64,000 bases of DNA from Escherichia phage CL1. Position 1 is the first letter of the stretch. Each line of letters starts with the position of its first letter. The stretch is taken from the sequence record OK040806. One strand, given 5' to 3'. Positions 1 through 64,000 of this stretch are shown piece by piece. The notes below the pieces were generated by a model. The model saw only the letters and a list, made by a program, of their open reading frames with translations. It made no database searches and had not been told where the DNA came from. Both the position numbers and the translations under genes were made by a program.

Positions 1-4651
<4,651 letters not shown>

Positions 4652-4653
4652 TA

Positions 4654-5802
4654 ATGGCAGTAGGTGAAATTCAAATCAGTGCCTTGCCTCAAGCAGCCTT
4701 ACCAATCGACCTTAGTGATATCTTCCATCTTAAGCAGGGTATCGAGGATAAGAGGTGTACTCTTGAGCAATTACTTGCTCCGCACTCAAGCTTAAAGAAT
4801 AACCCTCATGGTGTTACTAAAACACAAATTGGTTTAGATAACGTTATTAATGCTCTTCAGTTAGTTGCTGCAAATAACTTATCAGATATTGTTAATGTAG
4901 CTGAGGCAAGAGCAAATCTACAGATTATGTCTTCAGAAGAGGTCAATAGCCTTATTCAACAGCATATTAATGACAAGAGCAACCCACACAATACAACTAA
5001 GGCACAGGTTGGTTTAAGTAATGTCCAGAACTGGACAACATCTAACCTTTATAATGAAGATGCAGATAAGTATGCTACAGCAAGAGCAGTAAATAACTTG
5101 TACAAGGCTGTTCAGGCTTCTTATCCAGTAGGTACTATCCATCTCTCTATGAATCCTGCAAACCCCTCTACATATTTAATTTGTGGAGGTACTTGGGAGT
5201 TAGTCTCAAAAGGGAGAGCACTTGTAGGTTATGATAGTGATTCTAGGCCAGTTGGTTCAACGTTTGGTTCACAGACTACTGCACTGACGGTTAATAACAT
5301 CCCTGCACATACCCACTCAGTGTATGTCACTGGTGGTGGTCACACTCATGGTGCAACAGCCTCTATCAGTGCTTTTGATTATGGTACTAAAGGGACTACA
5401 ACGTTTGACTATGGAACCAAGACCGTATCTACTTACGACTATGGCAACAGAACAACAAGTGCTGCTGGCTTAACACAAACAACATTCATTAATCGTGGCT
5501 ATGCTGATGGTGGCTGGAGAGGTTTATCGGTTGAGGGGGCAAGCTATGACCCAAGAGCTACGTTGACAACAGCTAACAACCACACTCACTCTGTAGCAAT
5601 TGGTGCGCATAATCATACGGTTGGCATTGGTGCTCACAGCCATACTGTTGCAATTGGTTCCCACAACCACTCAGCAACAGTAACAGTAACCGGAGCAGGT
5701 GAGCATTCTCACTCTGGCACAACTGGTCCAACTGGTTCTGGTCAAGCATTTAGTGTTGAACAGCCATCCTTCGTACTGTATGTATGGCAGAGAACAGCTT
5801 AA
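4654..5802 (+). CDS. tail fibre protein with C-terminal His-x-His repeat domain
   Basis: 382 aa, Gly/Thr/Ser-rich; C-terminal HTHSV, GAHNHTV, GAHSHTV, GSHNHSA motifs and ...GSGQAFSV...YVWQRTA end shared with the next ORF. Confidence 0.55.
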   Translation: MAVGEIQISALPQAALPIDLSDIFHLKQGIEDKRCTLEQLLAPHSSLKNNPHGVTKTQIGLDNVINALQLVAANNLSDIVNVAEARANLQIMSSEEVNSLIQQHINDKSNPHNTTKAQVGLSNVQNWTTSNLYNEDADKYATARAVNNLYKAVQASYPVGTIHLSMNPANPSTYLICGGTWELVSKGRALVGYDSDSRPVGSTFGSQTTALTVNNIPAHTHSVYVTGGGHTHGATASISAFDYGTKGTTTFDYGTKTVSTYDYGNRTTSAAGLTQTTFINRGYADGGWRGLSVEGASYDPRATLTTANNHTHSVAIGAHNHTVGIGAHSHTVAIGSHNHSATVTVTGAGEHSHSGTTGPTGSGQAFSVEQPSFVLYVWQRTA

Positions 5803-5806
5803 TTTC

Positions 5807-5835
5807 TTTACAGGGGCTTTATAGCCCCTTTTAAG
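5807..5835 (+). promoter_or_regulatory. TTTACA followed by GGGGCTTT-AT-AGCCCC stem-loop and TTTT between the two tail-fibre genes
   Basis: hairpin 5813-5828 followed by TTTT; could be weak terminator or promoter with hairpin in spacer. Confidence 0.4.
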
Positions 5836-5848
5836 AGGAAAATTTATA

Positions 5849-8200
5849 ATGGCAGATTACAAGTTGAGTGAATTAAACTCAATCGACACAATCCGTTCAG
5901 ACGACCTTCTTCATGTCAGGGTTAAAAAGAGACCTGAAATGCTAGGTGATGAAGACCGTCGAATGACCTATCAAGACTTCTTAGCATCTTTTAAACTAGA
6001 AAGATTTGTCCAGATTGCTGGCAGTACTATGACGGGTGACTTAGGAATTGTCAAGTTACTTTATGGTGGTAAGGTAGTATTTGACCCTACAGGTTCTTCT
6101 GGGATTACTATGGGGGATGTTTTAAAGACTTTTAAAATCAATGCAAACGGTCTTAAACTCACTATTGCAGATGCTTCAAGGTCTGCAACTGTTTATCATA
6201 CTCTTAATAAGCCAAGTCCTAATGAACTTGGGATGAGAACTAATGAAGAGAATGATGCAAGATATGCAAGACTTGCTGTAAATAACACCTTTAGGGCCAC
6301 TCAAAATATTCTATCTGATAATGAAACTATTATCGTTAAGAATGTTACACAAGGGATGCCGCTGTATATTCGCGGTCAAGATGCAGATGGCTCTAACAGG
6401 TGGTATCTAGGCAATGATAACAAAGGTACAGACAATCTTGTTTTAAAAAATGTTAAATCTGGTGCATATGTAGCTATTTTGGATAGCTTAATCACTGTGA
6501 ACAAATCTATCCAGATTACTGGTCAAGTTCAGCCTTCTGACTTCTCTAACTTAGATGCTAGATACTTTACTCAGACAGCAGCTAATCAGAGGTTTGCGCA
6601 GCTAGTTGGTAATAACACCTTCAGAGGTATTAATAATTTTGTAGGTGAGTTCAATATTACCAGAGATAATGCTGTGCTGGTCATTAAGAATGCCACTGCT
6701 GCAACTGGGTTGTACTTGCTTGGTCAGAAAGCTGATGGGACAAACAAGTTCTACTTAGGGACTGATGACTCTGATTCTGTAGTCAACCTACATAACTACA
6801 CCACGAGTACAACTATCTCTTTGTCAAATGTGATTACCACTACTAAGACTGTGAAAATCACTGGTCAAGTTCAGCCTTCTGATTGGGCTAACATTGACTC
6901 TAGATACATCCCAGCAGGAACTTTGAGTAACCTTGCTAAGCTAAGTGATGCAAATACTTTCAGGTCTGCACAGATTATTAATCGGGATGGCTCATTGTTA
7001 CAGCTAAAGAATACTACACAAGATGGAGAGCTATACTTTGCTGGTCATAATGCTGATGGTGTTAGAAGGTGGTACATTGGGAATGGGGAATCATCCAACC
7101 CAGAAAGACTTATTATCCATAACGGCAGAACTGCAACTACGATTTATATGCAAGATGATTTCTTGTTGAACAAAACTGTTAGAATCATTGGTCAAGTTCA
7201 ACCTTCTGATTGGACTAACTTAGATGCTAGATACTACGTTCAATCTGCAACAGATGCGAAGTACATCTGGTCAGCAGTCAGGGAGACAGTAAGAGCGGAG
7301 GATGGTGGTGTAGCTTGGAATAAACCTTCCGGAATCTATCTTGAGACAGTGCAGGGTGGTGGGGCAAACCGTTTAGTCTCACACATGTTCGTTAATACGG
7401 GAGCATCAACACCTGCTGCACAATTGATGTTTGGTTATAGAAATGGTGGAATGTGGTACAGAACAGCCAGAGATAGGGCTGGTTTTGAGGAGGATTGGTC
7501 TAAGGTTTACACAGAGGCTCAGAAACCAACCCCTTCAGAGATTGGTGCATACACTAAAACTGAAACTGACCAGAAGATTGCACAGGCAGTAAGTGACTCT
7601 ACAGACCTTAATAAAATCTATCCAGTGGGTATTGTGACATGGTTTAACAGTAATGTTGACCCTAATACAGCACTGCCTGGTCTAACTTGGACGTACCTCA
7701 ATAATGGTGTTGGTAGAACTATCAGAATTGCAGCAGCAAACGGTTCAGATGTTGCTACAACTGGTGGTTCAGACTCTGTGACGTTAGCTGTTGGGAACTT
7801 GCCTTCACACACTCACAGATTTTCTGCTACCACTTCATCTTTTGACTACGGAACAAAAAACACTAACACAACTGGTGCTCACACTCACTCTGTAAGTGGC
7901 TCTACTTCATCTGCTGGTAACCACAACCACTCCATTTCGTGGATTGGTCAGAACTCACAGCACTATTCTGGTGGTGGTGGTGCATACGTTGGTTCAGGGC
8001 CGGGTTACACCGATGCTAACGGTGCTCACACCCACACAATCTCTGGTACTGCTGCTTCTGCTGGTAACCATGCTCACTCAGTTGGTATTGGTGCTCACAG
8101 CCATACAGTAAGTGGTAACACTGGGGGTACAGGTTCTGGTTCAGCGTTTAGTGTTACTAACCAGTTCTACAAGTTAATGGCTTGGGTAAGAACTGCTTAA
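5849..8200 (+). CDS. tail fibre protein (internal tandem repeats, C-terminal HxH domain)
   Basis: 783 aa; three ~120-aa internal repeats each containing I[TI]GQVQPSD[FW]xN[LI]D[AS]RY; C-terminus HTHSV...GAHSHTV...GSGSAFSV...WVRTA parallels the upstream fibre. Confidence 0.6.
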
Positions 8201-8279
8201 TCCCTTGTTGACTGATTGTTAAGATGGTGTTAATATTCTTTATGGGTATTCTCACCATCTTGGCTGATGAGGTGATTAA

Positions 8280-8477
8280 ATGCCTACAATCCTAGCAATT
8301 CTTCTAAAAAATCTAGGTAGCTTCTTCTGGAAACTCGTTTTATCCCTTCTAAGTGAATACATGATTGAGAAAGTGTTCTTTAGGCTTGCAAGATATCTTG
8401 CAAGTAAGACAGACACACCTATTGATGATGAGTTCGTAGATAACTTAGAAAAAGCTTTTAAGGGGGAGAATAAATGA
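8280..8477 (+). CDS. hypothetical small hydrophobic protein
   Basis: 65 aa; coupled to next ORF (ATGA overlap). Confidence 0.3.
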   Translation: MPTILAILLKNLGSFFWKLVLSLLSEYMIEKVFFRLARYLASKTDTPIDDEFVDNLEKAFKGENK

Positions 8478-8845
8478 AGTGGCTAGAGGAAGCTTTTAAA
8501 AATAATATTGGTGCAATTGTAGTTGGTATTTTTAGTGTTATTGGTATGTATACCACCATGCAAGTCTCGGATGGTAAGCAAGAAGTATCTATCACAACAA
8601 AGTTACAGCAGCTAGATAATTATTCCAAAAGTAATTATTCAGCTATTCGTGATTTACAGTCTGATATGAGGCTGCTTCAGCTAGGGATGGAGAACCAGAA
8701 AGTCCAGTTAGAGAATGTTAAGGGAGAGAACGCAAAACTTACTAAGACTCTTGACAAATTCTCTGATAGTGTGAACAATCTGGCTCAATCAGTATCAGCC
8801 CTCCAAGCTATTACTGAAAAGAACACAAAGAATACTGAAAAGTAA
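8474..8845 (+). CDS. hypothetical membrane-anchored coiled-coil protein
   Basis: 123 aa; N-terminal hydrophobic helix (IGAIVVGIFSVIGMY) then heptad-like region; last gene before terminator. Confidence 0.35.
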   Translation: MKWLEEAFKNNIGAIVVGIFSVIGMYTTMQVSDGKQEVSITTKLQQLDNYSKSNYSAIRDLQSDMRLLQLGMENQKVQLENVKGENAKLTKTLDKFSDSVNNLAQSVSALQAITEKNTKNTEK

Positions 8846-8852
8846 AGTTTAA

Positions 8853-8879
8853 GGCTCCTTTTTACGGGAGCCTTTTTTT
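8853..8879 (+). terminator. intrinsic terminator ending the structural block
   Basis: GGCTCC-loop-GGAGCC stem followed by TTTTTTT, between convergent genes. Confidence 0.7.
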
Positions 8880-8882
8880 GTT

Positions 8883-9782
8883 TTATTTACCTACTGACAA
8901 AGGCGCTTCAATCTTTCCTGCATGTTGGTAGTTGTTAATACCACCGATAAAGTCACTTGCAGTGAGGTGTTTTAAGTCACTTAAAGTGTTAAGTGGTAGG
9001 CCAATCTCAAAAGTTGGTGCATGGAACTCTTCATTGTTCATCAGTTCATAAACCTGCTTCATATGGTTCTGATAAATCTGAGTATCTCCAAAGACACCTA
9101 TCAAGTACCGTGGAGTGTATCCGGTCATCTTGCAAAGAACTTCCAGAATAAAACCATAAGACGCAATATTAAACGGAAGTCCTAAGAAGGTGTCTACTGA
9201 ACGCTGATACCATTGTAAATCAACTTCACCCTCGTTAGTGATATAAATCTGAAACAGGACATGACAAGGTGCTAAAGCCATTGAGTTTGCTGCAATATCT
9301 GCTGCATTCCAAGCATTAACAAGCATGTAACGGTCTGTGATATCACCCTTCATCTTTGCTACTAAGGTCTCTAGTTGGTCTACAACGCAACCGTTATGAC
9401 CTTCGAAGTTTCTCCACTGAACCCCGTAGATTCTCCCACCTGCATCTTCTAACCAATCTTGTTCAGAAGAATAATTAGAGCTTAACCAACGTTTAAAATC
9501 ATCTGACCAGATAGTCCAACGTTCTCCGTCATTTTCACCCCAAGTACGGTAACGAAGTTCACCCAGCTTATTCTCACCATTCAGGAACCATAAAGCTTCC
9601 CCAATAACTTGCCGCGTAAACACCTGTTTAGAGGTTAAGAGTGGGAAACCAGTTCTCATATCAAAACGAAACTGTGGTGGAGCAAATGCAGAGATAACAT
9701 CTCCAGTTCGTGTAGTACGTAGTTCACCAACGGATAAAACATGGTTCAGGATATTTTTGTAACTCAAATCAGCTTGTGACAT
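8883..9782 (-). CDS. thyA: thymidylate synthase (ThyA family; pyrimidine hydroxymethylase homolog not excluded)
   Basis: 299 aa with RTGxxxxSxF, FPLLTSK, EALWFL, ALAPCH (catalytic Cys) and GLPFNIASY motifs; adjacent to DHFR as in T4 frd-td. Confidence 0.8.
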   Translation of the reverse strand: MSQADLSYKNILNHVLSVGELRTTRTGDVISAFAPPQFRFDMRTGFPLLTSKQVFTRQVIGEALWFLNGENKLGELRYRTWGENDGERWTIWSDDFKRWLSSNYSSEQDWLEDAGGRIYGVQWRNFEGHNGCVVDQLETLVAKMKGDITDRYMLVNAWNAADIAANSMALAPCHVLFQIYITNEGEVDLQWYQRSVDTFLGLPFNIASYGFILEVLCKMTGYTPRYLIGVFGDTQIYQNHMKQVYELMNNEEFHAPTFEIGLPLNTLSDLKHLTASDFIGGINNYQHAGKIEAPLSVGK

Positions 9783-9783
9783 A

Positions 9784-10329
9784 TCAAAATTGCCCTTTTA
9801 CTTGTGGAACATAAATTTCAAAAGTTGCTTTACCATCCTCTGATGGTTTTGACTGTACCTTTGTAAATACTCGGTTATCATACAACTTCTCAAAGAAGTT
9901 TTCAAAAGGTAAATGTACAGTGGCCTCTTCAGTAACTTTATGGAAAACTGTATGGAACACTACATCAGCATACGGTAAAGCATCGACAAGGACACCTGCA
10001 CCACCAATTACAAAGACATCTTCATCAATAGAACTATCAAGATACTTCAAAAATGCCCCAAAGGATTCTTTGCTGGCTTTAGCATACATTACCTCATCTT
10101 TGCCAAAGTCTATGCCTAAGTATGGTACAGAATTTGTTAAGATTAGGTTTGCACGTTCTGGTAAAGGTTTACTCCCCAGAGTCTTGAAAGTCTCGTTACC
10201 CATCACTACTAAGTTGTTTTTAGTGAGTCTCTTAAACTCTTGCATGTCCTGTTTATGTCGAGGCCACGGCATACCAGTTGGAGTACCAAACTCACCATTT
10301 TCACCACTTGCAAAGATTAATTTAATCAT
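9784..10329 (-). CDS. folA: dihydrofolate reductase
   Basis: 181 aa; N-terminal IFASGENGEFGTPTGMPW matches the DHFR G-x-x-G...LPW signature. Confidence 0.7.
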   Translation of the reverse strand: MIKLIFASGENGEFGTPTGMPWPRHKQDMQEFKRLTKNNLVVMGNETFKTLGSKPLPERANLILTNSVPYLGIDFGKDEVMYAKASKESFGAFLKYLDSSIDEDVFVIGGAGVLVDALPYADVVFHTVFHKVTEEATVHLPFENFFEKLYDNRVFTKVQSKPSEDGKATFEIYVPQVKGQF

Positions 10330-10586
10330 TTTGTAAATCCTTTCTTAATGAACCAGTTGATAACATTCTTCACAGCTTTATTGCTATGATAGATTAAGTG
10401 TGGTGTAGGTTGATATGAGCCATAGGCCCAGAAAGCAATGATTTCACTACACCCTGTACACCTTGTACTCTCTTCAGCAATATGACCGTTGACTATTTCA
10501 CTCACCTCACCCTGTAAGTCTGTACATCCACAATGTGGACAACGGATAGGTGTTCCATCAGACTCATAGCAGTGCTCAATTTTCAT
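10326..10586 (-). CDS. hypothetical Cys-rich (zinc-ribbon-like) protein
   Basis: 86 aa; CPHCGC ... CTGC pairs. Confidence 0.4.
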   Translation of the reverse strand: MKIEHCYESDGTPIRCPHCGCTDLQGEVSEIVNGHIAEESTRCTGCSEIIAFWAYGSYQPTPHLIYHSNKAVKNVINWFIKKGFTK

Positions 10587-11102
10587 TTATTTAACCTCAA
10601 AAACTGGTTCAAGAACCAATATAAAGTCTACACAGTCATCTTCTTCATCCAGAATACCATCAAAGTTCTTAGGAACGAAGTCGAAGAGGCTCATAACAAA
10701 GCAGTCAGAAGTAACCCTAATAGTGCCTCCCATATTCTCTACAGTTAGTACTGTACGACTCTCTTTTACCTCTCTCAGAAGATTACTCACAAAGTCATCT
10801 AAGAAGTACTTCATCAACGACTTAAAACCTTTAGGGTAATCTGTACCAGAGTATGTTTCAATCTGAGGTACAAGCTTAACATTTATACTAGTCTTTGTTA
10901 AGAACGTATTAGAGAACATACTATCAGGTAACTTACAAACAATCTTTCCAGTACCTTCATGCTCAATCTCAACAAAACCAGCTTCATCGCCACATGTGAC
11001 TATTTTAAAAGATGCTTCATTCTCACACTGTGAAGCCATAAACTTTTTAAACATCACTTTAAGGAAATCTGCATGAGCATCTTGTAAGAAGATATCAATC
11101 AT
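10587..11102 (-). CDS. hypothetical protein
   Basis: 171-aa ORF co-oriented in minus block. Confidence 0.4.
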   Translation of the reverse strand: MIDIFLQDAHADFLKVMFKKFMASQCENEASFKIVTCGDEAGFVEIEHEGTGKIVCKLPDSMFSNTFLTKTSINVKLVPQIETYSGTDYPKGFKSLMKYFLDDFVSNLLREVKESRTVLTVENMGGTIRVTSDCFVMSLFDFVPKNFDGILDEEDDCVDFILVLEPVFEVK

Positions 11103-11115
11103 AGTTAATCACCTA

Positions 11116-11475
11116 TTATGGGAACAGACACTTAATGTCGTCATTTTTGAAAACGAAACTTGTGTAGTTGTGACCGTCAACATCCAACCAAACAGCCTGA
11201 ATATCTACACCATCAAGATTGTGGTAAAGCTCTTTGATGAAGTGGTCTTTTACAATCTGACTGCTAGTGGTCTCCAGCTTAATGTTTGAGATTGCTGAAC
11301 CTACAGCCATATAGCCCATGACACGTTTTTTCTCAGTATGCTTAATCTTACCATCTTTGTAAGCCATAATGAGATTGGAAAGAATCTTTACACCATAATA
11401 CTTTTCAAGGTGAGTCGGTACACCATAAAAGCCTAATGCGAAGTTTTCAGAGTGGATAATGTTTTCACGTTTCAT
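11116..11475 (-). CDS. hypothetical protein
   Basis: 119-aa ORF. Confidence 0.4.
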   Translation of the reverse strand: MKRENIIHSENFALGFYGVPTHLEKYYGVKILSNLIMAYKDGKIKHTEKKRVMGYMAVGSAISNIKLETTSSQIVKDHFIKELYHNLDGVDIQAVWLDVDGHNYTSFVFKNDDIKCLFP

Positions 11476-11476
11476 A

Positions 11477-11776
11477 TTAATCTGCCAGCCTTAAATTAAA
11501 ATTAACACCAAATTTTTCGCATACTTCCAACATAAACTCAAGAGAGACATTACCAGTGAGATTGATTATGTTGGATACACGAGCCTGAGAGATACCACAA
11601 ATTTTAGCAACTTGCTCTTGAGAAAGACCTCTGGATTTAATCTCTCTCTTAAAACGATGTGCAACGAAATCTCTCATTTCGTCTACATCCATTGGACAAA
11701 TATAACTCTCCATTTCAGCTTCTCTGTCAGCCTCCCAATCATCTTGTGGAGCATAAGGGTCAAAAACCTCATTCAT
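11477..11776 (-). CDS. helix-turn-helix DNA-binding protein
   Basis: HTH-like segment LSQEQVAKICGISQARVSNI; start moved to internal ATG (MNEVF) giving 8-nt overlap with upstream gene. Confidence 0.4.
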   Translation of the reverse strand: MNEVFDPYAPQDDWEADREAEMESYICPMDVDEMRDFVAHRFKREIKSRGLSQEQVAKICGISQARVSNIINLTGNVSLEFMLEVCEKFGVNFNLRLAD

Positions 11777-11981
11777 CTTTCTTCTTCCGTTTTCGTGAAG
11801 TGTCAATCAATGAATCTATGTTTGTAGCCCTAACCTTTTCACGTTCATCGTTAAGATAATCGTCAAGAGCCTTTTCAATCTGTGAATCATCTTGACAGAT
11901 AACTGTAAAGACTGTAAAGCCATCTGTATCATCAATTATCTTACCATAACCGCTTCTGGGATGTAACTTTTTAAGAGCCAT
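11769..11981 (-). CDS. hypothetical protein
   Basis: 70-aa ORF. Confidence 0.35.
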   Translation of the reverse strand: MALKKLHPRSGYGKIIDDTDGFTVFTVICQDDSQIEKALDDYLNDEREKVRATNIDSLIDTSRKRKKKDE

Positions 11982-11982
11982 A

Positions 11983-12366
11983 TCAAATACCTGTGCAGCT
12001 TCTGTTTTCTAAGAAATACTCAACACCATACATAGCTTTTTGCATCAAATCTTCTTTAAACTGAATACGATGATTGAGCATAGCTTGTACGTCAATATCC
12101 TCATGGTGTTTCTCTTTAATGTTTGCAGATTGCAGGAAATACTCTGCAAGAACACGATACTGATAGTCAGTTACCTTATCAGTCATCTCTGTCAAAGACT
12201 CTTCAGAGATTGGTTTAAGTAGCTCGCCATTAGCCAGAGCAACACCTTTAACAATCTGGCAAGTGTCTTCTGGAACACCTGATAAGTCCACATTTGGGAG
12301 TTCTGTTGCATTGACTGGTAAATTCATTGCCATAACCATTGCAGCAGCTAAGAAAATCTTTTTCAT
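11983..12366 (-). CDS. secreted protein of unknown function
   Basis: 127 aa with N-terminal signal peptide MKKIFLAAAMVMAMNLPVNA; own promoter-like element upstream. Confidence 0.4.
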   Translation of the reverse strand: MKKIFLAAAMVMAMNLPVNATELPNVDLSGVPEDTCQIVKGVALANGELLKPISEESLTEMTDKVTDYQYRVLAEYFLQSANIKEKHHEDIDVQAMLNHRIQFKEDLMQKAMYGVEYFLENRSCTGI

Positions 12367-12410
12367 AATGACCTCAAAGTTATATTAAATTTTGTATTAC
12401 ATTGAGTATA

Positions 12411-12439
12411 AAAATAAGCTATAACACCTGACTTGTCAA
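12411..12439 (-). promoter_or_regulatory. sigma70-like promoter candidate for the secreted-protein gene
   Basis: minus-strand TTGACA (plus 12434-12439), 17-bp spacer, TATTTT (TATACT just downstream). Confidence 0.35.
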
Positions 12440-12710
12440 CAGATTTTATAGCTTATCTGGCAGATTTTTTATAAGGCTACTGCCATCCTTCCATACCAAA
12501 CCATACAAGACATAGCCATACCCGACCGTACATCACCTCACAACACTTAAAAACCCTTTTTAGAAGACTCTTAAGTGGTGTAAGTCTCATTTTTATGTAG
12601 CTGAGACTAACTACCCATACTATACCGGACCGAACCTCACCCTACCGGACCAGACACTACCATACAACACCTCACCATACCTCATTAAAAGACCCTCTTA
12701 AAGACCTTTT

Positions 12711-12733
12711 AAAAAGGAGCCTCCGAAGAGGCT
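12711..12733 (-). terminator. intrinsic terminator after gene 12745..13185
   Basis: minus-strand AGCCTC-TTCG-GAGGCT stem followed by U-run (plus-strand A5 at 12711-12715). Confidence 0.6.
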
Positions 12734-12744
12734 ACCTAGTCAAC

Positions 12745-13185
12745 TTAGAAAGGTTTTCTACGTTGCTTGTTAATGTTAGCTTTCATAGCAGCTAAATGGT
12801 TTTGCTGTTCAATCAGTCGTGAACGTTCTTGATGGCTAAGTGCCATAGTGTTCACATTCTCAATCGCTTGAGTAGCTTGCTTTAAAGCTCGACCAATCTT
12901 GCCAGACATTTTACGTTTTGCAATAGTTGCTTGATGCTTAGGTTCAACCACACGATAACCAACACCCATTGAAGCAACCAGATAAATCTTCTCTTCTTTA
13001 AGAAGCTTCTCAATAAACTTCTCAAGTCGGTTTAGGCGTGTAAGCGCATAAGCCTTCATTTCATCTTCGTACTTAACAATGTCACCTTGATAAGTTGGCT
13101 TCACAATACCTAAGAAGGTGTCCATCTCAGAATGTGATACAGTGTCACCGTAACTAAACTTTGCTGCTAATGCTTTTGTATTCAT
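12745..13185 (-). CDS. hypothetical protein
   Basis: 146-aa ORF followed by a minus-strand intrinsic terminator. Confidence 0.4.
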   Translation of the reverse strand: MNTKALAAKFSYGDTVSHSEMDTFLGIVKPTYQGDIVKYEDEMKAYALTRLNRLEKFIEKLLKEEKIYLVASMGVGYRVVEPKHQATIAKRKMSGKIGRALKQATQAIENVNTMALSHQERSRLIEQQNHLAAMKANINKQRRKPF

Positions 13186-13187
13186 AA

Positions 13188-13796
<609 letters not shown>

Positions 13797-13820
<24 letters not shown>

Positions 13821-14221
13821 GAACCCTCAACAGAAGACTCTTTAGAAACTTGGTAGATTTTTAACGTGGCTACTACCATCCACCCAGACTTTACTATACC
13901 TCACCAGACCATACCTGACCTGGCCGCGCCTTGCCTTGCCAAACATCACTTAAAAACCCTATGAGATACTTTATCGAGTATAATTTAAAGACTCTTAAGT
14001 GATGTAATCGAATTTTAATGTAGCTCCGATTAACTACCCATACCCTGCTTTACCTTACCGTACCGTACTTTACCCGACCGTACCGGACAATACTTAACCC
14101 TACCTCACCCGACCGGACATCACTTAAAAACCCTTTTAAAAGACTCTTAAGTGATGCTGGTGAGTACCCGTTGGTTTATGCTGCTCAGTATACTCACCAA
14201 ATTTTCTATGTCAACAACTTT
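13797..14221 (-). repeat. ORF-free element Q: two copies of inverted repeat CATCACTTAA...TTAAGTGATG with GGT-rich tracts
   Basis: IR copies 13944-14004 (41-nt loop) and 14118-14156 (19-nt loop); CCGACCGTACC motifs; promoter at 14187-14214 points into it. Confidence 0.5.
14187..14214 (-). promoter_or_regulatory. sigma70-like promoter TTGACA-16-TATACT directed into the ORF-free element downstream of ligase
   Basis: minus-strand TTGACA (plus 14209-14214) and TATACT (plus 14187-14192), 8 bp after the ligase stop. Confidence 0.5.
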
Positions 14222-15325
14222 TTATTCATAATCTCGTATAACTAGCCCAACAGGGAACTGTAAAGAACCCTTACGAGTCATCTTCTGGAACTGAACCGTT
14301 AAAGGTTTCCCAATAAACTCTTCAGGATGCTCAGCAAGATACTGTTTCTTCTCATGAGTAGTCTTCCATGAAACATCTACAAAGACGTTAGGAAGAGTCT
14401 CTACAACGAACTTACCATGACCCCGCTTATCGGTCTTGATACCAGTCACTTTAAACTCTTCAGTGTGCATCTTCTTGTGCTTAATCAAGAAGTATGAACG
14501 GTGACAACACTCATAGAAGGAGTCTTCAGAGATTGAACGGTACATTGCACCTTCAAACTTAGCTTCAACCCACTTATCATGAGCTTCATCAAACTCTTCC
14601 CAAGAATTTACACGACGAGACTTAACAGGAACAACTTTACAGCCGTCTCTGAAGTCATTCAATGGTGAAGTCTCAATAATATCTCTACGCTCAGGCCACG
14701 TCTTAGTACTGTCACAGATATCGTACCAGTAAAACTTGAGCAAGTGTCTGTCAGGATTGTCTTCATTTTTAATCATGGAGACGATATCTTCTAAGTCCCA
14801 CCCATGAGCATAAATCTCTCCATCAAATTCATCAACATCTTTGTGGAGCCTTAACATTGCCATAATGTCAGGTATTAGTTCAGTAGGGATTTTATAAACA
14901 GTATTCTCACGAGAGTATGCTGTAAATACGCTACCAATGCTTAAGTGTCTTGAAATTCTACAACGTACACCATCAAGCTTCGGTTGAGCATCAGCAGGGA
15001 ATTTCAAATACTTTGCATGACTAACCTTTGCAGCATCATGAGCAAGCTGTACACCTACCTTCTCAGTGTTCTGTGCAGACTCTTTTGTGTAAGCATAACC
15101 TTTGCGGTCAACTTGCTTTTTATACTTAGCAGCAACTTCAAAGAGAGCTTGCTGTTCAGCGTTACGCTCATTCTTTTTACCGATGTTTTTAGGTTCTGCT
15201 GTATACTCTTCAAACATCATCTTGCCATTTTCTTTGCCATACGTGGTAACAACTTTGTCACCTACAGCGACACATGACCAGACGTTAAAAGAGCCATCTT
15301 TATTTTGTTTGTACAGTGTTGTCAT
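14222..15325 (-). CDS. ATP-dependent DNA ligase
   Basis: 367 aa with adenylation motif I (PKLDGVR) in a T7-ligase-like context. Confidence 0.75.
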   Translation of the reverse strand: MTTLYKQNKDGSFNVWSCVAVGDKVVTTYGKENGKMMFEEYTAEPKNIGKKNERNAEQQALFEVAAKYKKQVDRKGYAYTKESAQNTEKVGVQLAHDAAKVSHAKYLKFPADAQPKLDGVRCRISRHLSIGSVFTAYSRENTVYKIPTELIPDIMAMLRLHKDVDEFDGEIYAHGWDLEDIVSMIKNEDNPDRHLLKFYWYDICDSTKTWPERRDIIETSPLNDFRDGCKVVPVKSRRVNSWEEFDEAHDKWVEAKFEGAMYRSISEDSFYECCHRSYFLIKHKKMHTEEFKVTGIKTDKRGHGKFVVETLPNVFVDVSWKTTHEKKQYLAEHPEEFIGKPLTVQFQKMTRKGSLQFPVGLVIRDYE

Positions 15326-15326
15326 T

Positions 15327-15857
15327 TTATTCCTCTAGCATATGTTTTCTAACAGGAATCTTCATACCATTCTCTGCAAGTGCTTCACCAAAAACTGTGA
15401 AGTACTTTTCAGGCCAGTAGATAGGTTCTCTATCATAGAGAGCGATGAAGTCACCCTCTTCAGTCTTATAAGCAATCCTTCCAGATATCTTAAACTGGTA
15501 CAGCTTTAAAGAACCATCATGGTATTTTACACAGGCTTTAAACCGTTCCTTGAAAGCATACTTAGCAAACCTTTCATAAAGGTCACTTAGTAGTACTTCA
15601 ACATTATCTACTTGTGGGATGCTTAAGTTATCACAAATATTTTTGTATTCTTTATCAAAATCTGTACAGTTAAATGGTGTAGCTCCAGTTTCATACCAAA
15701 ACTGTAGTATAGCTCGCTTTTTGGGTTGCTTATCTGAATACTCAGCCTTTTTTATCTTGTACCAAGCTCTACGAAGATTGTTGTCATCCATTCTCAAACA
15801 TCTGCATCTGAAGTTATGTTCTGCAACATATTCATCAATACTTTTGACATATTTCAT
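15327..15857 (-). CDS. hypothetical protein
   Basis: start moved to MKYVKS (GAGGAG SD; 4-nt overlap with upstream stop). Confidence 0.35.
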   Translation of the reverse strand: MKYVKSIDEYVAEHNFRCRCLRMDDNNLRRAWYKIKKAEYSDKQPKKRAILQFWYETGATPFNCTDFDKEYKNICDNLSIPQVDNVEVLLSDLYERFAKYAFKERFKACVKYHDGSLKLYQFKISGRIAYKTEEGDFIALYDREPIYWPEKYFTVFGEALAENGMKIPVRKHMLEE

Positions 15858-16051
15858 GATTTCTCCTCTGTATGATACCAAATGCCACAAACGTTACAGG
15901 CATAGAGATTTAAGTCACTCTTGTCAGGTTTATGAAAACAGTTTGACCCGCAACGACACCGGAATAGCTTACCATCAACACGAAGAATGAATGTTTCAAG
16001 CTCACCATCTTCTGTAAGAACTGCGTTCTTAAATTTATCTTCTGCAGTCAT
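15854..16051 (-). CDS. hypothetical zinc-finger protein
   Basis: 65 aa; CRCGSNC...CNVCG Cys cluster. Confidence 0.35.
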   Translation of the reverse strand: MTAEDKFKNAVLTEDGELETFILRVDGKLFRCRCGSNCFHKPDKSDLNLYACNVCGIWYHTEEKS

Positions 16052-16254
16052 TTTCTCTTACCACCAATCTCTACGTCGATAACCTGAACATCACCAGCAA
16101 CATCAAACTTATGAATGATACTTTCCACAGTGTAAGTCCAACCCTCGATTCGAACCAACTCACCTTCTCGTGGGACGATTGGGTTACGTTGAGCTACGGT
16201 TGTAGTGGAGTGAACAACATCATAACAGTAGATATAGTTTACTAGGACTTCCAT
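16048..16254 (-). CDS. hypothetical protein (start uncertain)
   Basis: ORF open to 16353 but overlaps the lipoprotein gene; ATG at 16254 avoids overlap. Confidence 0.3.
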   Translation of the reverse strand: MEVLVNYIYCYDVVHSTTTVAQRNPIVPREGELVRIEGWTYTVESIIHKFDVAGDVQVIDVEIGGKRK

Positions 16255-16264
16255 CTTGAAAACC

Positions 16265-16501
16265 TCACTCAATAACAGTAGTGTGTGATTGACCATTTTT
16301 GCCATAGCTATAAGATGTTGTTGTTTGAGAGTTTGGACATCTGACAACAACAATATCTCTGCTTATGGCATCACCATGTAACTTATAGACTTTGCAATCT
16401 TGCATCTCTGGTGGGAGGCTATAAGAAGCATTTTTATCCTCATAAGAAGGGTTGCAGCCAGCTAGAAAAATAACACCAAGTGCAATTACTGCTTTCCACA
16501 T
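16265..16501 (-). CDS. small lipoprotein
   Basis: 78 aa; signal peptide with canonical lipobox (VIFLAGC), short mature domain. Confidence 0.45.
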   Translation of the reverse strand: MWKAVIALGVIFLAGCNPSYEDKNASYSLPPEMQDCKVYKLHGDAISRDIVVVRCPNSQTTTSYSYGKNGQSHTTVIE

Positions 16502-16689
16502 AACACATCTCCTGTTTTATTGTTCACGATGTTCTACTTCTCTGTATGTACGCCGGTAGTTTATGATGAGTTGTGCTAATTCGTTGCTTTTAACATCTGA
16601 ACGTAGCAGTTGCCAATCAAAACCTTTACCGACTCTTCCATATAAGCTAAAGAATTTTACTTTGCGTTTCATTTTGGTGTCCCCAATAC

Positions 16690-16902
16690 TCAGAGGTCAA
16701 TACTAATACGTTCACCCTTAAGGACTCCTGTGCGGTCTCTTGCAATCTTACCATCAACAATAAGAATATGCGCAGACCTTAAAGTGTCCTGATTAAAACC
16801 TTTTACGAACTTACTAGGCATCACCACAATAAGCATCTCTTGAATCAACTCTGGAGTGTAGCAGTTGTCGTGAAGTTGCTGAATAACGTCTGCAAGTGTC
16901 AT
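16690..16902 (-). CDS. hypothetical protein
   Basis: ORF-track start is TTG; first ATG (MTLADV) has GGAGA SD and a 4-nt overlap with upstream gene. Confidence 0.3.
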   Translation of the reverse strand: MTLADVIQQLHDNCYTPELIQEMLIVVMPSKFVKGFNQDTLRSAHILIVDGKIARDRTGVLKGERISIDL

Positions 16903-17108
16903 TTTTGATGTCTCCAATATTCAATATCAATAAGCTCTTGTGCAATGCTTTTCAGATTACCTTTCAAGAAAACCTTCTCAGAACCTGAAAGAGATGAATT
17001 GTCAATTAACCTGTTCATCCTCTCAAACAACTTCTGCTTACGATTTTTGATAGTTTCCTTTGAAGCACCTTTCATCATCGCTGCATGGGTTCTCCCACGG
17101 TGGCTCAT
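16899..17108 (-). CDS. hypothetical basic protein
   Basis: 69-aa Lys/Arg-rich ORF. Confidence 0.3.
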   Translation of the reverse strand: MSHRGRTHAAMMKGASKETIKNRKQKLFERMNRLIDNSSLSGSEKVFLKGNLKSIAQELIDIEYWRHQK

Positions 17109-17169
17109 AAGCCCTCCTATATAAGATATTGTATAAGGTACTCTTCCATGAGCACCTTGTCAATACTAA

Positions 17170-19866
17170 TTAGTGTACTTCAAGCCAGCTTTTACCAACC
17201 TTACCAGTACCTGTTACAAGTGTTTCTTTCTTAAGACCTAAGTTCTTAGAAGCTTGTCCATAATACCAGTCAGTAACTGCTTTCACTTCTGCCGTCATAC
17301 TCTCTGGACATTCCCAACTTGTTTCATCGTGATATGCGCAGAGCAAACGAGCACCAATAGCTGGTTGACGACCATTCAACTTCATCAACCCTTCGTCAAT
17401 CATACGACGACAAGCAAGGTTAATTGCCTCATTTTGAATCTGGGCCTCTGAACCCATCAGATAGTTCAACAGTTTGTGTGGAGATTTACACCACAACCAA
17501 GCTCCAGCAACCTTTACAAATCCCCCTTTAGAGATTGCAGCGGTCTTACCAAACACCTCTTCAAGTGCCTTTTTAGTTGCTTTGTAGTCAGCTTCCAAGT
17601 CATCTAGCAGCTTCTTAATTTTAGGCAAACGAATAAAGTAAGTCTGCTTAGTCAGTGCACCTTCCTGAGTAGTTGCAGCTTTAATTGTCTTAGCAAACTT
17701 CTCATCACCTGCACCGAACAGCAGTGCATAGATACCATTCTTAGCTTTCTTACGACCCTTGCTAATCTCATGAAGAAGGTTCTCATCCTGAGTAGCTCGA
17801 CAAGTTAAGATATCCTGCTCATCATTCAAGCTAAAGTAAATGCTGTTCAATGTGTGTGCATCAGTCCCTGAATAGACAACGTACAGGTCATTCTCAGAGT
17901 CATAGCGAAGGTACTTATCAATCTCTGGGTTGAGGTACTCATCAAAGTGTTTGCAGTAATAGCGCCCATCTTCTTGACGAATAAACTCAATTTCTTCTTT
18001 GCCTTGCGTTACCGCTTTGGTGAAGTCTTTGTCGCCCATAAAGTTACAAAGGAGAACTAGCTGGGCTGAGTTCATGTCGACAGAGACAACGTTAGTACCT
18101 TCTTCACAAATCCACACTGCCCTCATTGGTTCCCCATAGACAGCAGCACCAGACGGTACGTTTACAATACCATATTGTGTCATACGTCCAGTTGAAGTAC
18201 CAAATACCATTGCACCAGCACTAAGGCGACCATCAGGACGAATCTGGTTCAACCAGCCTTTTTCATCATCCTTTGAGTTCTCAATAGTTCTGCGTCGGTG
18301 CATCAAAGTGTAGTACTTAGCAATCTTCTGTCCAAGCTCACCTTCAATCGTATCGTAAGATGATTCAGTAAGTTTTGGTGAAGTACGGATTAAGCAAGGT
18401 TCAAGCAAGTCTGTGTATTTCTTCACAGACCAGTTATGCTCAATGTACTGGACACCTTCGTGTTCAACATAACTCAACCCACACCGTTCAACCATCTCCT
18501 GCCACTTAGGATGCTTTGTAATCATCTTTTTGTTGTCTTTGAAACGACAAACTTTGACAGGACGACCATCTGAGTCTTTCTTGTAGTTCCAGTCATCTGG
18601 AATCCAACCAACTGACTTCAAGTAGTCTTTAACAACTGCCACCTGAGTCATGCGAGAAACTTCGAACTCAATTGGTGTATATGGTGCATCAATTAACCCT
18701 GTGTAGCGACTTGACTCCAGTTCAAAGTGGTTAACAACATGGCTGTTATAGTACTTCACAGTCTTGACTGTTTTTACTGGCTTCCAGTCTTTGCATTTCT
18801 TACCAATCTTTGCATTCAACTCATTGCAAATTGCACGAGCATCCTTCATTGCTACAAAACCTTCCTTGTACTCTTCACCAGTTATGGAGTTGGTTGGTGT
18901 ATAGCAATTTCTCTTTTCAATGTTAAAAATCTTTGTAGTTGGCTTACCAAATGGCTTGATTTCATATGTCTGCATCTCACCGTTACGTACCTGCTGACGG
19001 TACTTCGTCTTAGGATACTTGGTAATCCTCTTCAGTCCATCTGCATGACCAAATGCTTCAACATACTCATTCCAAGCTTTTGCAAACTCTTCTCCAGTGA
19101 CTTTACCTTTGGTCTTAATAGTTGGAGGAAGGTGTGGTTCAACTTCCGAAGCAAGCTCATTAGTCAACTTGTCAAGCTCCTTTACATGGAACTCCATAAG
19201 CTCTTTATCAGCTTTCCAACCATTGATAGCTTGTTGACTCATCCAGAAAGATGTTTCTTTAGCTCGCATATAGGTTTCATAAGTGTCTATACCACACTTC
19301 TTTAACTTCAGGTATTCATTATCCAGTGCACGTTTAGTTTTGGCGTTAATACGGATATCTTCCACAACACGAGTGAAGATTTCTGCATTCCACACACCCC
19401 AATGTTCAATCTCTGGTTTACGTACACCAACACGAGCACCCCATGCAGCCAAGCCATGAGCACCTTTATAGCCTTTTGGAGTTGGTCTATCCATCCACTG
19501 AACACGAGACTGGATAAGAGAGTCCTGAAAGAAATTACTCCACGGTTTACACTTTGGATTATCAAAGTTCCACAAATCAGGTGCGATGTGATTGAAAACC
19601 CACCAGTCATATCCCAGACCATTATGGATGCAAAGTCGTTTTGCCTTTAACGCAAACTCAACACCTTCACGCAAGCCACCCTTAATGTACTTGGTATACT
19701 TGTGACCGAGGATAGGCTCATCTGTAAAGACCCATACAGGTGGCTCTTCATTGTCAGATTTATAGTCTGCGAAAGCCATTACGTGCACTTTAGTGAACTC
19801 AAGGAGTAAACCATCAGTTTCTGTATCACCAACTAAGTGTAAGTTTTTAAAATCTACGTTTTCCAT
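17170..19866 (-). CDS. DNA polymerase, family A, with N-terminal 3'-5' exonuclease domain
   Basis: Exo I-like GDTETDGL near N-terminus; motif A-like DMNSAQL, motif B-like K..K.NG.YALLFGAG, motif C YHDE; start at ATG with GAGGGAG SD. Confidence 0.85.
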   Translation of the reverse strand: MENVDFKNLHLVGDTETDGLLLEFTKVHVMAFADYKSDNEEPPVWVFTDEPILGHKYTKYIKGGLREGVEFALKAKRLCIHNGLGYDWWVFNHIAPDLWNFDNPKCKPWSNFFQDSLIQSRVQWMDRPTPKGYKGAHGLAAWGARVGVRKPEIEHWGVWNAEIFTRVVEDIRINAKTKRALDNEYLKLKKCGIDTYETYMRAKETSFWMSQQAINGWKADKELMEFHVKELDKLTNELASEVEPHLPPTIKTKGKVTGEEFAKAWNEYVEAFGHADGLKRITKYPKTKYRQQVRNGEMQTYEIKPFGKPTTKIFNIEKRNCYTPTNSITGEEYKEGFVAMKDARAICNELNAKIGKKCKDWKPVKTVKTVKYYNSHVVNHFELESSRYTGLIDAPYTPIEFEVSRMTQVAVVKDYLKSVGWIPDDWNYKKDSDGRPVKVCRFKDNKKMITKHPKWQEMVERCGLSYVEHEGVQYIEHNWSVKKYTDLLEPCLIRTSPKLTESSYDTIEGELGQKIAKYYTLMHRRRTIENSKDDEKGWLNQIRPDGRLSAGAMVFGTSTGRMTQYGIVNVPSGAAVYGEPMRAVWICEEGTNVVSVDMNSAQLVLLCNFMGDKDFTKAVTQGKEEIEFIRQEDGRYYCKHFDEYLNPEIDKYLRYDSENDLYVVYSGTDAHTLNSIYFSLNDEQDILTCRATQDENLLHEISKGRKKAKNGIYALLFGAGDEKFAKTIKAATTQEGALTKQTYFIRLPKIKKLLDDLEADYKATKKALEEVFGKTAAISKGGFVKVAGAWLWCKSPHKLLNYLMGSEAQIQNEAINLACRRMIDEGLMKLNGRQPAIGARLLCAYHDETSWECPESMTAEVKAVTDWYYGQASKNLGLKKETLVTGTGKVGKSWLEVH

Positions 19867-20123
19867 TTTTACTCCCTCTAAAATCATTAACCTCATACAT
19901 TACTGCAAAAAATTATAAAAAGCAAGTTGACAATGTACTTGACAAGGTGTTAATCTTTGCGAAGTGGGTTTTTACTTAAAAGGTTACTTAACAGTTTAAC
20001 TATACAGATACTTTAAAACTCTTAAAAGATTATTTAATAGCTTTTAAAAAGCTTTAAAGTATAACGTATAGAATACGTTAAGATAAAAGATTAAAACTTA
20101 ATAGTTACTTAAAAGAGGCTTAC

Positions 20124-20546
20124 ATGCAGAAAATGTTTGTTCACCCAGACATAGCTGACTTTGTTAGGGCTTTGCAGAAGTTGGAAGAACTTGACATTGC
20201 TGCTCAACGGGAATATGCTCACCATCACAGGAGAATGGTTGATATACAACATGAAATAGAGTTATCTGAAAACTATGAAGATGACTTAAAATGCTCTGTA
20301 TTTGAGCATATGAAAGATGTTGCTACAGCTAGACGTAAAGCTAAAGACACAGTTGCTTTACTAGATTCTCTTAAAAAGAGGTTGCAAAGTGGTACAGACC
20401 TGTGTAATCTAGCATCACTGATTAATGATGTTGAAACTTCTTGGGATAGACATTACTATCCACGTTCTGAAAAGACACTTGACTTTTCTTCATCCGAAAA
20501 CTTAAAATGTTCTAGAAAGAAACTTAACCAACTGAGAGAGAAATAA
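20124..20546 (+). CDS. hypothetical protein
   Basis: 140 aa; first gene of plus-strand block after divergent control region. Confidence 0.4.
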   Translation: MQKMFVHPDIADFVRALQKLEELDIAAQREYAHHHRRMVDIQHEIELSENYEDDLKCSVFEHMKDVATARRKAKDTVALLDSLKKRLQSGTDLCNLASLINDVETSWDRHYYPRSEKTLDFSSSENLKCSRKKLNQLREK

Positions 20547-20547
20547 T

Positions 20548-21360
20548 ATGAATATCAATGTAGAACAAATGCTTGAAGAAAAAGGTATTGACGAAGCATT
20601 CTTAATCAATGCCGTAGAAAGCATGGCTATGATTCTTCGTGGAAACAACTACACAGAACAGTTTATGCCTGCAAGCTATAACCTGCCTAAAGACAAGTCT
20701 GATAACGGTGCTTTTGCAGAACAGGTCAACATGATGCTTTGCGACAAAACACTTGCTTTAGCATCTATCGTTGTAGGTGTTGATGCTCTTGCAGAGTTCA
20801 TTTTTTATGAAATGCAGAAAAATGACTATATTGCTATGACTTCTGAAGAAAAAGACTCGCTACTGCTCTTAGATAATAATGAGCTAATTGACCTGTTAAT
20901 TTCGTCAACGAGTGCTGTTATGGCTGCTCTTGAGAAGCGTATGGAAGAAAAGCTTTCACGATATGAAAAACTTGATTGGGGTGTAGAAGAGTTAAACCCA
21001 CGAATCAAAGAGATTATCCAGCAAACCAAAGAATCTTTGGAAGAAGCTGTAAAAAATGATTCTGTAGCTGATATAGAACCACTTCAGGTGAAAGTTGCAT
21101 TGATGATTCCAGCTATCTCCACGATGATGAATATCACTGCACTAATCCAACTTTCACAGATGATGGGTACAAGCATTGAGTTCATTGAGAGCATGACTGG
21201 TGGTGTGAGTATGCAAGCAATCAATGATGTTTTGGTAAACATTGGTGCTTCAATCATTGAAGAGAAGCTTCGCATTAACTTTGGTGATGATTTTGTGAAG
21301 CAAGTCTCAGCTATGGCTGAAAAAGAGTATTCACAGATTAGTACTGACCAACTGCACTAA
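20548..21360 (+). CDS. hypothetical protein
   Basis: 270-aa ORF followed by terminator. Confidence 0.4.
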   Translation: MNINVEQMLEEKGIDEAFLINAVESMAMILRGNNYTEQFMPASYNLPKDKSDNGAFAEQVNMMLCDKTLALASIVVGVDALAEFIFYEMQKNDYIAMTSEEKDSLLLLDNNELIDLLISSTSAVMAALEKRMEEKLSRYEKLDWGVEELNPRIKEIIQQTKESLEEAVKNDSVADIEPLQVKVALMIPAISTMMNITALIQLSQMMGTSIEFIESMTGGVSMQAINDVLVNIGASIIEEKLRINFGDDFVKQVSAMAEKEYSQISTDQLH

Positions 21361-21377
21361 GTCTTTATAAACCTTAC

Positions 21378-21402
21378 AAGCCTCCTTAGTTGGGGGCTTT
21401 TT
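21378..21402 (+). terminator. intrinsic terminator
   Basis: AAGCCTCC-loop-GGGGGCTT stem (one G-U) followed by TTTTT. Confidence 0.6.
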
Positions 21403-21421
21403 AGTAATGAAGGGAGATAGA

Positions 21422-22165
21422 ATGAGTAGTATTATCGCATTTACTGGAAAGGCACGTTCTGGAAAGGATACCTCATGTTCGATTGTTAAGAATATCCTAG
21501 AAGATGAGTATGGCTACAATGTTGCAGTAATGGCCTATGCAGACAACCTTAAACTCTCCGCATCAAAGATATTTGACTTGACTTGGAATGACCTGTACGG
21601 TGAAACTAAAGAAACTCCACAGGTTTTTGATTTATCATACCCTGAACTGATGTTCAAAGTCACAGAAGCTATGGAGTTTACCTTCAGAGGTGAACGTTAT
21701 CATACGGACTTTAAACTCATGTCAGAGTTAACCGGACGATTAATTATGGAATTAAAGAAGGTTGCTAAACCGACTCTATTGACACGTCTGGGGTTTAGTA
21801 AAAAGTATAAATTTTCATCAAGACAAATTCAACAGATTTGGGGAACTGAAGTTATCCGTAAAGTTATGGGTGACAAATTCTGGGCTAAAGACCTCGAAAA
21901 ACGAATGGCAAATTTCTTTGACGTTTGCTCACTTAGGAATCAAGAAGGTGTTGTTTTAATCAGCGACTTAAGGTTTGACTCTGAAGCTGAGTGGTTGAGC
22001 AGATTTGCACACCAAACTATTGAAGTAAAAAGAGACAATGTGGACAAGGTTTCATCACATGTTTCAGAAAATGGAATTTCTACCAAATATGCGCGTGACA
22101 TTATCCACAATAATGGTACTCTTGAAGACCTTGAAAGCAAGCTAAGAGCTATCCTGAAAATTTAA
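21422..22165 (+). CDS. deoxynucleoside monophosphate kinase (T4 gp1-like)
   Basis: N-terminal P-loop FTGKARSGKDT comparable to T4 gp1; start set at ATG with AGGGAG SD. Confidence 0.5.
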   Translation: MSSIIAFTGKARSGKDTSCSIVKNILEDEYGYNVAVMAYADNLKLSASKIFDLTWNDLYGETKETPQVFDLSYPELMFKVTEAMEFTFRGERYHTDFKLMSELTGRLIMELKKVAKPTLLTRLGFSKKYKFSSRQIQQIWGTEVIRKVMGDKFWAKDLEKRMANFFDVCSLRNQEGVVLISDLRFDSEAEWLSRFAHQTIEVKRDNVDKVSSHVSENGISTKYARDIIHNNGTLEDLESKLRAILKI

Positions 22166-22173
22166 AAGAGAGA

Positions 22174-22374
22174 ATGAAGATGAGAGTAAAAGATAATTTT
22201 AAAGTTATTGACCATCGTTTAGTGGAACTCTCATCTCTTTCCAATGAGGTAATGATTGAACGTCTTAAGAGAGTTGAATCACGAAGGAAAGAGATTGCAG
22301 ATGAAATTCATGAACTGGACAAGATTGAAAATGGATTGAAGGCAGAACTACAACGAAGAGGTGCTAATGTCTAA
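22174..22374 (+). CDS. hypothetical coiled-coil protein
   Basis: 66-aa ORF upstream of primase-helicase. Confidence 0.3.
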   Translation: MKMRVKDNFKVIDHRLVELSSLSNEVMIERLKRVESRRKEIADEIHELDKIENGLKAELQRRGANV

Positions 22375-24352
22375 AGGTCGTAAATTGAAAGAGGCTGGTC
22401 AGTTTATTGGTCATTGTGCATGTCCACGTTGTGGTTCATCAGATGCTGGTTCAATCTACCATCATGACGATGATTCTTATTCGATGACTTGCTTTAGCTG
22501 TAACAAAGGTTTCCCAGAGTGGGATTTTGATAAAGGACAAATCGTGAGCACTTATTCTACTGGTTCAGACAATAAAAACCGTACTTTCCGTGGAATGGAT
22601 TTAGACGATGTAAAAGAAAACCTAGAAGCAATGGACTTGAAAGACAGGAAGATTCCTGCAAAAGTCCTTGAACGTTTAGGTATCAAGGTTGACATTGATA
22701 GTGACGGTGAAATTGATGCACATTTCTATCCGACATACAAACGTAATGAAGATGGTAAGCTAGAACATGTCGGCTACCGTGTTCGTCACCGTTACCCAGA
22801 AGACCATCCAAAAGAACACCTACGTGGTAAGCTAAAAGACTTTTCAGGCGGTGTTGGAGACATTAAAGGTGAACTGGCAATGTTCGGTTCATGGATTGCT
22901 CCAGAAGGTGGTAATCGTCTGTTCATCTGGGAAGGTGAGATGGAATGCGCTACAGCAATCTACATGACTTCTTTGGCGATTAAAGATAAGTCTCGTCGTA
23001 AGAATTACTGTCACGTATCTGTTCCATCAGGTGCAAACATTAAATCTATCAAAGACAACTACCAGTACATCACATCATTTGATGAGATTTACTTATGCTT
23101 TGATAATGATGAAGCAGGTGCTAAAGCTACCAAAGAGGCTGCTGGTATCCTTCCGATTGAGAAGGTTCGCTTATTCCAGTATCCAGAGGGTGTAAAAGAC
23201 CTTAACGAATGGTGGACAAAGTTCTATAAAGAGAAAGATACAGTTCTGGAAGGATTTAAGCAGCGTATCTACAATGCACCTCGTTACTGCCCTGCTGGTA
23301 TCAAGAACTTTGCAGATGGTTTTGAGGCAATGAAGAATCGTGGTCAGATTCCATTGATTCCTTTCCCAGAATCTTTCGGGGATTTGAACAGACTGACTTA
23401 CGGTGGTTATGGGTTAGGTGAGATTACAACTTTGGCAGCACCATCTTCAGTAGGTAAATCGGCATACACCCGTGAAATGATTTACACTGCTTGGAAAGAA
23501 ACTGACTATAATATTGGTGTAATTCCGGTAGAAGATACCTATGAAGAGTTGATGGAGATGCTCTGTGCAATCCACCTTAGCAAGCAGATTTCTGAGATTC
23601 CTTATGATGAACGAGATTGGGATGAATTAAAGGAAGCACACGCAGAACTATCTAAAGGTCGTCGTATCCACATCGTAGACCATCAAGGGGCAATTGACCA
23701 AGATAACCTGCTTGAGTTTGTTGACTATCTTGTTAATAGTTTAGACTGTAAGATTATCATTCTTGACCCTATTACGTTGGCTCTGTCACGTTCAGATACG
23801 GATGAGGAGGAAGTTTTGTCTGAGCTATTGCGTCGTTGCAAACGCTACCAGTATGCACAGGTAAACGTCTGTCACGTTCGTAAGAGTGCAGGTGGTCAGA
23901 AAGCTAACTCTGAAGGTGGAGATATCTCTGAAGAGGACATTAAAGGCTCTGGTGCGTATTTCCAGATTTCCATGAACAACATCCTGTTAATGCGTAACAA
24001 GGTTGACCCAGACCCTGTTAAGAAAAACTTGACAAAAATCAAGTTAACTAAGTGTCGTCGTCATGGTAAGTCAACAGGTATTGCTGGTCATACTTGGTAC
24101 AATCCAGACACAGGGCGTCTTATCAAAGCTTCTGGGTGTGGTGTTGACATTGATGGTGCAGCAGAAAATATCCGTCAGCAGTTTGGCATTGGTGAAGCTG
24201 AAGACCATTATGACGACTCTTTACCTCATTATGATGATGAAGTATTTGACCGTGAGACTGGTGAAGTTTATACTGAAGAACAGCGTCAAAGCTCAACGAT
24301 TCCACCTGTATTAAGTGAGGATGCAGATGACTGCCCATTCGAAACTGAATGA
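22367..24352 (+). CDS. DNA primase-helicase (T7 gp4-like)
   Basis: N-terminal Cys4 zinc motif (CPRCGSS...CFSCNKG), central TOPRIM-like region, C-terminal DnaB-type Walker A (PSSVGKSAYT) and Walker B (IIILDP); track start is GTG, moved to ATG. Confidence 0.75.
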   Translation: MSKGRKLKEAGQFIGHCACPRCGSSDAGSIYHHDDDSYSMTCFSCNKGFPEWDFDKGQIVSTYSTGSDNKNRTFRGMDLDDVKENLEAMDLKDRKIPAKVLERLGIKVDIDSDGEIDAHFYPTYKRNEDGKLEHVGYRVRHRYPEDHPKEHLRGKLKDFSGGVGDIKGELAMFGSWIAPEGGNRLFIWEGEMECATAIYMTSLAIKDKSRRKNYCHVSVPSGANIKSIKDNYQYITSFDEIYLCFDNDEAGAKATKEAAGILPIEKVRLFQYPEGVKDLNEWWTKFYKEKDTVLEGFKQRIYNAPRYCPAGIKNFADGFEAMKNRGQIPLIPFPESFGDLNRLTYGGYGLGEITTLAAPSSVGKSAYTREMIYTAWKETDYNIGVIPVEDTYEELMEMLCAIHLSKQISEIPYDERDWDELKEAHAELSKGRRIHIVDHQGAIDQDNLLEFVDYLVNSLDCKIIILDPITLALSRSDTDEEEVLSELLRRCKRYQYAQVNVCHVRKSAGGQKANSEGGDISEEDIKGSGAYFQISMNNILLMRNKVDPDPVKKNLTKIKLTKCRRHGKSTGIAGHTWYNPDTGRLIKASGCGVDIDGAAENIRQQFGIGEAEDHYDDSLPHYDDEVFDRETGEVYTEEQRQSSTIPPVLSEDADDCPFETE

Positions 24353-24422
24353 TAGTTATAAAAGAGAGGGGTTCATACCCTTCTTTGAAGAAAAAAGTTT
24401 AAATGAATTTCAGGAAGAGTGT

Positions 24423-24451
24423 TTGACAAAGGTTGATAGGTTCTATAGAAT
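24423..24451 (+). promoter_or_regulatory. sigma70-like promoter TTGACA-17-TAGAAT
   Basis: consensus -35 at 24423-24428, 17-bp spacer, TAGAAT 24446-24451; ~150-nt leader before small ORF 24605. Confidence 0.55.
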
Positions 24452-24604
24452 GCTCTACATGAAATGTGATGGAGGCGTTGAGGTAGAAGAAAAGTTCCAT
24501 CACAGTATGATAACAGTCACTATTACTATACCTCGACATAATATTGGTTGGCTGTTTATAATTAAAGAAAATGTGTTTGAATATCAAGTATATCGGAGAA
24601 TATC

Positions 24605-24751
24605 ATGAAACACTCTAAAGCATTTGAACAAGTTTTTGGGGATTCCTTAAAAGCCACTGCTGGTAAACCAGCAAAATACTATGAAGAGAAGCGTGTAAGA
24701 ACTGGAAAAACTGCACGTAAAGCAGCTTCTAAAGATAAGCACAACTTCCAG
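24605..24751 (+). CDS. hypothetical small basic protein (below ORF-track cutoff)
   Basis: 48-aa ORF MKHSKAFEQVFGDSL... with GGAG SD, lying between two consensus promoters. Confidence 0.3.
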
Positions 24752-24761
24752 TAATTAATGT

Positions 24762-24790
24762 TTGACAATAGAGTATCAACAAATTAGAAT
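24762..24790 (+). promoter_or_regulatory. sigma70-like promoter TTGACA-17-TAGAAT upstream of SSB-like gene
   Basis: TTGACA 24762-24767, 17-bp spacer, TAGAAT 24785-24790; SD GAGG and ATG at 24827. Confidence 0.6.
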
Positions 24791-24826
24791 TGGTACTCTT
24801 CATAAATTGAGATAGAGGTTTAAATA

Positions 24827-25684
24827 ATGTCTAAAGTTGTTAAAATGAAAGCTCCGGTAGAGAAGTACAATGGTACTGAACGTCAAACTCTGCGTTACCT
24901 GCTGAAAGATGTTTGGTTTTATTACCTGAACACTTCACCACGTCCGGGAAAAGGTAAATCCATTGATAAGAAATTCCCAGGCAAAGACTGCAACTACAGT
25001 GTTTCAATTCTGGCAGAAGATGGTAACAAGCTGTTTAAAGAGTTTACTAAGTCTAAGAAAAACCCAGAAGGTTGGGATAAAGTTACTACTGAAGCAGTTG
25101 ATGCAGATGACTTCGAAGAGAAGTTTGGTTGCAAACCACCATTTGAAGCAGACACTTACTACATCCTGAAAGTAAGTCGTGCAGCAGCTTATAAAGATGG
25201 CGCTGTGTGGACAGCTAAACAGTCATTCCCTGTAATGCTGATTGAAGAAGTGAATGGTAAGCGTGTAGCTGTTAAACAGCCGATGAAGAAAATCAAAGCT
25301 CAAGCATCTGACAAACATGAAGATGACAAGAACTATGATGTAATTCATCCAGATATTGCAGTTGGGAACGGTTCTTTTGGTAGTGTGATTCTTTCTACTC
25401 ACTTCTACACTTTTGAGAACAATGTTCTGACAAAACCTATTCAGGAACAGTTTATCATTGATACTCTCGTACCTTACACTGGTGGTAACGGTGCTAACGG
25501 TGAACCTGAACTGGATGAAGACGAACTGGCTATGCTTGGTCTTGACGGTGTTGAAGATAACGGTGAAATCACTGAAGAAGACGCAAAAGACCACAAACCT
25601 TCGAATGATTCTGATGATGGTGACGATGAAGACTTGCCAGACCCAGATGACGAAGAAGATGAAGACTTCGATACAGAAGACTAA
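24827..25684 (+). CDS. single-stranded DNA-binding protein-like (acidic C-terminal tail)
   Basis: 285 aa ending in Asp/Glu-rich tail (...DDEDLPDPDDEEDEDFDTED), as in T7 gp2.5/T4 gp32-type SSBs; sits in replication block. Confidence 0.5.
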   Translation: MSKVVKMKAPVEKYNGTERQTLRYLLKDVWFYYLNTSPRPGKGKSIDKKFPGKDCNYSVSILAEDGNKLFKEFTKSKKNPEGWDKVTTEAVDADDFEEKFGCKPPFEADTYYILKVSRAAAYKDGAVWTAKQSFPVMLIEEVNGKRVAVKQPMKKIKAQASDKHEDDKNYDVIHPDIAVGNGSFGSVILSTHFYTFENNVLTKPIQEQFIIDTLVPYTGGNGANGEPELDEDELAMLGLDGVEDNGEITEEDAKDHKPSNDSDDGDDEDLPDPDDEEDEDFDTED

Positions 25685-25702
25685 TCTCTAAAAGTTACTT
25701 TA

Positions 25703-25730
25703 AAGCCCTGTACTTAGTATGGGGCTTTTT
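25703..25730 (+). terminator. intrinsic terminator after SSB-like gene
   Basis: AAGCCCT-loop-GGGGCTT stem followed by TTTTT. Confidence 0.55.
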
Positions 25731-25746
25731 CATATGGAGAGTCATA

Positions 25747-26787
25747 ATGGAGCAGTATACGCTAACAAAACTTCCAGATTCAGTTACACATGTCTTTATT
25801 GACTCTGACAGTATTGCCTATAAAGGTGCTTGTGTAGTTGAGAAAGCAAAATATAAATATGTCAATAAACTCACAGCAGAAGAATCTGAACCATTTGATA
25901 ATGCAAAAGATGCTGCAAGATGGTTAGCAGACCAGAGAATCCTTGTAGAAGAGCTTGGCCTAACATTTGATGAAGATGAATGGGAAAGACAGACTTGGAA
26001 AGAAGCTAAGAGTGAAAAAGAAGCTATCATGGCTACTCAGCAGGTTCTTCAGGAATGGCTTAAGATTGTTGGTAAAGAAAGAACTTGGGTAGGTTACTTA
26101 ACAGAAAAGGGTGTACATAAACATAAAGACATTAAAGGTCTTGAGCACCAATATCAAGGTAACCGTAAGGATGCTGTCACACCAACACACTTAGTTGCTT
26201 GTCGTGAATATCTTCTGTCAAGACCAGAGTTTAAGCTTCTCCGTGGGGGATTTGAAGCCGATTCCATCGTAATTGCTAAAGCTGAAAAGATGGGTAAGAA
26301 GGCTGCTCTTATGAGTATTGACAAAGACCTTCGACAAGCTGAGGGGACTTATTGTATTGATATGACTTATGAAAAGTCACCACTAATTTTTATTGCTGAT
26401 AATAATGTTGGTGATATCTGGGATTGTCCTATCAAATCAAAACCAAAAGCTGCAAAAACAGTTGGTGTAGGTTTTAAATTCTTGTGTTATCAGGCTGTTG
26501 CTGGAGATAATGCAGACAACTACTTCGGCCTTAAAGGTGCTGGAAAGGTAGCTGTGATGAATGCTTTAGATGGTAAAGAGACATATAAAGAGTGTCTTGA
26601 TGCTATCTATGAACTCTATGCTAAAAAAGAGTCTTACACCTATGTATCATGGGATGGACAGACTGTCACAAAGACACCATTAGAGTTAATGGAACAGCAT
26701 TTCTGGATAGCATATCAAGAGAGAAGTCCAAAAGATAATTTCTCTTTTAAGAAATATAATTGGGAGCCGTGTATGAATGAAGATTAA
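25747..26787 (+). CDS. 5'-3' exonuclease / flap endonuclease (RNase H-like)
   Basis: 346 aa; N-terminal acidic cluster (VFIDSDSIAYKGA) and later SIDKDL resemble the FEN/PIN active site of T4 RNase H and T5 D15. Confidence 0.55.
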   Translation: MEQYTLTKLPDSVTHVFIDSDSIAYKGACVVEKAKYKYVNKLTAEESEPFDNAKDAARWLADQRILVEELGLTFDEDEWERQTWKEAKSEKEAIMATQQVLQEWLKIVGKERTWVGYLTEKGVHKHKDIKGLEHQYQGNRKDAVTPTHLVACREYLLSRPEFKLLRGGFEADSIVIAKAEKMGKKAALMSIDKDLRQAEGTYCIDMTYEKSPLIFIADNNVGDIWDCPIKSKPKAAKTVGVGFKFLCYQAVAGDNADNYFGLKGAGKVAVMNALDGKETYKECLDAIYELYAKKESYTYVSWDGQTVTKTPLELMEQHFWIAYQERSPKDNFSFKKYNWEPCMNED

Positions 26788-27274
26788 AGGATTTGGCAAT
26801 TGTCCCACCTATGGACATTGGGTGTCTTTATGTGGGGAAGTTGACCCCACTAAACATTTTGGTTTTGTCTATTTAGTACACTGTAAGAAAACCGGACAAT
26901 ATTACATCGGAAAGAAACAGCTTAATAGTGTGACCAAAAGAAAAGTTGCTGGCAAGACTCGGAAGAAGGTAGTCACTAAGGAAAGTGATTGGATGACTTA
27001 TGAGACTTCTTCTGAGTATATTAAAAAAGATATTGAGAGTTTTGGGAAAGAATTTTTTGACTTTTACATTATCCAAACCTACTACACGAAAGGTGGCCTA
27101 GTTTATGGTGAAGCAAATCTCCAACATAAATTCGATGTAATGACAAAAAGGATTGACTCTAAGCTCAGACTCTTCTACAATGCCAATATTGCAGCAATTA
27201 AGTTTATTACTAAAGAAACTTATGAAGATGCTGAAAAAAGAATCCATAAGGTAATGAAAGCGAATTGTGCTTGA
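26777..27274 (+). CDS. GIY-YIG-like nuclease domain protein (possible homing endonuclease)
   Basis: FVYLVHCKKTGQYYIGKK has the GIY...YIG spacing; free-standing between RNase H and nrd genes. Confidence 0.3.
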   Translation: MKIKGFGNCPTYGHWVSLCGEVDPTKHFGFVYLVHCKKTGQYYIGKKQLNSVTKRKVAGKTRKKVVTKESDWMTYETSSEYIKKDIESFGKEFFDFYIIQTYYTKGGLVYGEANLQHKFDVMTKRIDSKLRLFYNANIAAIKFITKETYEDAEKRIHKVMKANCA

Positions 27275-27295
27275 TAACTATTGAGAGAGAATAAA

Positions 27296-27544
27296 ATGTT
27301 TAACAAAAGTAAAGCTGTGAGTCATGTAGCAAAAGTTGACAGCAAGATTGAAGAACTTGAGCGCATTCTTGCAAATGCCAGAGAGTCAATCATTAAAGAA
27401 GTTGAAGCTGTTGAATCTCAAATGCAGCACCTAATGCTTAAACGTCAAGAGCTACGTGAGCATCTGGAATATATTGAAACGCGAGAGCTAAAGGTTAACA
27501 AATATTTTAAGGAGTCAGAATGTTTAACTCAAGAGAATCAGTAA
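27296..27544 (+). CDS. hypothetical coiled-coil protein
   Basis: track start is TTG; ATG (MFNKSK) preceded by GAGAGAGA. Confidence 0.3.
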   Translation: MFNKSKAVSHVAKVDSKIEELERILANARESIIKEVEAVESQMQHLMLKRQELREHLEYIETRELKVNKYFKESECLTQENQ

Positions 27545-28275
27545 AAAACTGGAACCTTCGTTGTGGAAACACCCAAAAGCAACCTTACAGTGACGAGTAT
27601 TGGGAATCTTTAAAGTCTCAATCTCTATGTATGCTTGAAGAAGCAAAAGAGCTTGTGAAGGCAATTGAAGAGAAAGACCCAATTGAGACACTGGATGCTC
27701 AGGCAGATTTGCAATATGTTCTTGACGGTTTGATTTACCTGTCACAACATGACCATAACGGTGCTATGAAAGCTGTTTGCCATAATAATGACCTGAAGTA
27801 CACAGATGACTATGAAGAAGCTTTAAAACGTCTTGCAGATATTGAGAAGCGTACTGGTCAAGAGTGTATCATCAGAATGTCAGTAGTTGATGGTAAAGAG
27901 TGGTATGCAATTGTTCGTGCATCCGATGGGAAGATTATGAAACAGTCTAATCTCCCTAAAGTTCAGCTTGGTGAATACATTGTAGAACTTGAAAGCCAAG
28001 AACTTTTTGTGGTAGTATCTGACACATGCGTTATCTGCAAAGGTATTGTAGGTAGCTTAAAGGATTTGGGTGTAGATGGTTTTGTAGAAGTTAATCCAAT
28101 TACCTCTAAAGCAGATAAAGATTTCTGTAAAGAGAATGGACTATGGATTGCAGATATTATCTACTATGATGGTGAGCAGTTCCATGTAACCTCATACCCG
28201 AAACTGAATTATGATGCTAATAACCTGAAGTGCTGGTTAAAAGGGGTTGGTTATAATGGATTCACAGAACATTAA
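27520..28275 (+). CDS. MazG-like nucleotide pyrophosphohydrolase domain protein
   Basis: EEAKELVKAIEEKD...DAQADLQYVL resembles the MazG E-x-x-E...E/D motif pair; motif-level only. Confidence 0.3.
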   Translation: MFNSRESVKNWNLRCGNTQKQPYSDEYWESLKSQSLCMLEEAKELVKAIEEKDPIETLDAQADLQYVLDGLIYLSQHDHNGAMKAVCHNNDLKYTDDYEEALKRLADIEKRTGQECIIRMSVVDGKEWYAIVRASDGKIMKQSNLPKVQLGEYIVELESQELFVVVSDTCVICKGIVGSLKDLGVDGFVEVNPITSKADKDFCKENGLWIADIIYYDGEQFHVTSYPKLNYDANNLKCWLKGVGYNGFTEH

Positions 28276-28579
28276 TAAAGAAGGTGTGGCTCAGAAGAGC
28301 CACTTCTCAAACTACAATATCTCTATGACGGTGTTTATGAATGACCCGTTACTTGAGAAGTATGGTGAGACTCCAGATACACTTCTGGATAATGAACAAG
28401 TTTTAAAAGCAGTTCTGTACAAATACGGGATTGATATTGAGAAAGAGTATTCTTTTGAAATCTGTCAACACAGGAATACTTTTGGTAAAGTTGTAATGGC
28501 TCCACTCTTCATGGGTGTAGAAAGAACTGACTATGGTTGGTTATATCTAAAAAGAAACTTGGAGAAATACCGTGTCTAA
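28256..28579 (+). CDS. hypothetical protein
   Basis: track start is TTG; ATG at 28256 with AAGGGG SD. Confidence 0.3.
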   Translation: MDSQNINKEGVAQKSHFSNYNISMTVFMNDPLLEKYGETPDTLLDNEQVLKAVLYKYGIDIEKEYSFEICQHRNTFGKVVMAPLFMGVERTDYGWLYLKRNLEKYRV

Positions 28580-28907
28580 AGCAAAAAAGCTGTCTTATGA
28601 TGACATTATCTCAGGTGCTAAATTAGGTGTTGATAGTATCGGACAAGATGTTAAGCACGGGGACACAGTTATGTACTGTGACGACCGAAGAGGCAGAAGT
28701 GCAATCTTGTTTGGAAGAATTGTTTGCAAAATGCGAGGCAATTACGTTGTTGCAGACATGGATGTGAATGTCACACAAAAACTCGAAACAATTATGGATG
28801 CTAGTACACCATCATGGTTCCTGAATTGTATGCACACCTCTTCAGTCACAAAGGTAAGCGATAAGTTTTACGATATGTGGCAGAATGAGCAAATTTTCAA
28901 GATTTAA
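28572..28907 (+). CDS. hypothetical protein (GTG start)
   Basis: 111-aa ORF; GTG preceded by GGAG; followed by terminator. Confidence 0.3.
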   Translation: MSKAKKLSYDDIISGAKLGVDSIGQDVKHGDTVMYCDDRRGRSAILFGRIVCKMRGNYVVADMDVNVTQKLETIMDASTPSWFLNCMHTSSVTKVSDKFYDMWQNEQIFKI

Positions 28908-28913
28908 ACTAGG

Positions 28914-28935
28914 GAGCCTCTTCGGAGGCTCTTTT
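28914..28935 (+). terminator. intrinsic terminator upstream of nrdA
   Basis: GAGCCTC-TTCG-GAGGCTC stem followed by TTTT. Confidence 0.7.
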
Positions 28936-28953
28936 CATCTGTAGGATTCAAAA

Positions 28954-31188
28954 ATGATTAAGACAATTAAAAAATCAAACGGTACAGTAGTAAGCTTTGA
29001 CCCAGAAAGATTGAATAAGTGGGCATCATGGGCAGACAAGCGTGGAATTATCTGGTCAGAAGTCACTATGGAAGCCATGAAGCGCGTCTATGAAGGTTGC
29101 ACTACAAAAGAGATGCACCAAGCCATGATTGATGTTTGTGTTGATAAACAAACTCAAGAGTACTCAGACATGGCTGGACGGCTACTTCTGGGGATTATCT
29201 ACAAAGAAGCCTTTGGAGGCTTTACTAAGGTTCCTACGCTGGTTACCTTCGTTAAAAATATGGAGAGAGCAGGACTTTGGGAGAAGATGGACTATTCTCA
29301 GGAAGAGCTTGAATACCTGCAAGGGTACATTGTGCACTCAAAAGATATCTCTTACGGCTATGCAGTGTTGAAACAGTTCAGAGACAAATATGGTATCCGT
29401 GATATTAAAACTGGAAGACTTTTTGAGTCACCACAATTTATGTTTATGGGTATGGCTATGAAAGCCTTTGAGAAGCAACCAAAGCACCGTAGACTGCAAG
29501 ATGTTATTAAGCTGTACACTTACCTATCTGACCTGAAGATTAATGCTCCTACGCCTTATCTGAATGGTTTAAGAGCCACTAAGTCAGGTTATGCGTCATG
29601 TTGTTTGATTAAGGCAAATGATACTGCTGAGTCACTTGGTATTGCTGCAAAGGTTGCTTATGATATGACTACAAAGCAAGCTGGTATTGGTATGCTGATG
29701 GAGACTCGCACTATTGGTGATGGTATTCGTCAAAACACTATCGAACACATGGGTAAGCTACCTTATTACAAGCTTGTACGTTCATCTGTAGAGGCAAATA
29801 AACAGAAGAGTCGTGGTGGTTCAGCTAACAACTTCTACACTGCTCTAGACCCGCAGATTGAAGATTTACTGCGTTTGAAGCACCCTACAACGGTTCCTTC
29901 TAAACGTATTAACGAGATGGACTACTCATTTGGTACAAATGACTATTTCTGGCAGTGTGTTCAATATGATACAGACTGGTTGTTATTCTCTTATAAGGAT
30001 GCACCAAAACTTTATGATATGTTCTACACCGCATCTGCTGATGAGTTTGCTATGGCAGTTGGTCACGCAGTACATTCTGGTGTTAAACACAGACGAGTAA
30101 AGGCTCGTGAAATTGCTAAACTATTTATCCAGCAGCGTTACGCAACAGGTCGTGTGTACCCATTCTTCACAAATAATGCAAACACACATACACCATTTAA
30201 AGAGCCTTTGAAGATGTCAAACCTTTGTATGGAAATTGTGTTGCCAGTATACGGTTTTGAGAAGGAGACAGACCTTTACAGAGATGATGCTGTGAAAGAG
30301 GATGGTGAGGTAGCTCTTTGCTTCCTAGCTAGTTTGGTTGCAGGGAGAATTTCAGAAGATGAATACGCTGACGTTGCTTATTATGCTCTTGCAATGGTTG
30401 ACTCCGTTATTGACCTTATGGATTATCCGTATCCGTCGATGCGTAACCATGTTCAGAAGCGTCGTTCTGTTGGTATTGGCCTTACAAATGTGGCTCATTA
30501 CCTTGCGAAAAACTACGTGAACTATTCTTCAAGAGCAGGTAAGACAAAGCTTCATGAGCTTGCTGAAATGCACTCTTACTACTTACATGAAGCCTCTTTA
30601 AGACTTGCTAAAGAGCGCGGTGTACCTGAATACATGAAGTTCACTAAGTATCCTGAAGGGTGGGTTCCTCCAAAGACAGCTAACAAGAAGATTGATGAGA
30701 AGCATGATGCAAAACTAAGATATGATTGGGATGACTTAGCACAACGTATTAAAGAAAATGGTGGAATCCGTAACTCTGTATTAGAAGCTTACATGCCTAA
30801 TGAGAGTTCTTCACTGGCAACTAATACGACAAATGGCTTGTACCCAATTCGTGACTTTATTTTAACTAAAAAGTCTGCAACTGGTAACGTACTGTTTATT
30901 GTTCCAGATTATGAAGAGTTGAAGTATGTCTATGAAATTGCTTGGGATATTGACACCTTTGACCTGATTGATTGTTATGCAATTGTTCAAAAGTTCACTG
31001 GTCAAGCTATCTCTTCAGATTTCTATGTTGACTACGCAAAAGCTAAGAAGGTATCATTGGCTCAAGCTTTGAAGTACATGATTTATGCCAACTCAGTAGG
31101 TATGAAAACCATGTACTACCTTAACAGTCGCATCGGTGTAGGTAAGTCTGCACTGCAAGATGCTTATTGCGAGGGTTGTGGTGTTTAG
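28954..31188 (+). CDS. nrdA: ribonucleoside-diphosphate reductase large subunit
   Basis: 744 aa; N-terminal ATP-cone-like segment, active-site SNLCMEI, C-terminal Cys pair (CEGCGV); directly upstream of nrdB. Confidence 0.9.
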   Translation: MIKTIKKSNGTVVSFDPERLNKWASWADKRGIIWSEVTMEAMKRVYEGCTTKEMHQAMIDVCVDKQTQEYSDMAGRLLLGIIYKEAFGGFTKVPTLVTFVKNMERAGLWEKMDYSQEELEYLQGYIVHSKDISYGYAVLKQFRDKYGIRDIKTGRLFESPQFMFMGMAMKAFEKQPKHRRLQDVIKLYTYLSDLKINAPTPYLNGLRATKSGYASCCLIKANDTAESLGIAAKVAYDMTTKQAGIGMLMETRTIGDGIRQNTIEHMGKLPYYKLVRSSVEANKQKSRGGSANNFYTALDPQIEDLLRLKHPTTVPSKRINEMDYSFGTNDYFWQCVQYDTDWLLFSYKDAPKLYDMFYTASADEFAMAVGHAVHSGVKHRRVKAREIAKLFIQQRYATGRVYPFFTNNANTHTPFKEPLKMSNLCMEIVLPVYGFEKETDLYRDDAVKEDGEVALCFLASLVAGRISEDEYADVAYYALAMVDSVIDLMDYPYPSMRNHVQKRRSVGIGLTNVAHYLAKNYVNYSSRAGKTKLHELAEMHSYYLHEASLRLAKERGVPEYMKFTKYPEGWVPPKTANKKIDEKHDAKLRYDWDDLAQRIKENGGIRNSVLEAYMPNESSSLATNTTNGLYPIRDFILTKKSATGNVLFIVPDYEELKYVYEIAWDIDTFDLIDCYAIVQKFTGQAISSDFYVDYAKAKKVSLAQALKYMIYANSVGMKTMYYLNSRIGVGKSALQDAYCEGCGV

Positions 31189-31243
31189 TTTTAATAACTA
31201 TGAGGGTCGTAAAAGACCCTCTAAAAATAACTTTGGAGAAACT

Positions 31244-31501
31244 ATGAAAGACTTAATAGCAAATCACGAATGGCCCATATACTTGCTCCACAAACCTCGG
31301 AAAACGCTGTACTATGTGAGTAGCACAGATATGATGATAAAACAGAAGGATGACTCATGGGTCGCTGGTGTCTCTTACATCTCTACAGCAGATGGTAAAA
31401 TCTATGCAAGACCTTATGACATGTTTAATAAAGAAAATTGGGAAGTTTTAGACAGAAAACAAGCCTTAGAGATGATAAAGAAAGGAGAAATCACACTATG
31501 A
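31244..31501 (+). CDS. hypothetical protein
   Basis: 85 aa from ATG with GGAG SD; ATGA overlap with nrdB start. Confidence 0.3.
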   Translation: MKDLIANHEWPIYLLHKPRKTLYYVSSTDMMIKQKDDSWVAGVSYISTADGKIYARPYDMFNKENWEVLDRKQALEMIKKGEITL

Positions 31502-32571
31502 CTAACCAACACCCAATCTTTTTAGGTGGTGAGAGAAAGACATTTGACTCACTTAATAAACACTACCCAAAAATCTTTGAACTATACAAACAACAAAAAG
31601 CACAAGATTGGTCAGAAGATGAGTTCCCTTTTGAACAATCACGTCTTGACTTTGAAAGCGTACCAGCATCAATGTCAGGTGTAATGCTTGAGATTCTTAA
31701 GTGGCAGTGGGAAGCAGATACCCAAGTTGCTAAGAGTTTAGCGTTTGCTTTTGCACCATTCATCTCTGATGACATTTATGCAACTGCAATTATGAAGCAG
31801 TCTGAGATTGAAAACTTACATGCTCTGACTTACTCGGAAATTGTAAGACAATGTATTAAAAATCCTGAAACAATCTTAGATGAGATTAACCAGAACATTG
31901 CTGTACAAGACCGATTAAAAACTGTGAATCGTGTTCTTGAAGAATTACTGGATGAAGGTATAAACTATCGACTGAGTTATGTCCGTGACTCACTTCTGGA
32001 CAAAGACCCTTTGCACTTCCATAAAGTGATTCTAAAAGGTCTATTTGCAGTGACTGCACTGGAAGGTATATCCTTTATGGCATCCTTTGCATGTACTTTT
32101 GCACTTGATGCTCAAGATAAATTTCAGGGTATTGCTCAAGCTGTACAGAAAATTATGCTTGATGAAATCCTTCACACTAAAATTGATATTGAAGTTTTAA
32201 AAGAAACTTTAAGAGATGATGAGTGGCAAAAAGCTTTCCAACAAATTCTTCCAGAGATTAAAGTAATCTTAGATGAAGTAGTTGAAAGCGAAGAAAAATG
32301 GTCGTATTATATCTTCTCCGAAGGACGTGCTGTAGTTGGGTTAAATACAAAGCTTCTTCATGAGTGGGTTTACTATAATGCTGCCCCACTGTATGATATG
32401 TTTGGCATTCCTAGAGATTTTGTAGCTCCTAAAGAACCACCTTTGAAGTATATGATTAAGAAGATGGAAATTGATAAAGAGCAGAATGCTAATCAGGAGC
32501 AACAGAACGGTGCGTATTTATTGAATACTGTTGTAGATGATTTGAATAGTGGATTTTTAGAGGTTCCTTAA
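31498..32571 (+). CDS. nrdB: ribonucleoside-diphosphate reductase small subunit
   Basis: 357 aa from ATG with AAAGGAG SD; helical di-iron-protein-like sequence immediately after nrdA. Confidence 0.85.
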   Translation: MTNQHPIFLGGERKTFDSLNKHYPKIFELYKQQKAQDWSEDEFPFEQSRLDFESVPASMSGVMLEILKWQWEADTQVAKSLAFAFAPFISDDIYATAIMKQSEIENLHALTYSEIVRQCIKNPETILDEINQNIAVQDRLKTVNRVLEELLDEGINYRLSYVRDSLLDKDPLHFHKVILKGLFAVTALEGISFMASFACTFALDAQDKFQGIAQAVQKIMLDEILHTKIDIEVLKETLRDDEWQKAFQQILPEIKVILDEVVESEEKWSYYIFSEGRAVVGLNTKLLHEWVYYNAAPLYDMFGIPRDFVAPKEPPLKYMIKKMEIDKEQNANQEQQNGAYLLNTVVDDLNSGFLEVP

Positions 32572-32813
32572 TGACTTATGTAATTTACTCCAAAACTGGA
32601 TGCCCTCAGTGTGAGACTGCAAAGAATTTTGCAAAAGCTCGTGGTGTTGACCATGTTGTGAGAATGTTAGGGCAGGATTATGAACTGTCAGACCTGATAG
32701 ATATTGCACAGATGCCAGTTCGCCAGATGCCATTCATCATGAAAACGGATGGTCAAAATCTAAAGCCTGTCGGAACACTACAGAATTTTATGGCAGAGGT
32801 GAATAATGCTTAA
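32571..32813 (+). CDS. glutaredoxin-like protein (NrdH/NrdC-type)
   Basis: 80 aa with CPQC redox motif near N-terminus; ATGA-coupled to nrdB. Confidence 0.65.
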   Translation: MTYVIYSKTGCPQCETAKNFAKARGVDHVVRMLGQDYELSDLIDIAQMPVRQMPFIMKTDGQNLKPVGTLQNFMAEVNNA

Positions 32814-33012
32814 ACGCCTTTGGGAAGGCTTGGTTGTTGATGCACCAGCCATTGTGATTGGTATGCTTGTTGTTAACCTATTTACTGATTTTGAACAAGG
32901 TTCATTGTTTGGAGCCATGTTACTATGGGTTATCATTGAAATATTAGAGATACAGCTAGGCATCACTAAAAAACTAAGAAAACTCATTTCAAAGTTTTCT
33001 AAAAAGATTTAA
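32806..33012 (+). CDS. small membrane protein
   Basis: 68 aa, two hydrophobic segments. Confidence 0.3.
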   Translation: MLKRLWEGLVVDAPAIVIGMLVVNLFTDFEQGSLFGAMLLWVIIEILEIQLGITKKLRKLISKFSKKI

Positions 33013-33020
33013 AATGAAAG

Positions 33021-33041
33021 GGTCTCTTCGGAGACCTTTTT
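33021..33041 (+). terminator. intrinsic terminator upstream of nrdD
   Basis: GGTCTC-TTCG-GAGACC stem followed by TTTTT. Confidence 0.7.
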
Positions 33042-33060
33042 AGCATGTAAAGGGGCAATA

Positions 33061-35205
33061 ATGAACAAAGTACAGATTATTAAAAAGAATGGCTCACTTG
33101 AAGAACCTGATATCAAAAAAGTTTTAGCAGCAGTAACTAAGTCAGCTAACAGGGTTGGGTATAAAGAACTTCCACCAGATGTTACCCAAGCTCTTGAGTC
33201 AGCATTTATGAGGATTCTGGTAAAGTCCACTAAGCAGAATAATTTGCTCATCTCGGTAAATGATATTCACAGTATTGTTGAGGGTGCTTTGGCAGAAGTT
33301 AATCACGAGATTTATGAGTCCTACTCAACATATAGAAATTACCGTAAAGAGGTTGCTCAAAATTGGGACGAGCTTTACCAAAAGACTAGAGATACACTCT
33401 TCTTAGGTGACCGTGAAAATGCTAACTTTGACAGCAGTTTAATTTCTACAAAAGGTTCAATTATTCGTGGTTATCTGACTAAAGAAATCTTTAAACAGTA
33501 CCATTTAACACCAGAGGAACTTGAAGCCATTGAAAAAGGGTTTATCTACATCCATGACTTAAGAGACCTAATTTTTGGTGGTATCAACTGTTGCCTGTTC
33601 GACATTGGTAAAGTACTGAAAGGTGGCTTTGAAATGTCTGGAATTGAATACTGTGAACCGAAGTCTGTGCTGTCAGCCTTACAGGTTATTGGTGATGTAG
33701 TTCTTTCAGCAACTGCACAGCAATTTGGTGGCTTTACTTTAGCAGAGATTGACAAGGTACTTGTACCGTATGCTAAAAAATCTTTAGTGTACCACTCAGA
33801 GAAAGCTGAAGAGTACGGAATACCTAAAGAGCAACACTATAATTACGTAATGGAGCAATTACAGAATGAGTTAACACAAGGTTTCCAATCTCTTGAAATG
33901 AAACTTAACACTGTTCCTTGCAGTCGCGGTGATTTTGCATTTACTACTCTGACATTTGGCCTGTTGGAACCAGATATGCACAATGAAGATAACCGTCTTC
34001 AGTTTATGATTGCCAATACAATCCTTAATGTAAGGATGAACGGGCAAGGAAAAAGCAAAAAACCTGTTGTGTTTCCTAAACTTGTGTATATCTATGAAGA
34101 GACAAGACATAAACTTGATGTGTGCCAAGCAAGGTTGTTTGAAAAAGCTATTGAGTGTTGCTCTAAAGCGATGTATCCAGATTTCTTAAGTGTATCTGGT
34201 CATGGTGCTGTAGCAGATGCTTTTAAGCGTTCTGGTAAGGTGATTTCACCGATGGGTTGCAGAGCTTTCTTATCTCCATATCTTAACGAGAATGGGGAAG
34301 AGTTCTATGTAGGTCGTGCTAACATTGGTGCTGTATCTTTGAACTTGCCAATGATTTACCAGTATTCTAAAGATAATGGTTTAGATTTCTGGAAAGAGCT
34401 TGATAAGTACCTAGAGATGATTCGCAGCTTCCACAAGAAACGCTATGAAATGATTGCTAACATGCCAGCAAGCTCTAACCCTCTTGCGTTCACACAAGGT
34501 GGTCTGTACAAAGGGACTAAGAAGCCTACTGATAAGGTTGGTTGGGATATCGTGAAGTCCTTCACAGCTTCTTTTGGGGTTACTGCGCTTGATGAGTTAT
34601 CTGTTCTCGCTGAAGGTAAACGACTTCATGAAGTTGGTAGCTATAGTTTTGCATACGATGTTCTGGCATACATCAACATGAAAACTGAAGAGTTTAAAAA
34701 TGAAGATGGTTTCTTATATGCTGTCTATGGCACTCCAGCAGAATCACTTTGTGGAACTCAACTAAAACAGTTCAGAGAAATGTTTGGTGTTATCAAAGGT
34801 GTTTCTGACAAGGAATACTTTACAAATAGTTTCCATATGAATGTTGCAGCAGACATCTCACCATTTGAGAAGCAGGACTTAGAAGAGCCATTCTTCCATA
34901 TCTGTAGAGGTGGCAGAATCCAGTATGTCAGGGTAGCTAACCCAGAAAACTTAACAGCACTTAAGAGTTGTATTACAAGAGGGATGTTGAAAGGTTTTTA
35001 TCAGGGACTTAACTTTGACCTAGCAATTTGTGAGCATTGTGGTAGCAGACCAAAGGCCGATGTTGAAGAATGTGAGGTTTGCCATTCACATGATATCTCT
35101 GTGATTAACAGGGTGTGTGGGTATCTTGGGTGGACTAAGATTAAAGGTGAATCCCGAATGAACGATGCAAAAATTGCTGAGATTCGTGATAGAGTCTCTA
35201 TGTAA
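33061..35205 (+). CDS. nrdD: anaerobic ribonucleoside-triphosphate reductase
   Basis: 714 aa; C-terminal Cys cluster (CEHCGS...CEVCHSHD) and glycyl-radical motif RVCGYLG. Confidence 0.9.
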   Translation: MNKVQIIKKNGSLEEPDIKKVLAAVTKSANRVGYKELPPDVTQALESAFMRILVKSTKQNNLLISVNDIHSIVEGALAEVNHEIYESYSTYRNYRKEVAQNWDELYQKTRDTLFLGDRENANFDSSLISTKGSIIRGYLTKEIFKQYHLTPEELEAIEKGFIYIHDLRDLIFGGINCCLFDIGKVLKGGFEMSGIEYCEPKSVLSALQVIGDVVLSATAQQFGGFTLAEIDKVLVPYAKKSLVYHSEKAEEYGIPKEQHYNYVMEQLQNELTQGFQSLEMKLNTVPCSRGDFAFTTLTFGLLEPDMHNEDNRLQFMIANTILNVRMNGQGKSKKPVVFPKLVYIYEETRHKLDVCQARLFEKAIECCSKAMYPDFLSVSGHGAVADAFKRSGKVISPMGCRAFLSPYLNENGEEFYVGRANIGAVSLNLPMIYQYSKDNGLDFWKELDKYLEMIRSFHKKRYEMIANMPASSNPLAFTQGGLYKGTKKPTDKVGWDIVKSFTASFGVTALDELSVLAEGKRLHEVGSYSFAYDVLAYINMKTEEFKNEDGFLYAVYGTPAESLCGTQLKQFREMFGVIKGVSDKEYFTNSFHMNVAADISPFEKQDLEEPFFHICRGGRIQYVRVANPENLTALKSCITRGMLKGFYQGLNFDLAICEHCGSRPKADVEECEVCHSHDISVINRVCGYLGWTKIKGESRMNDAKIAEIRDRVSM

Positions 35206-35213
35206 AACTTGAC

Positions 35214-35253
35214 AAGGTGGTGTGAGTCTTGATAGGCTTACATCACCTTTTTT
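35214..35253 (+). terminator. candidate terminator after nrdD
   Basis: AAGGTG...CACCTT inverted repeat with long loop followed by TTTTTT; TTGACA at 35209. Confidence 0.35.
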
Positions 35254-35556
35254 ATTGGATGTTAGATATGGCAGAGAGTATTATTGGGTTGTTCATAGGT
35301 TCTGTCTTACTAGGGTTCTTTTTAGGACTCTCCTATTGTGAGTTGAGAGATAAGCTAAAATGTTTAAAATACCAAAAACGTTGATATACATACTCCACAT
35401 ACTAATCTTCTTCTTTGGGGTTAGTGTTATGGTATGGGGTTTTTCAGACCCACAATGGAGTTTCGCATATCATGGTTAGATGGATTTATGGTCATGCTTC
35501 AAACCATTTTTAGGGTTAGCTATAGCATTCAGTGCATTGCCAACTAAGGTGAAATT

Positions 35557-35952
35557 ATGATTAAGTTGAACAAAAAACAGTTAGAGTGGATTAAAGATTA
35601 CGCCTCAGAGTGTGGCTCTTGCGAAAAGAGTCACGTAAGATATTCAATATTCCATATAACCTTCACATTGTATATCAGTGACAACGTTCTGAGTGATTCC
35701 GTAGAAGACGGTGTAGCATTAACTAATGAGTTACTTGATAAACTAGCTGTAGTCACTGGAACTTGGTCTGAAGAAGACGGTCATGAATTATCTGACAATG
35801 TTGTCTTCTACACCATTGAAAACATTATGAACCCAGAGTATATTGCACTCATGACTTGTGCACAAGACTGTGTGCTCTTACAAGACTTCATTAAAGAGCA
35901 CTGTGAAGAGTTTATTACTAAATATGTTCCTTGTCAGGTAGTGTTTGAATAA
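35557..35952 (+). CDS. hypothetical protein
   Basis: 131-aa ORF with AAGGTGA SD. Confidence 0.35.
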   Translation: MIKLNKKQLEWIKDYASECGSCEKSHVRYSIFHITFTLYISDNVLSDSVEDGVALTNELLDKLAVVTGTWSEEDGHELSDNVVFYTIENIMNPEYIALMTCAQDCVLLQDFIKEHCEEFITKYVPCQVVFE

Positions 35953-36011
35953 GCAAAACAATTCGAAGAGAAGGTTTAAATAATATTTATATGTATTGGT
36001 GAGGTAACTAG

Positions 36012-36498
36012 ATGAATTACATGGAGATTAGGCCATTTGACACAGCTAATGGTGAAGGGGTTCGTGTAAGCCTCTTTGTAGCTGGTTGTAAGCATCACTG
36101 TGAAGGCTGCTTTAACAGGGAGTCTTGGAAGTTTAATGCTGGTAAAGAGTTTACTTATGCAAACCTCTACGGCATCATTAAGTTAATGGATGATGAGGCC
36201 ATCAGTGGGTTGTCAATACTCGGTGGAGAGCCTCTGGATGACAGAAATATTCAAGAGGTTACCAACATATGCAAACGTATTAAAACAGTTTACCCAGAAA
36301 AGTCTATATGGCTCTGGACAGGTTTTCAGTTACACGAAAAAAATTCACTTAGATGTGATGAAATATGTTGACGTGGTGATTGATGGTAAGTATGATTCAT
36401 CTAAACCAACAGTTAAACCTTATCGTGGCTCTGATAACCAAAACCTCTGGAGAAAAGAGTATGGGTGGCAAGGTGATTGTCAATGGCGAGCAGAATAA
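36012..36498 (+). CDS. nrdG: anaerobic RNR activating protein NrdG (radical SAM), reading frame interrupted at an A7 run
   Basis: N-terminal part (36012..36371) has C-x3-C-x2-C (CKHHCEGC); C-terminal part continues in the +1 frame (36337..36498, ...KKIHLDVMKYVDVVIDGKYD...); frames meet at AAAAAAA 36337-36343. Confidence 0.6.
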
Positions 36499-36580
36499 AT
36501 TTAAACATTGGTGGCAATGTTGTTGGTGTCACTGAAGAAGAACCTAAAACATTTTGTGAAAAGATTGAGAGAGATATGAA

Positions 36581-36838
36581 ATGGGAATCTGGAACAGTTT
36601 TAAATCAAAAGTAAAAGCAGCACTGGCATCACTAGGTATGCTCACTGGTGTTGATGTGACTCATCTCATGCAGCACTTCAAGATGGATGAGAAACTAGCT
36701 AATGAGATTATGAAAAGTATCTATGTAGGTCGTGGTAAAGGTGGTAAAAAACAAGCACATCGACCAACTGGTGCAGCAGCTATTAAACGGGCAGCTAAGA
36801 AAGCTCGTAACCGTAAACGTAACAAGAAGGCTAAATAA
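36581..36838 (+). CDS. hypothetical protein with highly basic C-terminus
   Basis: 85 aa; C-terminal ...KRAAKKARNRKRNKKAK. Confidence 0.35.
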   Translation: MGIWNSFKSKVKAALASLGMLTGVDVTHLMQHFKMDEKLANEIMKSIYVGRGKGGKKQAHRPTGAAAIKRAAKKARNRKRNKKAK

Positions 36839-36840
36839 TC

Positions 36841-37161
36841 ATGAGCAAAGTTTATAACACTCGTAAATTACAGATTTTCGTACTGTGCCAGTTTATGGCT
36901 AAAGAGTATAACTACTACTACTGCGGTACAGGGTTCATTAGTGATGATGACGGCTCATATCTACCATTCAAAGAGGCTGTAAAACTCTTCAATGAAGAGG
37001 AAAGCTCTAAGAAAGATATTGAAAAGGTTAAGCTAACCTACAGCAAGAAAGATAAGAAGATTATCTGCCTAGATAACTTTGTAAAAGTTACTGGAGAAGC
37101 GAAAGAGTTTATGGATGAGAGTGAGATTTCATTCACAAGCATCTTGAAAGTAGCTCAGTAA
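36841..37161 (+). CDS. hypothetical protein
   Basis: 106-aa ORF followed by terminator. Confidence 0.35.
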   Translation: MSKVYNTRKLQIFVLCQFMAKEYNYYYCGTGFISDDDGSYLPFKEAVKLFNEEESSKKDIEKVKLTYSKKDKKIICLDNFVKVTGEAKEFMDESEISFTSILKVAQ

Positions 37162-37172
37162 ACAGATACTAT

Positions 37173-37203
37173 AAGGGGACTGTAAAGGTTCCCTTTTTAT
37201 TTT
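37173..37203 (+). terminator. intrinsic terminator
   Basis: AAGGGGA-loop-TTCCCTT stem followed by TTTATTTT. Confidence 0.5.
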
Positions 37204-37212
37204 GGAGATAAC

Positions 37213-37728
37213 ATGTATCTGTCAAACCTGAAACGTTCGGCTGCAATGTCAGTTCTAAGACTCAGTTTTGAGGAACGTCAAGAGTTCATTGACTCCCACC
37301 AATACGACCCTTCTAACTCAAATCACATGATTCTCTGGAATCGTGAGAGTACTCGTGAAAGAGCACTATTCCGCTATTACCCACACTACACTATAGATAA
37401 CTTGTATGAATGTTTTGTTGTGAAGAACACCATTGCAGTGCTCAATAAGCTTTGCAGATACACAGGTAACAAGTCCTTCACATTAGGTCACCACAAACCT
37501 GTTACAAAAGGTGGTGAACATCACTGCGCAAACTGGTTTATCCAAACTAAAGCTGATAACCAGAAGCAAGGAGATAGACTCCTAAGCATCCCTAAGATGA
37601 CCTATGAAGAGCAAGAGAAATATATCAAAAATAATATGCCAGATGTGCTTGACAACAACTATACAGATTTGGCAATATCTCTCCTGTTGAAGTTCGAGAC
37701 AGTTTATAGGGCAACTTACAATGGCTAG
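37213..37728 (+). CDS. HNH endonuclease (putative homing endonuclease)
   Basis: GHHKPVTKGGEHHCANWFIQTKADNQ matches HNH (H-H...GG...N...N) core. Confidence 0.5.
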   Translation: MYLSNLKRSAAMSVLRLSFEERQEFIDSHQYDPSNSNHMILWNRESTRERALFRYYPHYTIDNLYECFVVKNTIAVLNKLCRYTGNKSFTLGHHKPVTKGGEHHCANWFIQTKADNQKQGDRLLSIPKMTYEEQEKYIKNNMPDVLDNNYTDLAISLLLKFETVYRATYNG

Positions 37729-37999
37729 AACAGATTGGGAAGTAAAAGAACTTGTAAGTGATGCTGGAAATGGCTGTGAGATGTATATGATTCGTGGTCA
37801 TGTACCAGACCCATTAGCTATTGAGATGATTGACCATCACACAAGTGGATTCTACAAAGAACTCGGTGAACCAAGTATTGAAAGAACTTGGACAAAACCA
37901 GTTCCAGATAGCACAGGTAACTGCTCAGTAATCTATCACATTGTGAATCCACAAAAATGCAAAACAGCTATGGCTGTGACATTCGTAACTTTTGATTGA
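37721..37999 (+). CDS. hypothetical protein
   Basis: 92-aa ORF, ATGGCT overlap with HNH gene end. Confidence 0.3.
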   Translation: MARTDWEVKELVSDAGNGCEMYMIRGHVPDPLAIEMIDHHTSGFYKELGEPSIERTWTKPVPDSTGNCSVIYHIVNPQKCKTAMAVTFVTFD

Positions 38000-38010
38000 G
38001 AGGGAAAACT

Positions 38011-38892
38011 ATGAAAACATCTATCCGTGTTACAGTTCATTCACCAACTAAAGGTACTCATGAAGAAGAGTTTAACATCATCCAATTTCCTTCTGGTGAG
38101 ATTGGTGGACACTTTTCACAAGAGCTTGTTGATTTCACTGCTTATGCAGCATCATCCATCAACAATGTGATTATGATTGTAAAAGGTTATGATAAAGACA
38201 CATTGTTTGCTGTGGCACTTGCTAAAGAAGCAATTGATGATTTAGTCCCTCATGATTATGCTTTAAAGACTGTCATCTTTTACTACTTACCAAATGCACG
38301 ATACGACCGTCACATGTTTAAAGGTGATGCAGCAGCTTTAAAGGTTTTTGCTAAGCAGGTCAATGCAATGGGGTTTGGCGCAGTCTGTGCAGTTGACCCT
38401 CACAGTTATGTACCAGATAACCTGTTTAACTGCTTCCAGAGTATTCCTCAAAAGGAAATTGCAGTCCACTATGCAAATGACCCACTGGTTGATTACTTAG
38501 TAGCCCCAGATGCAGGTGCTTCTAAGAAGATTGCAGAGACTGCTAAAGAGGTGGATAAACCATATGTCACAATGTCTAAAGTACGTAACCTTAAGACTGG
38601 TGAAATTACTGGTATGCGAATCCTTGATGATGTTGATTTGACAGATAAAACCGTCATGATTCTGGATGATATTTGCGATGGTGGTCGAACCTTCATAGAG
38701 GCAGCTAAACATCTTCGTGAAGCAGGTGCAAGACGTGTGGAACTCTATGTAACTCATGGCATTTTCTCTAAAGGTGTTGAAAACTTGCTTGACAACGGCA
38801 TTGACCACATCTACACTACAAACTCTTTAGGGGAAGCTAAAGACCGTGGCTTAACACATTATGGTCAAGTTACTGTAGCAAACCTTGATTAA
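38011..38892 (+). CDS. prs: ribose-phosphate pyrophosphokinase (Prs) family protein; possible ADP-ribose pyrophosphokinase
   Basis: Prs-like blocks: YYLPNARYDR, AVDPHSY, LVAPDAGASKKIA, PRPP-binding loop VMILDDICDGGRTF...ARRVELYVTHGIFSKG; start at ATG with GAGGGA SD. Confidence 0.7.
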   Translation: MKTSIRVTVHSPTKGTHEEEFNIIQFPSGEIGGHFSQELVDFTAYAASSINNVIMIVKGYDKDTLFAVALAKEAIDDLVPHDYALKTVIFYYLPNARYDRHMFKGDAAALKVFAKQVNAMGFGAVCAVDPHSYVPDNLFNCFQSIPQKEIAVHYANDPLVDYLVAPDAGASKKIAETAKEVDKPYVTMSKVRNLKTGEITGMRILDDVDLTDKTVMILDDICDGGRTFIEAAKHLREAGARRVELYVTHGIFSKGVENLLDNGIDHIYTTNSLGEAKDRGLTHYGQVTVANLD

Positions 38893-38901
38893 AACTTTAT
38901 A

Positions 38902-38923
38902 GGGGCTTACAAGCCCCATTTTG
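38902..38923 (+). promoter_or_regulatory. GGGGCTT-ACA-AGCCCC stem-loop between the Prs-like and NAMPT-like genes
   Basis: hairpin 38902-38917 followed by ATTTTG (partial U-tract); same stem sequence family as the cassette hairpins. Confidence 0.45.
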
Positions 38924-38937
38924 AGAGAGATTAAAAG

Positions 38938-40719
38938 ATGACTAACTCACTTTATGCAGTACCAGCAGGTTTAAACGCAGATGCTTACAAATCTGGCCAT
39001 ATTTATCAGTATCCTAGTGTAACAGAGCATCTAATGTTCAACCTGACACCACGTAGTGATAAATGGTTTAACAGCCCTTTAGCAATTGATGGTGTAGTAG
39101 CTTTTGGTATTCAACGTTTTGTTAAAGATTACTTGATAGACCACTGGAATGCCACCTTCTTTGAACGTGACAAAAAAGAAGCAATTGACGAAATCTTGGA
39201 AGTCATGAACGGTGTTCTGGGTAAAGATGCTATTGGTCGAGAACATTGGGAAGCACTTCACGACTTAGGTTATCTACCAGTTGAAGTATACGCTGTAGAA
39301 GAAGGTACAGTTGTCCCTATGCGTGTTCCAATGATTGTATTCCAGAACACTGTTTCAGGTTTCCATTGGGTAGCAGGGTATCTAGAAGATGCTTTCTCTG
39401 CTGAGATTTGGAAGGCTTGTACCATTGCAACTATTGCATTGCACTACAAACGTATCTGTAAGAAGTGGTCTGACCTTACTTGTGACAATGACTTACATTT
39501 ACCTTATCAGTGCCATGATTTTGCTATGCGTGGTATGTCCGGCTTTACTGATGACGCATTTAACGCTGTAGGTCACTTGACTAGCTTTAAAGGAACTGAT
39601 AGCTTCCCTGCTGTGTATACAGCTAAACGCACCTATGGACAGTCCTACCCAATCTCTGATATCGGTGGTTCTGTACCAGCCACTGAGCATTCTGTAATGT
39701 GTGCAAACATTGCTTGGGAAGGTGGTAATGAGTTGATTGAAGAAGAAAGACGCTTTAAAGGTGAGTTACAAACCTTTCGTCGTTTCTTAACAGAAACTTA
39801 CCCAACTGGTATTGCAAGTGTTGTTTCAGATACTTATAACTTCTGGAGAACTGTGTCAGAAATCTTACCAGCACTTCGCAAAGAGATTATGGAACGTGAT
39901 GGTAAACTGGTGATTCGTCCTGACTCTGGAGACCCTGTACATATTGTCACAGGATATAAAGCAATCCACTTAGAGTGTGCTAAAAAGGCTTATTATGAAC
40001 ACCTAAGCAAGCTGGAAGCCAGTGACACAATGCTGAATGCTGTTCTGAACATGAAGCTTGAGAACATCAACTATGGTATTGCTGGGTGGCTACTGTCAGA
40101 AGGCTACGAAATGGTTGTTGACAGAGAAGACTTTGAAGTTGCCGATACAGTAATGTTGAAAAATGCTTATATGGTTGGTTCTGCAAACGTTGTAACGCGT
40201 CCTGTAGCGGAGATTGATGGAGCTATCAAGACACTGTATAACATCTTTGGAGGAACTATCAACTCTAAAGGTTTTAAAGTACTGGATGAGCACATCGGGC
40301 TTATTTATGGCGACTCTATCACGTTGGAACGTGCAAACGAAATACTGAAGCGTTTGTATGAAATGGGTTTTGCAAGCTCTAACGTAGTGTTTGGTGTAGG
40401 TTCTTACACTTACCAGTACATGACTCGTGACACCTTTGCATTTGCTGTCAAAGCAACTCTTGCAAGCATTGGTGGTAAAGAGATTATGCTTGCAAAAGAC
40501 CCTAAAACAGATAGTGGTGTTAAGAAGTCTGCTTTTGGTGGAGTAGCACCTATGTGGGATGGTGAAAATCTGAAAGCTGTAGATGGCTATGGGTTCCAGA
40601 GCTTTGCAGATGCACTTGAACACCCAGCTTGTGCTTTACGTTTAGTCTTTAGCGACTCTGAGCAGTTCGGCTACACGACTCTTGGTGATATTCGAAATAA
40701 TATTGACAAGCAGCTTTAA
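38938..40719 (+). CDS. nadV: nicotinamide phosphoribosyltransferase (NadV/NAMPT) family protein; possible nicotinamide ADP-ribose transferase
   Basis: 593-aa NAPRTase-family-like sequence immediately downstream of the Prs-like gene; longer than typical bacterial NadV. Confidence 0.7.
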   Translation: MTNSLYAVPAGLNADAYKSGHIYQYPSVTEHLMFNLTPRSDKWFNSPLAIDGVVAFGIQRFVKDYLIDHWNATFFERDKKEAIDEILEVMNGVLGKDAIGREHWEALHDLGYLPVEVYAVEEGTVVPMRVPMIVFQNTVSGFHWVAGYLEDAFSAEIWKACTIATIALHYKRICKKWSDLTCDNDLHLPYQCHDFAMRGMSGFTDDAFNAVGHLTSFKGTDSFPAVYTAKRTYGQSYPISDIGGSVPATEHSVMCANIAWEGGNELIEEERRFKGELQTFRRFLTETYPTGIASVVSDTYNFWRTVSEILPALRKEIMERDGKLVIRPDSGDPVHIVTGYKAIHLECAKKAYYEHLSKLEASDTMLNAVLNMKLENINYGIAGWLLSEGYEMVVDREDFEVADTVMLKNAYMVGSANVVTRPVAEIDGAIKTLYNIFGGTINSKGFKVLDEHIGLIYGDSITLERANEILKRLYEMGFASSNVVFGVGSYTYQYMTRDTFAFAVKATLASIGGKEIMLAKDPKTDSGVKKSAFGGVAPMWDGENLKAVDGYGFQSFADALEHPACALRLVFSDSEQFGYTTLGDIRNNIDKQL

Positions 40720-40734
40720 AAGTATATGATAAAA

Positions 40735-40755
40735 GGCTCCTACGGGAGCCTTTTT
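40735..40755 (+). terminator. intrinsic terminator after NAMPT-like gene
   Basis: GGCTCC-TACG-GGAGCC stem followed by TTTTT. Confidence 0.7.
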
Positions 40756-40772
40756 AATTTCTGGAGAATGCT

Positions 40773-41117
40773 ATGGACAACCTTTCCATATGGTTTAACA
40801 AGAAACCTGTGCAACCAAAATACTTACAAGTTGCATATACAGACATCCTTGAAGTTCTCGGTAAAGAAAAGTTTGAAAAGTTTTGTGAAGGTATCTACAA
40901 TCACCACTGCCAATTTGCTACAAAAGAAGGTATGTTTGTCATAGAACAGTTCTTTGGCAGAGACCCAGATGACTACGAAGAGATTAGCTTTGTAATGAAA
41001 TACATGATAGAGTATATTGAAAATCGTGGATTCGAAGTTAATCCTGAATTTTATGAACATGAGGGTGTGCCTTTAGTAAAAGGTTTTGATGGCATACTCG
41101 TTAACTGGACTTGGTGA
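40773..41117 (+). CDS. hypothetical protein
   Basis: 114-aa ORF with GGAG SD. Confidence 0.35.
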   Translation: MDNLSIWFNKKPVQPKYLQVAYTDILEVLGKEKFEKFCEGIYNHHCQFATKEGMFVIEQFFGRDPDDYEEISFVMKYMIEYIENRGFEVNPEFYEHEGVPLVKGFDGILVNWTW

Positions 41118-41122
41118 AAATT

Positions 41123-41458
41123 ATGAAAATCAAAGAAATGAACATCAATATTGTCTTAGAAGAGCGTTGGGAGAACATCAAGAAGCATGAGAGTGGTCAT
41201 AAGTTCCTTAACAAAATCTTAGTAGCAGCCAAAGAAGAACTGACTGGCAAGGTTGCAGCAGCAATTACAATAAAGGTCTGTGTAAAAGGTCTTCCAGACA
41301 ATCACCAATTTGCACTTGACGAGTTTAAAGAAAGCTTCTACAATCCAAACAAACAGATGCTTGAAAGTAACTTTGCAGTGTCTACAAGTATTGTTCATGA
41401 CAGAAGTTTTATCCTTTACAAGAATATGAGAGGTGAGTCATGCAAGCATATTGGATAG
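41123..41458 (+). CDS. hypothetical protein
   Basis: track start TTG; first ATG (MKIKEM) used. Confidence 0.35.
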   Translation: MKIKEMNINIVLEERWENIKKHESGHKFLNKILVAAKEELTGKVAAAITIKVCVKGLPDNHQFALDEFKESFYNPNKQMLESNFAVSTSIVHDRSFILYKNMRGESCKHIG

Positions 41459-41616
41459 AAATTTTACTGTCACTTGGTAGTGTAGCAGTGTTTGTTTACC
41501 TTCTTTGCAAGTACTATGCAGAGCACAAAAAATGTGACTACTGTAATGGGGAAGGTTATACAAGAGCAGGTTGTTGCCCTATGTGTGGCGGTTCTGGTAA
41601 AATGTTTAATAAGTAA
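41440..41616 (+). CDS. small membrane protein with C-terminal CxxCxGxG zinc finger (below track cutoff)
   Basis: 58-aa ORF; hydrophobic helix then CDYCNGEG...CPMCGGSG; GAGGTGA SD. Confidence 0.35.
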   Translation: MQAYWIEILLSLGSVAVFVYLLCKYYAEHKKCDYCNGEGYTRAGCCPMCGGSGKMFNK

Positions 41617-41644
41617 CTTAACAGTAAACTAAGAGGAAAGTATT

Positions 41645-44011
41645 ATGCGCATGGTAAACGACCACGCAGAAGTGATTAAGAGTTCAACTTCTTTAGAGAC
41701 GTCTCAAGCACAGATTACAATGACACCTGAAATGTTCAGCCTTTTGAGTTCTGGTGTATACACCTTTAAAGAAAGGGCAGTGATTCGTGAGCTGTCATGT
41801 AACGCAGTAGATGCTCAGAAAGAAGCTGGAAAAGAGAACATCCCGTTCCATGTGCATTTGCCTACTCGTTTTGAGCCTTACTTTGAAGTTCGTGATTTTG
41901 GAACTGGATTAACTCATGATAAAGTTATGAGTTTGTACCTAAACTACGGGGCTTCTACGAAGAATGACTCTAATGACTACATTGGTGCAATGGGTATCGG
42001 CTCGAAATCCCCATTTGCAATTGCTCAGTCATTCACAGTGTCCAGTTATGTTGATGGTGTTGTTAATAAGTACTCTGTTTATCTTGAGAATGGTATCCCT
42101 CAAGTGACTAAACTTACTACTAACCCAACAAAAGAGCCAAATGGCTTAGCTGTACGTGTAGCAGTTGCTGACCATCGTATCTCAAAGTTCTTTGAAGAAG
42201 CTGGTCACGTATACTCATACTTTGCTGTAAAACCGGAAAGTAATATCGAGTATGACGATGTACTAGCAGATATGAACGTCATTGCCCGTGAAGAAGGTGT
42301 TTACGATGCTATGATTCATAAGCAAAGCTGGCGTTCTGGTGCTAATAGGACAGAGTTTAATGTGGTGATGGGTAACATTGCATACCCTGTTAATATGGAA
42401 GCATTACTTGGTGATGATTTCTTCAAAGTCTTGCCAGAATTTTTCCGTAGGAGCGTAGACCTTGTAAACATCTACATGCCTATTGGTTCAGTTGCTATTG
42501 CAGCTTCTCGTGAAGCATTGCAGATGAATGACACGACAAAAAATGTTATCATTGAGGCTACTAAAAAGATAACCGAAGCAATTACAAAGGATGTTATCAA
42601 GAAAGTTAATAACCAACCTACACTCATGGATGCTGCACAGGCTTATGCTGAGTTACGTTTGAACTCACGAGAGATGTTTAATGCTGTGTGTCCAAAGCTA
42701 GAGTGGGGTGGTGTTAAGCTTGATTCTCTGGAAGAAGAATTACTAAACATTCGTCGTGGAATTATCTACGCAGAAGACGGCTCAGTCATTTATGAACGTG
42801 ACGGTAAAGGTAATATTAAGGTTGATAGGAACGGGAACAATATCCCTAAAGTAGATTATCTTTATGACCCAGTTGCTTATGTCAAGTTCAACTCTTTAGA
42901 GAGTAAGATTCGTGCAACATCGCTTTCCTACACTCAAGAGGCAAGTATGTTCAATATCTTTGGCGCAATGCGTAAAAGCCAAATTGAACAGTTTTTGTTT
43001 GTTATCAATGACCGTCGCAATAAAAATGGTACTGAGAAGACTGTAGGACGCAATCAAATCTTGCGTGGTGCATGTCGAGACTATGCCAGTGAGTCAAATC
43101 TGTTTCACAGATACAACGGTATTGTCTTTGTATTCTCTACTGAGAAAGAGTTAGACGACTTAATCAATCTGCACAAACTTGATAAAAGCTTGTTAAAGAT
43201 TGTGAAGATGTCTGATAAGGAACACCATTATCAGCGTAAAGAAGCTGTAAGAGGTGTTGTAAAACTCTGGAAAGCTGTTCCAGCAGAAGGTGTAGCTTCA
43301 TACACAGAGGTGTCAGAAGACTTAGACACAATTGAAGAGCCTCAACTTTATATCAAGGCAGTAGGTGATACTGTTGATGGTGAATGTTTTTGCTCATCTC
43401 CAGATGATGTAGCTAAGTCAGTTGCCAATGTCATTGGAAAGACAGTCTATGTTTTCCGAAAAGCAAATTGGAAAAAGATACCAGAAGACTGGATTGAAGT
43501 AGATGAGAAGCTCTTGAACGACAGCTTAACTGATGTTCACTGGATTAACCATAACAGATATATGACACGTATCTACATGAATGGTGTCCTTGACCTCACA
43601 AGCAGTTGGATTATTGCCAGAAACTTTACGTTCAATAACAAGAAGATTTCTCGTGGCTATTGCTATTCACGAGACACAAACAAAACTATCTTCTTAGAAG
43701 GTAATGAAGATGCTGTTGAGGCAATGTTTGGTAAAATCCAATACGTTGCTGCACCGTTTGCATACACTTACACTATTAGCGTGTTGCAAGATTTGAAAAG
43801 TTGTCTTGATAATGATACAAAGCTTTACAAGAAAATTAAGAAAGCTGGTGACCGCATGGTCATTAAGGTGACAAACTACCTTTCAAAAAGAAAACAAGAA
43901 AACTTCTTGCTTTCTCATTTAGATTGGAATAAAGTGTCACCCATCGAAGTGAGTAAGTTCTTAGGCTTTGATGTGAAGTGTGTTCCAGAAGGGACTACAA
44001 TTTACGATTAA
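41645..44011 (+). CDS. rIIA: rIIA-like protein (GHKL ATPase-like N-terminus)
   Basis: 788 aa; N-terminal ELSCNAVDA...DFGTGL...GAMGIGSKS resembles GHKL-type ATPase motifs as in T4 rIIA; followed by rIIB-like gene. Confidence 0.55.
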   Translation: MRMVNDHAEVIKSSTSLETSQAQITMTPEMFSLLSSGVYTFKERAVIRELSCNAVDAQKEAGKENIPFHVHLPTRFEPYFEVRDFGTGLTHDKVMSLYLNYGASTKNDSNDYIGAMGIGSKSPFAIAQSFTVSSYVDGVVNKYSVYLENGIPQVTKLTTNPTKEPNGLAVRVAVADHRISKFFEEAGHVYSYFAVKPESNIEYDDVLADMNVIAREEGVYDAMIHKQSWRSGANRTEFNVVMGNIAYPVNMEALLGDDFFKVLPEFFRRSVDLVNIYMPIGSVAIAASREALQMNDTTKNVIIEATKKITEAITKDVIKKVNNQPTLMDAAQAYAELRLNSREMFNAVCPKLEWGGVKLDSLEEELLNIRRGIIYAEDGSVIYERDGKGNIKVDRNGNNIPKVDYLYDPVAYVKFNSLESKIRATSLSYTQEASMFNIFGAMRKSQIEQFLFVINDRRNKNGTEKTVGRNQILRGACRDYASESNLFHRYNGIVFVFSTEKELDDLINLHKLDKSLLKIVKMSDKEHHYQRKEAVRGVVKLWKAVPAEGVASYTEVSEDLDTIEEPQLYIKAVGDTVDGECFCSSPDDVAKSVANVIGKTVYVFRKANWKKIPEDWIEVDEKLLNDSLTDVHWINHNRYMTRIYMNGVLDLTSSWIIARNFTFNNKKISRGYCYSRDTNKTIFLEGNEDAVEAMFGKIQYVAAPFAYTYTISVLQDLKSCLDNDTKLYKKIKKAGDRMVIKVTNYLSKRKQENFLLSHLDWNKVSPIEVSKFLGFDVKCVPEGTTIYD

Positions 44012-44015
44012 AGTG

Positions 44016-44045
44016 TTTGACAAGGGGCTTCAAAGCCCCTTAGAA
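44016..44045 (+). promoter_or_regulatory. sigma70-like promoter (TTGACA-18-TAGAAT) with GGGGCTT-CA-AAGCCCC hairpin inside the spacer, upstream of rIIB-like gene
   Basis: TTGACA 44016-44021, hairpin 44023-44038, TAGAAT 44040-44045. Confidence 0.5.
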
Positions 44046-44090
44046 TAGCCTTACAAAATGATTTATTAACTAACAAGAGAGAGTAATAAG

Positions 44091-45200
44091 ATGACTACTA
44101 AAACTAAAGCACAGATTGACGCAGAAATTTACGAACTGGTTAAAGAAGGTAAGCTGACTAAAACAGCTATTGCACAGAAGTTCAATACTTCAACCCGTTC
44201 AGTTGGTCGTGCTGTAGAGCGTCATGAAGCAACCTTAAAAGGTAAGAAGAAGGCGACTTCTACACCAGCTAAAAAGACCCTAAAGCAAGTTGCTAAGTCA
44301 GTTAAAAAGAAAGCTGACAAACCAGTTGAAAAGGCCGTTAAAGACGCTGTACAGAAAGCTCCAGTAAATAAACTGCATGAAGCTATGCAGAAAGATGACA
44401 AGATTGAGTACATGATTACTGGTGACTCTGTAATTATGACTTACGGTTCAGAATCTGAAATTGTTGAGTCTACTCATCCGAACTATCAAGAGATTGTAGT
44501 TCATGTTGTGAAAGGTGAGTTCAAGAAAGCATTTGAACTGATGAACATTCGTAAGTCTATCGAAAACTTCACTCAGGGTGCTATCACAATCAAAGGTGAC
44601 AAGCTCTTCTACGGTGCTGTTGAGATGCGTTCTACTCTGGTTGACCGTATTCTTCATATGATGAAAACTGGTGATAAAGGTTTTGAACGACTTGTAATGT
44701 TCTTCGAAAAACTGATGGAAAACCCATCTAAAGATTCTGTAGAACAACTTTGGGGATTTGTATCACACCTTGATGTTGAAATTGATGAAGAAGGCTACAT
44801 CATTGGTTGGAAGAAAGTCTCTACTCGTGAAGGCAAGCTGGTTGACTCTCACACCTACAAAGTGCCTAATGATTTGGGTAACATTGTAGAGATGCCACGT
44901 TGGATGGTTGATAACAACCGTAACGTAACTTGCTCTCAAGGTCTTCATGTTGGTGCTTGGGATTATGTTCGTTGCTTCTCAGGTGATACCATCCTGAAGG
45001 TTCGTGTCCATCCACGAGATGTTGTATCTGTTCCGACTGATTACAACGATATGAAGATGCGCTCCTCTCGTTATGAAGTTGCAGCAATCGTTGATAATCA
45101 ACGTAAAGTGCTGAAAGCATGGGATGGTAAGACTGAAGCTTTGCATGTCATTGTTGGCACTGCTGGTGAACTCATCTCTCAACGTAAACGTGAAATCTAA
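44091..45200 (+). CDS. rIIB: rIIB-like protein
   Basis: 369 aa; C-terminal ...GLHVGAWDYV...VHPRDVVSVPTDYNDMKMR resembles the conserved rIIB C-terminus (from memory); adjacent to rIIA-like gene. Confidence 0.55.
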   Translation: MTTKTKAQIDAEIYELVKEGKLTKTAIAQKFNTSTRSVGRAVERHEATLKGKKKATSTPAKKTLKQVAKSVKKKADKPVEKAVKDAVQKAPVNKLHEAMQKDDKIEYMITGDSVIMTYGSESEIVESTHPNYQEIVVHVVKGEFKKAFELMNIRKSIENFTQGAITIKGDKLFYGAVEMRSTLVDRILHMMKTGDKGFERLVMFFEKLMENPSKDSVEQLWGFVSHLDVEIDEEGYIIGWKKVSTREGKLVDSHTYKVPNDLGNIVEMPRWMVDNNRNVTCSQGLHVGAWDYVRCFSGDTILKVRVHPRDVVSVPTDYNDMKMRSSRYEVAAIVDNQRKVLKAWDGKTEALHVIVGTAGELISQRKREI

Positions 45201-45216
45201 TAAGTAATTTCTTAAA

Positions 45217-45241
45217 AGGCTGCTTCGGCGGCCTTTTTTTA
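45217..45241 (+). terminator. intrinsic terminator after rIIB-like gene
   Basis: AGGCTGC-TTCG-GCGGCCT stem followed by TTTTTTT. Confidence 0.7.
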
Positions 45242-45301
45242 TTTGTATTTTGTGCAGAGTGCTGTATAATTGTTGTCACGATAAACTAAACAGGAGAACC
45301 A

Positions 45302-45850
45302 ATGAAGAAATTGATTCTAGGCTTGTGCTTAATGTTTACAGCACAATTATCTTATGCAGTTGACTGCCCAGAGCTATCAATTAGCCAAAAAGTTAACATG
45401 TTAAAAGCTTACCAGTATGGTGAGAATAATATGGGGAAAGGCTGGGGTATTACTCTAGCAGCTATAGCCTTACAAGAGTCAGAGTTAGGTCTGAAGGTAG
45501 AGAATAAAAAGACCCACGACTATGGTATTTTCCAGAATCACTTGAAGACTGTTGTAAAGCGTAACAAAATTAGTCCTAATGTGGCTAAAAAGAAACTCTT
45601 AAAAGATTTTGACTATGCAGCAAAAGAGACACATAAAGAGCTTGAGTTTTGGACTAAGGTGCATGGCCACCCGAAGTCAAAGAAGACTTTACAAAAAGTT
45701 TTAGCATCATATAATGCTGGGTATTCGTACAAAATCCCTAAAGCTAAGAAATACTCTCAAGACGTCTATAACAATATGAAAGTTATCGCTCAATGTGAAT
45801 TTGCAACAAACATTTCTAAGGTAAATCATGAAAAAATTAAGAAAGTCTGA
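45302..45850 (+). CDS. secreted lytic-transglycosylase-like protein
   Basis: signal peptide MKKLILGLCLMFTAQLSYA; AAIALQESELG resembles the SLT catalytic E-S motif. Confidence 0.35.
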   Translation: MKKLILGLCLMFTAQLSYAVDCPELSISQKVNMLKAYQYGENNMGKGWGITLAAIALQESELGLKVENKKTHDYGIFQNHLKTVVKRNKISPNVAKKKLLKDFDYAAKETHKELEFWTKVHGHPKSKKTLQKVLASYNAGYSYKIPKAKKYSQDVYNNMKVIAQCEFATNISKVNHEKIKKV

Positions 45851-46523
45851 TGAAGTACTGTGCCATGCTTACGACTTGCATCCTCATGAGTTAGGTCTTG
45901 ATTCCTGTGTATGGACTCCAGAACAGTGCAGAGATTTTGAAGATACTGCAAGAGAAGTTGTATGTTCACTTGAAGAGTTCCACACATCACAACCAATTGT
46001 GAACGTTGTGGATAAAGAGACGGGGCAATCTATAGGTGTAAGACGTGACAGTTTAGTCATAGTCAATAAAGACCTTGTAGAAAAAGGTAACCTCATCTTA
46101 GCAGATATTGATGGTGTTCTTACAAATTTTAATCACGAAGATTGCTCAACGGAATTGACTGATGGGTCATTCTCACAGTACACTAATCTTCTTGACTCTG
46201 TAAGAGCAAAACCAACGTATGTTTTTAGTATTATTGATGCAATCGCTAATCATGCTGCCATTGGACTCTTGACAGCAAGAGGTGAATCTCAGAGAATACC
46301 TACTGAGATGTTTTTAAGGCATAACATAGAGCATGATTACATGCTTTTTATGCGTGGTTTTGGAACTAACTCTATAAGTGCAGAAAGTTTGAAAGTCAGG
46401 ATGATTCAGTCTTGCATTCTACCTTACTTTAATATAGTATGCTTTATAGAAGATACAGAGAAGAATGTTCAGAAGGTAAACAGAGTCCTTCCACACATTA
46501 AAACCATGTTAGTTAAACATTGA
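45828..46523 (+). CDS. HAD-superfamily hydrolase-like protein
   Basis: LILADIDGVLTNF matches HAD motif I (DxDG[TV]); LLTARGE as candidate motif II. Confidence 0.35.
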   Translation: MKKLRKSDEVLCHAYDLHPHELGLDSCVWTPEQCRDFEDTAREVVCSLEEFHTSQPIVNVVDKETGQSIGVRRDSLVIVNKDLVEKGNLILADIDGVLTNFNHEDCSTELTDGSFSQYTNLLDSVRAKPTYVFSIIDAIANHAAIGLLTARGESQRIPTEMFLRHNIEHDYMLFMRGFGTNSISAESLKVRMIQSCILPYFNIVCFIEDTEKNVQKVNRVLPHIKTMLVKH

Positions 46524-46534
46524 GAGAAAAACTT

Positions 46535-46999
46535 ATGAACAATATCATTACGGTAGCACTGGACGATACGGCAAACAAATCTGAAGTAGTTCGTAAAATG
46601 ATTCAAGGTAACTTTGAAGGTAAAATTTTCCGTGCTGTTAATGTAAAAGCTGATGGCAGCATTCGTGAATATCGTGCATTGTTGAATGTTAAAAAGCACG
46701 TGAAAGGTGCTGGTTCAACAACTGCACACAAAGAAAACCTGATGACTATCTATGATATGGGTAAGGCTTCAGAGTTAGGTGCTGAAGGTATCGTTAAAGA
46801 AGGTGCTCCGTATCGCTCTTTCAATCTGGAAACTACTCTTATGCTTTCCTTTACAAGTGGTTCTAAAACAATCACTTACCTCTTTACTGATGCTGCAACG
46901 GTATCTGCTATTAAGGATAGCACTGTCAAAGCTGGCGTAGTTGCTGCTGCAAAAGCTTCTTCGATGGCTGCGAATATCCTTGCTAAAGTCCTCGGTTAA
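46535..46999 (+). CDS. hypothetical protein
   Basis: track start TTG; ATG (MNNIITV) with GAGAGA SD; followed by strong terminator. Confidence 0.4.
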   Translation: MNNIITVALDDTANKSEVVRKMIQGNFEGKIFRAVNVKADGSIREYRALLNVKKHVKGAGSTTAHKENLMTIYDMGKASELGAEGIVKEGAPYRSFNLETTLMLSFTSGSKTITYLFTDAATVSAIKDSTVKAGVVAAAKASSMAANILAKVLG

Positions 47000-47010
47000 G
47001 GTTAAGATAC

Positions 47011-47031
47011 AGGCTCCTTCGGGAGCCTTTT
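47011..47031 (+). terminator. intrinsic terminator
   Basis: GGCTCC-TTCG-GGAGCC stem followed by TTTTT. Confidence 0.7.
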
Positions 47032-47051
47032 TCATTTCAGGAGATTGTTAA

Positions 47052-47399
47052 ATGACATTTAAAGAGTTCTGTCAAGCTACTTTCATAATTGTTTTCTTAG
47101 TTGGGGCAGGTGTCTGGGGAGGATACTCTTACAGAGACTACCAAGTTGCTGAAGCTGAGCTAAATAATGAGAAACTAATAAGTGTTGCCAAAGATGCTTA
47201 TCAGGAAGGTTTAGCCACACTCAGCACCAATTACAAAAATGATTTGAAAGATGTGCTTGCTAAGAATAAGCATACAAAAGAGGTACTAACATATGAAAAA
47301 ACTAAGCCAGAGTTTTATAATGTTTGTGTTACTGATAACTATGTCAGGGTGTTCAACGAACAAAGTGAACAGTACATTCAAAAACTCCCAAGTAAGTGA
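47052..47399 (+). CDS. i-spanin-like protein (N-terminal TM, periplasmic coiled coil)
   Basis: 115 aa; TM helix FIIVFLVGAGVWGGY then helical region; its 3' end overlaps a lipoprotein ORF in another frame. Confidence 0.3.
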   Translation: MTFKEFCQATFIIVFLVGAGVWGGYSYRDYQVAEAELNNEKLISVAKDAYQEGLATLSTNYKNDLKDVLAKNKHTKEVLTYEKTKPEFYNVCVTDNYVRVFNEQSEQYIQKLPSK

Positions 47400-47562
47400 G
47401 AGTGATAAGTACACACAAGAAGAATCAAGATTCACCGTCAAAGGTAATACTGGTAGTGATGTGGCAGCAGCCCTTGAGTTTTATCGTGATGGTTTTTATC
47501 AGTGCACAATAAAAGCTAATAACCTTATTGACATGATTTTATTAGGGAATAAACAGCAATGA
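47293..47562 (+). CDS. o-spanin-like outer-membrane lipoprotein
   Basis: 89 aa; signal peptide with lipobox-like ITMSGC; starts inside preceding ORF in +1 frame (Rz/Rz1-like overlap); not Pro-rich. Confidence 0.3.
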   Translation: MKKLSQSFIMFVLLITMSGCSTNKVNSTFKNSQVSESDKYTQEESRFTVKGNTGSDVAAALEFYRDGFYQCTIKANNLIDMILLGNKQQ

Positions 47563-47828
47563 CAGAGAATGAAGATACTTTCTATGTAGAAGGGTACTTA
47601 CTGCTACCACGACCAAAAGAAACTTATGTGCGGGTTGATTTCTCACCAACCATTATGGATAACGTGATGTGTCATATCTTTATGCAAGGTGTCACAGCAC
47701 AGCTTAAGCATGTTGGAAAAGAGTGCAAAATAAAGGTTGACACTCATCCAGAAATCAAAGAGAATCACTACACATGGTTCTTACCAGACTCTAAAGAAAT
47801 CTTAGCAGTTCTTAAAACGAGGAAATGA
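47559..47828 (+). CDS. hypothetical protein
   Basis: 89-aa ORF, ATGA-coupled. Confidence 0.35.
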   Translation: MTENEDTFYVEGYLLLPRPKETYVRVDFSPTIMDNVMCHIFMQGVTAQLKHVGKECKIKVDTHPEIKENHYTWFLPDSKEILAVLKTRK

Positions 47829-48136
47829 TTATGCAATTCCAGCCAACCAATCGTGGATTTTCTTATGCAGAATTTAAAGATGCTAAAGGGGAAATTTGTA
47901 CTTTACAGGAGAGTTCATCATATGAACCATGTATTTGGTTAGGTGCTAAAGAGGTCTCTGTTCAGTACCTAGATGGTGGCTGGAAAACACTTGATATCCC
48001 ATCATTAGTAGGCAAAGATTTTGTAGGTAACCAAAGAATGAAACTCAACCAAGAACAGGTGAAAGAGTTATTGCCGTACCTTCAGTACTTTGCTGAAAAT
48101 GGTGAATTACCAACAGAGGAACTTACAAATGGGTGA
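47825..48136 (+). CDS. hypothetical protein
   Basis: 103-aa ORF, ATGA-coupled. Confidence 0.35.
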   Translation: MIMQFQPTNRGFSYAEFKDAKGEICTLQESSSYEPCIWLGAKEVSVQYLDGGWKTLDIPSLVGKDFVGNQRMKLNQEQVKELLPYLQYFAENGELPTEELTNG

Positions 48137-48533
48137 CTGTGCAGATGATGCAGACCGTTGGGCTGAACTTCAAGACTTAAGAGCAGAGTTTAGAGACCTC
48201 TTAGTGAGGTCTTCTAAAACAAATGTAGAGTACACACAAAAGGATTTTCCAAAGGTTCCTTTATATGTTATACACCAAAATAATCTAATGAACTCTGGAT
48301 TAAGTTTGCAACAAAGGATGGAAATTTGCCTAGCAAGGTATTACATTAATGTTGACGCCAAAGTTGGTGAATTGATTAAGTGTCCGTGCTGTAATCTTGA
48401 ATTTAAGAAGAAGTCATACCAACAAAAGTTTTGTGGAGTTAAAAAGAGAGGTCGCTCTAACTGTAAAGACTTCTTCTTTAATTTCACTGACTTAAAAAGA
48501 AATAACAGAGCTAAGTTCTTTATTGTGGGGTGA
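48129..48533 (+). CDS. hypothetical zinc-ribbon protein
   Basis: start moved to ATG (MGDCADD) with GAGGA SD; CPCCN...C...C cluster. Confidence 0.35.
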   Translation: MGDCADDADRWAELQDLRAEFRDLLVRSSKTNVEYTQKDFPKVPLYVIHQNNLMNSGLSLQQRMEICLARYYINVDAKVGELIKCPCCNLEFKKKSYQQKFCGVKKRGRSNCKDFFFNFTDLKRNNRAKFFIVG

Positions 48534-48535
48534 TT

Positions 48536-48862
48536 ATGGAAGTGAACGGTAAAACCATTGTAGCTGTCATCCAAGATAGTGAAAAAGATATTGGTGTAGC
48601 ACAAGTCACATATGGTAACGGCAAGTTCCTATATGGTGTTGTGGCAATGGTAGGAACAAGAAGTGATACAAAAACTTTTAAAGATTGTGTTGACCTTCTT
48701 GAAGAATCCATCCACAATCATTGGTGTCTGATATGGATGACTGACAACGAAGTGATAGAACGCTTCAAAAAGATTGATATCAACATTGATAGTATTGAGC
48801 ATGTTGATTTATATGAGCTAACTGAGAAGGTAAACTATGAAAGTAATACTAGCCAGAGATAA
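48536..48862 (+). CDS. hypothetical protein
   Basis: track start GTG; ATG (MEVNGK) used. Confidence 0.35.
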   Translation: MEVNGKTIVAVIQDSEKDIGVAQVTYGNGKFLYGVVAMVGTRSDTKTFKDCVDLLEESIHNHWCLIWMTDNEVIERFKKIDINIDSIEHVDLYELTEKVNYESNTSQR

Positions 48863-49070
48863 AAAGACCCGCAAGATTGTACGTTCAGCAGTATTCATAG
48901 GGAGAGATGAAGTCGTTCCGTTTGCAGGGGAAGATGTGTTAACTTATAAGAAAGGTTTAAAACGTAAATTCAGTGACCGTTTACGTGGCTTCATATCTGA
49001 ACCATTAGAAGATTTTAAAAGTCGCTGTGGTAAAGGCATCATCACTCAAGAGGCAATTATTCATGGCTGA
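48837..49070 (+). CDS. hypothetical protein
   Basis: 77-aa ORF with GAGAAGG SD. Confidence 0.3.
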   Translation: MKVILARDKKTRKIVRSAVFIGRDEVVPFAGEDVLTYKKGLKRKFSDRLRGFISEPLEDFKSRCGKGIITQEAIIHG

Positions 49071-49263
49071 TTTCTGCAAAGATTGTGCTATCGAAATGTT
49101 CGGACGTGATACAGGTGACTTAAAAGGTCTTATCACTGAAGATGACTTTAAAGCTGGCTATGCAATGCCAGTAATCTGTGAAGGTTGTGGATGTATCTGG
49201 GTAGACCACGAAGGGCAACGTGTAAAACCTTCAGAAGATAAAGAATCTTGGGAGAGATGTTAA
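49063..49263 (+). CDS. hypothetical Cys-rich protein
   Basis: start at MADFCKDC with GAGG SD; CKDC...CEGCGC. Confidence 0.3.
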   Translation: MADFCKDCAIEMFGRDTGDLKGLITEDDFKAGYAMPVICEGCGCIWVDHEGQRVKPSEDKESWERC

Positions 49264-50049
49264 ATGGGTATTGTGAAAATCATCAATGGTGATATCTTTG
49301 CAGCATTTGATAAAGGTAAGTTTGATGTCATCGGTCACGGTTGCAACTGTATGAACTTAATGGGTGCAGGTATCGCTGACAAGATTTCTAAACTTTACCC
49401 AAAAGCATATGAGACTGATACAGAAGTTTATCTGTATGCAGGTGGCATAGGCCACAAGCCCTGTGAGAATTTACTAGGCAATTTCTCTGTAGCACGTTTA
49501 AAACAAGGTCGTATAGCTAACCTTTACACTCAGCTTAAGACTGGTAAAGATGCCCGATACAGTGCTTTAGAGTCATCTTTGAAACAACTTAACAGATACT
49601 GTGAAGTAAATCAGTTGAAGAAAGTTGGCTTGCCTATGATTGGTGCAGGTATCGGTGGGCTAGACCCTCAAGCCGTCACAGTTATCATTAATCAGGTGAT
49701 GAAGAGTGTAGATGTGTATCTGTATGTCTACGAGACAAAGATGTACAACGAGTTACACTCAGGTTGGAAGAACTACTGCGAACCAGAATACTTTGCAGGT
49801 GTAGTAACGTTCACAGACAATACAGTTACCCTCTTCAGACGAAGAAAAGGTAAGATACATCAAAGTAACCCTCCGGTTGAGAAGATGTCTCTAAGTAACG
49901 CTCTAGTTACCCACCTGTCGAAGAGCAATCACAGGATAGCTGTAACATTTGGTAGTGATGCAGATACATATATCTATGCAAGAACTGATGAGGATATCGA
50001 GACGGTCTTCTCTTCACCAGAAGTTACCTTTTTAGGCGCAAAGAACTAA
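49264..50049 (+). CDS. macro-domain-like protein (ADP-ribose binding/processing fold) with C-terminal extension
   Basis: N-terminal INGDIF...DVIGHGCNCMNLMGAGIA and later GLPMIGAGIGGLDP resemble the two Gly-rich macro-domain motifs; ~100-aa unknown extension. Confidence 0.45.
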   Translation: MGIVKIINGDIFAAFDKGKFDVIGHGCNCMNLMGAGIADKISKLYPKAYETDTEVYLYAGGIGHKPCENLLGNFSVARLKQGRIANLYTQLKTGKDARYSALESSLKQLNRYCEVNQLKKVGLPMIGAGIGGLDPQAVTVIINQVMKSVDVYLYVYETKMYNELHSGWKNYCEPEYFAGVVTFTDNTVTLFRRRKGKIHQSNPPVEKMSLSNALVTHLSKSNHRIAVTFGSDADTYIYARTDEDIETVFSSPEVTFLGAKN

Positions 50050-50080
50050 GAAAATCTGTATAATATTCACAATAGACTAA

Positions 50081-50126
50081 GCCTTTCTTATCTGGTAAAT
50101 TTTTTCAGGTAAGGAGGGCTTTTTTT
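50081..50126 (+). terminator. long-stem intrinsic terminator after macro-domain gene
   Basis: GCCTTTCTTATCTG / CAGGTAAGGAGGGC 14-bp stem (three G-U) followed by TTTTTTT. Confidence 0.55.
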
Positions 50127-50320
50127 ATTTCAAGATTGTGCAGGTAGAGTTCTGTAGAGAAATCTGTAGAGAGAATTTTGAACTCCAAAGAGAAAATTCA
50201 TTTTCAAACTGTGCAGGTAATCTCCAAAGAGCTTTTTCATTTTCAAAACGTGCAGACCCCGCTCAGGTCGGGCAAGAAAAATCATTTTAGAATTGTGCAG
50301 GTAGGTGGGTGCAGGTGGGA
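50127..50320. repeat. four direct repeats of ~20 bp (consensus ATTTTCAAANTGTGCAGGTA), two inside tandem 40-bp units
   Basis: copies near 50127, 50199, 50238, 50283 plus GTGGGTGCAGGTGGG; tandem 40-bp units 50181-50220 and 50221-50260. Confidence 0.6.
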
Positions 50321-50479
50321 ATGTCGCCATTTCTCACAAGGCTACCACATCTGGAAATAAAAGTCAACAGAAAAATTTGTAGCGGATTGAAAAATAATTC
50401 TTGATTGTAGTTCTGTTTTGTGGTAGTCGCGCGCACCCGTTTCATTACAATTTTGCAAAAAATATTTTTAAAATTCCTA

Positions 50480-50508
50480 TTGACTCTTTGAGTATGGTTA
50501 TCTAATAT
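50480..50508 (+). promoter_or_regulatory. sigma70-like promoter TTGACT-17-TAATAT heading the small-gene array
   Basis: TTGACT 50480-50485, 17-bp spacer, TAATAT 50503-50508; ~45-nt leader with GGAG SD before ATG 50559. Confidence 0.6.
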
Positions 50509-50558
50509 TTGCATCAGACGGGCAAGCCAGCCCACTTCCTAAACTGGAGAATCTAAAA

Positions 50559-50765
50559 ATGCTTTACAGTCGCGAATTGATGGTTACAACTAACGTTAAC
50601 ACAGGTGTAAAACGTTTCTACATGCAAATCTGCGGCGTATGGTCCAGAATATCAGAAGATGACTATTGCAACTATGTAGGAACGGCTATTAATTCTAATT
50701 GCTATCTGACAAGAAACACTAAGAAATTTACAAGGCAGACAGCGATTTACTACTACGACAAATAA
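50559..50765 (+). CDS. hypothetical small Cys-containing protein (array gene 1)
   Basis: 68 aa; consensus promoter at 50480 and AGGAG-type SD upstream. Confidence 0.4.
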   Translation: MLYSRELMVTTNVNTGVKRFYMQICGVWSRISEDDYCNYVGTAINSNCYLTRNTKKFTRQTAIYYYDK

Positions 50766-50822
50766 AGTACTTTACAGGGGGCTTAAAAGCTGATATCTTA
50801 AGCCCCAGATAAAGAGCTTTAC
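50763..50822 (+). promoter_or_regulatory. cassette A copy 1: TAAAGTACTTTA palindrome, -35 TTTACA, inverted repeat GGGGGCTTAA-N11-TTAAGCCCC enclosing -10 (TATCTT), then ATAAAGAGCTTTAC
   Basis: TTTACA 50771-50776, 17-bp spacer, TATCTT 50794-50799; IR 50777-50806. Confidence 0.5.
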
Positions 50823-50853
50823 TAAATTAACCCTTAAACTAGGAGATTCAAAA

Positions 50854-51234
50854 ATGGCTTATCGTGCACCGAAATTCATCAACAAAGACAACTTCCGCAA
50901 CGCACTGGAGAAGTCACTTGATGAAAAATTTAACGGCAAATTGATTGTTGTTCACGCATTCAATTTTAAGTATGATATTAACGGGAATAAAATCAACCAT
51001 TACACGGCAACCATGTTAGATGGTACGCTATCAAGTGAAAAAGCCGTACTGAATGCACTTGCAGGACGTGGTAAAAACCTGATAAGATGCGATAAGAGAC
51101 GTTATCAGGGTGGCGCATATGGTTATGATGATGCTGTTTATCATCTTGAAAATATGGGCTATTCAGTGGAAAAAGCTGGAGTGTCTCAAATAATCGGCAG
51201 TGATGGTTATGTAACAATCTTCAAAATTAACTAA
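50854..51234 (+). CDS. hypothetical protein (array gene 2)
   Basis: 126 aa; preceded by cassette A and conserved GGAGATTCAAAAATG initiation region. Confidence 0.45.
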   Translation: MAYRAPKFINKDNFRNALEKSLDEKFNGKLIVVHAFNFKYDINGNKINHYTATMLDGTLSSEKAVLNALAGRGKNLIRCDKRRYQGGAYGYDDAVYHLENMGYSVEKAGVSQIIGSDGYVTIFKIN

Positions 51235-51294
51235 TAAAGTACTTTACAAGGGGCTTATAGTTCGATAAAGTAAGCCCCAGATAAAGAGCTTTAC
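51235..51294 (+). promoter_or_regulatory. cassette A copy 2 (GGGGCTTA-N13-TAAGCCCC; -10 TAAAGT)
   Basis: palindrome 51235-51246, TTTACA 51243-51248, TAAAGT 51266-51271, IR 51250-51278. Confidence 0.5.
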
Positions 51295-51322
51295 CACTAA
51301 ATCCTAAATTGGAGATTCAAAA

Positions 51323-51580
51323 ATGGCTATCATCAAAAACGTTGTAATTACTGCAAAGACTCGTGATGACGCTCGCATCATGGCGAAAAAGTTAGGCGGG
51401 AAAGTGGTTGACAACGGAAAACAATCTGCTGTAAGATGGGGCGTGAAGGCTGATAAAAAGTTAACCTTAAAACGCAGTTCAAATAACCTCTTTAAAGGTG
51501 TAAAATCACTCGGTAAAGTGAACGTGTTTACTAAACAAGGTTACAAAATGCACTTATCATTAACTGGCAATTTAATCTGA
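51323..51580 (+). CDS. hypothetical basic protein (array gene 3)
   Basis: 85 aa; cassette A upstream. Confidence 0.45.
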   Translation: MAIIKNVVITAKTRDDARIMAKKLGGKVVDNGKQSAVRWGVKADKKLTLKRSSNNLFKGVKSLGKVNVFTKQGYKMHLSLTGNLI

Positions 51581-51640
51581 TAAAGTACTTTACAAGGGGC
51601 TTATAGTTCGATAAAGTAAGCCCCAGATAAAGAGCTTTAC
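51581..51640 (+). promoter_or_regulatory. cassette A copy 3 (identical core to copy 2)
   Basis: palindrome 51581-51592, TTTACA 51589-51594, TAAAGT 51612-51617, IR 51596-51624. Confidence 0.5.
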
Positions 51641-51669
51641 TAACTAAATCCTAAACTGGAGATTCTAAA

Positions 51670-52182
51670 ATGAAAACTGTAGACGCTACCTTTGAAGTTG
51701 TAAAAGAAAAATTCACCATTATTTATGAAGCTGTCAATTGCTTTGAAGCAAGCCATAATCTTGATAATTGGAAGTTTACAGATGACCATCAAGGCGGCGT
51801 GACGATTAAAAATCCTAACTGTCAGAGTAATGAATTTAAATATGCAATCCCTTTGCATTACAGCCTTAAGCAGCTTTCAAGTGACTATGCAAAACAAGGC
51901 CGTGAGAATCCATCGAAAGAGGCTTACACGAGCTTACAGAAAGAACTAGAAAGGGATTTAGAGGCTTCAGAGTATAACATTGCCGCGAAAGTTGTAGATG
52001 CAAACGGTAGCACGGTTTTAGAGAGTTTTTATATTGGTTATGCTTTCGATTGGTGCTACAGTGACGGCGATGATTTAGATGACAGACTAAAAGAGGAAGT
52101 GAACAACGCAGACGCAGAATCTGAAGTATTAGAACGCTTGGAAGCATTAAAAGATTCAGTGATGAATATCTTTAAGAACTAA
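51670..52182 (+). CDS. hypothetical acidic protein (array gene 4)
   Basis: 170 aa; cassette A upstream. Confidence 0.45.
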   Translation: MKTVDATFEVVKEKFTIIYEAVNCFEASHNLDNWKFTDDHQGGVTIKNPNCQSNEFKYAIPLHYSLKQLSSDYAKQGRENPSKEAYTSLQKELERDLEASEYNIAAKVVDANGSTVLESFYIGYAFDWCYSDGDDLDDRLKEEVNNADAESEVLERLEALKDSVMNIFKN

Positions 52183-52184
52183 AT

Positions 52185-52242
52185 AGATTTCTTTACACGG
52201 GGCTAACAAGCGGATATGATAGCCCCAGATAAAGAGCTTTAC
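52185..52242 (+). promoter_or_regulatory. cassette A copy 4 (variant IR GGGGCTA-N14-TAGCCCC; -10 TATGAT)
   Basis: TTTACA 52192-52197, TATGAT 52215-52220, IR 52199-52226 with compensatory stem change. Confidence 0.5.
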
Positions 52243-52270
52243 TACTAAATCCTAAACTGGAGACTCTAAA

Positions 52271-52567
52271 ATGAAATTATCGAATAAAGTTCGTGAAAAC
52301 CTTAGTAAATTACTCAACAAAATTGATTTTATCGAGACATCAAGAAATAATCATGATGTTATGGAATGGTTGCACGGCAAAATAAAAGGCCGTCGCGTAG
52401 TGATTTGCTTATGGAATAGTTGCAGGGAGTATAAAAAGCCTGTATTGCAAATTAATGTTTATGATGATACTTTTAAAAGTCCTGTAAAGTCTAAAAGCGA
52501 TTTATTAGAATCCTATGAGATAACTGTAAATGGCAAAGTATCACGTAAAGAGGAAACACCATGTTAA
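52271..52567 (+). CDS. hypothetical protein (array gene 5)
   Basis: 98 aa; cassette A variant upstream. Confidence 0.45.
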   Translation: MKLSNKVRENLSKLLNKIDFIETSRNNHDVMEWLHGKIKGRRVVICLWNSCREYKKPVLQINVYDDTFKSPVKSKSDLLESYEITVNGKVSRKEETPC

Positions 52568-52893
52568 TGACTGGTATCACTGCAATCATTGCCATTTTCG
52601 CGCTATATAAGGCATATAAAGCCTATAATCTAGCAAATAAGGCAATCACACAGCAAGTTAGTAATAACCTTGTAGAGAGCTTTCTAGGGCGTTTAAGTGA
52701 TGAGCAAATAAAGCGGCTAGAGATGAGCTTCAGATATAAAGCGAAAACCTATCAGATAAGTGACATCTTCAAAGAGGATTTTCAGCTTGTCGATGATTAT
52801 AACTCACTGATAAATGCTTTAAATATCAGTGACTTAAAAGATTATTACGCTGTAATTGTCCAAGAACTGAACAAACGAAAACAAAACTGTTGA
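52561..52893 (+). CDS. hypothetical membrane-anchored protein (array gene 6)
   Basis: 110 aa; N-terminal TM helix (MLMTGITAIIAIFALY); overlaps previous gene (ATGTTAATG); no cassette of its own. Confidence 0.4.
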   Translation: MLMTGITAIIAIFALYKAYKAYNLANKAITQQVSNNLVESFLGRLSDEQIKRLEMSFRYKAKTYQISDIFKEDFQLVDDYNSLINALNISDLKDYYAVIVQELNKRKQNC

Positions 52894-52945
52894 CACTGAT
52901 TTTTAGATAACCTAAATTACTAATCAACGGGAGGGATGACCTCCC
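52890..52945 (+). promoter_or_regulatory. cassette B copy 1: promoter TTGACA-17-TAAATT plus 5' leader stem-loop GGGAGG-GATGA-CCTCCC
   Basis: TTGACA 52890-52895 (overlaps upstream stop), TAAATT 52913-52918, hairpin 52929-52945, conserved leader to ATG 52980. Confidence 0.55.
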
Positions 52946-52979
52946 ACTAAACAAAGTCCTTAAACTAGGAGATTCAAAA

Positions 52980-53252
52980 ATGTATACTACTAATAACGGT
53001 CGTACTCTAAATGTAACTTTGCGCCACTATGTTAACGGCGTGATGCACTTTGAAGATTTACAAGCTGAACAACATATCTTAGATTGGCAACTTGCAGGAC
53101 TACAAAAAACTGCTACAGGATACGGGAAAAAGATTCCAACTAGTTGGAAAGTATACTATGAAGGGCGTTTGCGCAGAATTTATCAAGATGTATACAGCAA
53201 TAGCGCAACAAGTTACATCATGGTAAAAGGTAAAAAATTACACTTAGTATAA
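52980..53252 (+). CDS. hypothetical protein (array gene 7)
   Basis: 90 aa; cassette B upstream. Confidence 0.45.
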   Translation: MYTTNNGRTLNVTLRHYVNGVMHFEDLQAEQHILDWQLAGLQKTATGYGKKIPTSWKVYYEGRLRRIYQDVYSNSATSYIMVKGKKLHLV

Positions 53253-53309
53253 AGTACTTTACAAGGGGCTTATAGTTCGATAGAGTAAGCCCCAGATAAA
53301 GAGCTTTAC
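53250..53309 (+). promoter_or_regulatory. cassette A copy 5 (-10 TAGAGT)
   Basis: palindrome 53250-53261, TTTACA 53258-53263, TAGAGT 53281-53286, IR 53265-53293. Confidence 0.5.
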
Positions 53310-53338
53310 TACTCAATCCTAAATTGGAGAACTTAAAA

Positions 53339-53743
53339 ATGGCTATTAATAACCGTGAGTTATCAATCTTAAAAGCACGTTTGACCGTTAACCGGATTAA
53401 TGTTATTACGTCATCAGCACCGGACGAAACATTACACAACATTATTGGGAAGATTCAAAGTGTTATCTTAGACGTTGAAAGCGTAAAAAACTCATTGGCT
53501 GACGTTGCAGCAGGTATCACGCTAGACGGTGCACAATATGAAATGGCTGACATGTTAGGCAAATCAAAGGTAATGAATAAAGAGCTTGATTTAAAAATGT
53601 TCCGTTTTGCCGTGAAAGTGTGGCTATCTGTCGAGTATGACGCAAATTTTGCAATCGCTGACTTTTTCGCAACATGGTTGCAACGTAATTTAACAAATTA
53701 TGATTTTCGTGATATCTGTGACGCAATTTACGCAGAACTCTAA
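53339..53743 (+). CDS. hypothetical protein (array gene 8)
   Basis: track start is TTG; ATG at 53339 sits at the conserved distance from the cassette A SD. Confidence 0.45.
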   Translation: MAINNRELSILKARLTVNRINVITSSAPDETLHNIIGKIQSVILDVESVKNSLADVAAGITLDGAQYEMADMLGKSKVMNKELDLKMFRFAVKVWLSVEYDANFAIADFFATWLQRNLTNYDFRDICDAIYAEL

Positions 53744-53752
53744 AAAATTTTA

Positions 53753-53808
53753 TTGACACTGATTTTTAAAACAAGTAAATTACTAATCAACGGGAGGGAT
53801 GACCTCCC
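53753..53808 (+). promoter_or_regulatory. cassette B copy 2
   Basis: TTGACA 53753-53758, TAAATT 53776-53781, hairpin GGGAGG/CCTCCC 53792-53808. Confidence 0.55.
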
Positions 53809-53842
53809 CACTAAGTAAAGTCCTTAAACTAGGAGATTCAAA

Positions 53843-54043
53843 ATGGCTATTATCAACGGTTTAAACATTGAAACTACTCATATCAAAGATATCAAAGTTG
53901 GCGATGTAGTCCTTTCCCACGGCGTAGAAAAAACTGTCACTGCAAAGGATATTAAAGAGGATTCTTTCATGGGTAGGACTCTCTTCGGTGATTCTTATTG
54001 CTTAGGTTATCTTGCAGTTTTAAAAGTTGTCAAAAATAACTGA
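53843..54043 (+). CDS. hypothetical protein (array gene 9)
   Basis: 66 aa; cassette B upstream. Confidence 0.4.
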   Translation: MAIINGLNIETTHIKDIKVGDVVLSHGVEKTVTAKDIKEDSFMGRTLFGDSYCLGYLAVLKVVKNN

Positions 54044-54103
54044 TAAAGTACTTTACAAGGGGCTTATAGTTCGATAAAGTAAGCCCCAGATAAAGAGCTT
54101 TAC
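54044..54103 (+). promoter_or_regulatory. cassette A copy 6 (-10 TAAAGT)
   Basis: palindrome 54044-54055, TTTACA 54052-54057, TAAAGT 54075-54080, IR 54059-54087. Confidence 0.5.
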
Positions 54104-54138
54104 CACTAAATCAAGTCCTTAAACTAGGAGATTCAAAA

Positions 54139-54702
54139 ATGAAATGCTATCACGGAACTACACTCAAAAACTTTGTAAACCTGCTGAATGGTGGCGATAA
54201 GCCTGAAGGTATCTGGAACTGTTCCTACATGGACGATTGTTTCTATGTTTACCCAATGAATAAGGTTATCAAAATGGGATGTCTGGAAGATGAAGAAGAT
54301 TCTTACATCCGTGAACGCTGCATTCAAAGTGCCTTAGAGTCGGGGCTTATTACGGCTGCTTTCCAAATGGAAACGCAGGACGTGATTGTTATTGAAATGG
54401 ATATCCCAGAGGAAGAACTAGAGGACGATTATTCTTGTGACAACATGAGCGAAATTGCCAGCTTTACCGGATACTTTGATAAAAATTGGATTGTTAGCAT
54501 CCACTCAACGAAATTTAGTGCGATGTATGCACCTTTCTTTGTACCTGATACGAAAAACCGCAACTTGGGATATGTTGACGATGATTTGTTGAGTATTGCA
54601 AAAATTGTACAGAATAGCGGTGATAGTTCCGTGTTTTGTGACCTACTGGATAAAATCACGGAAAACCTCACAGAACGCAATTTAAAGGACTTTTTAGGAT
54701 AA
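54139..54702 (+). CDS. hypothetical protein with ADP-ribosyltransferase-like N-terminal motif (array gene 10)
   Basis: 187 aa; N-terminus MKCYHGTTLKNFVNLLNGG resembles the [FY]HGT NAD-binding strand of H-Y-E-class ARTs, Tyr cluster SYMDDCFYVY follows; motif-level only. Confidence 0.35.
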   Translation: MKCYHGTTLKNFVNLLNGGDKPEGIWNCSYMDDCFYVYPMNKVIKMGCLEDEEDSYIRERCIQSALESGLITAAFQMETQDVIVIEMDIPEEELEDDYSCDNMSEIASFTGYFDKNWIVSIHSTKFSAMYAPFFVPDTKNRNLGYVDDDLLSIAKIVQNSGDSSVFCDLLDKITENLTERNLKDFLG

Positions 54703-54765
54703 GCAGTACAAAGACACCAACTTTTAACTTAAGGCCCACACAGGGCCATTTAGAGGGCTTCAAAC

Positions 54766-54999
54766 ATGCTTACAACCGTTTATCTTATCCTTTCTATTTG
54801 TAATGGTCATTCATGTGATTTTAAAGGGCTTGAGGAGTTTACAGGAAGTAAAGAAAATGCCGTTCAGGTCTGTCAGATAGCAAGACAAGACTACCCCGCC
54901 AGTGATGATATACAATGTTACTTTAAGACAGAAGATGAAGAGGGTATCTATTTCGATAGTGTAGACGGGCAATATGAAATTATCATTGAAAAAGACTAG
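54766..54999 (+). CDS. hypothetical protein (array gene 11)
   Basis: 77 aa; hydrophobic N-terminus; no cassette, short hairpin upstream. Confidence 0.35.
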   Translation: MLTTVYLILSICNGHSCDFKGLEEFTGSKENAVQVCQIARQDYPASDDIQCYFKTEDEEGIYFDSVDGQYEIIIEKD

Positions 55000-55053
55000 A
55001 CAAGCCTGATAAAAGTCTGTAAATTGTCAATCAACGGGAGGCGATAACCTCCC
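54997..55053 (+). promoter_or_regulatory. cassette B copy 3 (-35 TAGACA; loop CGATAA)
   Basis: TAGACA 54997-55002, TAAATT 55020-55025, hairpin 55036-55053. Confidence 0.5.
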
Positions 55054-55088
55054 AACTAAACAAAGTCCTTAAACTAGGAGATTCAAAA

Positions 55089-55430
55089 ATGGCTTATGTA
55101 ACCGTAATTACCAATAAAGAAGATTCATCTTGGTCAACTCAAGTAAGCGATAAGATGTCACCTATGCAGTGCCTAAAATACTTTGAGCAATGGAACAAAG
55201 GCGAGGATACCAGCCCCTTTCAAGTGATGCAGATTATCCATACAGATAACGAAGGGAATAAAACTGTTTTGAATAGTGAGTACTATGCAACCAGATTCGA
55301 AACGAGAAGTAAAGCAATGAAGCTCTTACGTGAATCCGGTTATTCTCATATTGCCGCGCTAATCTGGGATGACCTGCTAAAAAATCAGCGTATCAGCTAC
55401 GTAAAACCTGAAAAAATATTCATCAGTTAA
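55089..55430 (+). CDS. hypothetical protein (array gene 12)
   Basis: 113 aa; cassette B upstream. Confidence 0.45.
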   Translation: MAYVTVITNKEDSSWSTQVSDKMSPMQCLKYFEQWNKGEDTSPFQVMQIIHTDNEGNKTVLNSEYYATRFETRSKAMKLLRESGYSHIAALIWDDLLKNQRISYVKPEKIFIS

Positions 55431-55559
55431 TCAATAACTTACAAAAAACTTTTAAAAAAGTGTTGACAATACCCCTTGACATTGGTAACTTTGTTCGAGG
55501 GGGTTTATCTAAAAGGGATTAACTTAAAAGATTCTTTATAGATAAACTTAAAAAATTGC

Positions 55560-55621
55560 TTGCAATCAGATATCAAAACAAGTAAATTACTAATCAACGG
55601 TGAGGGAATGAACTTCCTCAC
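55560..55621 (+). promoter_or_regulatory. cassette B copy 4 (-35 TTGCAA; compensatory stem GTGAGGGA/TTCCTCAC)
   Basis: TTGCAA 55560-55565, TAAATT 55583-55588, hairpin 55600-55621; extra TTGACA boxes at 55463 and 55476. Confidence 0.5.
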
Positions 55622-55653
55622 TAAATAAAGTCCTTAAACTAGGAGATTCAAAA

Positions 55654-56184
55654 ATGAACAAATTTCAAGCTATCAACTACATTCGCTCAAATGCTGTAAT
55701 GTCTAAGCCTGTTAAAGATACCTATGAATTTCGCTGCAATGGGGTACACTTTGCAACCATTACCAAATCAGAAAACGGGGTTTATTACATTCATCGCCGT
55801 AATGTTTATACTGTTGTAGTCTCTCACTTTATGAAAGCTGTAGCGGAATTATTACCGTTATTCTTAGAGATTTACTTGGATGAGTGTAAAAACGTTCATA
55901 GCCACGTTAAAAACCTTTTAAATAGCTATAAAATGGCTTATGAACGTTCAATCAAGTCCTTAAACAAGTTCTATAAAGCCCCTGTAAATACTGTTTCAAT
56001 GGCCTACGCTGCAAATGGTGAAAGAGTAAGACTATCCGATGTGGAAGATATCGAGCTTTACGACCATCGCCCTAACGGTTACTCTCAGACCCTCGGTGAA
56101 GGTTTAACGTTCAATATCAAGAACTTAGAAAAAACTTTAAAAGATATTGAAAAAGATATTGACGAGACAATCAAAAATCTGTAA
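55654..56184 (+). CDS. hypothetical protein (array gene 13)
   Basis: 176 aa; cassette B upstream after a 223-bp spacer. Confidence 0.45.
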   Translation: MNKFQAINYIRSNAVMSKPVKDTYEFRCNGVHFATITKSENGVYYIHRRNVYTVVVSHFMKAVAELLPLFLEIYLDECKNVHSHVKNLLNSYKMAYERSIKSLNKFYKAPVNTVSMAYAANGERVRLSDVEDIELYDHRPNGYSQTLGEGLTFNIKNLEKTLKDIEKDIDETIKNL

Positions 56185-56214
56185 ATTATCAATCAACGGG
56201 AGGGATAACCTCCC
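56159..56214 (+). promoter_or_regulatory. cassette B copy 5 (-35 TTGACG, inside 3' end of upstream gene)
   Basis: TTGACG 56159-56164, TAAATT 56182-56187, hairpin GGGAGG-GATAA-CCTCCC 56198-56214. Confidence 0.5.
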
Positions 56215-56249
56215 TACTAAGCAAAGTCCTTAAACTAGGAGTTATCAAG

Positions 56250-56522
56250 ATGGAACACGTCGAACTGACCACACTTTTACAAATTGCAACCGACAAAGAG
56301 GATGTAGCATTATTCCACCGCATCGAAAGTGATTTATTCAATGGTGAAATCATTAAAGAATCTTACGAAGTTGTCGGATTCAAAGACGGTAAAGCGTTCG
56401 GATTCTTTGACCTCGACAAAGGCAAAGCGGTTACAAAATATGATGTTTTATCTTGTGAGATTCTTACAAAATACAACGAAAAAAAGGCTTGCAACATACG
56501 CCAACATGCAGTAAATTACTAA
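56250..56522 (+). CDS. hypothetical protein (array gene 14)
   Basis: 90 aa; cassette B promoter embedded in 3' end of previous gene. Confidence 0.45.
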   Translation: MEHVELTTLLQIATDKEDVALFHRIESDLFNGEIIKESYEVVGFKDGKAFGFFDLDKGKAVTKYDVLSCEILTKYNEKKACNIRQHAVNY

Positions 56523-56544
56523 TCAACGGGAGGGATAACCTCCC
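56489..56544 (+). promoter_or_regulatory. cassette B copy 6 (-35 TTGCAA, inside 3' end of upstream gene)
   Basis: TTGCAA 56489-56494, TAAATT 56512-56517, hairpin 56528-56544. Confidence 0.5.
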
Positions 56545-56579
56545 TACTGAATAAAGTCCTTAAACTAGGAGATTCTAAA

Positions 56580-56828
56580 ATGGCAACTATCCGCGCAACT
56601 ATCAATGCTTATGGCTGTTATACTCTGGACGTTAAATTTGATATTGGTGGAACTGATGAATGCTTTTCATTAGTGAAGACAGTTATCAAGCAAGTTATCC
56701 CAGATTATAACCCTACTGATGACTTCTGGAAAGATGCTGTAAAAGAGGCATTAAACGATGAGCATCACTATCATTACTGGGGTGACTTGATTGTCTCCCT
56801 GTACTACAATAAACAAGGTTACAACTAA
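56580..56828 (+). CDS. hypothetical protein (array gene 15)
   Basis: 82 aa; cassette B upstream; followed by terminator. Confidence 0.45.
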   Translation: MATIRATINAYGCYTLDVKFDIGGTDECFSLVKTVIKQVIPDYNPTDDFWKDAVKEALNDEHHYHYWGDLIVSLYYNKQGYN

Positions 56829-56838
56829 TCGACGCAGC

Positions 56839-56888
56839 GGGGCTAAATAGCCCCAGATACCTTTACAGCCCCTTAAATGGGCTTTTTT
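56839..56888 (+). terminator. array-terminal hairpin pair: GGGGCT-AAAT-AGCCCC then intrinsic terminator
   Basis: hairpin 56839-56854; second stem AGCCC-loop-GGGCT 56867-56883 followed by TTTTTT. Confidence 0.6.
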
Positions 56889-58470
56889 ACGTCTTATTAA
56901 ATCCTTTCCCTTTCCTTTCCAGAATCTTACTAGACCTTAAAAGCAATAACTCTATAGTCTACTCTATAGCCTTTTATCAAATCAACTTAAATATAAGCCC
57001 ATAACCCGAAAGGGAAGGGCAACCATTTAAACGCTCTATAAAGCCCTATAACAGCCTTATCAACCTAACTTAAGGGATTGCATTACTCCACGCTTAAAAG
57101 CTCTTTATAAAGCTTCTCAGAGCCTTAAAAGAATCTTATAAGGGTGTAAGCTTTATCATCTCGTTAGTATCTTGTGAATAACTAAAAAGGGCTTGTTAGT
57201 GTCTTAAAAGTATGTTATAGGGGCTATAAAGTTGCTTAAAAGTTGCTATAAAGTTACGTAAATGCTAGCCCCCTTAACATTTTCTTAACAAATTTTTAAC
57301 AATCCCTACATAGTTATGCTTTTAAGGCACTTGTTAACAACTTGTTAGCCCCTTGTTAAATCTCTGTTAAGACCACGTAAAAGCCTTGTAAGAGTCTTTG
57401 ACATAGCCTTAAAAGCTCCTGTAAAGCCCTATAAAGAGCTTTCTATATAGTTGGGGTGCAATTACTAGGGAGAGGCTTAAAAGAGCTTACAAAGAGCTAT
57501 AGAGAGCTTTTAAGAGGGCTATTTAAAGGGTCACTAAGAGGGAAAGGGAACTATAGACCAAGAGATAGTGACCATGTTAATAGCTTGTTAAAAAGATTAA
57601 ACACTTGTTAGGAACTTGTTAATTATCTTAACAAAATAACTCTTAAAAATTAACTTGTTAGCTCTTGTTAGTCATCTGTTAAGACTCTGTAAAGCCTACG
57701 TATCAACTGTTAAAAAACTGTTAAGCTCTTGTTAGTTCTGTTAAGAATCTGTTAAGACCTCTGAAGAGATGTTAAGAAGATGTAGCAACTGTTAAGAGAT
57801 TGTTAATGATATTTTAAAATTTTGCAAAGGGGATGTTACAGGGATGTTAAGGGCTACCAAGCAGATATATATCTTCTACAGATATTTTTGAGTTCCTTCA
57901 AAGACCCTAAAAAATGACTTGATAGCTCTATTTTATAAAAATTTTAAAATTCTGAATAATTACCTAGACAGTCTTTTAAAAATACAGGTAGAAACAGGCT
58001 TATAAGATACCTTGTTAGTACCGTGTTAGACCTTGTGAGATAAGGTCTGTAAAGATATTCCTGTTAAGTTTGCTAAAACAGTCTATATAGAGGCTTAGTA
58101 TTTCCTAGTGAACACCTATAGAGAGTGTCATAGCTGACATAGAGATTAAGAGGTGTATAGGAGCTTCTAAGAGGGTATAGAGGGATGGTTAAGGTGATTG
58201 TATAGGTTGTTAAGAAGGCTTGTTAGAAGAGTGTTTAAAGGGCTTGTTAGAGGGTTATTTAGAAGGCTTATACAGAGGGGCTATTAAGACCACTAGATAG
58301 TGACTAAGATACTATATAGTACTATATAACTATATAGAGAGTAAGATTAAGAAGGTTGTTAAGAAGGGTAGATATTTTATTCACATATGATGGTGACCCA
58401 GAGGTTGGGACAACCGATGAAATTTTATAAAAATTAAAAAGCCCCCAATTAAGGAGGCTCTTAAGATATT
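56889..58470. repeat. 1.6-kb ORF-free region dense in short degenerate repeats
   Basis: no ORF of 60 aa or more on either strand; >30 copies of YTGTTAR often phased ~11 bp (57330-57830); CTTAAAAG/CTATAAAG family (56930-57300); ACTATATA x3 (58308-58340); lies between convergent blocks. Confidence 0.7.
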
Positions 58471-59019
58471 TTAAATCAGTGTTTCCAGAACTGTCTTCAG
58501 TGATGACTTGGTTGTCTGATAAAAATGAGCAAATCCATTGTTACTATCGAATATCTGCATCATGATATCATCTCCCTTGATTGGGTACACTCGGATATCA
58601 TAGTGGAACCCATTAAAGACAGCAGAACCATTACAGAATGAACTAAAGTCATCCACTGAGATATACTCTTCATGACCTGTGATTTTTATACAAACACCTT
58701 TACTCGGTCTCTTAGGGTTGATATCTTCCATCACAGACATATTCTGTCCACCAAGAGACACCATAGTGACCACTTTACGGTTCTTCTGTCTAAAGTACAT
58801 CTTAACTTTCTGCAAAGTGTCTTCATAGAACGGATAAGACCTTTCTACAAAGATTCCTTCAAGTGGCTCTTTACCATTTTCAACTTCTCGGTTATGCCGT
58901 ACTGCAAAGATAATCTGTTCGAACCAGTCAAGATTTTCTTCGGAGAGTGCTTCCCGAATATCACTCCAATCAAGGACTAGATAGTTACCTTCAACTTCTT
59001 TTAAGTTATCTTTTTCCAT
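58471..59019 (-). CDS. hypothetical protein
   Basis: track start is TTG; first ATG (MEKDNL) used; first gene after the 1.6-kb ORF-free region. Confidence 0.35.
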   Translation of the reverse strand: MEKDNLKEVEGNYLVLDWSDIREALSEENLDWFEQIIFAVRHNREVENGKEPLEGIFVERSYPFYEDTLQKVKMYFRQKNRKVVTMVSLGGQNMSVMEDINPKRPSKGVCIKITGHEEYISVDDFSSFCNGSAVFNGFHYDIRVYPIKGDDIMMQIFDSNNGFAHFYQTTKSSLKTVLETLI

Positions 59020-59032
59020 ATCTATCACACCA

Positions 59033-59497
59033 TTATCGTAAAACTTGGTAAGCTGGAACTGCAAACTTGTTGCCGTTGTTCTTAATGAGGTCTTCTTCTG
59101 TTACTAAGAATGTAATCCCACATAAGTGTGTGTAGTGGCTATCATACTCAAATATTTTAAGTAAGTATTTACCATCGTGATAAACAGATTCTACTACACC
59201 TTTTGCAACAATCTTTCCAGTCTTGAAATCTTTAAGATGGTATACATTTCCAACTTTAGGAACTGTTTTCATCTCAGGTTCTTTTAGTTTCTCACCAGCT
59301 TCTACATCACCTAGTAAGTGAGAACTTTCAAAAGCTACATGTCTCATATAAGCTTCTGAGCATTCCAAGATAAAGCAATGCACAAGAGCCTTAGCAGCAT
59401 GTCTTGAACAATTCAACTTATCACAAATCTCTTTGTACATTTTATCTTTAGTTGAATTGTTAAGCATTGCTTTTTGAACTACTACTTTAACTTTCAT
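59033..59497 (-). CDS. hypothetical protein
   Basis: 154-aa ORF. Confidence 0.4.
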   Translation of the reverse strand: MKVKVVVQKAMLNNSTKDKMYKEICDKLNCSRHAAKALVHCFILECSEAYMRHVAFESSHLLGDVEAGEKLKEPEMKTVPKVGNVYHLKDFKTGKIVAKGVVESVYHDGKYLLKIFEYDSHYTHLCGITFLVTEEDLIKNNGNKFAVPAYQVLR

Positions 59498-59550
59498 TTC
59501 GCTACCTTCTAAGTTTCTACAAAGGGGCTATCAAGTAACCCCTCAAGCTA

Positions 59551-59775
59551 CTACTCAGACTTTTCAGTTTTCTTTTCAGATTTCTTACTAGTCTTCTTCT
59601 CAGCTTTCTGCTCAGGTTCCTTCTCAGAAGTTGCCTTGATAACCATATCAAGAAGCTCTGATAAGTCACTCTTCAGCAAAGTAACAGGCTGCTCATTGTA
59701 GAAGTTTTTGTCAAGATAAACTTTGAACTCTTCTATAGAAGGAAATCCAAAAATTGGTACAGGTGTCTTAATCAT
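59551..59775 (-). CDS. hypothetical protein with Lys/Glu-rich tail
   Basis: 74-aa ORF. Confidence 0.35.
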   Translation of the reverse strand: MIKTPVPIFGFPSIEEFKVYLDKNFYNEQPVTLLKSDLSELLDMVIKATSEKEPEQKAEKKTSKKSEKKTEKSE

Positions 59776-59851
59776 TACTTAGTTTCTCCATAGGCATCTT
59801 TTAAGATTGCCTTGTTAATCATTTCAGCGATTGCAAAACGAACACATACAG

Positions 59852-60355
59852 CTATAATTGTAGGTTGCATTCTTTACTTACCTCTTCAAGTTTAACCTCA
59901 GAGTCCTTGAGTCGTTTCTTATGAACTCTGAATCTCATTAGTGAGATGATGATACCAGCTAAAGGAACAGCATACAAGTACCAGACATCATATACCTTTG
60001 CGGTAATCTGTGTAATGGTCAAGTCTTGAGCTATTGAACTAATTGCTGACACTGCCAGTAATGTTGCTAGGAAAAATGCCAGTACCATTACCGTACTTAA
60101 ACAACCTCTGGCATGGTGTTCATGCTTAATGCACTTATTCTTTTCGTCAACAACCCTGTTGTAGTCATTTGTAAAGTCTCTGTAGAAAGCTTTCAAGTAT
60201 TCTTTATTGTAACCTTCAAAGCAACCTGTGCCATACCAATAGTCACCACCAAAATGTGCTATGATGCCAGTATCCCCATTTGGTTTGGTTACTCTCAAAG
60301 AAGTGTGATGACGAGTATCCTGATAATCTATCTTATATCTCTCTTCGTAAATCAT
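59852..60355 (-). CDS. membrane protein (two C-terminal TM helices, charged tail); holin-like candidate
   Basis: track start is GTG; ATG (MIYEER) has GAGAGAGG SD and ATGA overlap; TM segments VMVLAFFLATLLAVSAI and YLYAVPLAGIIISLM then basic tail. Confidence 0.3.
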   Translation of the reverse strand: MIYEERYKIDYQDTRHHTSLRVTKPNGDTGIIAHFGGDYWYGTGCFEGYNKEYLKAFYRDFTNDYNRVVDEKNKCIKHEHHARGCLSTVMVLAFFLATLLAVSAISSIAQDLTITQITAKVYDVWYLYAVPLAGIIISLMRFRVHKKRLKDSEVKLEEVSKECNLQL

Positions 60356-60570
60356 TTTCCAACCTCTCTCAATCGTTTGTTCCACTCAAGGTCAACAAGT
60401 CTTTGCAGGACTTTCCCTCTAGGTGTTACACCTTTTAAATCTGCATCGTAGCAACGGTAAAAGTCACCTTCAGCGTGTTTACCATAGCATTTTCTGATAT
60501 TCTGACTTCTACGATATTGTTCTAGTAGAGACAGCTTGTAGTAATCTTCAACTGTAGTTAGCTTTTTCAT
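60352..60570 (-). CDS. hypothetical protein
   Basis: ORF open to 60585; start choice between 60585 and 60570 uncertain. Confidence 0.3.
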   Translation of the reverse strand: MKKLTTVEDYYKLSLLEQYRRSQNIRKCYGKHAEGDFYRCYDADLKGVTPRGKVLQRLVDLEWNKRLREVGK

Positions 60571-60643
60571 TCTTTCACCACACATCTTCTTCAGAAACTA
60601 AAAAGGGAACTACCTCTCAATAGCTCCCATTATAGTTAATATT

Positions 60644-61234
60644 TTATACTCGGCAAGAGTATTTCTTAGGCATTAATGCACTACGTTTGCTACTCTCTTC
60701 ACTCAACAATGCGATAAAGTCATCACCTTTTCCTTTCCACGGGCTGAATGAAGGGATATGCTCACGAATAGCTTCAATCACTGTCTTCAGTGCTGTATTT
60801 TTCATCCACCAGTCAGAATCTGCTGATGCTACAACATAGTAACCGCCATCATCAGTTAAAATTGGCTCTGAGATACATGGCGAAATCATGGTGGTGATAA
60901 TTGAGCCATTATTCATATAGTATGTACGCTTCATAACCTTTTCAAGAAGCTTGTGAAGGTCACCAAACAGTGTTACAAGTTCTTTATGGTCAATGTCTTT
61001 TTCGAGGCTTGCTCGATACTTCAAAAGTGCAGCATCAACCTCTCTGTCATTAAACTTGAAGTACTGGACTTCATCAACAAGGCAGACACTAATGTTATTA
61101 ACATTCATAGTCAACTTGCAAACTTTTGCAGGGGAATTGATACTTGGTTGAAAAAGTGCAACACACCCTTCAATGTTTCCAAAATGTTGAACCAGTGTTA
61201 CTTGTGGGATAATATCCTGTTGCTCTTCAGACAT
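60644..61234 (-). CDS. hypothetical protein
   Basis: 196-aa ORF. Confidence 0.4.
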   Translation of the reverse strand: MSEEQQDIIPQVTLVQHFGNIEGCVALFQPSINSPAKVCKLTMNVNNISVCLVDEVQYFKFNDREVDAALLKYRASLEKDIDHKELVTLFGDLHKLLEKVMKRTYYMNNGSIITTMISPCISEPILTDDGGYYVVASADSDWWMKNTALKTVIEAIREHIPSFSPWKGKGDDFIALLSEESSKRSALMPKKYSCRV

Positions 61235-61578
61235 TACAGTTTCCTCATTAAATACTTTTTAAGTTGTGTGTTAGGTTTCTCAAAAACTTCTATAGAAGAT
61301 ATCTTAACAGCTTCACCACGCATACCTGTATGTTTGAATATATAGTACTCTAGCATTCCTATGTACTTTGCTGGTAAGTCGTGTTTAACATACACCGTTA
61401 CAGAATCTTCAAATTCGACAACCTTTGTACCATCTTTGTAGTTGAACTCTTTAGGGTGGTTGTAGTTGTCGATATCATACATTAAAAAGAGCCTTTTCCG
61501 TTGCATGTCAAGCTTATTAGTTAAAGACTCTTTGATATCTGAGAAGTTTTTGTACACTGTGACATGGAGCTTACTCAT
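61234..61578 (-). CDS. hypothetical protein
   Basis: 114-aa ORF, coupled overlaps on both sides. Confidence 0.4.
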   Translation of the reverse strand: MSKLHVTVYKNFSDIKESLTNKLDMQRKRLFLMYDIDNYNHPKEFNYKDGTKVVEFEDSVTVYVKHDLPAKYIGMLEYYIFKHTGMRGEAVKISSIEVFEKPNTQLKKYLMRKL

Positions 61579-61864
61579 CGTTAAACTCTCTGACGAAGAA
61601 ATAGTTGACTTTATTATTACCTACCATAAGGTCAAAGCAGGTATTCTCAAAAGGTTTGTTGTAAGCATCGTATGAAGTGTACGTATCAGCTACTTGTTTA
61701 GTGTTAAGCTTTTTACTTGATGGATTTAAGAGGCCACCATACAGTTTCTTGATAGCCTCTTCTACAACAGACCAGATAATTTCGTCAGTAATTTCTTCGT
61801 ACAGGTCGAGTTCACGTTCTAGTGAGAAGTCACAAATTGGGAAAATAACCTGTACTTTACTCAT
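61571..61864 (-). CDS. hypothetical protein
   Basis: 97-aa ORF. Confidence 0.4.
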   Translation of the reverse strand: MSKVQVIFPICDFSLERELDLYEEITDEIIWSVVEEAIKKLYGGLLNPSSKKLNTKQVADTYTSYDAYNKPFENTCFDLMVGNNKVNYFFVREFNDE

Positions 61865-62253
61865 TAACGAATAACCTGTGTTACCTGAATAGCTTCAGTT
61901 ACTGACAAATCACCAACCGTTTCTTCTTTGACGAAGGTGAATGTGAGTTCAACAGGCTCTTGCTCTTCTTGCTCAACCGGAATGCCGTTAAGTTCATCAC
62001 GGATTGATTGGGTTGTCCAGTCTTCGCCACCATCTGGGTAGTGGATTGCGTAAAGAGGGAACTCTATGTCAAACCAACCAAATACAGGGCAGCCATCTTC
62101 ATCATCTCGCACCCTACGTAGTGTGCTACCTGAGTCTATAAAACGAAGGCTGATATTCCCATTACACTCAAAAATTACTGCGTCGGCAAAACCAATGTCT
62201 TCTCGACCATCATGACCAAATGTGTCAACTTTTACTTGAATCTCTTTATTCAT
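61864..62253 (-). CDS. hypothetical protein
   Basis: 129-aa ORF. Confidence 0.4.
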   Translation of the reverse strand: MNKEIQVKVDTFGHDGREDIGFADAVIFECNGNISLRFIDSGSTLRRVRDDEDGCPVFGWFDIEFPLYAIHYPDGGEDWTTQSIRDELNGIPVEQEEQEPVELTFTFVKEETVGDLSVTEAIQVTQVIR

Positions 62254-62644
62254 AAAAACCTCTCTCTGCTTGTTCGATTTTTGCTCTTAGAACTTCACAC
62301 CGTTCAATGTGGTATCTGGCTTCATTCTCATGTGTTGCCAAAGTTCTTTCAAGAATGGTTTTATAGTAACCTGCAAGCTGCTCTCTTGTCAATGGGTTCT
62401 CTGAAATAATATCGAGACCACTTTCACCTAGAGTATTAAACTGCCCATGTTCATTTACATGGTAAGTTTCAAACTTGAATAGGCCATTATTAGCAGACTC
62501 AATAGGTGATAGCTCAACCAGCTCAACAGTAAACCTTGTATGTACCCTATCCCCAACTGTAACAACGTTACTTCCAATGATACGTACAAGTGAACCATTA
62601 CGGGTGTACTTAAAAGTCCCAAAGTCACTAGCCCAAAGCTTCAT
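62246..62644 (-). CDS. hypothetical protein
   Basis: start moved to ATG (MKLWASDF) with AAGGAG SD just downstream of the endolysin terminator; track N-terminal extension overlaps the endolysin gene. Confidence 0.4.
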   Translation of the reverse strand: MKLWASDFGTFKYTRNGSLVRIIGSNVVTVGDRVHTRFTVELVELSPIESANNGLFKFETYHVNEHGQFNTLGESGLDIISENPLTREQLAGYYKTILERTLATHENEARYHIERCEVLRAKIEQAERGFYE

Positions 62645-62663
62645 AGTTTTCTCCTTAGAAAAT

Positions 62664-62686
62664 AAAAAAAGGCTCCCGAAGGAGCC
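62664..62686 (-). terminator. intrinsic terminator after endolysin gene
   Basis: minus-strand GGCTCC-TTCG-GGAGCC stem followed by U7 (plus-strand A7 at 62664-62670). Confidence 0.65.
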
Positions 62687-62696
62687 TATGAAGATA

Positions 62697-63161
62697 TTAC
62701 TTTGGATATACACTGTCAAGATAAATGTCAGCTTCCATTCTTCGTCTATTTTTAAGACCGTTTGAAGTGACCTTCTGACCTTTGACTGTGACCTTGTTCC
62801 ACCACTGCATAGCTTCTGCACAACCCACCTTATTACCAGCATTGTGACGCTTGATAAATGTAGAATCCTGCATAGCTGTGATACCGATGTTGTATGTTTC
62901 ACTTACAAGTGCATCGAACTCATTCTGAGAAGTTGGAGCCTTGATAGCTTTATTCACTGCTGCAACAAACTTCTCAACATCTGCGAGAAGATACTGTTCG
63001 GCTTGTTCAGCAGTAATTTTCATACCCATCTTAACAGGTTTTCCGTCAATACGGATTGTACCATACCCGATTGTTGGGATTCCGGCAGAGTCTTTATAAG
63101 CCTCTAACTTCAGACCTTCAAAGAACTTAATGGCTTCTAAACCTTTTCTTGAGAGTTGCAT
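62697..63161 (-). CDS. endolysin (T4-lysozyme-like muramidase)
   Basis: 154 aa; N-terminal FFEGLKLEAYKDSAGIPTIGYG parallels the T4 lysozyme catalytic Glu/Asp region. Confidence 0.8.
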   Translation of the reverse strand: MQLSRKGLEAIKFFEGLKLEAYKDSAGIPTIGYGTIRIDGKPVKMGMKITAEQAEQYLLADVEKFVAAVNKAIKAPTSQNEFDALVSETYNIGITAMQDSTFIKRHNAGNKVGCAEAMQWWNKVTVKGQKVTSNGLKNRRRMEADIYLDSVYPK

Positions 63162-63997
63162 TATGCCTCCCCTGCTGGGTTAACTGTAACTGTTGCCGCA
63201 TTAGATGTTACAGAGCCACCCGCACCAGTCACTACGCAAGTGTAGCTTCCTGCATCAGCAGCAGTTGCACCTTCTTTGGTGTAAGTTGCAGTCGTTGCGT
63301 CTGGGATGTTTTCCTCACCCTTCTTCCACTGGTAACCTGTCGCACCTGTTGCCACAACGTTGAGTGTCAATGTCTCACCTTCAGTGATTTCTTGATTAGT
63401 TGGCTGTTGAGTGATTACCGGAAGTGCTTTAACAGTTACTGTTGCAGGGATAGAAGTAACGGAACCACCTGCACCTGTTACAACGCAAGTATATGAACCT
63501 GCATCTGCTGGTAGTGCGCCAGACTTGCTATAAGTAGCGTTTGTAGCTGAAGGAATATTAGAGCCATCTTTCTTCCACTGATAGCCCGTTGCACCTGTGG
63601 CAGTCACTTCCAAGCTAATGTTGCCACCCTCGTTGATGGTCTGGCTAGAAGGTTGCTTGGTAATAACAGGTAGTGCGTTAACAGTAACTGTTGCTGCATC
63701 TGAGGTGACACTTGTCCCACCCTCTCCAGACACAACGCAAGTGTATGAGCCAGCATCAGAAGGAGCTACCGACTGTTTTGTGTAAGTTGCAGAAGTGGCA
63801 CTTGAGATATCCTCACCATCCTTCTTCCATTGATACCCAGTGGCATTAGTTGCGAGAACACTTAGGGTAAGTGCTCCACCTTCATTGACTGTTTGGTTTG
63901 TTGGCTGCTGAGTAATTACTGGTGGCTTAATGGCATCCTTCAACTTAGCATTCAACATTGAGAACGGCTTAACTCTTGCCAACCATTCACAATACAC
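63161..63997 (-). CDS. Ig-like domain repeat protein (Hoc-like decoration/adhesin candidate); 5' end may lie beyond the window
   Basis: three ~90-aa tandem repeats each containing TGATGYQWKK...DAGSYTCVV (I-set-type pattern); track start is GTG 3 nt from window edge. Confidence 0.5.
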   Translation of the reverse strand: MYCEWLARVKPFSMLNAKLKDAIKPPVITQQPTNQTVNEGGALTLSVLATNATGYQWKKDGEDISSATSATYTKQSVAPSDAGSYTCVVSGEGGTSVTSDAATVTVNALPVITKQPSSQTINEGGNISLEVTATGATGYQWKKDGSNIPSATNATYSKSGALPADAGSYTCVVTGAGGSVTSIPATVTVKALPVITQQPTNQEITEGETLTLNVVATGATGYQWKKGEENIPDATTATYTKEGATAADAGSYTCVVTGAGGSVTSNAATVTVNPAGEA

Positions 63998-64000
63998 TGT

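Follow-up and report, generated by a model that had tools for sequence, protein, structure and literature searches.

A predicted two-gene NAD+ reconstitution module in Escherichia phage CL1, a congener of the founding example in phage Bas63

Escherichia phage CL1 (record OK040806; the window analysed is a stretch of 64,000 nucleotides) possesses a pair of genes on the same (+) strand, separated by a 45-nt spacer. They encode a predicted ADP-ribose pyrophosphate synthetase (adps, 38011–38892; a Prs homolog of 293 aa assigned by Pfam, motifs and orthology) and a predicted nicotinamide ADP-ribose transferase (namat, 38938–40719; a NAMPT homolog of 593 aa assigned by Pfam, phrog_448, orthology and fold). 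The locus is 100% identical to that of Escherichia phage C600M2, a Felixounavirus with a genome of 88 kb.

Two small genes of the same strand precede the pair. ORF171 (37213–37728) belongs to phrog_3500, contains a weak HNH-like stretch and is 95% identical to bas63_0077; lying between the upstream cassette described below and adps, it is possibly co-transcribed with the pair. ORF92 (37721–37999), an open reading frame with a profile match to phrog_4726, overlaps the stop of ORF171 and ends 11 nt before adps. Upstream of both, a promoter-like element TTGAAA-17-TACTAT abuts a terminator-like hairpin (37173–37195), followed by a T-run and a ribosome-binding site. This cassette (37144–37195, + strand) was recognized from its sequence, is conserved in phage Bas63 and likely forms the upstream boundary of the transcription unit. 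Its architecture resembles that of the cassette following namat (40703–40754, + strand), in which a promoter-like TTGACA-16-TATGAT (11/12) overlaps the 3′ end of namat and abuts a terminator hairpin with a T-run. The latter is a strong intrinsic terminator, AAAAGGCTCC-TACG-GGAGCCTTTT (40731–40754, followed by TAATTT; dG −16.5), ranked at the top of the terminator scan, in agreement with the terminator that the preliminary description had placed after the pair. The downstream cassette ends the unit assigned to NAD+ reconstitution pathway 1 (NARP1) below and probably starts the next one. Judging from these elements, ORF171, ORF92, adps and namat probably make up a four-gene transcription unit between the two promoter-hairpin cassettes.

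The spacer between adps and namat contains another hairpin (38902–38917, + strand; GGGGCT at 38902–38907, loop TACA, AGCCCC at 38912–38917, then ATTTTG; dG −11.5 kcal/mol). It had been described as GGGGCTT/AAGCCCC; the hairpin itself stands but the 7-bp stem does not, because it would leave a 2-nt loop, making a 6-bp stem with a 4-nt loop the realistic form. In Bas63 the stem is kept and the loop is different, and the element may act as a weak attenuator or contribute to RNA stability. In some relatives the same spacer carries an inserted HNH endonuclease gene.

The adps gene starts with ATG at 38011, preceded by GAGGG, and stops at 38890–38892. Its product matches the Pfam families Pribosyltran (8.8e-12) and Pribosyl_synth (2.9e-09) and contains the motifs ARYDR (96–100), DPHS (129–132) and APDAGA (165–170), the catalytic Lys K190 within SKVR, and the ribose-phosphate (PRPP) loop DDICDGGRT (219–227), so it had rightly been recognized as a Prs-family enzyme with a PRPP-binding loop. 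In an alignment with bona fide Prs, a check already proposed there, K190 and R192 correspond to K194 and R196 of human PRPS1; the catalytic Lys of the family is K197 in Bacillus subtilis and K162 in the homolog from Bacillus phage SPbetaL1 (bioRxiv 10.1101/2024.02.11.579819). Adps shares with the enzymes of E. coli, B. subtilis and human the two-domain PRT fold, as well as ARxDR, DxHS/A, PDAG, the catalytic Lys/Arg and the DDxxDxxxT loop. However, its loop reads DGGRT in place of DTCGT in PRPS1 and STGGT in archaeal Prs, and its matches to solved Prs chains reach only E 1e-10 to 1e-17. Adps falls below the cut-off of every NCBIfam Prs equivalog (the best, NF002095, gives 103 bits against 296) and passes only the broad subfamily TIGR01251 (118 against 113).

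The namat product, described beforehand as a NAMPT-like protein of 593 aa downstream of the Prs-like gene, indeed matches Pfam NAPRTase (1.3e-34) and NAMPT_N, as well as phrog_448 (5.8e-201). Its predicted catalytic core (F195, R198, D221, H251, R327, D329), defined by reference to F189, R192, D215, the catalytic His, R306 and D308 of SPbetaL1 Namat, is invariant throughout a 32-sequence alignment. The best PDB match by sequence is SPbetaL1 Namat (crystals 9W5W/9W5X, E 1e-126), and the same structures are the best match of the AlphaFold model (Foldseek E 3.5e-53, target-normalised TM 0.95). By both measures SPbetaL1 Namat outranks Haemophilus ducreyi NadV and human NAMPT. The two Namats share about 37–38% identity over the structural alignment.

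Substrate preference of Namat enzymes has been attributed to an ADPR-PP “selectivity clamp” with the SCH signature GSX-phi1-X-phi2-X-phi3-TRD, whose aromatic X residues stack on the adenine (Lan et al., NAR 2026, PMC12774641). The signature is present here as GSYTYQYMTRD (residues 488–498) and fits the form GS[YF]T[YF]Q[YF]xTRD common to this protein and SPbetaL1 Namat; at phi3, more commonly Asn or Val, both this protein and that of Bas63 have Met. In the second element, the SCL (beta1-beta2 loop), stacking is provided either by Arg in the third position or by the fourth residue following Lys/Tyr, Bas63 being an example of the Lys type (PMC12774641). The corresponding residues are R39-S40-D41-K42-W43, with S-D-K-W identical to Bas63, so that Lys-Trp occurs here in contrast to Arg40 in SPbetaL1.

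Labels in Pfam, PHROG, NCBIfam and GenBank, which read Prs plus NAMPT or NaPRT, would fit classical salvage, where PRPP supplied by the Prs-like enzyme is joined with nicotinamide by the NAMPT-like enzyme to give NMN, and the host completes NAD+ through NadR, or PncC and then NadD. We consider this highly improbable. Besides the failure of Adps to reach the Prs equivalog cut-offs, the adenine clamp of Namat is absent from NAMPTs, and SPbetaL1 Adps, the published homolog, makes no PRPP, giving no product in a Prs test with ribose-5-phosphate and ATP (bioRxiv 10.1101/2024.02.11.579819). For Bas63, classical salvage has already been largely refuted. The present Namat may nevertheless have a secondary classical activity, since SPbetaL1 Namat keeps some PRPP-to-NMN activity in vitro (PMC12774641).

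We therefore return to NARP1, to which the gene pair can be assigned with high confidence as a two-gene module: the assignment draws on orthology, synteny, motif conservation and fold, with the enzymology taken from published work. According to this scheme, host defense systems such as SIR2-HerA, type I Thoeris, DSR1/2 and SEFIR would convert NAD+ to ADP-ribose and nicotinamide. Adps would then transfer pyrophosphate from ATP onto the 1″ position of ADP-ribose (ADPR to ADPR-PP), and Namat would exchange this pyrophosphate for nicotinamide, yielding NAD+ directly, with neither an NMN intermediate nor an NMNAT.

NARP1 was found in the Felixounavirus Bas63 (JohannRWettstein) as genes 79–80, whose removal sensitised the phage to SIR2-HerA (Osterman et al., bioRxiv 10.1101/2024.02.11.579819). 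In the same study NAD+ was restored, ADPR-PP was detected in vivo, and the effect was independent of host pncC and nadR. Bas63 Adps could not be purified, and synthesis of ADPR-PP in vitro is known from the SPbetaL1 homolog; the SPbetaL1 enzymes convert ADPR and ATP to ADPR-PP, and ADPR-PP and nicotinamide to NAD+ (bioRxiv 10.1101/2024.02.11.579819). The Bas63 evidence thus consists of genetics and metabolomics, that for SPbetaL1 of biochemistry and structures (bioRxiv 10.1101/2024.02.11.579819; PMC12774641). The preliminary description had favored the ADPR route over PRPP/NMN salvage, a preference supported by orthology to bas63_0079–0080 and by the ADPR-PP selectivity signature of Namat. It had also presented the pair as a candidate of high interest; the reading holds, but not its newness, as the locus is a congener of the founding example and represents known biology. 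As a discovery the locus offers little, the pathway having been defined from these very genes in a sister phage.

More than 200 Felixounavirus records label the pair as ribose-phosphate pyrophosphokinase and nicotinamide or nicotinate phosphoribosyltransferase, and a curated NCBIfam equivalog repeats the wrong name for Namat, so that automated annotation hides a counter-defense module. Felixounaviruses are common candidates for therapy and biocontrol. Carrying NARP1 predicts resistance to NAD+ depletion of the SIR2, TIR and SEFIR types, and sensitivity to aRES is possible.

The reconstitution genes of other phages occur in further arrangements. NARP2 combines Nampt/NadV with Nmnat/NatV (Vibrio phage KVP40); its NadV, like the H. 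ducreyi enzyme (9KE8), shares the NAMPT fold and nicotinamide chemistry with the present Namat. Unlike those systems, an Adps partner is present here and an NMNAT is not, and the position of the clamp signature is occupied by GVGAQTYQRNTRD in H. ducreyi NadV. The lack of an NMNAT gene noted earlier for the window was confirmed and extended to the whole genome: none is found in the annotation of the 88-kb C600M2 genome, nor in that of the Bas63 stretch around the locus (44–70 kb of the record), and no Pfam match to CTP_transf_like or Nudix was obtained for ORF171 and 36 hypothetical proteins with a length of 130 aa or more. The hypothetical proteins were scanned in concatenated form, and the Serglycin matches are artefacts of the GS linkers. 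By itself the absence of NMNAT is weak evidence, because host NadR or PncC could complete classical salvage.

Another extension, NARP1-AP, is recognized by a gene for a Macro-domain protein (Adpp) within two genes of the NARP1 operon (Osterman et al. 2026), as in Vibrio phage Gary (Adps-Adpp-Namat); Vibrio phage Cody has the same architecture, with a Macro “phosphatase” gene between Adps and Namat. No Macro domain was matched in the neighbors ORF171, ORF92, ORF114, ORF111 and ORF58, which cover the two genes on either side of the pair, and the RyR/R12 domain (PF02026) gave no Pfam match in the locus neighbors or in the hypothetical proteins genome-wide. The sole macro-domain gene, detected by homology, lies 8.5 kb downstream (49264–50049). 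Its product is homologous to the Cody operon protein over the whole macro domain (29% identity, E 8e-15) and weakly resembles the DarG macro domain. However, it is of the Tk.4 type, shows more identity with T4 Tk.4 (about 35%) than with the Cody protein, and belongs to a widespread family (2857 phage records) whose gene in T4-like phages adjoins the valyl-tRNA synthetase modifier gene and not a NARP1 operon. Hence CL1 resembles NARP1-AP in possessing homologs of Adps and Namat and a macro protein of the same broad family, and differs in that the macro gene is outside the operon and its product carries a C-terminal extension of about 100 aa. Known variants and the distal macro homolog notwithstanding, it is very unlikely that the pair works with a phage NMNAT (NARP2), a Macro phosphatase Adpp (NARP1-AP) or a RyR-domain glycosidase (RyDEP), given that NMNAT and Nudix domains were not found in the genome, nor Macro or RyR domains within two genes of the pair. 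The locus is best read as a plain two-gene NARP1, neither NARP2 nor an extended form.

Phage Bas63 belongs to the same genus and shares the gene order, the neighbors, the spacer hairpin stem and the terminator. Both protein lengths are identical (293 and 593 aa), with full-length ungapped identities of 97% for Namat and 78% for Adps. The C-terminal domain of Adps is 95% identical, but residues 1–180 only 67% and ORF92 only 68.5%. The divergence falls within a mosaic block of about 800 bp (37750–38550) with 63–75% nucleotide identity to Bas63, flanked by sequence at roughly 85–99%, mostly above 90%. ORF92, part of this block, is restricted to Ounavirinae-type phages; it was ruled out as a general NARP1 accessory, occurring in 230 Ounavirinae-type records compared with 1250 records with an Adps homolog.

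Owing to the low identity of residues 1–180, the function of the present Adps allele is extrapolated, and the mosaic block might be taken to mean that an N-terminal domain from a distant lineage has turned Adps towards another ADPR derivative or left it inactive. The substitution pattern speaks otherwise: dN/dS for Adps is about 0.13 and dS is saturated at 1.8, which rules out diversifying selection behind the divergence of ORF92 and the Adps N-terminus and fits a long-established allele that was acquired by recombination and kept under purifying selection. In addition, every catalytic and substrate-loop motif of Adps is kept, and the allele is common among Felixounaviruses (a cluster of 791 member sequences; about 150 phage records at 90% identity or more). 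There is thus very little likelihood of a changed or lost function, and we retain the NARP1 assignment for this allele as well.

The two-gene operon, the Namat fold and the catalytic core are shared with SPbetaL1, but the present Namat differs by two insertions. It had been described as about 100 aa longer than typical NadV, and its 593 aa do exceed the 491–496 aa of SPbetaL1 Namat and H. ducreyi NadV; the extra residues are accounted for by these two lineage-specific insertions. The first (residues ~258–272, about 14 aa; 39709–39753, + strand), delimited by alignment and helical in the model, falls at a site where length variation is concentrated within the Namat clade. The second (residues ~343–427, about 85 aa; 39964–40218, + strand) appears in the alignment and the AF2 model as an alpha/beta subdomain, predicted to fold autonomously, with no recognisable fold among PDB structures. 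It is specific to the Ounavirinae branch, where it is conserved down to 46% identity, and no discussion of it was found in the cited NARP1 literature. The Bas63 protein, which is functional, has both insertions as well. The conservation of the second insertion across the Ounavirinae-type branch and its predicted autonomous fold lead us to take seriously, though on balance as an unlikely option, that it is a functional add-on absent from the SPbetaL1 enzyme, for example an element for Adps docking and channelling of the labile ADPR-PP, or a regulatory or anti-inhibitor element. If true, Ounavirinae Namat would constitute a structural variant of the family.

Phage CL1 carries two co-directional plus-strand genes encoding homologues of Prs and NAMPT: adps (38011–38892; 293 aa from an ATG preceded by GAGGG) and namat (38938–40719; 593 aa). 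Their ORF listing, Pfam domains (Pribosyltran and Pribosyl_synth in Adps; NAPRTase and NAMPT_N in Namat) and PHROG matches (619, "ribose-phosphate pyrophosphokinase", and 448, "nicotinamide phosphoribosyl transferase", respectively) bear out the preliminary description of a Prs-like gene followed by a 593-aa NAMPT-like one. The terminator it placed after the pair is likewise present: the hairpin AAAAGGCTCC-TACG-GGAGCCTTTT (40731–40754, plus strand; dG −16.5) with a T-run, downstream of namat, is the top terminator-like site of the region in a terminator scan. The 45-nt adps–namat spacer does contain the hairpin described earlier (GGGGCT-TACA-AGCCCC, 38902–38917, plus strand; dG −11.5; followed by AUUUUG), but not in the 7-bp GGGGCTT/AAGCCCC form, the realistic stem being 6 bp with a loop of 4 nt. 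In some relatives this spacer is occupied by a gene for a 163-aa HNH endonuclease.

The closest functional reference is Bas63 (MZ501086.1), a Felixounavirus in which NARP1 was discovered; in this pathway Adps converts ADPR and ATP to ADPR-PP, and Namat joins ADPR-PP and nicotinamide into NAD+. Its bas63_0079 (882 nt) and its bas63_0080 (1782 nt) equal adps and namat in length and neighbours, the proteins align gap-free with 78% (Adps) and 97% (Namat) identity, and the stem of the spacer hairpin is kept, as is the terminator. Judged by these features, the CL1 pair is orthologous to the founding NARP1 example, beyond mere family resemblance. The system is thus already known, having first been characterised in a congeneric phage. 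Bas63 lacking both genes is ~20-fold sensitive to SIR2-HerA, NAD+ is restored only by the wild-type phage, and ADPR-PP (m/z 720.010) is detected only in infected, defence-carrying cells (Osterman et al., bioRxiv 10.1101/2024.02.11.579819).

Alignment of Adps with bona fide Prs, a check proposed at the outset, found the catalytic K190 and R192 conserved (K194 and R196 in human PRPS1), together with the motifs ARYDR, DPHS, APDAGA and DDICDGGRT; on sequence grounds, Prs chemistry is retained. Adps scores far under all Prs equivalog cut-offs of NCBIfam, in agreement with the published placement of Adps proteins in a separate, almost phage-only clade.

Namat and Nampt are told apart by an adenine "selectivity clamp", consisting of an SCH motif (GSX-phi-X-phi-X-phi-TRD, X aromatic) and an SCL loop giving the third stacking residue, as described alongside the solved structures 9W5X and 9W5W of Namat from Bacillus phage SPbetaL1 (Lan et al., NAR 2026, PMC12774641). 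CL1 Namat bears the SCH signature GSYTYQYMTRD (residues 488–498), and its SCL, S-D-K42-W43, is of the Lys type reported for Bas63. Across an alignment of 32 sequences, the catalytic-core residues F195, R198, D221, H251, R327 and D329 do not vary. Among PDB sequences, CL1 Namat matches 9W5W and 9W5X best (E about 1e-126), with H. ducreyi NadV and mammalian NAMPT ranking lower, and its AlphaFold2 model (pLDDT 93.4, pTM 0.91) superposes on 9W5W and 9W5X with a TM of 0.95. The clamp signature and the Bas63 orthology support the earlier preference for the ADPR route, in which NAD+ is rebuilt from ADPR and nicotinamide.

The extra ~100 aa previously noticed in the NAMPT-like protein are real and correspond to two insertions, at about residues 258–272 and 343–427 (alignment with SPbetaL1 Namat and 31 homologues). 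Both occupy hot-spots of length variation in the Namat clade, where other branches carry unrelated inserts. The long form (582–610 aa) is kept, down to 46% identity, across an Ounavirinae-type branch including Felixounavirus, phiSUSP1 and Silverhawkium types, Yersinia phage P778, Pectobacterium phage Arno162 and Salmonella phage SB18. By analogy, the insertions are compatible with NARP1 function, because Bas63 Namat, active in vivo, has the same ones. No discussion of them was found in the NARP1 literature consulted.

The alternative NARP2 pathway pairs Nampt with Nmnat. The earlier failure to recognise an NMNAT gene extends to the annotation of the whole genome of Escherichia phage C600M2 and of the retrieved part of Bas63, and among hypothetical proteins of 130 aa or more a Pfam scan detected neither a cytidylyltransferase-like nor a Nudix domain; NARP2 is therefore excluded. 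Two further variants, NARP1-AP (with the Macro phosphatase Adpp) and the RyR-domain extension RyDEP, were rejected under the operon definition of the 2026 preprints, as neither a Macro nor a RyR domain occurs in the two genes on each side of adps–namat.

A macro-domain protein of 261 aa is encoded elsewhere, at 49264–50049 (plus strand; Pfam Macro, 1e-07; phrog_335, "phosphatase"), and annotated as "putative phosphatase" in Bas63. Its top PDB match is OARD1/TARG1 (8e-6), it weakly resembles Poa1p and the macro domain of DarG, and its ~100-aa C-terminal extension is specific to Felixounaviruses. In Vibrio phage Cody a Macro "phosphatase" is encoded between Adps and Namat, whereas the CL1 gene lies 8.5 kb from NARP1, so that operon-based surveys reaching two genes to each side would overlook it. 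The two proteins are homologous across the whole macro domain (29% identity, E 8e-15), the CL1 protein being nearer to T4 Tk.4 (about 35%) and of its type. It could act in trans as an ADPR-1''-P phosphatase (Adpp) or reverse ADP-ribosylation. Two genes annotated as hypothetical contain a SegE-type GIY-YIG endonuclease domain (26777–27274; 1.2e-26) and a MazG/PRA-PH-like pyrophosphohydrolase domain (27520–28275; 5.4e-05). The nrdD gene (33061–35205) is uninterrupted, while in Bas63 a homing endonuclease gene separates it into two pieces, which the annotation joins.

By megablast, the NARP1 locus is 100% identical to that of C600M2 (OK040807.1; Ounavirinae, genus Felixounavirus), with no indel inside it; elsewhere the window differs from this record by at least eight small indels (about 1–3 bp, as implied by eight shifts in the offset), near 15.0–17.5, 28.5–29, 45–45.5, 50–50.5, 56.5–57 and 62.5–63 kb. 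A further 256 related records matched, nearly all labelling the pair Prs and NAMPT or NaPRT, and the NCBIfam equivalog NF006629, whose cut-off of 405 bits Namat passes with 465, names it "nicotinate phosphoribosyltransferase". These public names are out of date. One GenBank record tags adps as "nadR".

A sequence scan of the window revealed six look-alike cassettes, in which sigma-70-like −35/−10 elements abut a GC hairpin followed by a T-run, an RBS and a start codon, recalling the promoter/stem-loop cassettes of T4-type phages. They lie at 32988–33040, 37144–37195 and 40703–40754 on the plus strand and at 62719–62670, 60656–60605 and 58497–58437 on the minus strand. Transcripts from a cassette promoter, without the 5′ arm of the hairpin, would escape termination, and upstream read-through would stop there. 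The second and third cassettes flank the locus, which suggests a four-gene unit of ORF171 (37213–37728), ORF92 (37721–37999), adps and namat.

Within this putative unit, a block at 37750–38550, covering ORF92 and Adps codons 1–180, has 63–75% nucleotide identity to Bas63, against roughly 85–99% (mostly >90%) in its flanks. Diversifying selection on the block was rejected, as dS is about 1.8 versus about 0.3 in the flanks and dN/dS about 0.13 in both; these values indicate instead an old allele, apparently imported by recombination and dividing adps at the junction of the two domains. The CL1 allele of ORF92 is rare, exceeding 95% identity in only 2 of 230 records.

Follow-up and report, generated by a model that had tools for sequence, protein, structure and literature searches.

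Which role could a macrodomain protein play in a phage that carries its own pathway of NAD+ reconstitution? The question is raised by a gene at positions 49264-50049 (+) of a 64,000-nucleotide stretch of Escherichia phage CL1 DNA (record OK040806), which is referred to below as the window. Three roles had been proposed for its product in the sequence-only reading of this locus: reversal of host ADP-ribosylation by DarT-like toxins, degradation of signals derived from ADP-ribose (ADPR), or feeding of ADPR into NAD+ reconstitution. By analogy with a Vibrio phage enzyme, the protein is on balance probably an Adpp-type ADPR-1''-phosphate (ADPR-1''-P) phosphatase, which would act with NARP1 against aRES as part of a split NARP1-plus-phosphatase system.

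The gene and its macrodomain

The frame 49264-50049 (+) runs exactly from ATG to stop, encodes a two-domain protein of 261 aa and contains both Gly-rich motifs quoted in the sequence-only reading. It is a real conserved gene of Felixounavirus, the phage being Felix-O1-like. Its DNA is 100% identical to the counterpart in phage C600M2; the orthologues are C600M2_92 and Bas63_0095 (96% protein identity to the latter), and the product belongs to PHROG 335 (E 5e-112), the match covering its whole length. Public records label the gene 'O-acetyl-ADP-ribose deacetylase', 'phosphatase' or 'macro domain-containing protein'. Because of these annotations and the inclusion of the gene in PHROG 335, the macro assignment is not new. 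Scans for tandem repeats and terminators around the gene revealed nothing notable.

Residues 1-156 (49264-49731, +) form a macrodomain, far beyond chance. The Pfam Macro profile (PF01661) matches residues 25-141 with 32.3 bits (cut-off 22), over positions 2-117 of its 118. When the family profile was compared with the PDB, human TARG1/OARD1 (4J5S) was the best sequence match (E 3.7e-17), and DarG, SCO6735, BT1257 and Poa1p were matched as well. The AlphaFold2 model of the 261-aa protein (pLDDT 92.8, pTM 0.89) has the three-layer alpha/beta macro fold, and Poa1p, TARG1 and DarG are its best Foldseek matches (E ~4e-10, target TM-scores 0.77-0.87). The macro fold first suggested by the Gly-rich motifs is thus borne out by profiles as well as by structure prediction and fold search. 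Two Gly-rich ADPR-binding loops are found in the sequence: the first is GHGCNCMNLMGAGIA (residues 24-38; 49333-49377, +), and the second, diphosphate-binding loop is GLPMIGAGIGG (residues 122-132; 49627-49659, +).

The NARP1 operon upstream

The NAD module of the window consists of two genes. The first encodes Adps, ADPR pyrophosphate synthetase (38011-38892, +; annotated as ribose-phosphate pyrophosphokinase), and the second Namat (38938-40719, +; annotated as nicotinamide phosphoribosyltransferase). They are orthologues of Bas63 genes 79-80, with 78% identity to Bas63_0079 and 97% to Bas63_0080, and correspond to the first and the second NARP1 enzyme. NARP1, a pathway consuming free ADPR, was demonstrated experimentally in Bas63. 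Since the Bas63 work identifies these genes as NARP1, the module is read as a NARP1 operon, and its assignment to NARP2 is rejected.

The connection with the upstream NAD module drawn in the sequence-only reading is therefore supported, as the module is a proven NARP1 operon using free ADPR and macrodomains are found inside NARP1 operons elsewhere. The same reading had included an 'ART-like' frame at 54139, which gained no support: Pfam, PHROG, PDB sequence and PDB profile searches detected no similarity of this frame to ADP-ribosyltransferases.

The macro gene follows on the same strand, its start being 8.5 kb and about 15 genes downstream of Namat. It lies beyond the two genes on either side of NARP1 that were covered by the survey of NARP1-associated macrodomains (bioRxiv 10.64898/2026.01.28.702374). 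The co-occurrence is conserved: among IMG/VR Felix-like loci with sufficient upstream flank, Adps and Namat are located ~7.5-10 kb upstream of the macro gene in all but one or two. At an identity threshold of 60% or more, the phage collection holds 243 records of the two-domain macro protein and 257 of Namat; 43 of each fall in the 60-80% band. Two lineages that are just ~33% identical have in common the order Nampt-like, rIIA, rIIB, macro. Adps and Namat would accordingly be the functional partners of the macro protein, a role suggested by this context, although the co-occurrence in the Felix lineage could also be plain inherited synteny.

Relatives associated with NARP1

By tblastn, the macro protein is linked to a Thalassavirus (IW18) macrodomain, which is encoded between Adps and Namat and is nearly identical to Adpp of Vibrio phage Gary (KNV71_gp137; Osterman et al., bioRxiv 10.64898/2026.01.28.702374). 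The alignment with Gary Adpp and other NARP1-associated macrodomains places the CL1 domain in the same Adpp/Poa1p-like family, which is characterized by an invariant glutamine (the Gln-type family). The CL1 protein shares with Gary Adpp the motifs H-x-C/A-N-C, N-x-Y-x-Q and I-G-x-G-[IL]-[GA]-G, and both phage genomes contain Adps and Namat. The sequence identity is 29% to Gary Adpp, 33-35% to the NARP1-associated copies of Pakpunavirus and Acinetobacter phages and 41% to a jumbo-phage copy; the sampled NARP1-associated macrodomains as a whole fall within 29-35%, Vibrio phage RYC excepted (25%). In a rough neighbour-joining tree without bootstrap, the Felix clade lies inside the Gln-type family, which holds all sampled NARP1-associated macrodomains, and AdfM and TARG1 are outgroups to it. 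Two differences from Gary are evident. The Gary gene is located between Adps and Namat, whereas the CL1 gene is unlinked from the operon, and the CL1 protein has a C-terminal domain of ~100 residues, which is lacking in the Adpp-type sequences (~150-170 aa) in the part of Table S1 of the same preprint that was covered.

The properties of Gary Adpp give the probable reaction its outline. RES-domain NAD+ phosphorylases of aRES produce ADPR-1''-P while destroying NAD+ (bioRxiv 10.64898/2026.01.28.702374). Purified Gary Adpp converts ADPR-1P into ADPR and is required to overcome aRES (bioRxiv 10.64898/2026.01.28.702374). In CL1, residues 1-156 would bind the ADPR moiety and cleave off a group that the distal ribose carries at its 1'' carbon, most probably the phosphate in ADPR-1''-P, releasing free ADPR. 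The phage Adps and Namat cannot use ADPR-1''-P itself. Its conversion into ADPR by the macro protein would let NARP1 rebuild NAD+, first by the synthesis of ADPR-PP from ADPR and ATP and then by the reaction of ADPR-PP with nicotinamide to give NAD+. The phage could in this way evade aRES in addition to canonical NADase defences, by what would in effect be a 'NARP1-AP' pathway with the phosphatase gene unlinked from the operon. Family and context together point to Adpp activity of the CL1 protein itself and to its cooperation with NARP1. The feeding of ADPR into NAD+ reconstitution is the best supported of the three roles proposed earlier because a homologue embedded in a NARP1 operon was shown to be an ADPR-1''-P phosphatase feeding NARP1. 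aRES was found in E. coli, Klebsiella and Enterobacter (bioRxiv 10.64898/2026.01.28.702374); these hosts overlap the host range of Felix-O1-like phages.

Several points weigh against the phosphatase assignment. The identity to the sole characterised Adpp is only 29%, the activity being predicted, and the gene is situated outside the NARP1 operon. About 47 of the 52 sampled macro-only viral loci, including the T4-like 'Tk.4 phosphatase', are away from NAD genes, and since most family members are not near such genes, the family may act primarily on another substrate or on a wider set of them. Finally, ADPR-cP built up in Bas63-infected cells, so the macro protein is not obviously clearing all side products.

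Active-site residues

H25, G26, N28 and C29 are invariant among 32 homologues. H25 (49336-49338) is aligned with H24 of Gary Adpp and with H23 of Poa1p. Adpp H24A is among the mutated NARP1-AP variants, and Adpp mutations abolish the anti-aRES activity (bioRxiv 10.64898/2026.01.28.702374). Poa1p, the yeast ADPR-1''-phosphate phosphatase (PDB 6LFQ/6LFR), is the top Foldseek match (E 4e-10, target TM 0.77), and the first loops are near-identical (HSCNCNGSWGGGIA...YPKA versus HGCNCMNLMGAGIA...YPKA). Poa1p differs in having 22% identity, a serine in place of the invariant glutamine of the Gln-type family and no C-terminal domain. Of the Poa1p residues probed by mutation, H23 is kept as H25, but S30 is replaced by L32 and F152 by G131, which counts against the phosphatase assignment.

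The second group of residues concerns the catalytic centre of related hydrolases. The motif NLYTQ (residues 86-90; 49519-49533, +) ends with the invariant Q90 (49531-49533) at the position where TARG1 (K84), DarG (K80) and AdfM (K78) carry the catalytic lysine; the T-Q pair is kept in 74 of 80 bacterial homologues. According to the profile alignment, the Lys84-Asp125 dyad of TARG1 (target TM 0.87) is absent, both residues being replaced (K84 by Q90 and D125 by G131). N28 (49345-49347) is equivalent to N22 of DarG, N23 of AdfM and N27 of SCO6735. In SCO6735, the Q90 position is occupied by Gln85, which is essential there. The Asn27/Gln85 pair of SCO6735 is thus present as N28/Q90, by transitivity from the TARG1 alignment and the published structure-based alignment. 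As in the CL1 protein, Asn and Gln replace the Lys-based centre in SCO6735 and BT1257 (PDB 5E3B, 2FG1; profile E ~1e-13), which are encoded by stand-alone genes and lack the C-terminal domain.

This pair fits a hydrolase of thymidine-ADPr DNA of the SCO6735 type equally well. The main alternative is an anti-DarT2 enzyme, which would remove ADPR from thymidines of phage ssDNA, with a C-terminal domain that might help to bind DNA or the toxin; it is considered unlikely. DarG2, chimallivirus AdfM and Streptomyces SCO6735 remove thymidine ADPR left by DarT2-type toxins. The CL1 domain belongs to the TARG1/DarG/SCO6735 (ALC1-like) class, for which reversal of thymidine ADP-ribosylation was called a unifying activity. 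Asn27 and Gln85, mirrored by N28 and Q90, are both essential for dT-ADPr hydrolysis by SCO6735, which was shown to act on dT-ADPr DNA and on Glu/Asp-ADPr proteins and which protects against DarT. AdfM (phiKZ gp104) is a proven anti-DarTG2 factor of a phage, and T4 without AdfA and AdfN is still resistant to DarTG2, which suggests further anti-DarT2 factors in coliphages.

The resemblance to DarG2 and AdfM is nevertheless limited. They have the macro fold of the same broad class and the conserved asparagine, and DarG2 is likewise a two-domain protein with an N-terminal macrodomain. DarG is the best NCBIfam and PADLOC model, but the NCBIfam model (NF048014) reaches just 47.7 bits, far below its cut-off (250), with a match at positions 12-151 of 338 only, and the PADLOC model covers the macro part only. 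The identity is 22-25%. The catalytic lysine of DarG and AdfM gives way to Q90, the point at which the DarT reversal proposed in the sequence-only reading is weakened while keeping some plausibility. AdfM, a single-domain protein targeted to the phage nucleus, is an outgroup to the Gln-type family. The DarT-binding domain of DarG is unrelated to the CL1 C-terminal domain, which resembles nothing in the PDB, DarTG complexes included, and the CL1 protein has no DarT partner. The bacterial relatives (~151 aa) are stand-alone genes, and no conserved partner gene (DarT, Sir2 or ART) was found beside them in 80 loci. The sole characterised family member is a phosphatase for a soluble metabolite.

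Other ADP-ribose derivatives as substrates

The substrate range could also be wider than the Adpp-type reaction. It is rather improbable, but conceivable, that the protein is a general clean-up enzyme for other soluble ADPR derivatives substituted at 1'' or 2'', not tied to aRES. The candidate substrates include O-acetyl-ADPR from sirtuins, ADPR-1''-P from the breakdown of ADPR-PP or ADPR-cP in NARP1 or from RNA repair that depends on NAD (KptA/sirtuin type), and ADPR on proteins or RNA ends. The public labels of deacetylase and phosphatase are consistent with such a function, as is TARG1/OARD1 as the top PDB relative, yet the TARG1 catalytic dyad is absent. ADPR-cP, the compound accumulating in Bas63 infection, is presumed to be a spontaneous breakdown product of ADPR-PP. 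One homologue is fused to a cREC domain, which is predicted to open the ADPR 1''-2'' cyclic phosphate to the monophosphate.

The neighbourhoods of the relatives also bear on this explanation. In several phage lineages, family members adjoin genes of SIR2, a Swiss-army-knife HAD phosphatase, RNA ligases, P-loop kinases and metallophosphoesterases. All Felix-like lineages examined have a Pnkp-like gene in the interval from NARP1 to the macro gene. Macro-only members are also frequent in phages without NARP1 nearby. The neighbour associations, however, concern just 4-8 of 36 lineages each and may stem from an early-region synteny common to these lineages, and none of the proposed substrates was demonstrated for any member of the Gln-type family. 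The contexts of some other copies, like the cREC fusion, speak for the Adpp-type reaction: one phage copy shows translational coupling with a Nampt gene, beside Nudix, SLOG, SIR2 and Prs genes, and another is located 4 kb from Adps-Namat.

The protein could in principle degrade or sequester ADPR-derived immune signals (2'cADPR/3'cADPR of Thoeris, His-ADPR) in a RyDEP-like manner. RyDEP, whose gene likewise lies in NARP1 operons, converts cADPR signals into ADPR for NARP1 and so provides a precedent; macrodomains, moreover, bind ADPR derivatives. Such a role is highly improbable for the CL1 protein, since cleavage of the ribose-ribose glycosidic bond is not known for any macrodomain, and the invariant catalytic His and Gln argue for an enzyme and not for a sponge. 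No evidence was found for the signal degradation included among the earlier proposals.

The C-terminal domain

The macrodomain is followed by a linker helix (residues ~158-167) and a mostly beta domain (~170-261; 49732-50046, + for both). The extension had been pointed out as unexplained. It is real: ~19 protein clusters, with overall identities as low as 33%, retain it, and it is folded in the full-length model (block pLDDT 84-93). All structural and sequence matches of the 261-aa protein end near residue 156-168, and sequence and structure searches left the extension without an explanation.

A known fold or domain was rejected on the basis of the following searches. Pfam gave just an insignificant NAC match (E 0.12), and in PHROG the domain's own family was the sole match. 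The best PDB profile matches (E 0.12) were beta-propeller blades and were taken as spurious. The BFVD structure search returned the SUSP2 orthologue only, and the profile search against 1.84 billion representatives yielded nothing beyond orthologues, truncated fragments and repeat proteins such as PQQ-like propellers. The domain is thus an orphan.

Particular functions were considered as well. The net charge of the domain ranges from -5 to +4 across orthologues, which supports neither a DarG-like ssDNA mimic nor a nucleic-acid binder and also counts against the anti-DarT2 explanation. A fused aRad1, the aRES inhibitor, was rejected, as no BLAST similarity was detected; no aRad1-like frame was found across the whole window. 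A cREC or 2H cyclic phosphodiesterase is not supported, as the candidate His residues are not conserved; hhalign against the cREC region of P0027 gave a probability of 0.2%.

The ~100-residue domain would be a lineage-specific add-on packed against the macrodomain, with partner binding, substrate selection or oligomerisation as possible roles. It is a doubtful proposal that the domain is a further counter-defence module, independent of the enzyme to which it is fused. It may be a stoichiometric binder or inhibitor of a host protein that consumes NAD+ or ADP-ribosylates (aRES, DarT), in parallel with the macrodomain and toxin-binding domain of DarG. Alternatively, it may be a cyclic phosphodiesterase of a new type opening ADPR-1'',2''-cyclic phosphate; dead-end by-products of NARP1 would then be recycled by both domains together.

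In a related Erwinia-phage lineage, the macro protein has a C-terminal extension of equal length without detectable homology, and one otherwise Felix-like contig has a macro allele merely 41% identical. Both are compatible with a module that evolves fast and is specific to its partner, but they do not demonstrate one.

Implications for NARP1 phages

If the Adpp-type assignment is true, NARP1-AP would be commoner than the published 15% of NARP1 phages (bioRxiv 10.64898/2026.01.28.702374). The published survey would miss unlinked phosphatase genes because only the two genes on either side of NARP1 were inspected. No Escherichia, Salmonella or Shigella phage appears among the NARP1-associated macrodomains in the part of Table S1 that was covered (bioRxiv 10.64898/2026.01.28.702374), a point against the Adpp-type assignment. 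The whole Felix-O1-like group, ~250 phage-collection records including therapeutic candidates, would be added, and with it Bas63, the phage of the NARP1 discovery. Bas63 would be predicted to resist aRES in a gene-95-dependent manner. If the anti-DarT2 alternative were true instead, the protein would represent the first anti-DarT2 macrodomain of coliphages that is Gln-type and not DarG-like. With the phosphatase assignment, an Adpp-type enzyme would have gained an accessory domain without known relatives, and the binding target of this domain could shed light on the targeting or regulation of the enzyme.

Macrodomain gene and its product

The macro gene (49264–50049, plus strand) encodes a 261-aa protein containing both Gly-rich motifs reported earlier. 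Window positions 48000–52000 are 100% identical to Escherichia phage C600M2 (Felixounavirus), and ~180 further records of the Felixounavirus group share 90–95% identity with this segment. The product is annotated as 'O-acetyl-ADP-ribose deacetylase' in C600M2 and as 'phosphatase' or 'macro domain-containing protein' in other records; its macrodomain was thus already recognised in public annotation. Bas63_0095 of BASEL phage JohannRWettstein is an orthologue (96% identity).

Residues 25–141 match Pfam Macro above threshold, PHROG 335 ('phosphatase') covers the entire protein, and PDB matches of a 32-homologue profile include TARG1 (E 3.7e-17), DarG, SCO6735, BT1257 and Poa1p. AlphaFold2 models the protein confidently (pLDDT 92.8, pTM 0.89). 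Foldseek retrieves Poa1p, TARG1 and DarG with target TM-scores of 0.77–0.87, the alignments spanning only ~155–180 columns, which correspond to the N-terminal macro part. The sequence-only reading, which had described a macro-domain-like protein and proposed structure prediction with a fold search, is borne out in this respect.

NARP1 module and aRES defence

The NAD module noticed upstream of the macro gene is the NAD+ reconstitution pathway NARP1 (38011–40719, plus strand). Its 'ribose-phosphate pyrophosphokinase' and 'nicotinamide phosphoribosyltransferase' genes match Bas63 genes 79 and 80 at 78% and 97% identity, respectively. NARP1 was discovered with those two Bas63 genes; these identities rule out NARP2. 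In NARP1, free ADP-ribose is pyrophosphorylated by Adps and then coupled to nicotinamide by Namat, yielding NAD+.

According to a January 2026 preprint (10.64898/2026.01.28.702374), aRES, a RES-domain NAD+ phosphorylase defence of E. coli, Klebsiella and Enterobacter among others, converts NAD+ to nicotinamide and ADPR-1''-phosphate, which is unusable by NARP1. In 15% of NARP1 phages a Poa1p-like macrodomain is encoded at most two genes from the operon. In vitro, the macrodomain of Vibrio phage Gary, Adpp, turns ADPR-1P into ADPR; it is also needed to override aRES. The mutated variants of NARP1-AP (NARP1 plus the phosphatase Adpp) include an Adpp H24A construct, and anti-defence is abolished by Adpp mutations (10.64898/2026.01.28.702374).

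Active site and relation to Adpp

Residues invariant among the 32 homologues include H25, G26, N28, C29, N86, Y88, T89, Q90, P124, G127 and G129. The first loop is near-identical to that of Poa1p, the yeast ADPR-1''-phosphate phosphatase, Poa1p H23 included, and H25 aligns with Adpp H24. In the alignments, Q90 stands where TARG1 (K84) and phiKZ AdfM (K78) have their catalytic Lys, and G131 where TARG1 has D125; the window protein therefore lacks the Lys-based chemistry on which TARG1, DarG and AdfM rely. Streptomyces SCO6735 shares this combination of Asn and Gln, and its Gln85 and Asn27 are essential for taking ADP-ribose off thymidine in DNA. This pair, together with the precedent of AdfM, lends a modest chance to the main rival explanation, a thymidine-ADPr DNA glycohydrolase countering DarT2. 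Against this rival stand the absent Lys, the remoteness of AdfM and a tail unlike that of DarG.

A phage genome search with the window protein revealed a homologue in Vibrio phage IW18 located between Adps and Namat. This placement is explained by the aRES/Adpp preprint (10.64898/2026.01.28.702374), and the IW18 protein is almost identical to Gary Adpp. The NARP1-associated macrodomains in the part of the preprint's Table S1 covered here share the signature H-x-[CA]-N-[CA], N-x-[YH]-x-Q, G-x-G-L-[AG]-G, with the Gln invariant. Identity of the window protein is 29% to Gary Adpp, 33–35% to the NARP1-associated copies of Pakpunavirus and Acinetobacter phage, and 41% to a jumbo-phage copy. In a rough neighbour-joining tree (no bootstrap), the Felix two-domain clade (macrodomain, residues 1–156, plus C-terminal extension) nests within the same Gln-type macro family as these NARP1-associated copies. 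T4-like 'Tk.4 phosphatase' proteins and the bacterial homologues belong to this family too, with phiKZ AdfM and TARG1 outside. That part of Table S1 lists no Escherichia, Salmonella or Shigella phages, as expected, because the Felix macro gene is ~15 genes away from NARP1; judging by these entries, the Felix protein therefore lies outside the coverage of that study.

On the best-supported reading, given moderate confidence, the window protein is an Adpp-type ADPR-1''-phosphate phosphatase feeding NARP1. It would convert ADPR-1''-phosphate to free ADPR, which would pass to the phage's own NARP1, and NAD+ reconstitution could thereby be extended to aRES-type defences by a phosphatase that bears an orphan domain and whose gene is unlinked from the NARP1 operon. 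Among three roles suggested from sequence, the supply of ADPR for NAD+ reconstitution thus gains support from the Adpp family and NARP1, while degradation of ADPR-derived signals, such as those of Thoeris, is unlikely.

Genomic contexts of the family

In Felix-like IMG/VR loci with enough upstream sequence, the macro gene is preceded by Adps and Namat at a distance of 7.5–10 kb; L088, and perhaps L111, are exceptions or rearrangements. In the phage collection, 243 records carry the two-domain protein versus 257 with Namat (at least 60% identity); the 60–80% band holds 43 records of each. Two metagenomic lineages with two-domain proteins sharing just ~33% identity retain the order Nampt-like, rIIA, rIIB, Pnkp-like, macro. 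The L112 contig (IMGVR_UViG_2974574300_000001, 84.4 kb) has an otherwise Felixounavirus-like backbone (Namat 96%, Adps 94% identity to the window), with a two-domain protein just 41% identical to the window protein. The macro locus appears to have undergone allele replacement here, which would point to exchange or strong diversification of this gene.

Outside the Felix lineage, Nampt/Namat- or Adps-like genes occur within 10 kb in 5 of 52 macro-only loci (~4 of 36 independent lineages). Since ~90% of macro-only copies, T4-like ones included, are not near NAD genes, the substrate range of the Gln-type family may be wider than ADPR-1P alone. The window protein could also be a broader clean-up enzyme, to which a small chance is assigned; possible substrates are O-acetyl-ADPR, by-products of NAD-dependent RNA repair, and the ADPR-cP/ADPR-P side products that Bas63 infection yields. 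Phosphatase, DNA glycohydrolase and clean-up activities are not mutually exclusive.

Other recurrent neighbours of macro-only copies are rIIA/rIIB and RNA-repair-like genes. The macro gene of other phages adjoins RNA ligase, P-loop kinase and metallophosphoesterase genes. In the window, a Pnkp-like HAD gene (45828–46523, plus strand; Bas63_0087 is annotated 'polynucleotide kinase') lies between NARP1 and the macro gene, a position kept in the two ~33% identical lineages. Such neighbourhoods hint at a tie to RNA repair. The 'Tk.4 phosphatase' adjoining vs in many Tequatrovirus-like phages is a macro-only Gln-type member with no NARP1 nearby (for example NC_054905.1, 83313–83792; Bp7 'tk.4'). 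T4 lacking AdfA and AdfN has been remarked in print to remain DarTG2-resistant, which makes such copies candidate anti-DarT2 factors in the phages that carry them.

A 246.8-kb IMG/VR jumbo-phage contig (L154, 7047–15570) has a dense NAD/ADPR cluster of Nudix-domain protein, SLOG (YAcAr), Nampt, macro, Swiss-army-knife HAD phosphatase, dCMP deaminase, SIR2 and Prs-like genes, the macro start overlapping the Nampt stop codon; L158 has the same arrangement. The metagenomic Gln-type protein P0027 (339 aa) carries a fused cREC domain (PF20274, 'cyclic-phosphate processing receiver domain'; 30.8 bits, cut-off 27), for which ring opening of ADPR 1''-2'' cyclic phosphate, giving the monophosphate, is predicted. 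The fusion suggests a two-step enzyme that would take this cyclic phosphate to ADPR-1''-P and then to ADPR.

C-terminal extension

The extension (residues ~157–261), described as unexplained in the sequence-only reading, is real. It is predicted to form a helix (158–167), then six beta strands and a short helix, with block pLDDT of 84–93 in the full-length model and a pLDDT of 76 when the domain is modelled alone. It occurs in ~19 protein clusters with overall identity down to 33%, P174, G179 and Y236 being (nearly) invariant. No relative was found in Pfam, in the PDB by sequence profile search, or among the other ORFs of the window; the sole BFVD match is the SUSP2 orthologue, and a profile search of 1.84 billion representative proteins gave just orthologues, truncated fragments and spurious repeat proteins. 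Bacterial relatives (486 species genomes) are stand-alone proteins of ~151 aa without the extension, with no conserved neighbour gene in 80 loci. Because its net charge varies from −5 to +4 across orthologues, the domain does not consistently resemble either an ssDNA mimic of the DarG C-terminal type or a nucleic-acid binder. It is also unrelated to the aRES inhibitor aRad1 and to cREC.

Erwinia-phage-like relatives have an equally long extension without detectable homology to that of the window (hhalign probability 0.1%). In two ~84.6-kb IMG/VR contigs, Erwinia phage phiEa21-4-like by Namat similarity (L113, 8483–9265; L114, 9998–10780), the 260-aa macro proteins carry such a tail of ~100 residues and have Gln (AQGCNC) instead of the catalytic His that is invariant elsewhere. 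Here the same enzyme scaffold may bear another kind of tail, with phosphatase activity possibly altered or lost.

Flanking features

A 509-bp non-coding gap (50050–50558) directly follows the macro gene. Three to four spaced direct repeats in it (50127–50304; ~39–45 bp apart; unit like AAAAWTCATTTTCAAAMTGTGCAGGTA) may serve as arrayed promoters or binding sites for a protein. A similar stretch is seemingly conserved 3' of the macro gene in Erwinia-phage-like contigs, with an antisense pseudo-ORF '...SKMIFLARP...'. The small genes beyond (50559–55430) are separated by strikingly regular spacers of ~85–100 bp (for example 50766–50853, 51235–51322, 51581–51669 and 52183–52270).

The ORF at 54139–54702 (plus strand, 187 aa, PHROG 3303), which had been regarded as ART-like, is conserved (51–92% identity) only in Felix-like phages. 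Pfam, PHROG and PDB sequence and profile searches gave no similarity to ADP-ribosyltransferases or another known family and offer that assignment no support; the YHGT of its N-terminus (MKCYHGT) is suggestive at most.

Significance

Because the macrodomain joins a family that has only just been described, its function does not count as a new category. The novelty lies in the split arrangement, found in a phage group that is both large and well studied, and in the window protein's C-terminal domain, which is unexplained.

Follow-up and report, generated by a model that had tools for sequence, protein, structure and literature searches.

Most of the conserved direct-repeat clusters that have been tested in the early regions of phages turned out to be replication origins, as in lambda, SPP1 and the lactococcal phages. 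Lambda with its four O-protein sites, SPP1 and theta plasmids such as R6K, pSC101 and P1 have in common three or more non-palindromic sites of about 20 bp, all in the same orientation at one locus. In classical iteron clusters, the sites are spaced at about 22 bp, an AT-rich unwinding element adjoins them, and the initiator gene lies in or next to the cluster. Among lytic myophages, T4 carries a cluster of short direct repeats at oriE, and these iterons were reportedly described by Vaiskunaite et al. in 1999. The oriE 'iterons' are conserved and located beside an early promoter, while their role is undefined (PMC3016281). They are 12 nt long, evenly spaced and situated among the repEA/repEB genes at the mapped origin. 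A repeat locus of another kind is the 'injection stop signal' or Repeat Region 3 of phage T5 (Davison, bioRxiv 10.1101/866236). This 1.2-kb untranslated region lies inside the approximately 10-kb terminal repeat, at the inner border of the terminal block of small early genes, combines inverted repeats and palindromes with paired DnaA boxes, and is better conserved than the ORFs nearby.

Here we analysed an array of direct repeats in Escherichia phage CL1 (sequence record OK040806), in a stretch of 64,000 nt that is referred to below as the window. Over positions 49500–51500, the window shares 100% identity with Escherichia phage C600M2 (OK040807.1, Felixounavirus, Ounavirinae) and 92–95% identity with about 200 other Felix-O1-like phages. 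The array is located in a 509-bp gap without ORFs (50050–50558), which separates a macro-domain gene (49264–50049, 261 aa, Pfam Macro) from the first small ORF (50559–50765), which opens a series of small genes of unknown function. The gap belongs to a long rightward transcription block with no transcriptional divergence at this point, and the repeats stand at the head of the small-gene array, a dozen repeated promoter/hairpin cassettes, where the gene organisation changes. Pfam search of the genes flanking the gap returned the Macro domain alone. The PHROG families of the genes around it are of unknown function, except for the family of the macro gene, which is labelled 'phosphatase', and none has a DNA-binding or replication annotation. 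The sole recognisable DNA binder seen was an Xre-type HTH protein encoded at 11480–11776, far from the array; the usual targets of such proteins are palindromes.

The initial annotation had placed a terminator upstream of the repeats and a TTGACT-17-TAATAT promoter at 50480, and both were recovered (Table 1). The terminator consists of a hairpin with a 17-bp stem (50079–50121) followed by seven T residues, and its fold has a free energy of −22.7 kcal/mol (z = −6.0). It corresponds to the terminator t13 of Felix O1, which is given with −21.8 kcal/mol in Table 2 of Whichard 2010 and has the lowest free energy in the listed portion of that terminator table (PMC3185647). The terminator is conserved in the alignment, and its T-tract doubles as the 5′-end of the first repeat copy.

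Table 1. Features identified between the macro-domain gene and the first small ORF (window coordinates)
Feature	Position	Strand	Basis
Intrinsic terminator of the macro-domain gene (Felix O1 't13')	50079–50126	+	Fold, Felix O1 listing, alignment
Repeat core R1 (TTATTTCAAGATTGTGCAGGTA), fused to the terminator tail	50125–50146	+	Repeat search; abuts the T-run in all genera
Spacer with a 12-nt tandem pair (AGAGTTCTGTAG / AGAAATCTGTAG)	50146–50180	+	Repeat-family search
Unit 2: box CTCCAAAGAG, A/T tract, core R2 at 50198–50219 (TCATTTTCAAACTGTGCAGGTA)	50181–50219	+	Repeat search
Unit 3: box CTCCAAAGAG, CTTTTT, core R3 at 50237–50258 (TCATTTTCAAAACGTGCAGACC)	50220–50258	+	Repeat search, alignment
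Unit 4: box GGTCGGGCAAG, AAAAA, core R4 at 50282–50303 (TCATTTTAGAATTGTGCAGGTA)	50263–50303	+	Repeat search, alignment
Hypervariable segment, G-rich allele in the window, with partial copy GTGCAGGTGGG at 50309–50319	50304–50357		Alignment, G4 motif scan, contig breaks
Cross-genus conserved block AAAAGTCAA...GAAAAATAATTCTTGATT	50358–50429	+	Alignment
Sigma-70-type promoter TTGACT-17-TAATAT of the first small ORF (50559–50765)	50480–50508	+	Promoter scan, conserved in alignment

Four direct copies of about 20 bp had been claimed for the region following the terminator, and the repeat search detected them as four cores of 20–22 nt on the same strand (about 22 nt, consensus TTCATTTY-N6-GTGCAG). 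The cores start at 50125, 50198, 50237 and 50282, thus they follow each other at distances of 73, 39 and 45 bp, while the chance expectation for a 22-mer with at most three mismatches was 0.00 (100 shuffles). Their information content peaks in the TTCATTT and GTGCAG blocks, between which six positions are variable. No core beyond this array was found in the remainder of the 64-kb window or in the complete genome of the close relative UAB_Phi87 (87.6 kb). Copies 2–4 are embedded in units of approximately 39–45 nt, in each of which a purine-rich box (CTCCAAAGAG or GTCGGGCAAG) and then an A5/T5 tract precede the core. The 'perfect tandem 40-bp units' assigned previously to 50181–50260 did not hold up: the real period is 39 and then 45 bp, the first two units share 82% identity over 34 nt, the third one (at +45) shows 71% identity, and Tandem Repeats Finder made no call at the array even at score 30. 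Unit 4 is the closest to the units of the Erwinia phages (GGTCTGGCAAGAAAAATCATTTTCGATTTGTGCA). The spacer behind R1, in which the CTGTAGAG/CTGGACAG motif is kept in the relatives according to the alignment, may be a decayed fifth unit, since the R1–R2 distance of 73 is about 2 × 37. The block contains direct repeats alone, no inverted repeats of significance were found within it, and the test for a CRISPR-like array was negative (cores of 22 nt with spacers of 15–50 nt, which are orthologous between genomes).

The region 3′ of R4 differs in character from the repeats. The element GTGGGTGCAGGTGGG, which had been counted among the repeats, is indeed present at 50306–50320; its place is, however, outside the conserved array, in the allele-specific hypervariable segment. 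According to the alignment, this segment is replaced by an unrelated C-rich sequence in Felix O1, UAB_Phi87, SUSP2 and the Moogle-type phages, and on the basis of this comparison it was not counted as part of the array. The two alleles are not reverse complements of each other, thus their origin by inversion was rejected. The conserved block downstream of it includes an L027 pair (AAAATAATTCTTGACT / AAAAATTTTCTTGACT) and a degenerate promoter-like copy with TTGATT at 50401–50406, a 17-nt spacer and TAGTCG, whose promoter activity is doubtful because its −10 box lacks the final T.

Conservation in related phages was examined in a MAFFT alignment of 27 distinct gaps and by scans of sequence collections. 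As the initial annotation had proposed to check, the array was searched for in relatives, and it proved to be present at the same position, directly 3′ of the macro-gene terminator, in four genera, that is, in Felixounavirus, Suspvirus (SUSP2), Mooglevirus and the Erwinia Kolesnikvirus. About 288 phage records matched the gap, as compared with 299 records having a TerL of at least 60% identity (Ounavirinae level). The spacing of the cores is 73/39/45 in Felixounavirus and Suspvirus, 75/41/45 in Mooglevirus and 37/37/39 in Kolesnikvirus, where the core is TCATTTTCAATTTGTGCATAG. In the finno/Si3/EcoM2 lineage of Felixounavirus, there are three cores (75/45) behind a different terminator stem, and copy 1 still abuts the T-run, to which R1 is joined directly in all four genera. 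Apart from this lineage with three copies, about 290 genomes show an essentially constant number of four cores. Agreement with the three-genus consensus was 0.81 in the cores, 0.66 in the spacers and 0.55 in the remaining part of the gap. Compared with the Moogle- and SUSP2-type phages, the block is 84–90% identical, while the macro gene and the first small ORF are 78–82% and 72–77% identical, respectively, and the macro proteins share only about 64% identity across genera. The individual copies carry their own marks: the GCAGA variant is characteristic of copy 3 in Felixounavirus, Suspvirus and Mooglevirus alike, and the TTTTAGAA variant recurs in copy 4 of different genera. Such copy-specific variants common to several genera indicate that the four copies are older than the genera and that each has been maintained individually, instead of being recent duplicates or homogenised sequences. 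Breakpoints of mosaicism were observed at the edges of the cores, as the homology of the finno/Si3/EcoM2 lineage resumes at R3 and the hypervariable segment begins directly after R4.

Arrays of three or four cores occurred only in Ounavirinae contigs of 84–90 kb when 2.9 million viral contigs were scanned. No genuine array was detected in bacteria and archaea (185,579 genomes, one per species), in E. coli genomes or in plasmids. The sole match in the 185,579 genomes (L118) was an unrelated tandem repeat of Prevotellaceae, thus mimicry of host or plasmid DNA was rejected.

Several conventional explanations were examined and discarded. Some GenBank records annotate small ORFs in the block, but the reading frame is not conserved in the relatives: no stop-free frame runs across it in L024, L025 and phiEa21-4, the minus-strand frame is closed also in L003 and L008, and the genera differ by indels of 2 and 4 nt within the block. 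A structured or known RNA was rejected as well, as there was no Rfam match at the gathering threshold (matches at E values up to 10 were at chance level) and the folding of the array remained at the level of shuffled sequences on both strands (z = −0.09 and +0.30). A cluster of sigma-70 promoters was dismissed, since the scan found no −35/−10 pair at 16–18 bp on either strand within 50125–50303. An informal comparison by eye revealed no fit to the sigma-54, sigma-E, sigma-32, MotA box or T4 late consensus sequences either. A similar by-eye comparison with host-factor sites (DnaA, IHF, Fis, OmpR, PhoP, CRP and NtrC) revealed some likeness to DnaA boxes alone. The reverse-complement cores, ACCTGCACA or GTCTGCACG, match TTWTNCACA at only 6 of 9 positions, and a DnaA-box cluster was rejected here; on the other strand of the Erwinia-phage cores, CTATGCACA or TTATGCACG agrees with the same box at 8 of 9 positions. 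Nor can the repeats be shared operators of the early promoters, since the motif is missing from the dozen promoter/hairpin cassettes of the small-gene array. Considering these results, we concluded that the element is real, unique in the genome and non-coding, has no RNA-structure signal and is under purifying selection across four genera.

The motif is unique, asymmetric and bipartite, it is repeated head to tail, and each copy is conserved in non-coding DNA. On account of these properties, we regard it as probable that the array is bound by protein on duplex DNA. It would offer one sequence-specific DNA-binding protein a row of four sites in head-to-tail order, perhaps five in the ancestor. 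Each of these sites would be bipartite and non-palindromic with its blocks about one helical turn apart, which would fit a two-domain or monomer-type binder such as those recognising the iterons of plasmids and phages. Occupation of the sites would give rise to a nucleoprotein complex of about 180 bp, beginning on the T-tract of t13 and formed once per genome. The binder is probably encoded by the phage, as suggested by the change of the 3′ half of the core (GTGCAGGTA to GTGCATAG) in all copies of the Erwinia phages. A single site per genome is what replication initiation, packaging, entry control and the separation of domains require.

Among these processes, replication initiation was ranked first, tentatively, since most of the tested repeat clusters proved to be origins and T4 oriE offers a parallel; the choice of the process is a guess from base rates and anatomy. 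The array may thus serve as an iteron-type origin or as an origin-auxiliary site beside early sigma-70 promoters, similarly to T4 oriE. Judged by anatomy, the iteron cluster of oriE is the closest analogue of the array: each is a group of short direct repeats that belongs to a lytic myophage, is conserved in synteny and adjoins an early host-type promoter. In contrast to the short and evenly spaced T4 repeats, the cores of the array are about 22 nt long, unevenly placed (73/39/45) and fused to a terminator, and they have no sequence similarity to T4. The resemblance to the lambda, SPP1 and theta-plasmid iterons lies in the number, length, orientation and asymmetry of the sites at a single locus, and the bipartite core would be compatible with a two-domain binder, as in those systems. 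However, the hallmarks of classical iterons are not evident in the array: the spacing is not the approximately 22 bp of those clusters, no strongly AT-rich stretch adjoins the cores as an unwinding element would, and no initiator gene was recognised in or next to the cluster. The T4-type PeSL (promoter-early stem-loop) cassettes find a counterpart in the repeated promoter/hairpin cassettes of the neighbouring small-gene array, at the head of which the repeats stand; the cores coincide with mosaic breakpoints, whereas the repeat units have neither a promoter consensus nor a hairpin and flank no ORFs. The array was not filed as a member of the oriE, classical iteron or T5 injection-stop families.

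The earlier suggestion of a replication origin remains the first choice, then, but in a weakened form, because the spacing is irregular and genus-dependent, there is no evident unwinding element adjoining the cores, no recognisable initiator nearby and no skew inflection, and transcription is co-directional. The DNA flanking the cores is ordinary in A+T, and the 50290–50349 part is G+C-rich. The nearest strongly AT-rich stretch (50450–50489, 82% A+T, 99.7th percentile) is 150 bp away and abuts the promoter at 50480–50508, so it looks like a promoter upstream element. Pfam and PHROG assignments of the flanking genes revealed no recognisable initiator gene near the array. At 50.2 kb, the curve of cumulative GC skew has no inflection, but the skew of this genome goes with transcription. 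The T7-type primase-helicase present in the phage also counts against an origin of this type, as in T7 this enzyme needs no iterons. Furthermore, an origin role leaves the tight fusion of copy 1 with the terminator without explanation.

This fusion speaks for the reading ranked second, a terminator-coupled transcription boundary or insulator, which we hold to be a somewhat less likely possibility. The bound array would act together with t13 and a downstream C-rich, rut-like tract to block read-through from the long rIIA-to-macro operon into the terminal small-gene array, or would modulate termination at t13. The array would then separate two transcription domains and exert no direct control on the array promoters. 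In four genera, the T-tract of the terminator is shared with copy 1, also in genomes with a different stem, and t13 has the lowest free energy in the listed portion of the Felix O1 table (PMC3185647); on the other hand, a terminator of −22 kcal/mol should need no help, and the tail CTTTTTCATTT is also found on other terminators, for example at 47027, where no repeats occur. A C-rich, G-poor tract follows the array in the Felix O1-, SUSP2-, Moogle- and phiEa21-4-type genomes, but the window allele contains a G-rich tract in its place. The element is situated exactly at the switch to the promoter/hairpin cassettes, as expected from a boundary, although four individually conserved sites seem excessive for a roadblock. 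The initial annotation had named iteron-like binding sites of a regulator of the small-gene array as its first possibility. The binding-site part of this proposal stood, in so far as the repeats look functional, are conserved and withstood the exclusion of alternatives, while an operator array governing the first promoter or promoters of the small genes became unlikely: a distance of 176 bp separates the end of the nearest core from the −35 box of the first promoter downstream, none of the other promoter cassettes contains the motif, nor does the remainder of the genome, and some relatives that lack the first small ORF keep the array unchanged according to the alignment. The location of the repeats upstream of the first sigma-70 promoter at 50480 still agrees with such a role, as do the mixed expression maxima (5 min and 25 min) of the array genes in Felix O1 (PMC3185647), which indicate that some temporal control exists.

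It is similarly improbable that the repeats have no present function, being decayed tandem duplications of a terminator tail (G/C-rich arm, T5 and CATTTT...) that persist passively or serve only as patches of homology when phages recombine with each other. In its 5′ part, every unit does resemble the generic tail CTTTTTCATTT(C), which is also present at 47027, the 3′ arm of the Moogle-type terminator aligns with box A of other units, and the mosaic breakpoints coincide with core edges (at R3 and after R4). Nevertheless, four copies with their own variants persist across genera and are better conserved than the flanking genes, and neutral tandem repeats would decay or vary instead of keeping a fixed copy number over about 290 genomes. 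A role at the RNA level, in which UCAUUUUCAA..GUGCAG motifs in t13 read-through or antisense transcripts would bind an RNA-binding protein or an RNase, seems very unlikely. The A/U-rich units would be single-stranded, and a candidate minus-strand extended −10 promoter (TTGACT-17-TGgTAGCCT, 50367–50339), predicted from the sequence of this allele, could produce antisense transcripts. This candidate is not conserved in the C-rich allele, however, the array sits behind a strong terminator, folding was no better than that of shuffled sequences on either strand, and Rfam gave no match.

Positions relative to the genome ends were considered as well. The R3-R2-R1 sites of lambda cosB, bound by the small subunit of terminase, are several sites of about 16–20 bp at irregular intervals of tens of bp. 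The array shares this arrangement; in contrast to cosB, which adjoins the cutting site, it is 7 kb from the mapped genome end. That the array is a physical end or a packaging (pac/cos) site is hardly credible. Two IMG/VR contigs (L012 and L014) do stop at the same base, about 40 nt past the last repeat, one of them entering a Nextera adapter, and in GenBank the sequence of phage KhF1 breaks off within the terminator. In UAB_Phi87, however, a 608-bp direct terminal repeat was mapped by Bal31 digestion and run-off sequencing (Bardina et al., PMC4837284), and it aligns to 57276–57860 of the window with 92% identity and an exact match of the last 20 nt, which places the array 7 kb from the genome end. 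The contig breaks fall in the hypervariable, C-rich, G4-forming tract, which differs between co-occurring strains, and they are likely to reflect difficulties of assembly or sequencing in this tract. The terminal-repeat region has its own dense repeat field, thus packaging is already accounted for.

A comparison with T5 raises another reading, to which we assign only a slight chance: the array would be a checkpoint of DNA entry or anchoring, where a host or virion protein on the four sites would pause or organise delivery, with the terminal host-takeover genes acting first. The likeness, which concerns position and conservation and not anatomy, consists in untranslated repeats that are better conserved than the nearby ORFs and lie where a terminal block of small early genes has its inner border. 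The distances are also comparable, as the array is 7.7 kb from the right genome end, corresponding to 8.8% of 88,159 bp, while the first-step-transfer DNA of T5 represents 7.9%. In contrast to the composite T5 region within its long terminal repeat, the array consists of four direct repeats only, and the terminal repeat is about 0.6 kb long and lies 7 kb away. To our knowledge, two-step injection has not been described for Felix O1-type phages. If this reading were true, Felix-O1-type myophages would have an unrecognised two-step or staged DNA transfer.

The array was not mentioned in the papers on the Felix O1 genome, UAB_Phi87, PhageMaP/Bas63 and the cryo-EM of Bas63. Among the direct repeats (24 bp or longer) that are listed for the Felix O1 genome in its paper, the array does not appear, and the same paper states that the mechanism of temporal transcription regulation is not known. 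A mapped replication origin for the Felix-O1-like group was not found in the literature surveyed. The array is a cis element present across the subfamily that had not been described in the papers surveyed; its general type is familiar and its function putative. It is among the very few non-coding sequences held in place across the whole subfamily, and its four 22-bp sites make a concrete and cheap experimental target. Felix O1 and its relatives find wide use in the typing of Salmonella, in biocontrol and in therapy, and Bas63 is on its way to becoming a model phage. For the engineering of these phages, the 509-bp gap looks convenient for insertions; it is probably not neutral. If the array is a transcription boundary, the insulation of the terminal host-takeover genes from the operon upstream of them would have an explanation. 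If, as in our preferred though tentative reading, it belongs to an origin, it would show how replication starts in a phage that lacks its own RNA polymerase but has a T7-type replisome.

The stretch lying directly 3′ of the last repeat (50304–50357; 4041–4095 in L011, the sequence of a relative) is hypervariable and has two unrelated alleles. The window carries the G-rich allele (GGTGGGTGCAGGTGGG...), while the C-rich allele is found in Felix O1 (L037), UAB_Phi87, SUSP2 and the Moogle-type phages, and a C-rich tract occupies the same place in Erwinia phage phiEa21-4. On its complementary strand the C-rich allele reads as a canonical G-quadruplex motif (GGGGAGAGGGGGAGTAAGAGGGGGAGAGGGG), of which the entire UAB_Phi87 genome has just one other example; no canonical motif of this kind occurs in the window. 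Two metagenomic contigs of IMG sample 3300045988, L012 and L014, terminate at an identical base within the C-rich tract, and L014 reads on into the Nextera adapter CTGTCTCTTATACACATCT. Another contig, L019, is chimeric at 4,007–4,198, where bacterial-looking DNA is joined after GGTCGGG, at a junction that separates repeat 3 from repeat 4.

The four cores of phiEa21-4 (2491–2635 of L036), read on the opposite strand, are CTATGCACA or TTATGCACG and match the DnaA box TTWTNCACA at 8 of 9 positions; the cores of the E. coli and Salmonella phages match it at just 6–7 of 9. The only recognisable sequence-specific DNA-binding protein noticed in the window is a 99-aa Xre/Cro-type helix-turn-helix protein encoded on the minus strand at 11480–11776 (Pfam HTH_3, E = 4e-11). 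A second terminator shares its tail (CTTTTTCATTTCAGGA) with the beginning of repeat copy 1 as found in relatives; at this terminator the tail leads directly into the following gene's ribosome-binding site.

Coordinates of additional regulatory and candidate regulatory features in the window
Feature	Position	Strand	Sequence elements
Candidate leftward extended −10 promoter	50367–50339	minus	TTGACT-17-TGgTAGCCT
Cassette type one (in spacers within the range)	50766–55653		TTTACA overlapping the GGGGCTTA..TAAGCCCC hairpin, then AGATAAAGAGCTTTAC
Cassette type two (in spacers within the range)	50766–55653		TTGACA..TAAATTAC, then CAACGGGAGGG..CCTCCC hairpin
Second terminator	47012–47052		GGCTCCTTCGGGAGCC plus TTTTTCATTTCAGGAG

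The Felix-O1-type gap was found at ≥87% identity in phage records (GU169904.1 and others) labelled as "Staphylococcus phage SA1" and as a "Campylobacter" phage, and this suggests that the host is mislabelled or that there is contamination. The gap match of "Salmonella phage vB_SenM_SB18" (MK759884.1) is like that of the Erwinia Kolesnikvirus phages.

A 1.6-kb region without a plausible gene (56829–58470), toward which the flanking genes on the left and the right both read, contains the direct terminal repeat (57276–57860). Its sole ORF, at 57456–57611, has a GTG start and 51 codons' worth of protein (51 aa), and the region is densely filled with short repeats of ~11-bp period (TGTTAAGA, CTTAACA and TGTTAGC).

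The spacers of the small-gene array consist of two alternating cassettes of ~88 bp in near-identical copies. In this they resemble a T4-type phage element, the promoter-early stem-loop (PeSL) cassette. Within the gap, the candidate leftward promoter would give an antisense transcript across the repeats; its −35 box (AAAAGTCAA on the plus strand) is kept in all genera, and its −10 box occurs only in the G-rich allele. The upstream and −35 part of the promoter of the first small ORF (50470–50508, AAAATTCCTATTGACT) has a degenerate second copy at 50388–50429 (AAAATAATTCTTGATT), in which TAGTCG stands 17 nt on in place of a proper −10 box. Because the same pair of promoter and degenerate copy is also present in the Moogle-type phages, the gap appears to have been assembled from regulatory sequences that were duplicated.

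What the first reader, a model, noticed from the sequence alone, without database searches (positions are those of the whole stretch)
50480..56888. Cassette-organised array of 15 small genes of unknown function
Fifteen ORFs (66-187 aa) in 6.4 kb. Twelve are each preceded by one of two recurrent regulatory cassettes, and nearly all share the same initiation region (CTAAACT(A)GGAGATTCAAAAATG). Several promoters sit inside the 3' end of the preceding gene. The block starts after a long-stem terminator and a direct-repeat region and ends at a hairpin pair. This is the layout of phage hyperplastic early regions, where small host-takeover and anti-defence genes are shuffled as promoter/stem-loop-bounded modules (promoter-early-stem-loop cassettes in T4-type phages). 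I recognise none of the products apart from one weak ADP-ribosyltransferase-like motif.
Basis: partly seen in the sequence, partly recalled or inferred. Interest (0 to 1): 0.8.

Follow-up and report, generated by a model that had tools for sequence, protein, structure and literature searches.

The report
Promoter-hairpin gene cassettes in Felix-O1-type phage
This stretch of a Felix-O1-type coliphage holds 15 unrelated small genes, most with their own copy of a repeated promoter-plus-hairpin cassette, and related phages gain, lose and swap these genes at the cassettes, as already described for T4-type phages.

Summary
The window is Escherichia phage C600M2 (Felixounavirus, 100% identity).

- **Layout.** Fifteen unrelated + strand ORFs (66-187 aa) lie between a strong terminator and a terminal hairpin/terminator pair. 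Six follow cassette A, where a TTTACA-N17-TAnnnT promoter is nested in a GGGGCTTA/TAAGCCCC hairpin. Six follow cassette B (TTGACA-N17-TAAATT, then a GGGAGG/CCTCCC hairpin). One follows a B-like promoter, P0.
- **Distribution.** Both cassettes occur nowhere else in the 88-kb genome. They are conserved across Ounavirinae: 287 and 237 phage records, including Mooglevirus; cassette A also in Erwinia Kolesnikvirus.
- **Plasticity.** Only 16 of 254 related records cover at least 80% of the block, against 254 of about 260 for two control regions. Eleven of 12 gene-content differences leave one intact or hybrid cassette, or are flanked by cassettes.
- **Hairpins.** Compensatory and G·U changes indicate selection on + strand RNA. 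None has a U-tract.

This matches the PeSL cassettes of T4-type phages in anatomy and behaviour, without detectable sequence homology. It is a new member of a known kind, of moderate interest.

The parts
50079..50128 (+). Strong intrinsic terminator (17-bp stem plus U-run) closing the upstream macro-domain operon; left insulator of the block
   Evidence: Fold gives -26.3 kcal/mol, z -4.66. The same site is annotated as a terminator in the AYO145A and wV8 records.
50127..50304 (.). Direct-repeat region: three copies of ATTTnnAnAnTGTGCAGGTAG and three 34-nt copies ending in GTGCAG
   Evidence: Function unknown.
50480..50558 (+). Entry promoter P0 (TTGACT-N17-TAATAT at 50480-50508), small GGGC/GCCC hairpin (50520-50533) and the shared leader; a B-like cassette
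   Evidence: In phage SeKF_63 the same promoter is fused to a typical B hairpin.
50559..50765 (+). g1, 68 aa, unknown function
   Evidence: PHROG 5293, unknown function. Absent in AYO145A and Mushroom.
50766..50853 (+). Cassette A1 (loop variant L2; -10 TATCTT with TGn)
50854..51234 (+). g2, 126 aa, unknown function
   Evidence: Absent in tootiki and Felix O1.
51235..51322 (+). Cassette A2 (loop L1; -10 TAAAGT)
   Evidence: Fold gives -24.2 kcal/mol, z -3.95.
51323..51580 (+). g3, 85 aa, basic; two allele classes among relatives (85 aa versus 96-97 aa)
51581..51669 (+). Cassette A3
51670..52182 (+). g4, 170 aa, acidic, unknown function
   Evidence: Absent in JLBYU28 and wV8. Homolog in Erwinia phage SunLIRen.
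52183..52270 (+). Cassette A4 (variant stem GGGGCTA/TAGCCCC; -10 TATGAT); here a chimera of an A4-type 5' half and a standard 3' tail
52271..52567 (+). g5, 98 aa
   Evidence: Deleted together with A4 in phage L27, the one deletion not mediated by cassettes.
52561..52893 (+). g6, 110 aa, hydrophobic N-terminus; overlaps g5 by 7 nt and has no cassette (probably translationally coupled)
52886..52979 (+). Cassette B1 (the -35 TTGACA overlaps the g6 stop codon)
52980..53252 (+). g7, 90 aa
53253..53338 (+). Cassette A5
53339..53743 (+). g8, 134 aa
   Evidence: Absent in LF110P2.
53749..53842 (+). Cassette B2
53843..54043 (+). g9, 66 aa
   Evidence: Absent in Felix O1 and LF110P2.
54044..54138 (+). 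Cassette A6 (A promoter and hairpin fused to the B-type AAGTCCTTAAACTAGGAG leader)
54139..54702 (+). g10, 187 aa: ADP-ribosyltransferase-fold protein. Candidate H-Y-E triad is H5 (YHGT), Y36 or Y38, and E86. Two allele classes differ by about 34% at the nucleotide level.
54733..54747 (+). GGCCC-ACACA-GGGCC hairpin in the 63-nt g10-g11 spacer, which has no promoter
54766..54999 (+). g11, 77 aa, acidic; co-occurs with g10 in the Felixounavirus genomes compared
54997..55088 (+). Cassette B3 (the -35 TAGACA overlaps the g11 stop codon)
55089..55430 (+). g12, 113 aa
   Evidence: In wV8 this gene is preceded by an A cassette instead of a B cassette.
55463..55512 (+). Orphan promoter-like site (TTGACA-N17-TAACTT) with a CCCCT/AGGGG inverted repeat and no gene of its own
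   Evidence: Annotated as a promoter in AYO145A.
55560..55653 (+). Cassette B4 (TTGCAA-N17-TAAATT; compensated stem GTGAGG/CCTCAC)
55654..56184 (+). g13, 176 aa
56159..56249 (+). Cassette B5 (-35 TTGACG inside g13; the -10 overlaps its stop codon)
56250..56522 (+). g14, 90 aa
   Evidence: Absent in Bas63, dune, KEP2, tootiki, pinkbiff and Felix O1.
56489..56579 (+). Cassette B6 (both promoter hexamers inside the 3' end of g14)
56580..56828 (+). g15, 82 aa; two allele classes (about 94% versus about 70% nucleotide identity)
56839..56889 (+). End of block: a cassette-A-like hairpin GGGGCTAAATAGCCCC-AGATA, then the only canonical intrinsic terminator of the block (56867-56883 plus T-run)
   Evidence: Annotated as a terminator in AYO145A and Mordin.

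Best explanation
The block is the hyperplastic accessory-gene region of a Felix-O1-type myovirus, built from PeSL-like cassettes.

**Shown**
- Thirteen of 15 unrelated small genes each sit behind their own ~60-95-bp conserved cassette.
- A cassette consists of the upstream stop codon in AT-rich sequence, a sigma-70-type -35/-10 pair 17 bp apart, a G-run/C-run stem-loop, and a strong shared Shine-Dalgarno leader.
- The stem-loop is wrapped around the -10 box in type A and lies just downstream of the -10 box in type B.

**Inferred: expression**
- Host RNA polymerase fires each unit independently soon after infection.
- The whole block is insulated by true terminators at both ends.

**Inferred: role of the hairpins**
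- They act in + strand RNA.
- The A hairpin lies upstream of its own predicted start site, so it can only exist in read-through RNA from the preceding unit.
- There it forms a ~20-bp bipartite helix that attenuates, processes or 3'-stabilises that transcript.
- The B hairpin would lie 2-4 nt from the 5' end of its own mRNA and probably stabilises it.

**Gene shuffling**
- The cassettes are near-identical repeats in one orientation.
- Recombination between them deletes, inserts, replaces and reorders single genes without breaking the expression of neighbours. This is shown by comparison; the mechanism, homologous exchange, is inferred.

**Payload**
- It is presumably host-takeover or anti-defence proteins.
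- Only one is assignable: g10, an NAD-binding ADP-ribosyltransferase-fold protein.
For: **Identity and restriction**
- 100% identity to phage C600M2.
- Both cassettes occur only in this block of the 88-kb genome.

**Promoters**
- All six A promoters, four of six B promoters and P0 are recovered by a consensus scan.
- Four different A loop variants all keep TAnnnT exactly 17 bp from TTTACA.

**RNA structure**
- Inner A stem: 96.8% of cells paired, against 59% or less when slid by one column.
- RNAalifold on 44 unique copies predicts 16 pairs.
- G-C to U-A compensation occurs at two of these pairs (7 and 2 sequences).
- C-G to U·G occurs in 15 sequences, A-U to G·U in 11, and one pair is natively U·G in 40.
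- C·A mismatches occur in only 2 cells, so the signal points to the + strand.
- Fold z-scores range from -2.3 to -4.0.
- B stems vary (GGGAGG, GGGGAGGG, GTGAGG, GGGGG) but still pair.

**Plasticity**
- 16 of 254 records cover at least 80% of the block, against 254 of about 260 for controls.

**Junctions**
- One intact cassette remains at each of six aligned deletion junctions.
- Further breakpoints lie in cassette leaders or hairpins.
- Extra genes are flanked by cassettes.

**Recombination within the block**
- All four combinations of the g10 and g15 allele classes exist.
- The divergent g10 allele is bounded by cassette A6 and the g11 start.
- Loop variants differ between genomes at the same junction.
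- g12 is preceded by B here but by A in wV8.

**Conservation beyond the genus**
- Cassette A is 76-84% identical in Erwinia phages.
- There, only 6 of the 15 proteins have homologs, at 26-49% amino-acid identity and in a different order.

**Timing**
- Felix O1 RT-PCR puts 4 block orthologs at maximum expression at 5 min, 3 at 25 min and none at 60 min (PMC3185647).

**Precedent**
- PeSL anatomy, promoter and terminator activity, and mini-circles were shown experimentally in RB49/phi1 (PMC2839356).

**g10**
-.
Against: - No transcript 5' or 3' ends, promoter activity or termination were measured for these cassettes.
- The hairpins have no U-tract, so terminator activity is doubtful.
- The Felix O1 RT-PCR is end-point and noisy. 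It also places capsid genes in the 5-min class.
- Covariation rests on few independent events among related, recombining copies.
- The outer A stem overlaps the -35 box, which is conserved anyway.
- One deletion (L27, loss of A4 plus g5) does not use cassettes.
- Fourteen of 15 products have no assignable function.
- In the Bas63 knockout screen, none of the validated defence counters maps to this block.
Confidence: 0.78

Rival explanations
1. T7-style early operon. The block is read mainly as one long transcript from P0 to the terminal terminator. The cassette-A helices are RNase III (or other RNase) processing sites that cut it into stable monocistronic mRNAs. The embedded promoter-like hexamers are secondary.
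For: - The full A cassette folds into a ~20-bp bipartite helix with a 3x3 internal loop. From general knowledge, this is similar in size to T7 RNase III sites.
- No cassette hairpin has a U-tract. Only one canonical + strand terminator exists, at the end of the block.
- The G·U pattern shows that the hairpin matters in read-through RNA.
Against: - The -35 box, the 17-bp spacing and TAnnnT are kept through four different loop sequences and three genera. That is hard to explain without promoter function.
- B cassettes have only 6-9-bp stems.
- The two roles are not exclusive: processing of read-through RNA could coexist with cassette promoters.
Confidence: 0.3
2. DNA-level operators. The palindromes over the -35 and -10 boxes are binding sites for a dimeric phage regulator that shuts off (or turns on) all units together.
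For: - TAAAGTACTTTA and GGGGCTTA..TAAGCCCC are inverted repeats lying exactly over the promoter elements.
- AGATAAAGAG is invariant in the copies compared.
- The phage encodes a putative transcriptional regulator.
Against: - Substitutions in the stems are of the G·U type (68 cells) rather than C·A (2 cells). This asymmetry is expected for + strand RNA, not for duplex-DNA recognition.
- Stem sequences differ between genera while pairing is kept.
- B stems vary widely in sequence.
Confidence: 0.12
3. Selfish or neutral repeats (MITE/REP-like) that spread in intergenic DNA and have no regulatory role. Gene turnover at them would be a by-product only.
For: - A 14-nt direct repeat (ATAAAGnnCTTTAC) flanks the A hairpin, resembling a target duplication.
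- Earlier annotators recorded the cassettes only as direct repeats.
Against: - The cassettes always have one orientation, run from stop codon to start codon, and are always upstream of a gene.
- None occurs elsewhere in the genome.
- The -10 register is kept in all variants.
- Conservation across three genera exceeds that of the genes they flank.
Confidence: 0.05

Closest known systems
PeSL (promoter-early stem-loop) cassettes of T4-type phages: RB49/phi1, T4/PST, KVP40/nt-1 (Arbiol 2010, PMC2839356; Comeau 2014, PMC4122927)
   Same: - The upstream stop codon lies in AT-rich DNA, followed by sigma-70-like -35 and -10 boxes.
- The stem-loop has a G-run then a C-run, placed between or over the -35/-10 boxes or just downstream of the -10.
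- A Shine-Dalgarno sequence and ATG sit at the 3' end.
- The cassettes are clustered in a hyperplastic region of small ORFs of unknown function.
- Indels and replacements between relatives map to the cassettes, and chimeric cassettes occur.
   Different: - The host phage belongs to a different subfamily (Ounavirinae).
- No nucleotide similarity to T4-type phages was detected.
- Cassette A forms a longer bipartite helix in which the -35 region pairs with a conserved downstream box.
- One leader/RBS is shared by both cassette types.
- All copies sit in a single 6-kb block.
- Promoter activity, terminator activity and mini-circles are untested here.
T7 class I (early) region with RNase III sites between genes
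   Same: Small host-takeover genes are transcribed by host RNA polymerase from strong sigma-70 promoters at one location. Structured RNA elements lie between cistrons, with a terminator at the end.
   Different: T7 has three tandem promoters at the start only and ~20-bp RNase III sites. Here nearly every gene has its own promoter, and RNase III cleavage is unproven.
Morons of lambdoid phages (promoter-gene-terminator units)
   Same: Autonomous accessory transcription units are inserted between other genes and vary between relatives.
   Different: Morons are single, unrelated insertions with individual signals. They are not an array with one shared, repeated linker that itself supplies the recombination homology.
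Integron gene-cassette arrays
   Same: A one-orientation array of unrelated small genes is separated by structured imperfect-palindrome repeats at which genes are gained and lost.
   Different: Integron cassettes lack promoters and need an integrase acting on folded single-stranded attC sites. No recombinase is associated here, and each unit has its own promoter.
For g10: the NAD-binding lobe of RNA 2'-phosphotransferase Tpt1/KptA, and ADP-ribosylating toxins (LT-A, pertussis S1, DarT). T4 Alt/ModA/ModB are the phage precedent.
   Different: - No Pfam or NCBIfam model matches it.
- It lacks the RNA-binding N-lobe of Tpt1.
- It carries a family-specific invariant W26 and a DD-x-SC-x-NM motif.
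- Its activity and target are unknown.

Membership tests
PeSL-type regulatory cassette (functional class defined in RB49/phi1) | Repeated intergenic motif concentrated in a hyperplastic region of small non-essential ORFs | tested here: met
   Six A and six B copies are all inside 50.7-56.6 kb of an 88-kb genome. The block is hyperplastic: 16 of 254 records cover it, against 254 of about 260 for controls.
PeSL-type regulatory cassette (functional class defined in RB49/phi1) | Sigma-70-like -35 and -10 boxes with an AT-rich upstream region that holds the stop codon of the preceding gene | tested here: met
   TTTACA-N17-TAAAGT/TATCTT/TATGAT and TTGACA-N17-TAAATT. Stop codons lie within ...TGATAAAGTA.... 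This is a consensus match only; activity was not measured.
PeSL-type regulatory cassette (functional class defined in RB49/phi1) | Stable stem-loop with a G-run then a C-run, located between or over the promoter boxes or just downstream of the -10 | tested here: met
   Type A: GGGGCTTA/TAAGCCCC spans the spacer and the -10 box. Type B: GGGAGG/CCTCCC starts 10 nt after the -10 box.
PeSL-type regulatory cassette (functional class defined in RB49/phi1) | Shine-Dalgarno sequence and start codon of the downstream gene at the 3' end of the cassette | tested here: met
   AGGAG, an 8-nt spacer, then ATG in 13 of 15 genes.
PeSL-type regulatory cassette (functional class defined in RB49/phi1) | Insertions, deletions and replacements between close relatives map to the cassettes | tested here: met
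   Eleven of 12 distinct content differences among 15 relatives of the same genus meet this. Allele boundaries fall at cassettes. Cassette variants are shuffled between junctions.
PeSL-type regulatory cassette (functional class defined in RB49/phi1) | The stem-loop terminates or attenuates transcription from upstream | tested here: inconclusive
   The G·U pattern shows the hairpin is selected in read-through + strand RNA. No U-tract follows any cassette hairpin. Needs a reporter assay or Term-seq.
PeSL-type regulatory cassette (functional class defined in RB49/phi1) | Formation of excised mini-circles by exchange between flanking cassettes | not testable with these tools
   Needs inverse PCR on infected cells or virions.
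PeSL-type regulatory cassette (functional class defined in RB49/phi1) | Found in T4-type phages, or sequence-related to their PeSLs | tested here: not met
   The host phage is a Felixounavirus. A sensitive blastn of cassette A hits 287 records. That number matches the ~260 records that match control regions of this genome plus the 29 Erwinia phages, so no extra phage group is hit. It therefore works like a PeSL, but common descent is not shown.
ADP-ribosyltransferase superfamily (g10 only) | ADP-ribosyltransferase / NAD-binding split beta-sheet fold | tested here: met
ADP-ribosyltransferase superfamily (g10 only) | Catalytic triad (H-Y-E or R-S-E) in the right structural positions | tested here: inconclusive
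   H5-G6-T7 and Y36 are at least 90% conserved across 70 family members. E86 is invariant within Ounavirinae. No residue-level superposition was available.
ADP-ribosyltransferase superfamily (g10 only) | NAD+ binding and ADP-ribosyl transfer | not testable with these tools
   Biochemical assay needed.

The most novel reading that the evidence does not exclude
The cassettes may be more than passive homology.

In this reading the bipartite + strand hairpin, with its invariant AGATAAAGAG box, is recognised by a dedicated phage or host factor, such as an RNA-binding regulator, a nuclease or a recombination protein. That factor would time the shut-off of all units together and drive excision and capture of single-gene mini-circles.

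Ounavirinae would then own an independently evolved, integron-like gene-capture platform whose payload includes a new, Pfam-less ADP-ribosyltransferase family.
Probability: 0.12. Interest if true: 0.75.

Novelty: new member of a known kind. Interest (0 to 1): 0.45.

Why it matters
- Until now, promoter/stem-loop linker cassettes that let phages swap single accessory genes were described only in T4-type phages. The papers I could search mention them in no other phage group.
- An anatomically equivalent system with no detectable sequence similarity, conserved across three genera of Ounavirinae, suggests this is a general solution for large lytic phages. It is either recurrent or very old.
- It gives a simple rule for finding the accessory (host-takeover or anti-defence) gene set in ~290 Felix-O1-type genomes, which are widely used for Salmonella and E. 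coli biocontrol.
- It offers ready-made portable expression units for phage engineering.
- It flags one concrete enzyme candidate, the g10 ADP-ribosyltransferase-fold protein. Its Bas63 ortholog gp107 is conditionally important on E. coli S17-1.
- It also corrects propagated misannotations of three of these genes as tail or scaffold proteins.

Tried and rejected
**Function searches**
- Pfam, NCBIfam and PDB sequence searches of the 15 products found nothing significant.
- PHROGs gave 15 families, all of unknown function.
- All-against-all BLASTP found no paralogy. An earlier clustering link between g7 and g9 was an artefact of alternative-frame ORFs.

**g10 structure**
- The first g10 model, from a 12-sequence alignment, was poor (pLDDT 51) and its fold search meaningless.
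- It was rescued with 70 remote homologs.

**RNA families and literature**
- Rfam found no family in 49.9-58.6 kb.
- Searches for a Felixounavirus transcriptome or mapped start sites found none.
- The PhageMaP supplement with per-gene fitness is not held.
- The wV8 paper and the Bas63 cryo-EM paper say nothing on repeats or promoters.

**Other ideas tested**
- The idea that the block abuts the physical genome end, as in T5 or T7 first-injected DNA, is rejected. In UAB_Phi87 the 608-bp terminal repeats are at the ends of the record, near the terminase gene, about 15 kb from the block.
- The cassette hairpins are not canonical intrinsic terminators, because they lack T-runs.
- The greedy BLAST chaining dropped some segments because of the repeats. 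Junctions were therefore re-examined by direct three-way alignment.

Full report
**Identity.** The 6.4-kb region is 100% identical to Escherichia phage C600M2 (OK040807.1, genus Felixounavirus, subfamily Ounavirinae), where all 15 ORFs are annotated as hypothetical proteins. Window position equals record position minus 14,624. The block lies between a macro-domain gene (49264-50049; Pfam Macro, E 1e-7) and a 1.6-kb ORF-free stretch that precedes a convergent set of - strand genes.

**Checking the observation.** Fifteen + strand ORFs of 66-187 aa occupy 50559-56828. About 81% of this span is coding, calculated from those coordinates.

- Printing the 110 nt upstream of each start shows two recurrent cassettes.
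- Cassette A precedes g2, g3, g4, g5, g8 and g10. Its sequence runs: stop codon inside ATAAAGTA, then CTTTACA, one variable base, GGGGCTTA, a 13-nt loop, TAAGCCCC, AGATAAAGAGCTTTAC, the leader, then ATG.
- Cassette B precedes g7, g9, g12, g13, g14 and g15. Its sequence runs: TTGACA-like box, 17 nt, TAAATT, ACTAATCAAC, GGGAGG, loop, CCTCCC, ACTAAnnAAAGTCCTTAAACTAGGAGATTCAAAAATG.
- g1 follows a B-like entry promoter, P0 (TTGACT-N17-TAATAT at 50480), with a small GGGC/GCCC hairpin and the same leader.
- g6 overlaps g5 by 7 nt. g11 follows g10 after a 63-nt spacer that has a hairpin but no promoter.
- A mechanical sigma-70 scan independently lists all six A promoters, four of six B promoters and P0. 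It finds only one canonical + strand terminator in the block, at 56867-56883.
- The upstream 'long-stem terminator' is real: 17 bp, -26.3 kcal/mol, z -4.7. So are the direct repeats at 50127-50304.
- In the rebuilt complete genome the cassettes occur six times each, all on the + strand and only here. The leader motif occurs 12 times here and once elsewhere.

**Are the hexamers promoters?** Across 16 fetched Ounavirinae loci plus the window, cassette A has four loop families. All keep a TAnnnT hexamer exactly 17 bp from TTTACA (TAAAGT, TATCTT, TATGAT/TAAGAT, TAGTAT) while the other loop positions vary. This is the pattern expected of a -10 box. Activity itself was not measured. For timing there is only the end-point RT-PCR in Felix O1. 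Using the ORF numbers carried in the Felix O1 record, the orthologs of g4, g8, g12 and g13 were maximal at 5 min. Those of g5, g7 and g15 were maximal at 25 min, and none at 60 min. That table also puts capsid genes at 5 min, so the support is weak.

**The hairpins act in RNA.**

- The inner A stem is paired in 96.8% of cells over 36 distinct copies. Pairing drops to 59% or less when one arm is slid by a column.
- Folding the whole cassette shows more. The -35 region (UAAAGUACUUUA) pairs with the invariant downstream box (AUAAAGAGCUUUA). Together with the inner stem this gives a bipartite helix of about 20 bp, at -21 to -24 kcal/mol and z -2.3 to -4.0.
- RNAalifold on 44 unique copies predicts 16 pairs. 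G-C to U-A compensation appears at two pairs (7 and 2 sequences). C-G to U·G appears in 15 copies and A-U to G·U in 11. One pair is natively U·G in 40 copies.
- C·A mismatches appear in only 2 cells. This asymmetry fits a + strand RNA, not duplex DNA or the opposite strand.
- The Erwinia-phage copies carry GGTGTTTA/TAAGCACC, which is a compensated pair.
- The predicted start of an A promoter lies at the 3' edge of the hairpin. The structure can therefore only exist in read-through RNA from the preceding unit.
- Its role is therefore on upstream transcripts: attenuation, processing or 3' stabilisation. With no U-tract I cannot call it a terminator.
- B stems vary in sequence (GGGAGG/CCTCCC, GGGGAGGG/CCUUCCCC with a G·U pair, GTGAGG/CCTCAC, GGGGG/CCCCC, and a GAAA tetraloop form in Mordin). 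They always keep a G-rich 5' arm and remain paired.
- With a start about 7 nt after TAAATT, the B hairpin would begin 2-4 nt from the mRNA 5' end. From general knowledge of E. coli mRNA decay, that is the geometry in which a 5' stem-loop protects mRNA. This is inference.

**Hyperplasticity and modular exchange.**

- Megablast of the block finds 254 related records, but only 16 cover at least 80% of it in one piece. Two control regions of the same length give 254 of 262 and 254 of 258.
- Gene and cassette maps of 14 relatives, plus the wV8 record, show 12 distinct content differences.
- Nine are losses: g1; g2; g2+g3; g4; g5; g8+g9; g9+g10+g11; g14; g14+g15.
- Three are extra genes: between g9 and g10, between g11 and g12, and upstream of g1.
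- Three-way alignments of six deletion junctions show one intact cassette at each. The left flank follows the left gene and the right flank follows the right gene.
- The g1 deletion ends in the two leaders. The g14+g15 deletion in Mushroom joins the B5 box AATCAACGGGG to the terminal hairpin.
- The extra genes between g9 and g10 and between g11 and g12 are flanked by cassettes on both sides. The one upstream of g1 follows a P0 promoter fused to a B hairpin.
- The only exception is L27, which lost A4 plus g5 from the g4 stop codon to 13 nt before g6.
- With about 19% of the block intergenic, eight deletions with both ends in cassettes are very unlikely under uniform breakage (about 0.19 to the 16th power; a rough figure that ignores selection).
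- Recombination inside the block is also shown by allele reassortment. g10 and g15 each have two allele classes (about 90% versus 66%, and about 94% versus 70% nucleotide identity), and all four combinations exist.
- The divergent g10 allele begins at the 3' end of cassette A6 and ends at the g11 start.
- Loop variants differ between genomes at the same junction.
- C600M2's A4 is a chimera of an A4-type 5' half and a standard 3' tail.
- g12 is preceded by a B cassette here and by an A cassette in wV8.

**Depth of conservation.**

- Cassette A is found in 287 phage records at 1,388 places. Cassette B is found in 237 records at 1,240 places.
- The 287 records correspond to the ~260 that match control regions of this genome plus 29 Erwinia phages. 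No T4-type phage is hit, so there is no detectable homology to published PeSLs.
- Citrobacter phage Mordin (Mooglevirus) has an 18-gene version. Fourteen of the 15 proteins are conserved there at 42-82% identity.
- Erwinia phage SunLIRen (Kolesnikvirus) keeps cassette A at 76-84% nucleotide identity and has two further hairpin-in-promoter types.
- In SunLIRen only six of the 15 proteins have homologs, at 26-49% identity and in a different order.
- The linkers are thus better conserved than the genes they link.

**The products.**

- The 15 proteins are mutually unrelated.
- They have no Pfam, NCBIfam or PDB sequence match. They fall in 15 PHROGs of unknown function.
- For g10, a profile search of 1.84 billion representatives found 300 clusters of ~185-aa proteins. 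Those checked come from phages or phage-sized contigs.
- With 70 of these sequences the AlphaFold2 model reached pLDDT 93.3.
- H5-G6-T7 and Y36 are at least 90% conserved family-wide. E86 is invariant within Ounavirinae.
- This agrees with, and strengthens, the remark in the PhageMaP preprint about the Bas63 ortholog gp107. That preprint noted 'slight structural homology' to the Tpt1 NAD-binding domain and found gp107 more essential on E. coli S17-1 (PMC11482910).
- None of the defence counters validated in that screen maps to this block.

**Comparison with what is known.** PeSLs were defined in RB49/phi1 as: stop codon in AT-rich DNA, a sigma-70-like promoter, and a GGGG...CCCC stem-loop most often between or over the -35/-10 boxes, followed by a Shine-Dalgarno sequence and ATG. 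They are concentrated in hyperplastic regions, with demonstrated promoter and terminator activity and mini-circle formation (PMC2839356). They were later extended to T4/PST and KVP40/nt-1 (PMC4122927). The present cassettes meet every sequence-level criterion and the comparative one. Activity and mini-circles are untested, and neither T4-type host nor sequence relatedness is met.

In Felix-O1-type phages the same sequences were published only as '57-bp and 39-bp direct repeats' (PMC3185647). In the wV8 and Mordin records they are annotated only as DR_1-9 or repeat_region features. The only four papers in the searchable library that contain 'PeSL', 'stem-loop' and 'phage' are the two T4-type PeSL studies and two with a single passing mention (a coliphage genome report and an unrelated review). 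None is a study of a Felix-O1-type phage. That library omits most subscription journals.

**Verdict.** This is a PeSL-like cassette array in a second, unrelated myovirus subfamily: a new member of a known kind. It is useful and tidy rather than surprising. The more unusual points are the bipartite RNA helix that includes the -35 region, conservation of the linkers beyond that of the genes, and the ADP-ribosyltransferase-fold payload.

Noticed in passing
window 56880-58470: A 1.6-kb ORF-free, 34% GC stretch lies between the block and the convergent - strand genes. It holds 47 copies of CTNNNAAG/CTTNNNAG, against about 10 expected. Spacings peak at 10-11 bp and at 20-23 bp, which suggests a helically phased array. 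The orientation of the related CTTAAAAG and CTGTTAAG forms appears to switch midway. A similar gap follows the block in the relatives examined, and some records mark repeat_region features there. There is no Rfam hit. It could be a protein-binding array or an origin, but this is unknown.
   Followed up: partly
window 50127-50304: Three copies of ATTTnnAnAnTGTGCAGGTAG (73-84 nt apart) and three 34-nt copies ending in GTGCAG lie between the upstream terminator and promoter P0. Some related records call tiny ORFs here.
   Followed up: no
window 49264-50049: The gene just upstream of the block encodes a macro-domain protein. Its best NCBIfam match is the DarG antitoxin macro domain (E 1.3e-12, far below the family cut-off). 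A DarG-like ADP-ribose hydrolase sits 4 kb from the ADP-ribosyltransferase-fold g10.
   Followed up: partly
window 44016-44050 and 5806-5835: Single hairpin-inside-promoter composites occur elsewhere. One is TTGACA-AGGGGCTTCAAAGCCCCT-TAGAAT between two large + strand ORFs (41645-44011 and 44091-45200). The other is CTTTACA-GGGGCTTTATAGCCCC-TTTT upstream of the ORF starting at 5849. The design principle is therefore not confined to the block.
   Followed up: partly
window 55463-55512: An orphan promoter-like site with a CCCCT/AGGGG inverted repeat and no gene of its own lies in the unusually long 223-nt spacer before g13. It may be the remnant of a lost module. Mordin has a 46-aa ORF at this position.
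   Followed up: no
window leaders, e.g. 52954-52982; L019 (SunLIRen) leaders: The shared leader contains a small anti-Shine-Dalgarno hairpin (UCCU-UAAACU-AGGA) that partly sequesters the ribosome-binding site. Erwinia phages have a different sequence with the same design (CCUU-AUA-AAGG). This may be a common handle for translational control.
   Followed up: no
L006 (vB_SflM_004) 3984-5770; L011 (JLBYU28) 4082-5861: Homologs of g5, g6 and g9 (98, 110 and 66 aa) are annotated as 'tail sheath monomer', 'tail tube protein' and 'prohead assembly scaffold protein'. The notes in the vB_SflM_004 record point to Salmonella phage BPS15Q2 as the source. These look like misannotations that have been propagated between records.
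   Followed up: no
window 54139-54702 (g10 family): g10 belongs to a large family with no Pfam model: 300 clusters at 50% identity, about 185 aa each. Members are found in Erwinia and Pectobacterium phages and in phage-sized metagenomic contigs. W26, D97 and S99 are invariant, and a DD-x-SC-x-NM motif is not typical of known ADP-ribosyltransferase classes.
   Followed up: partly
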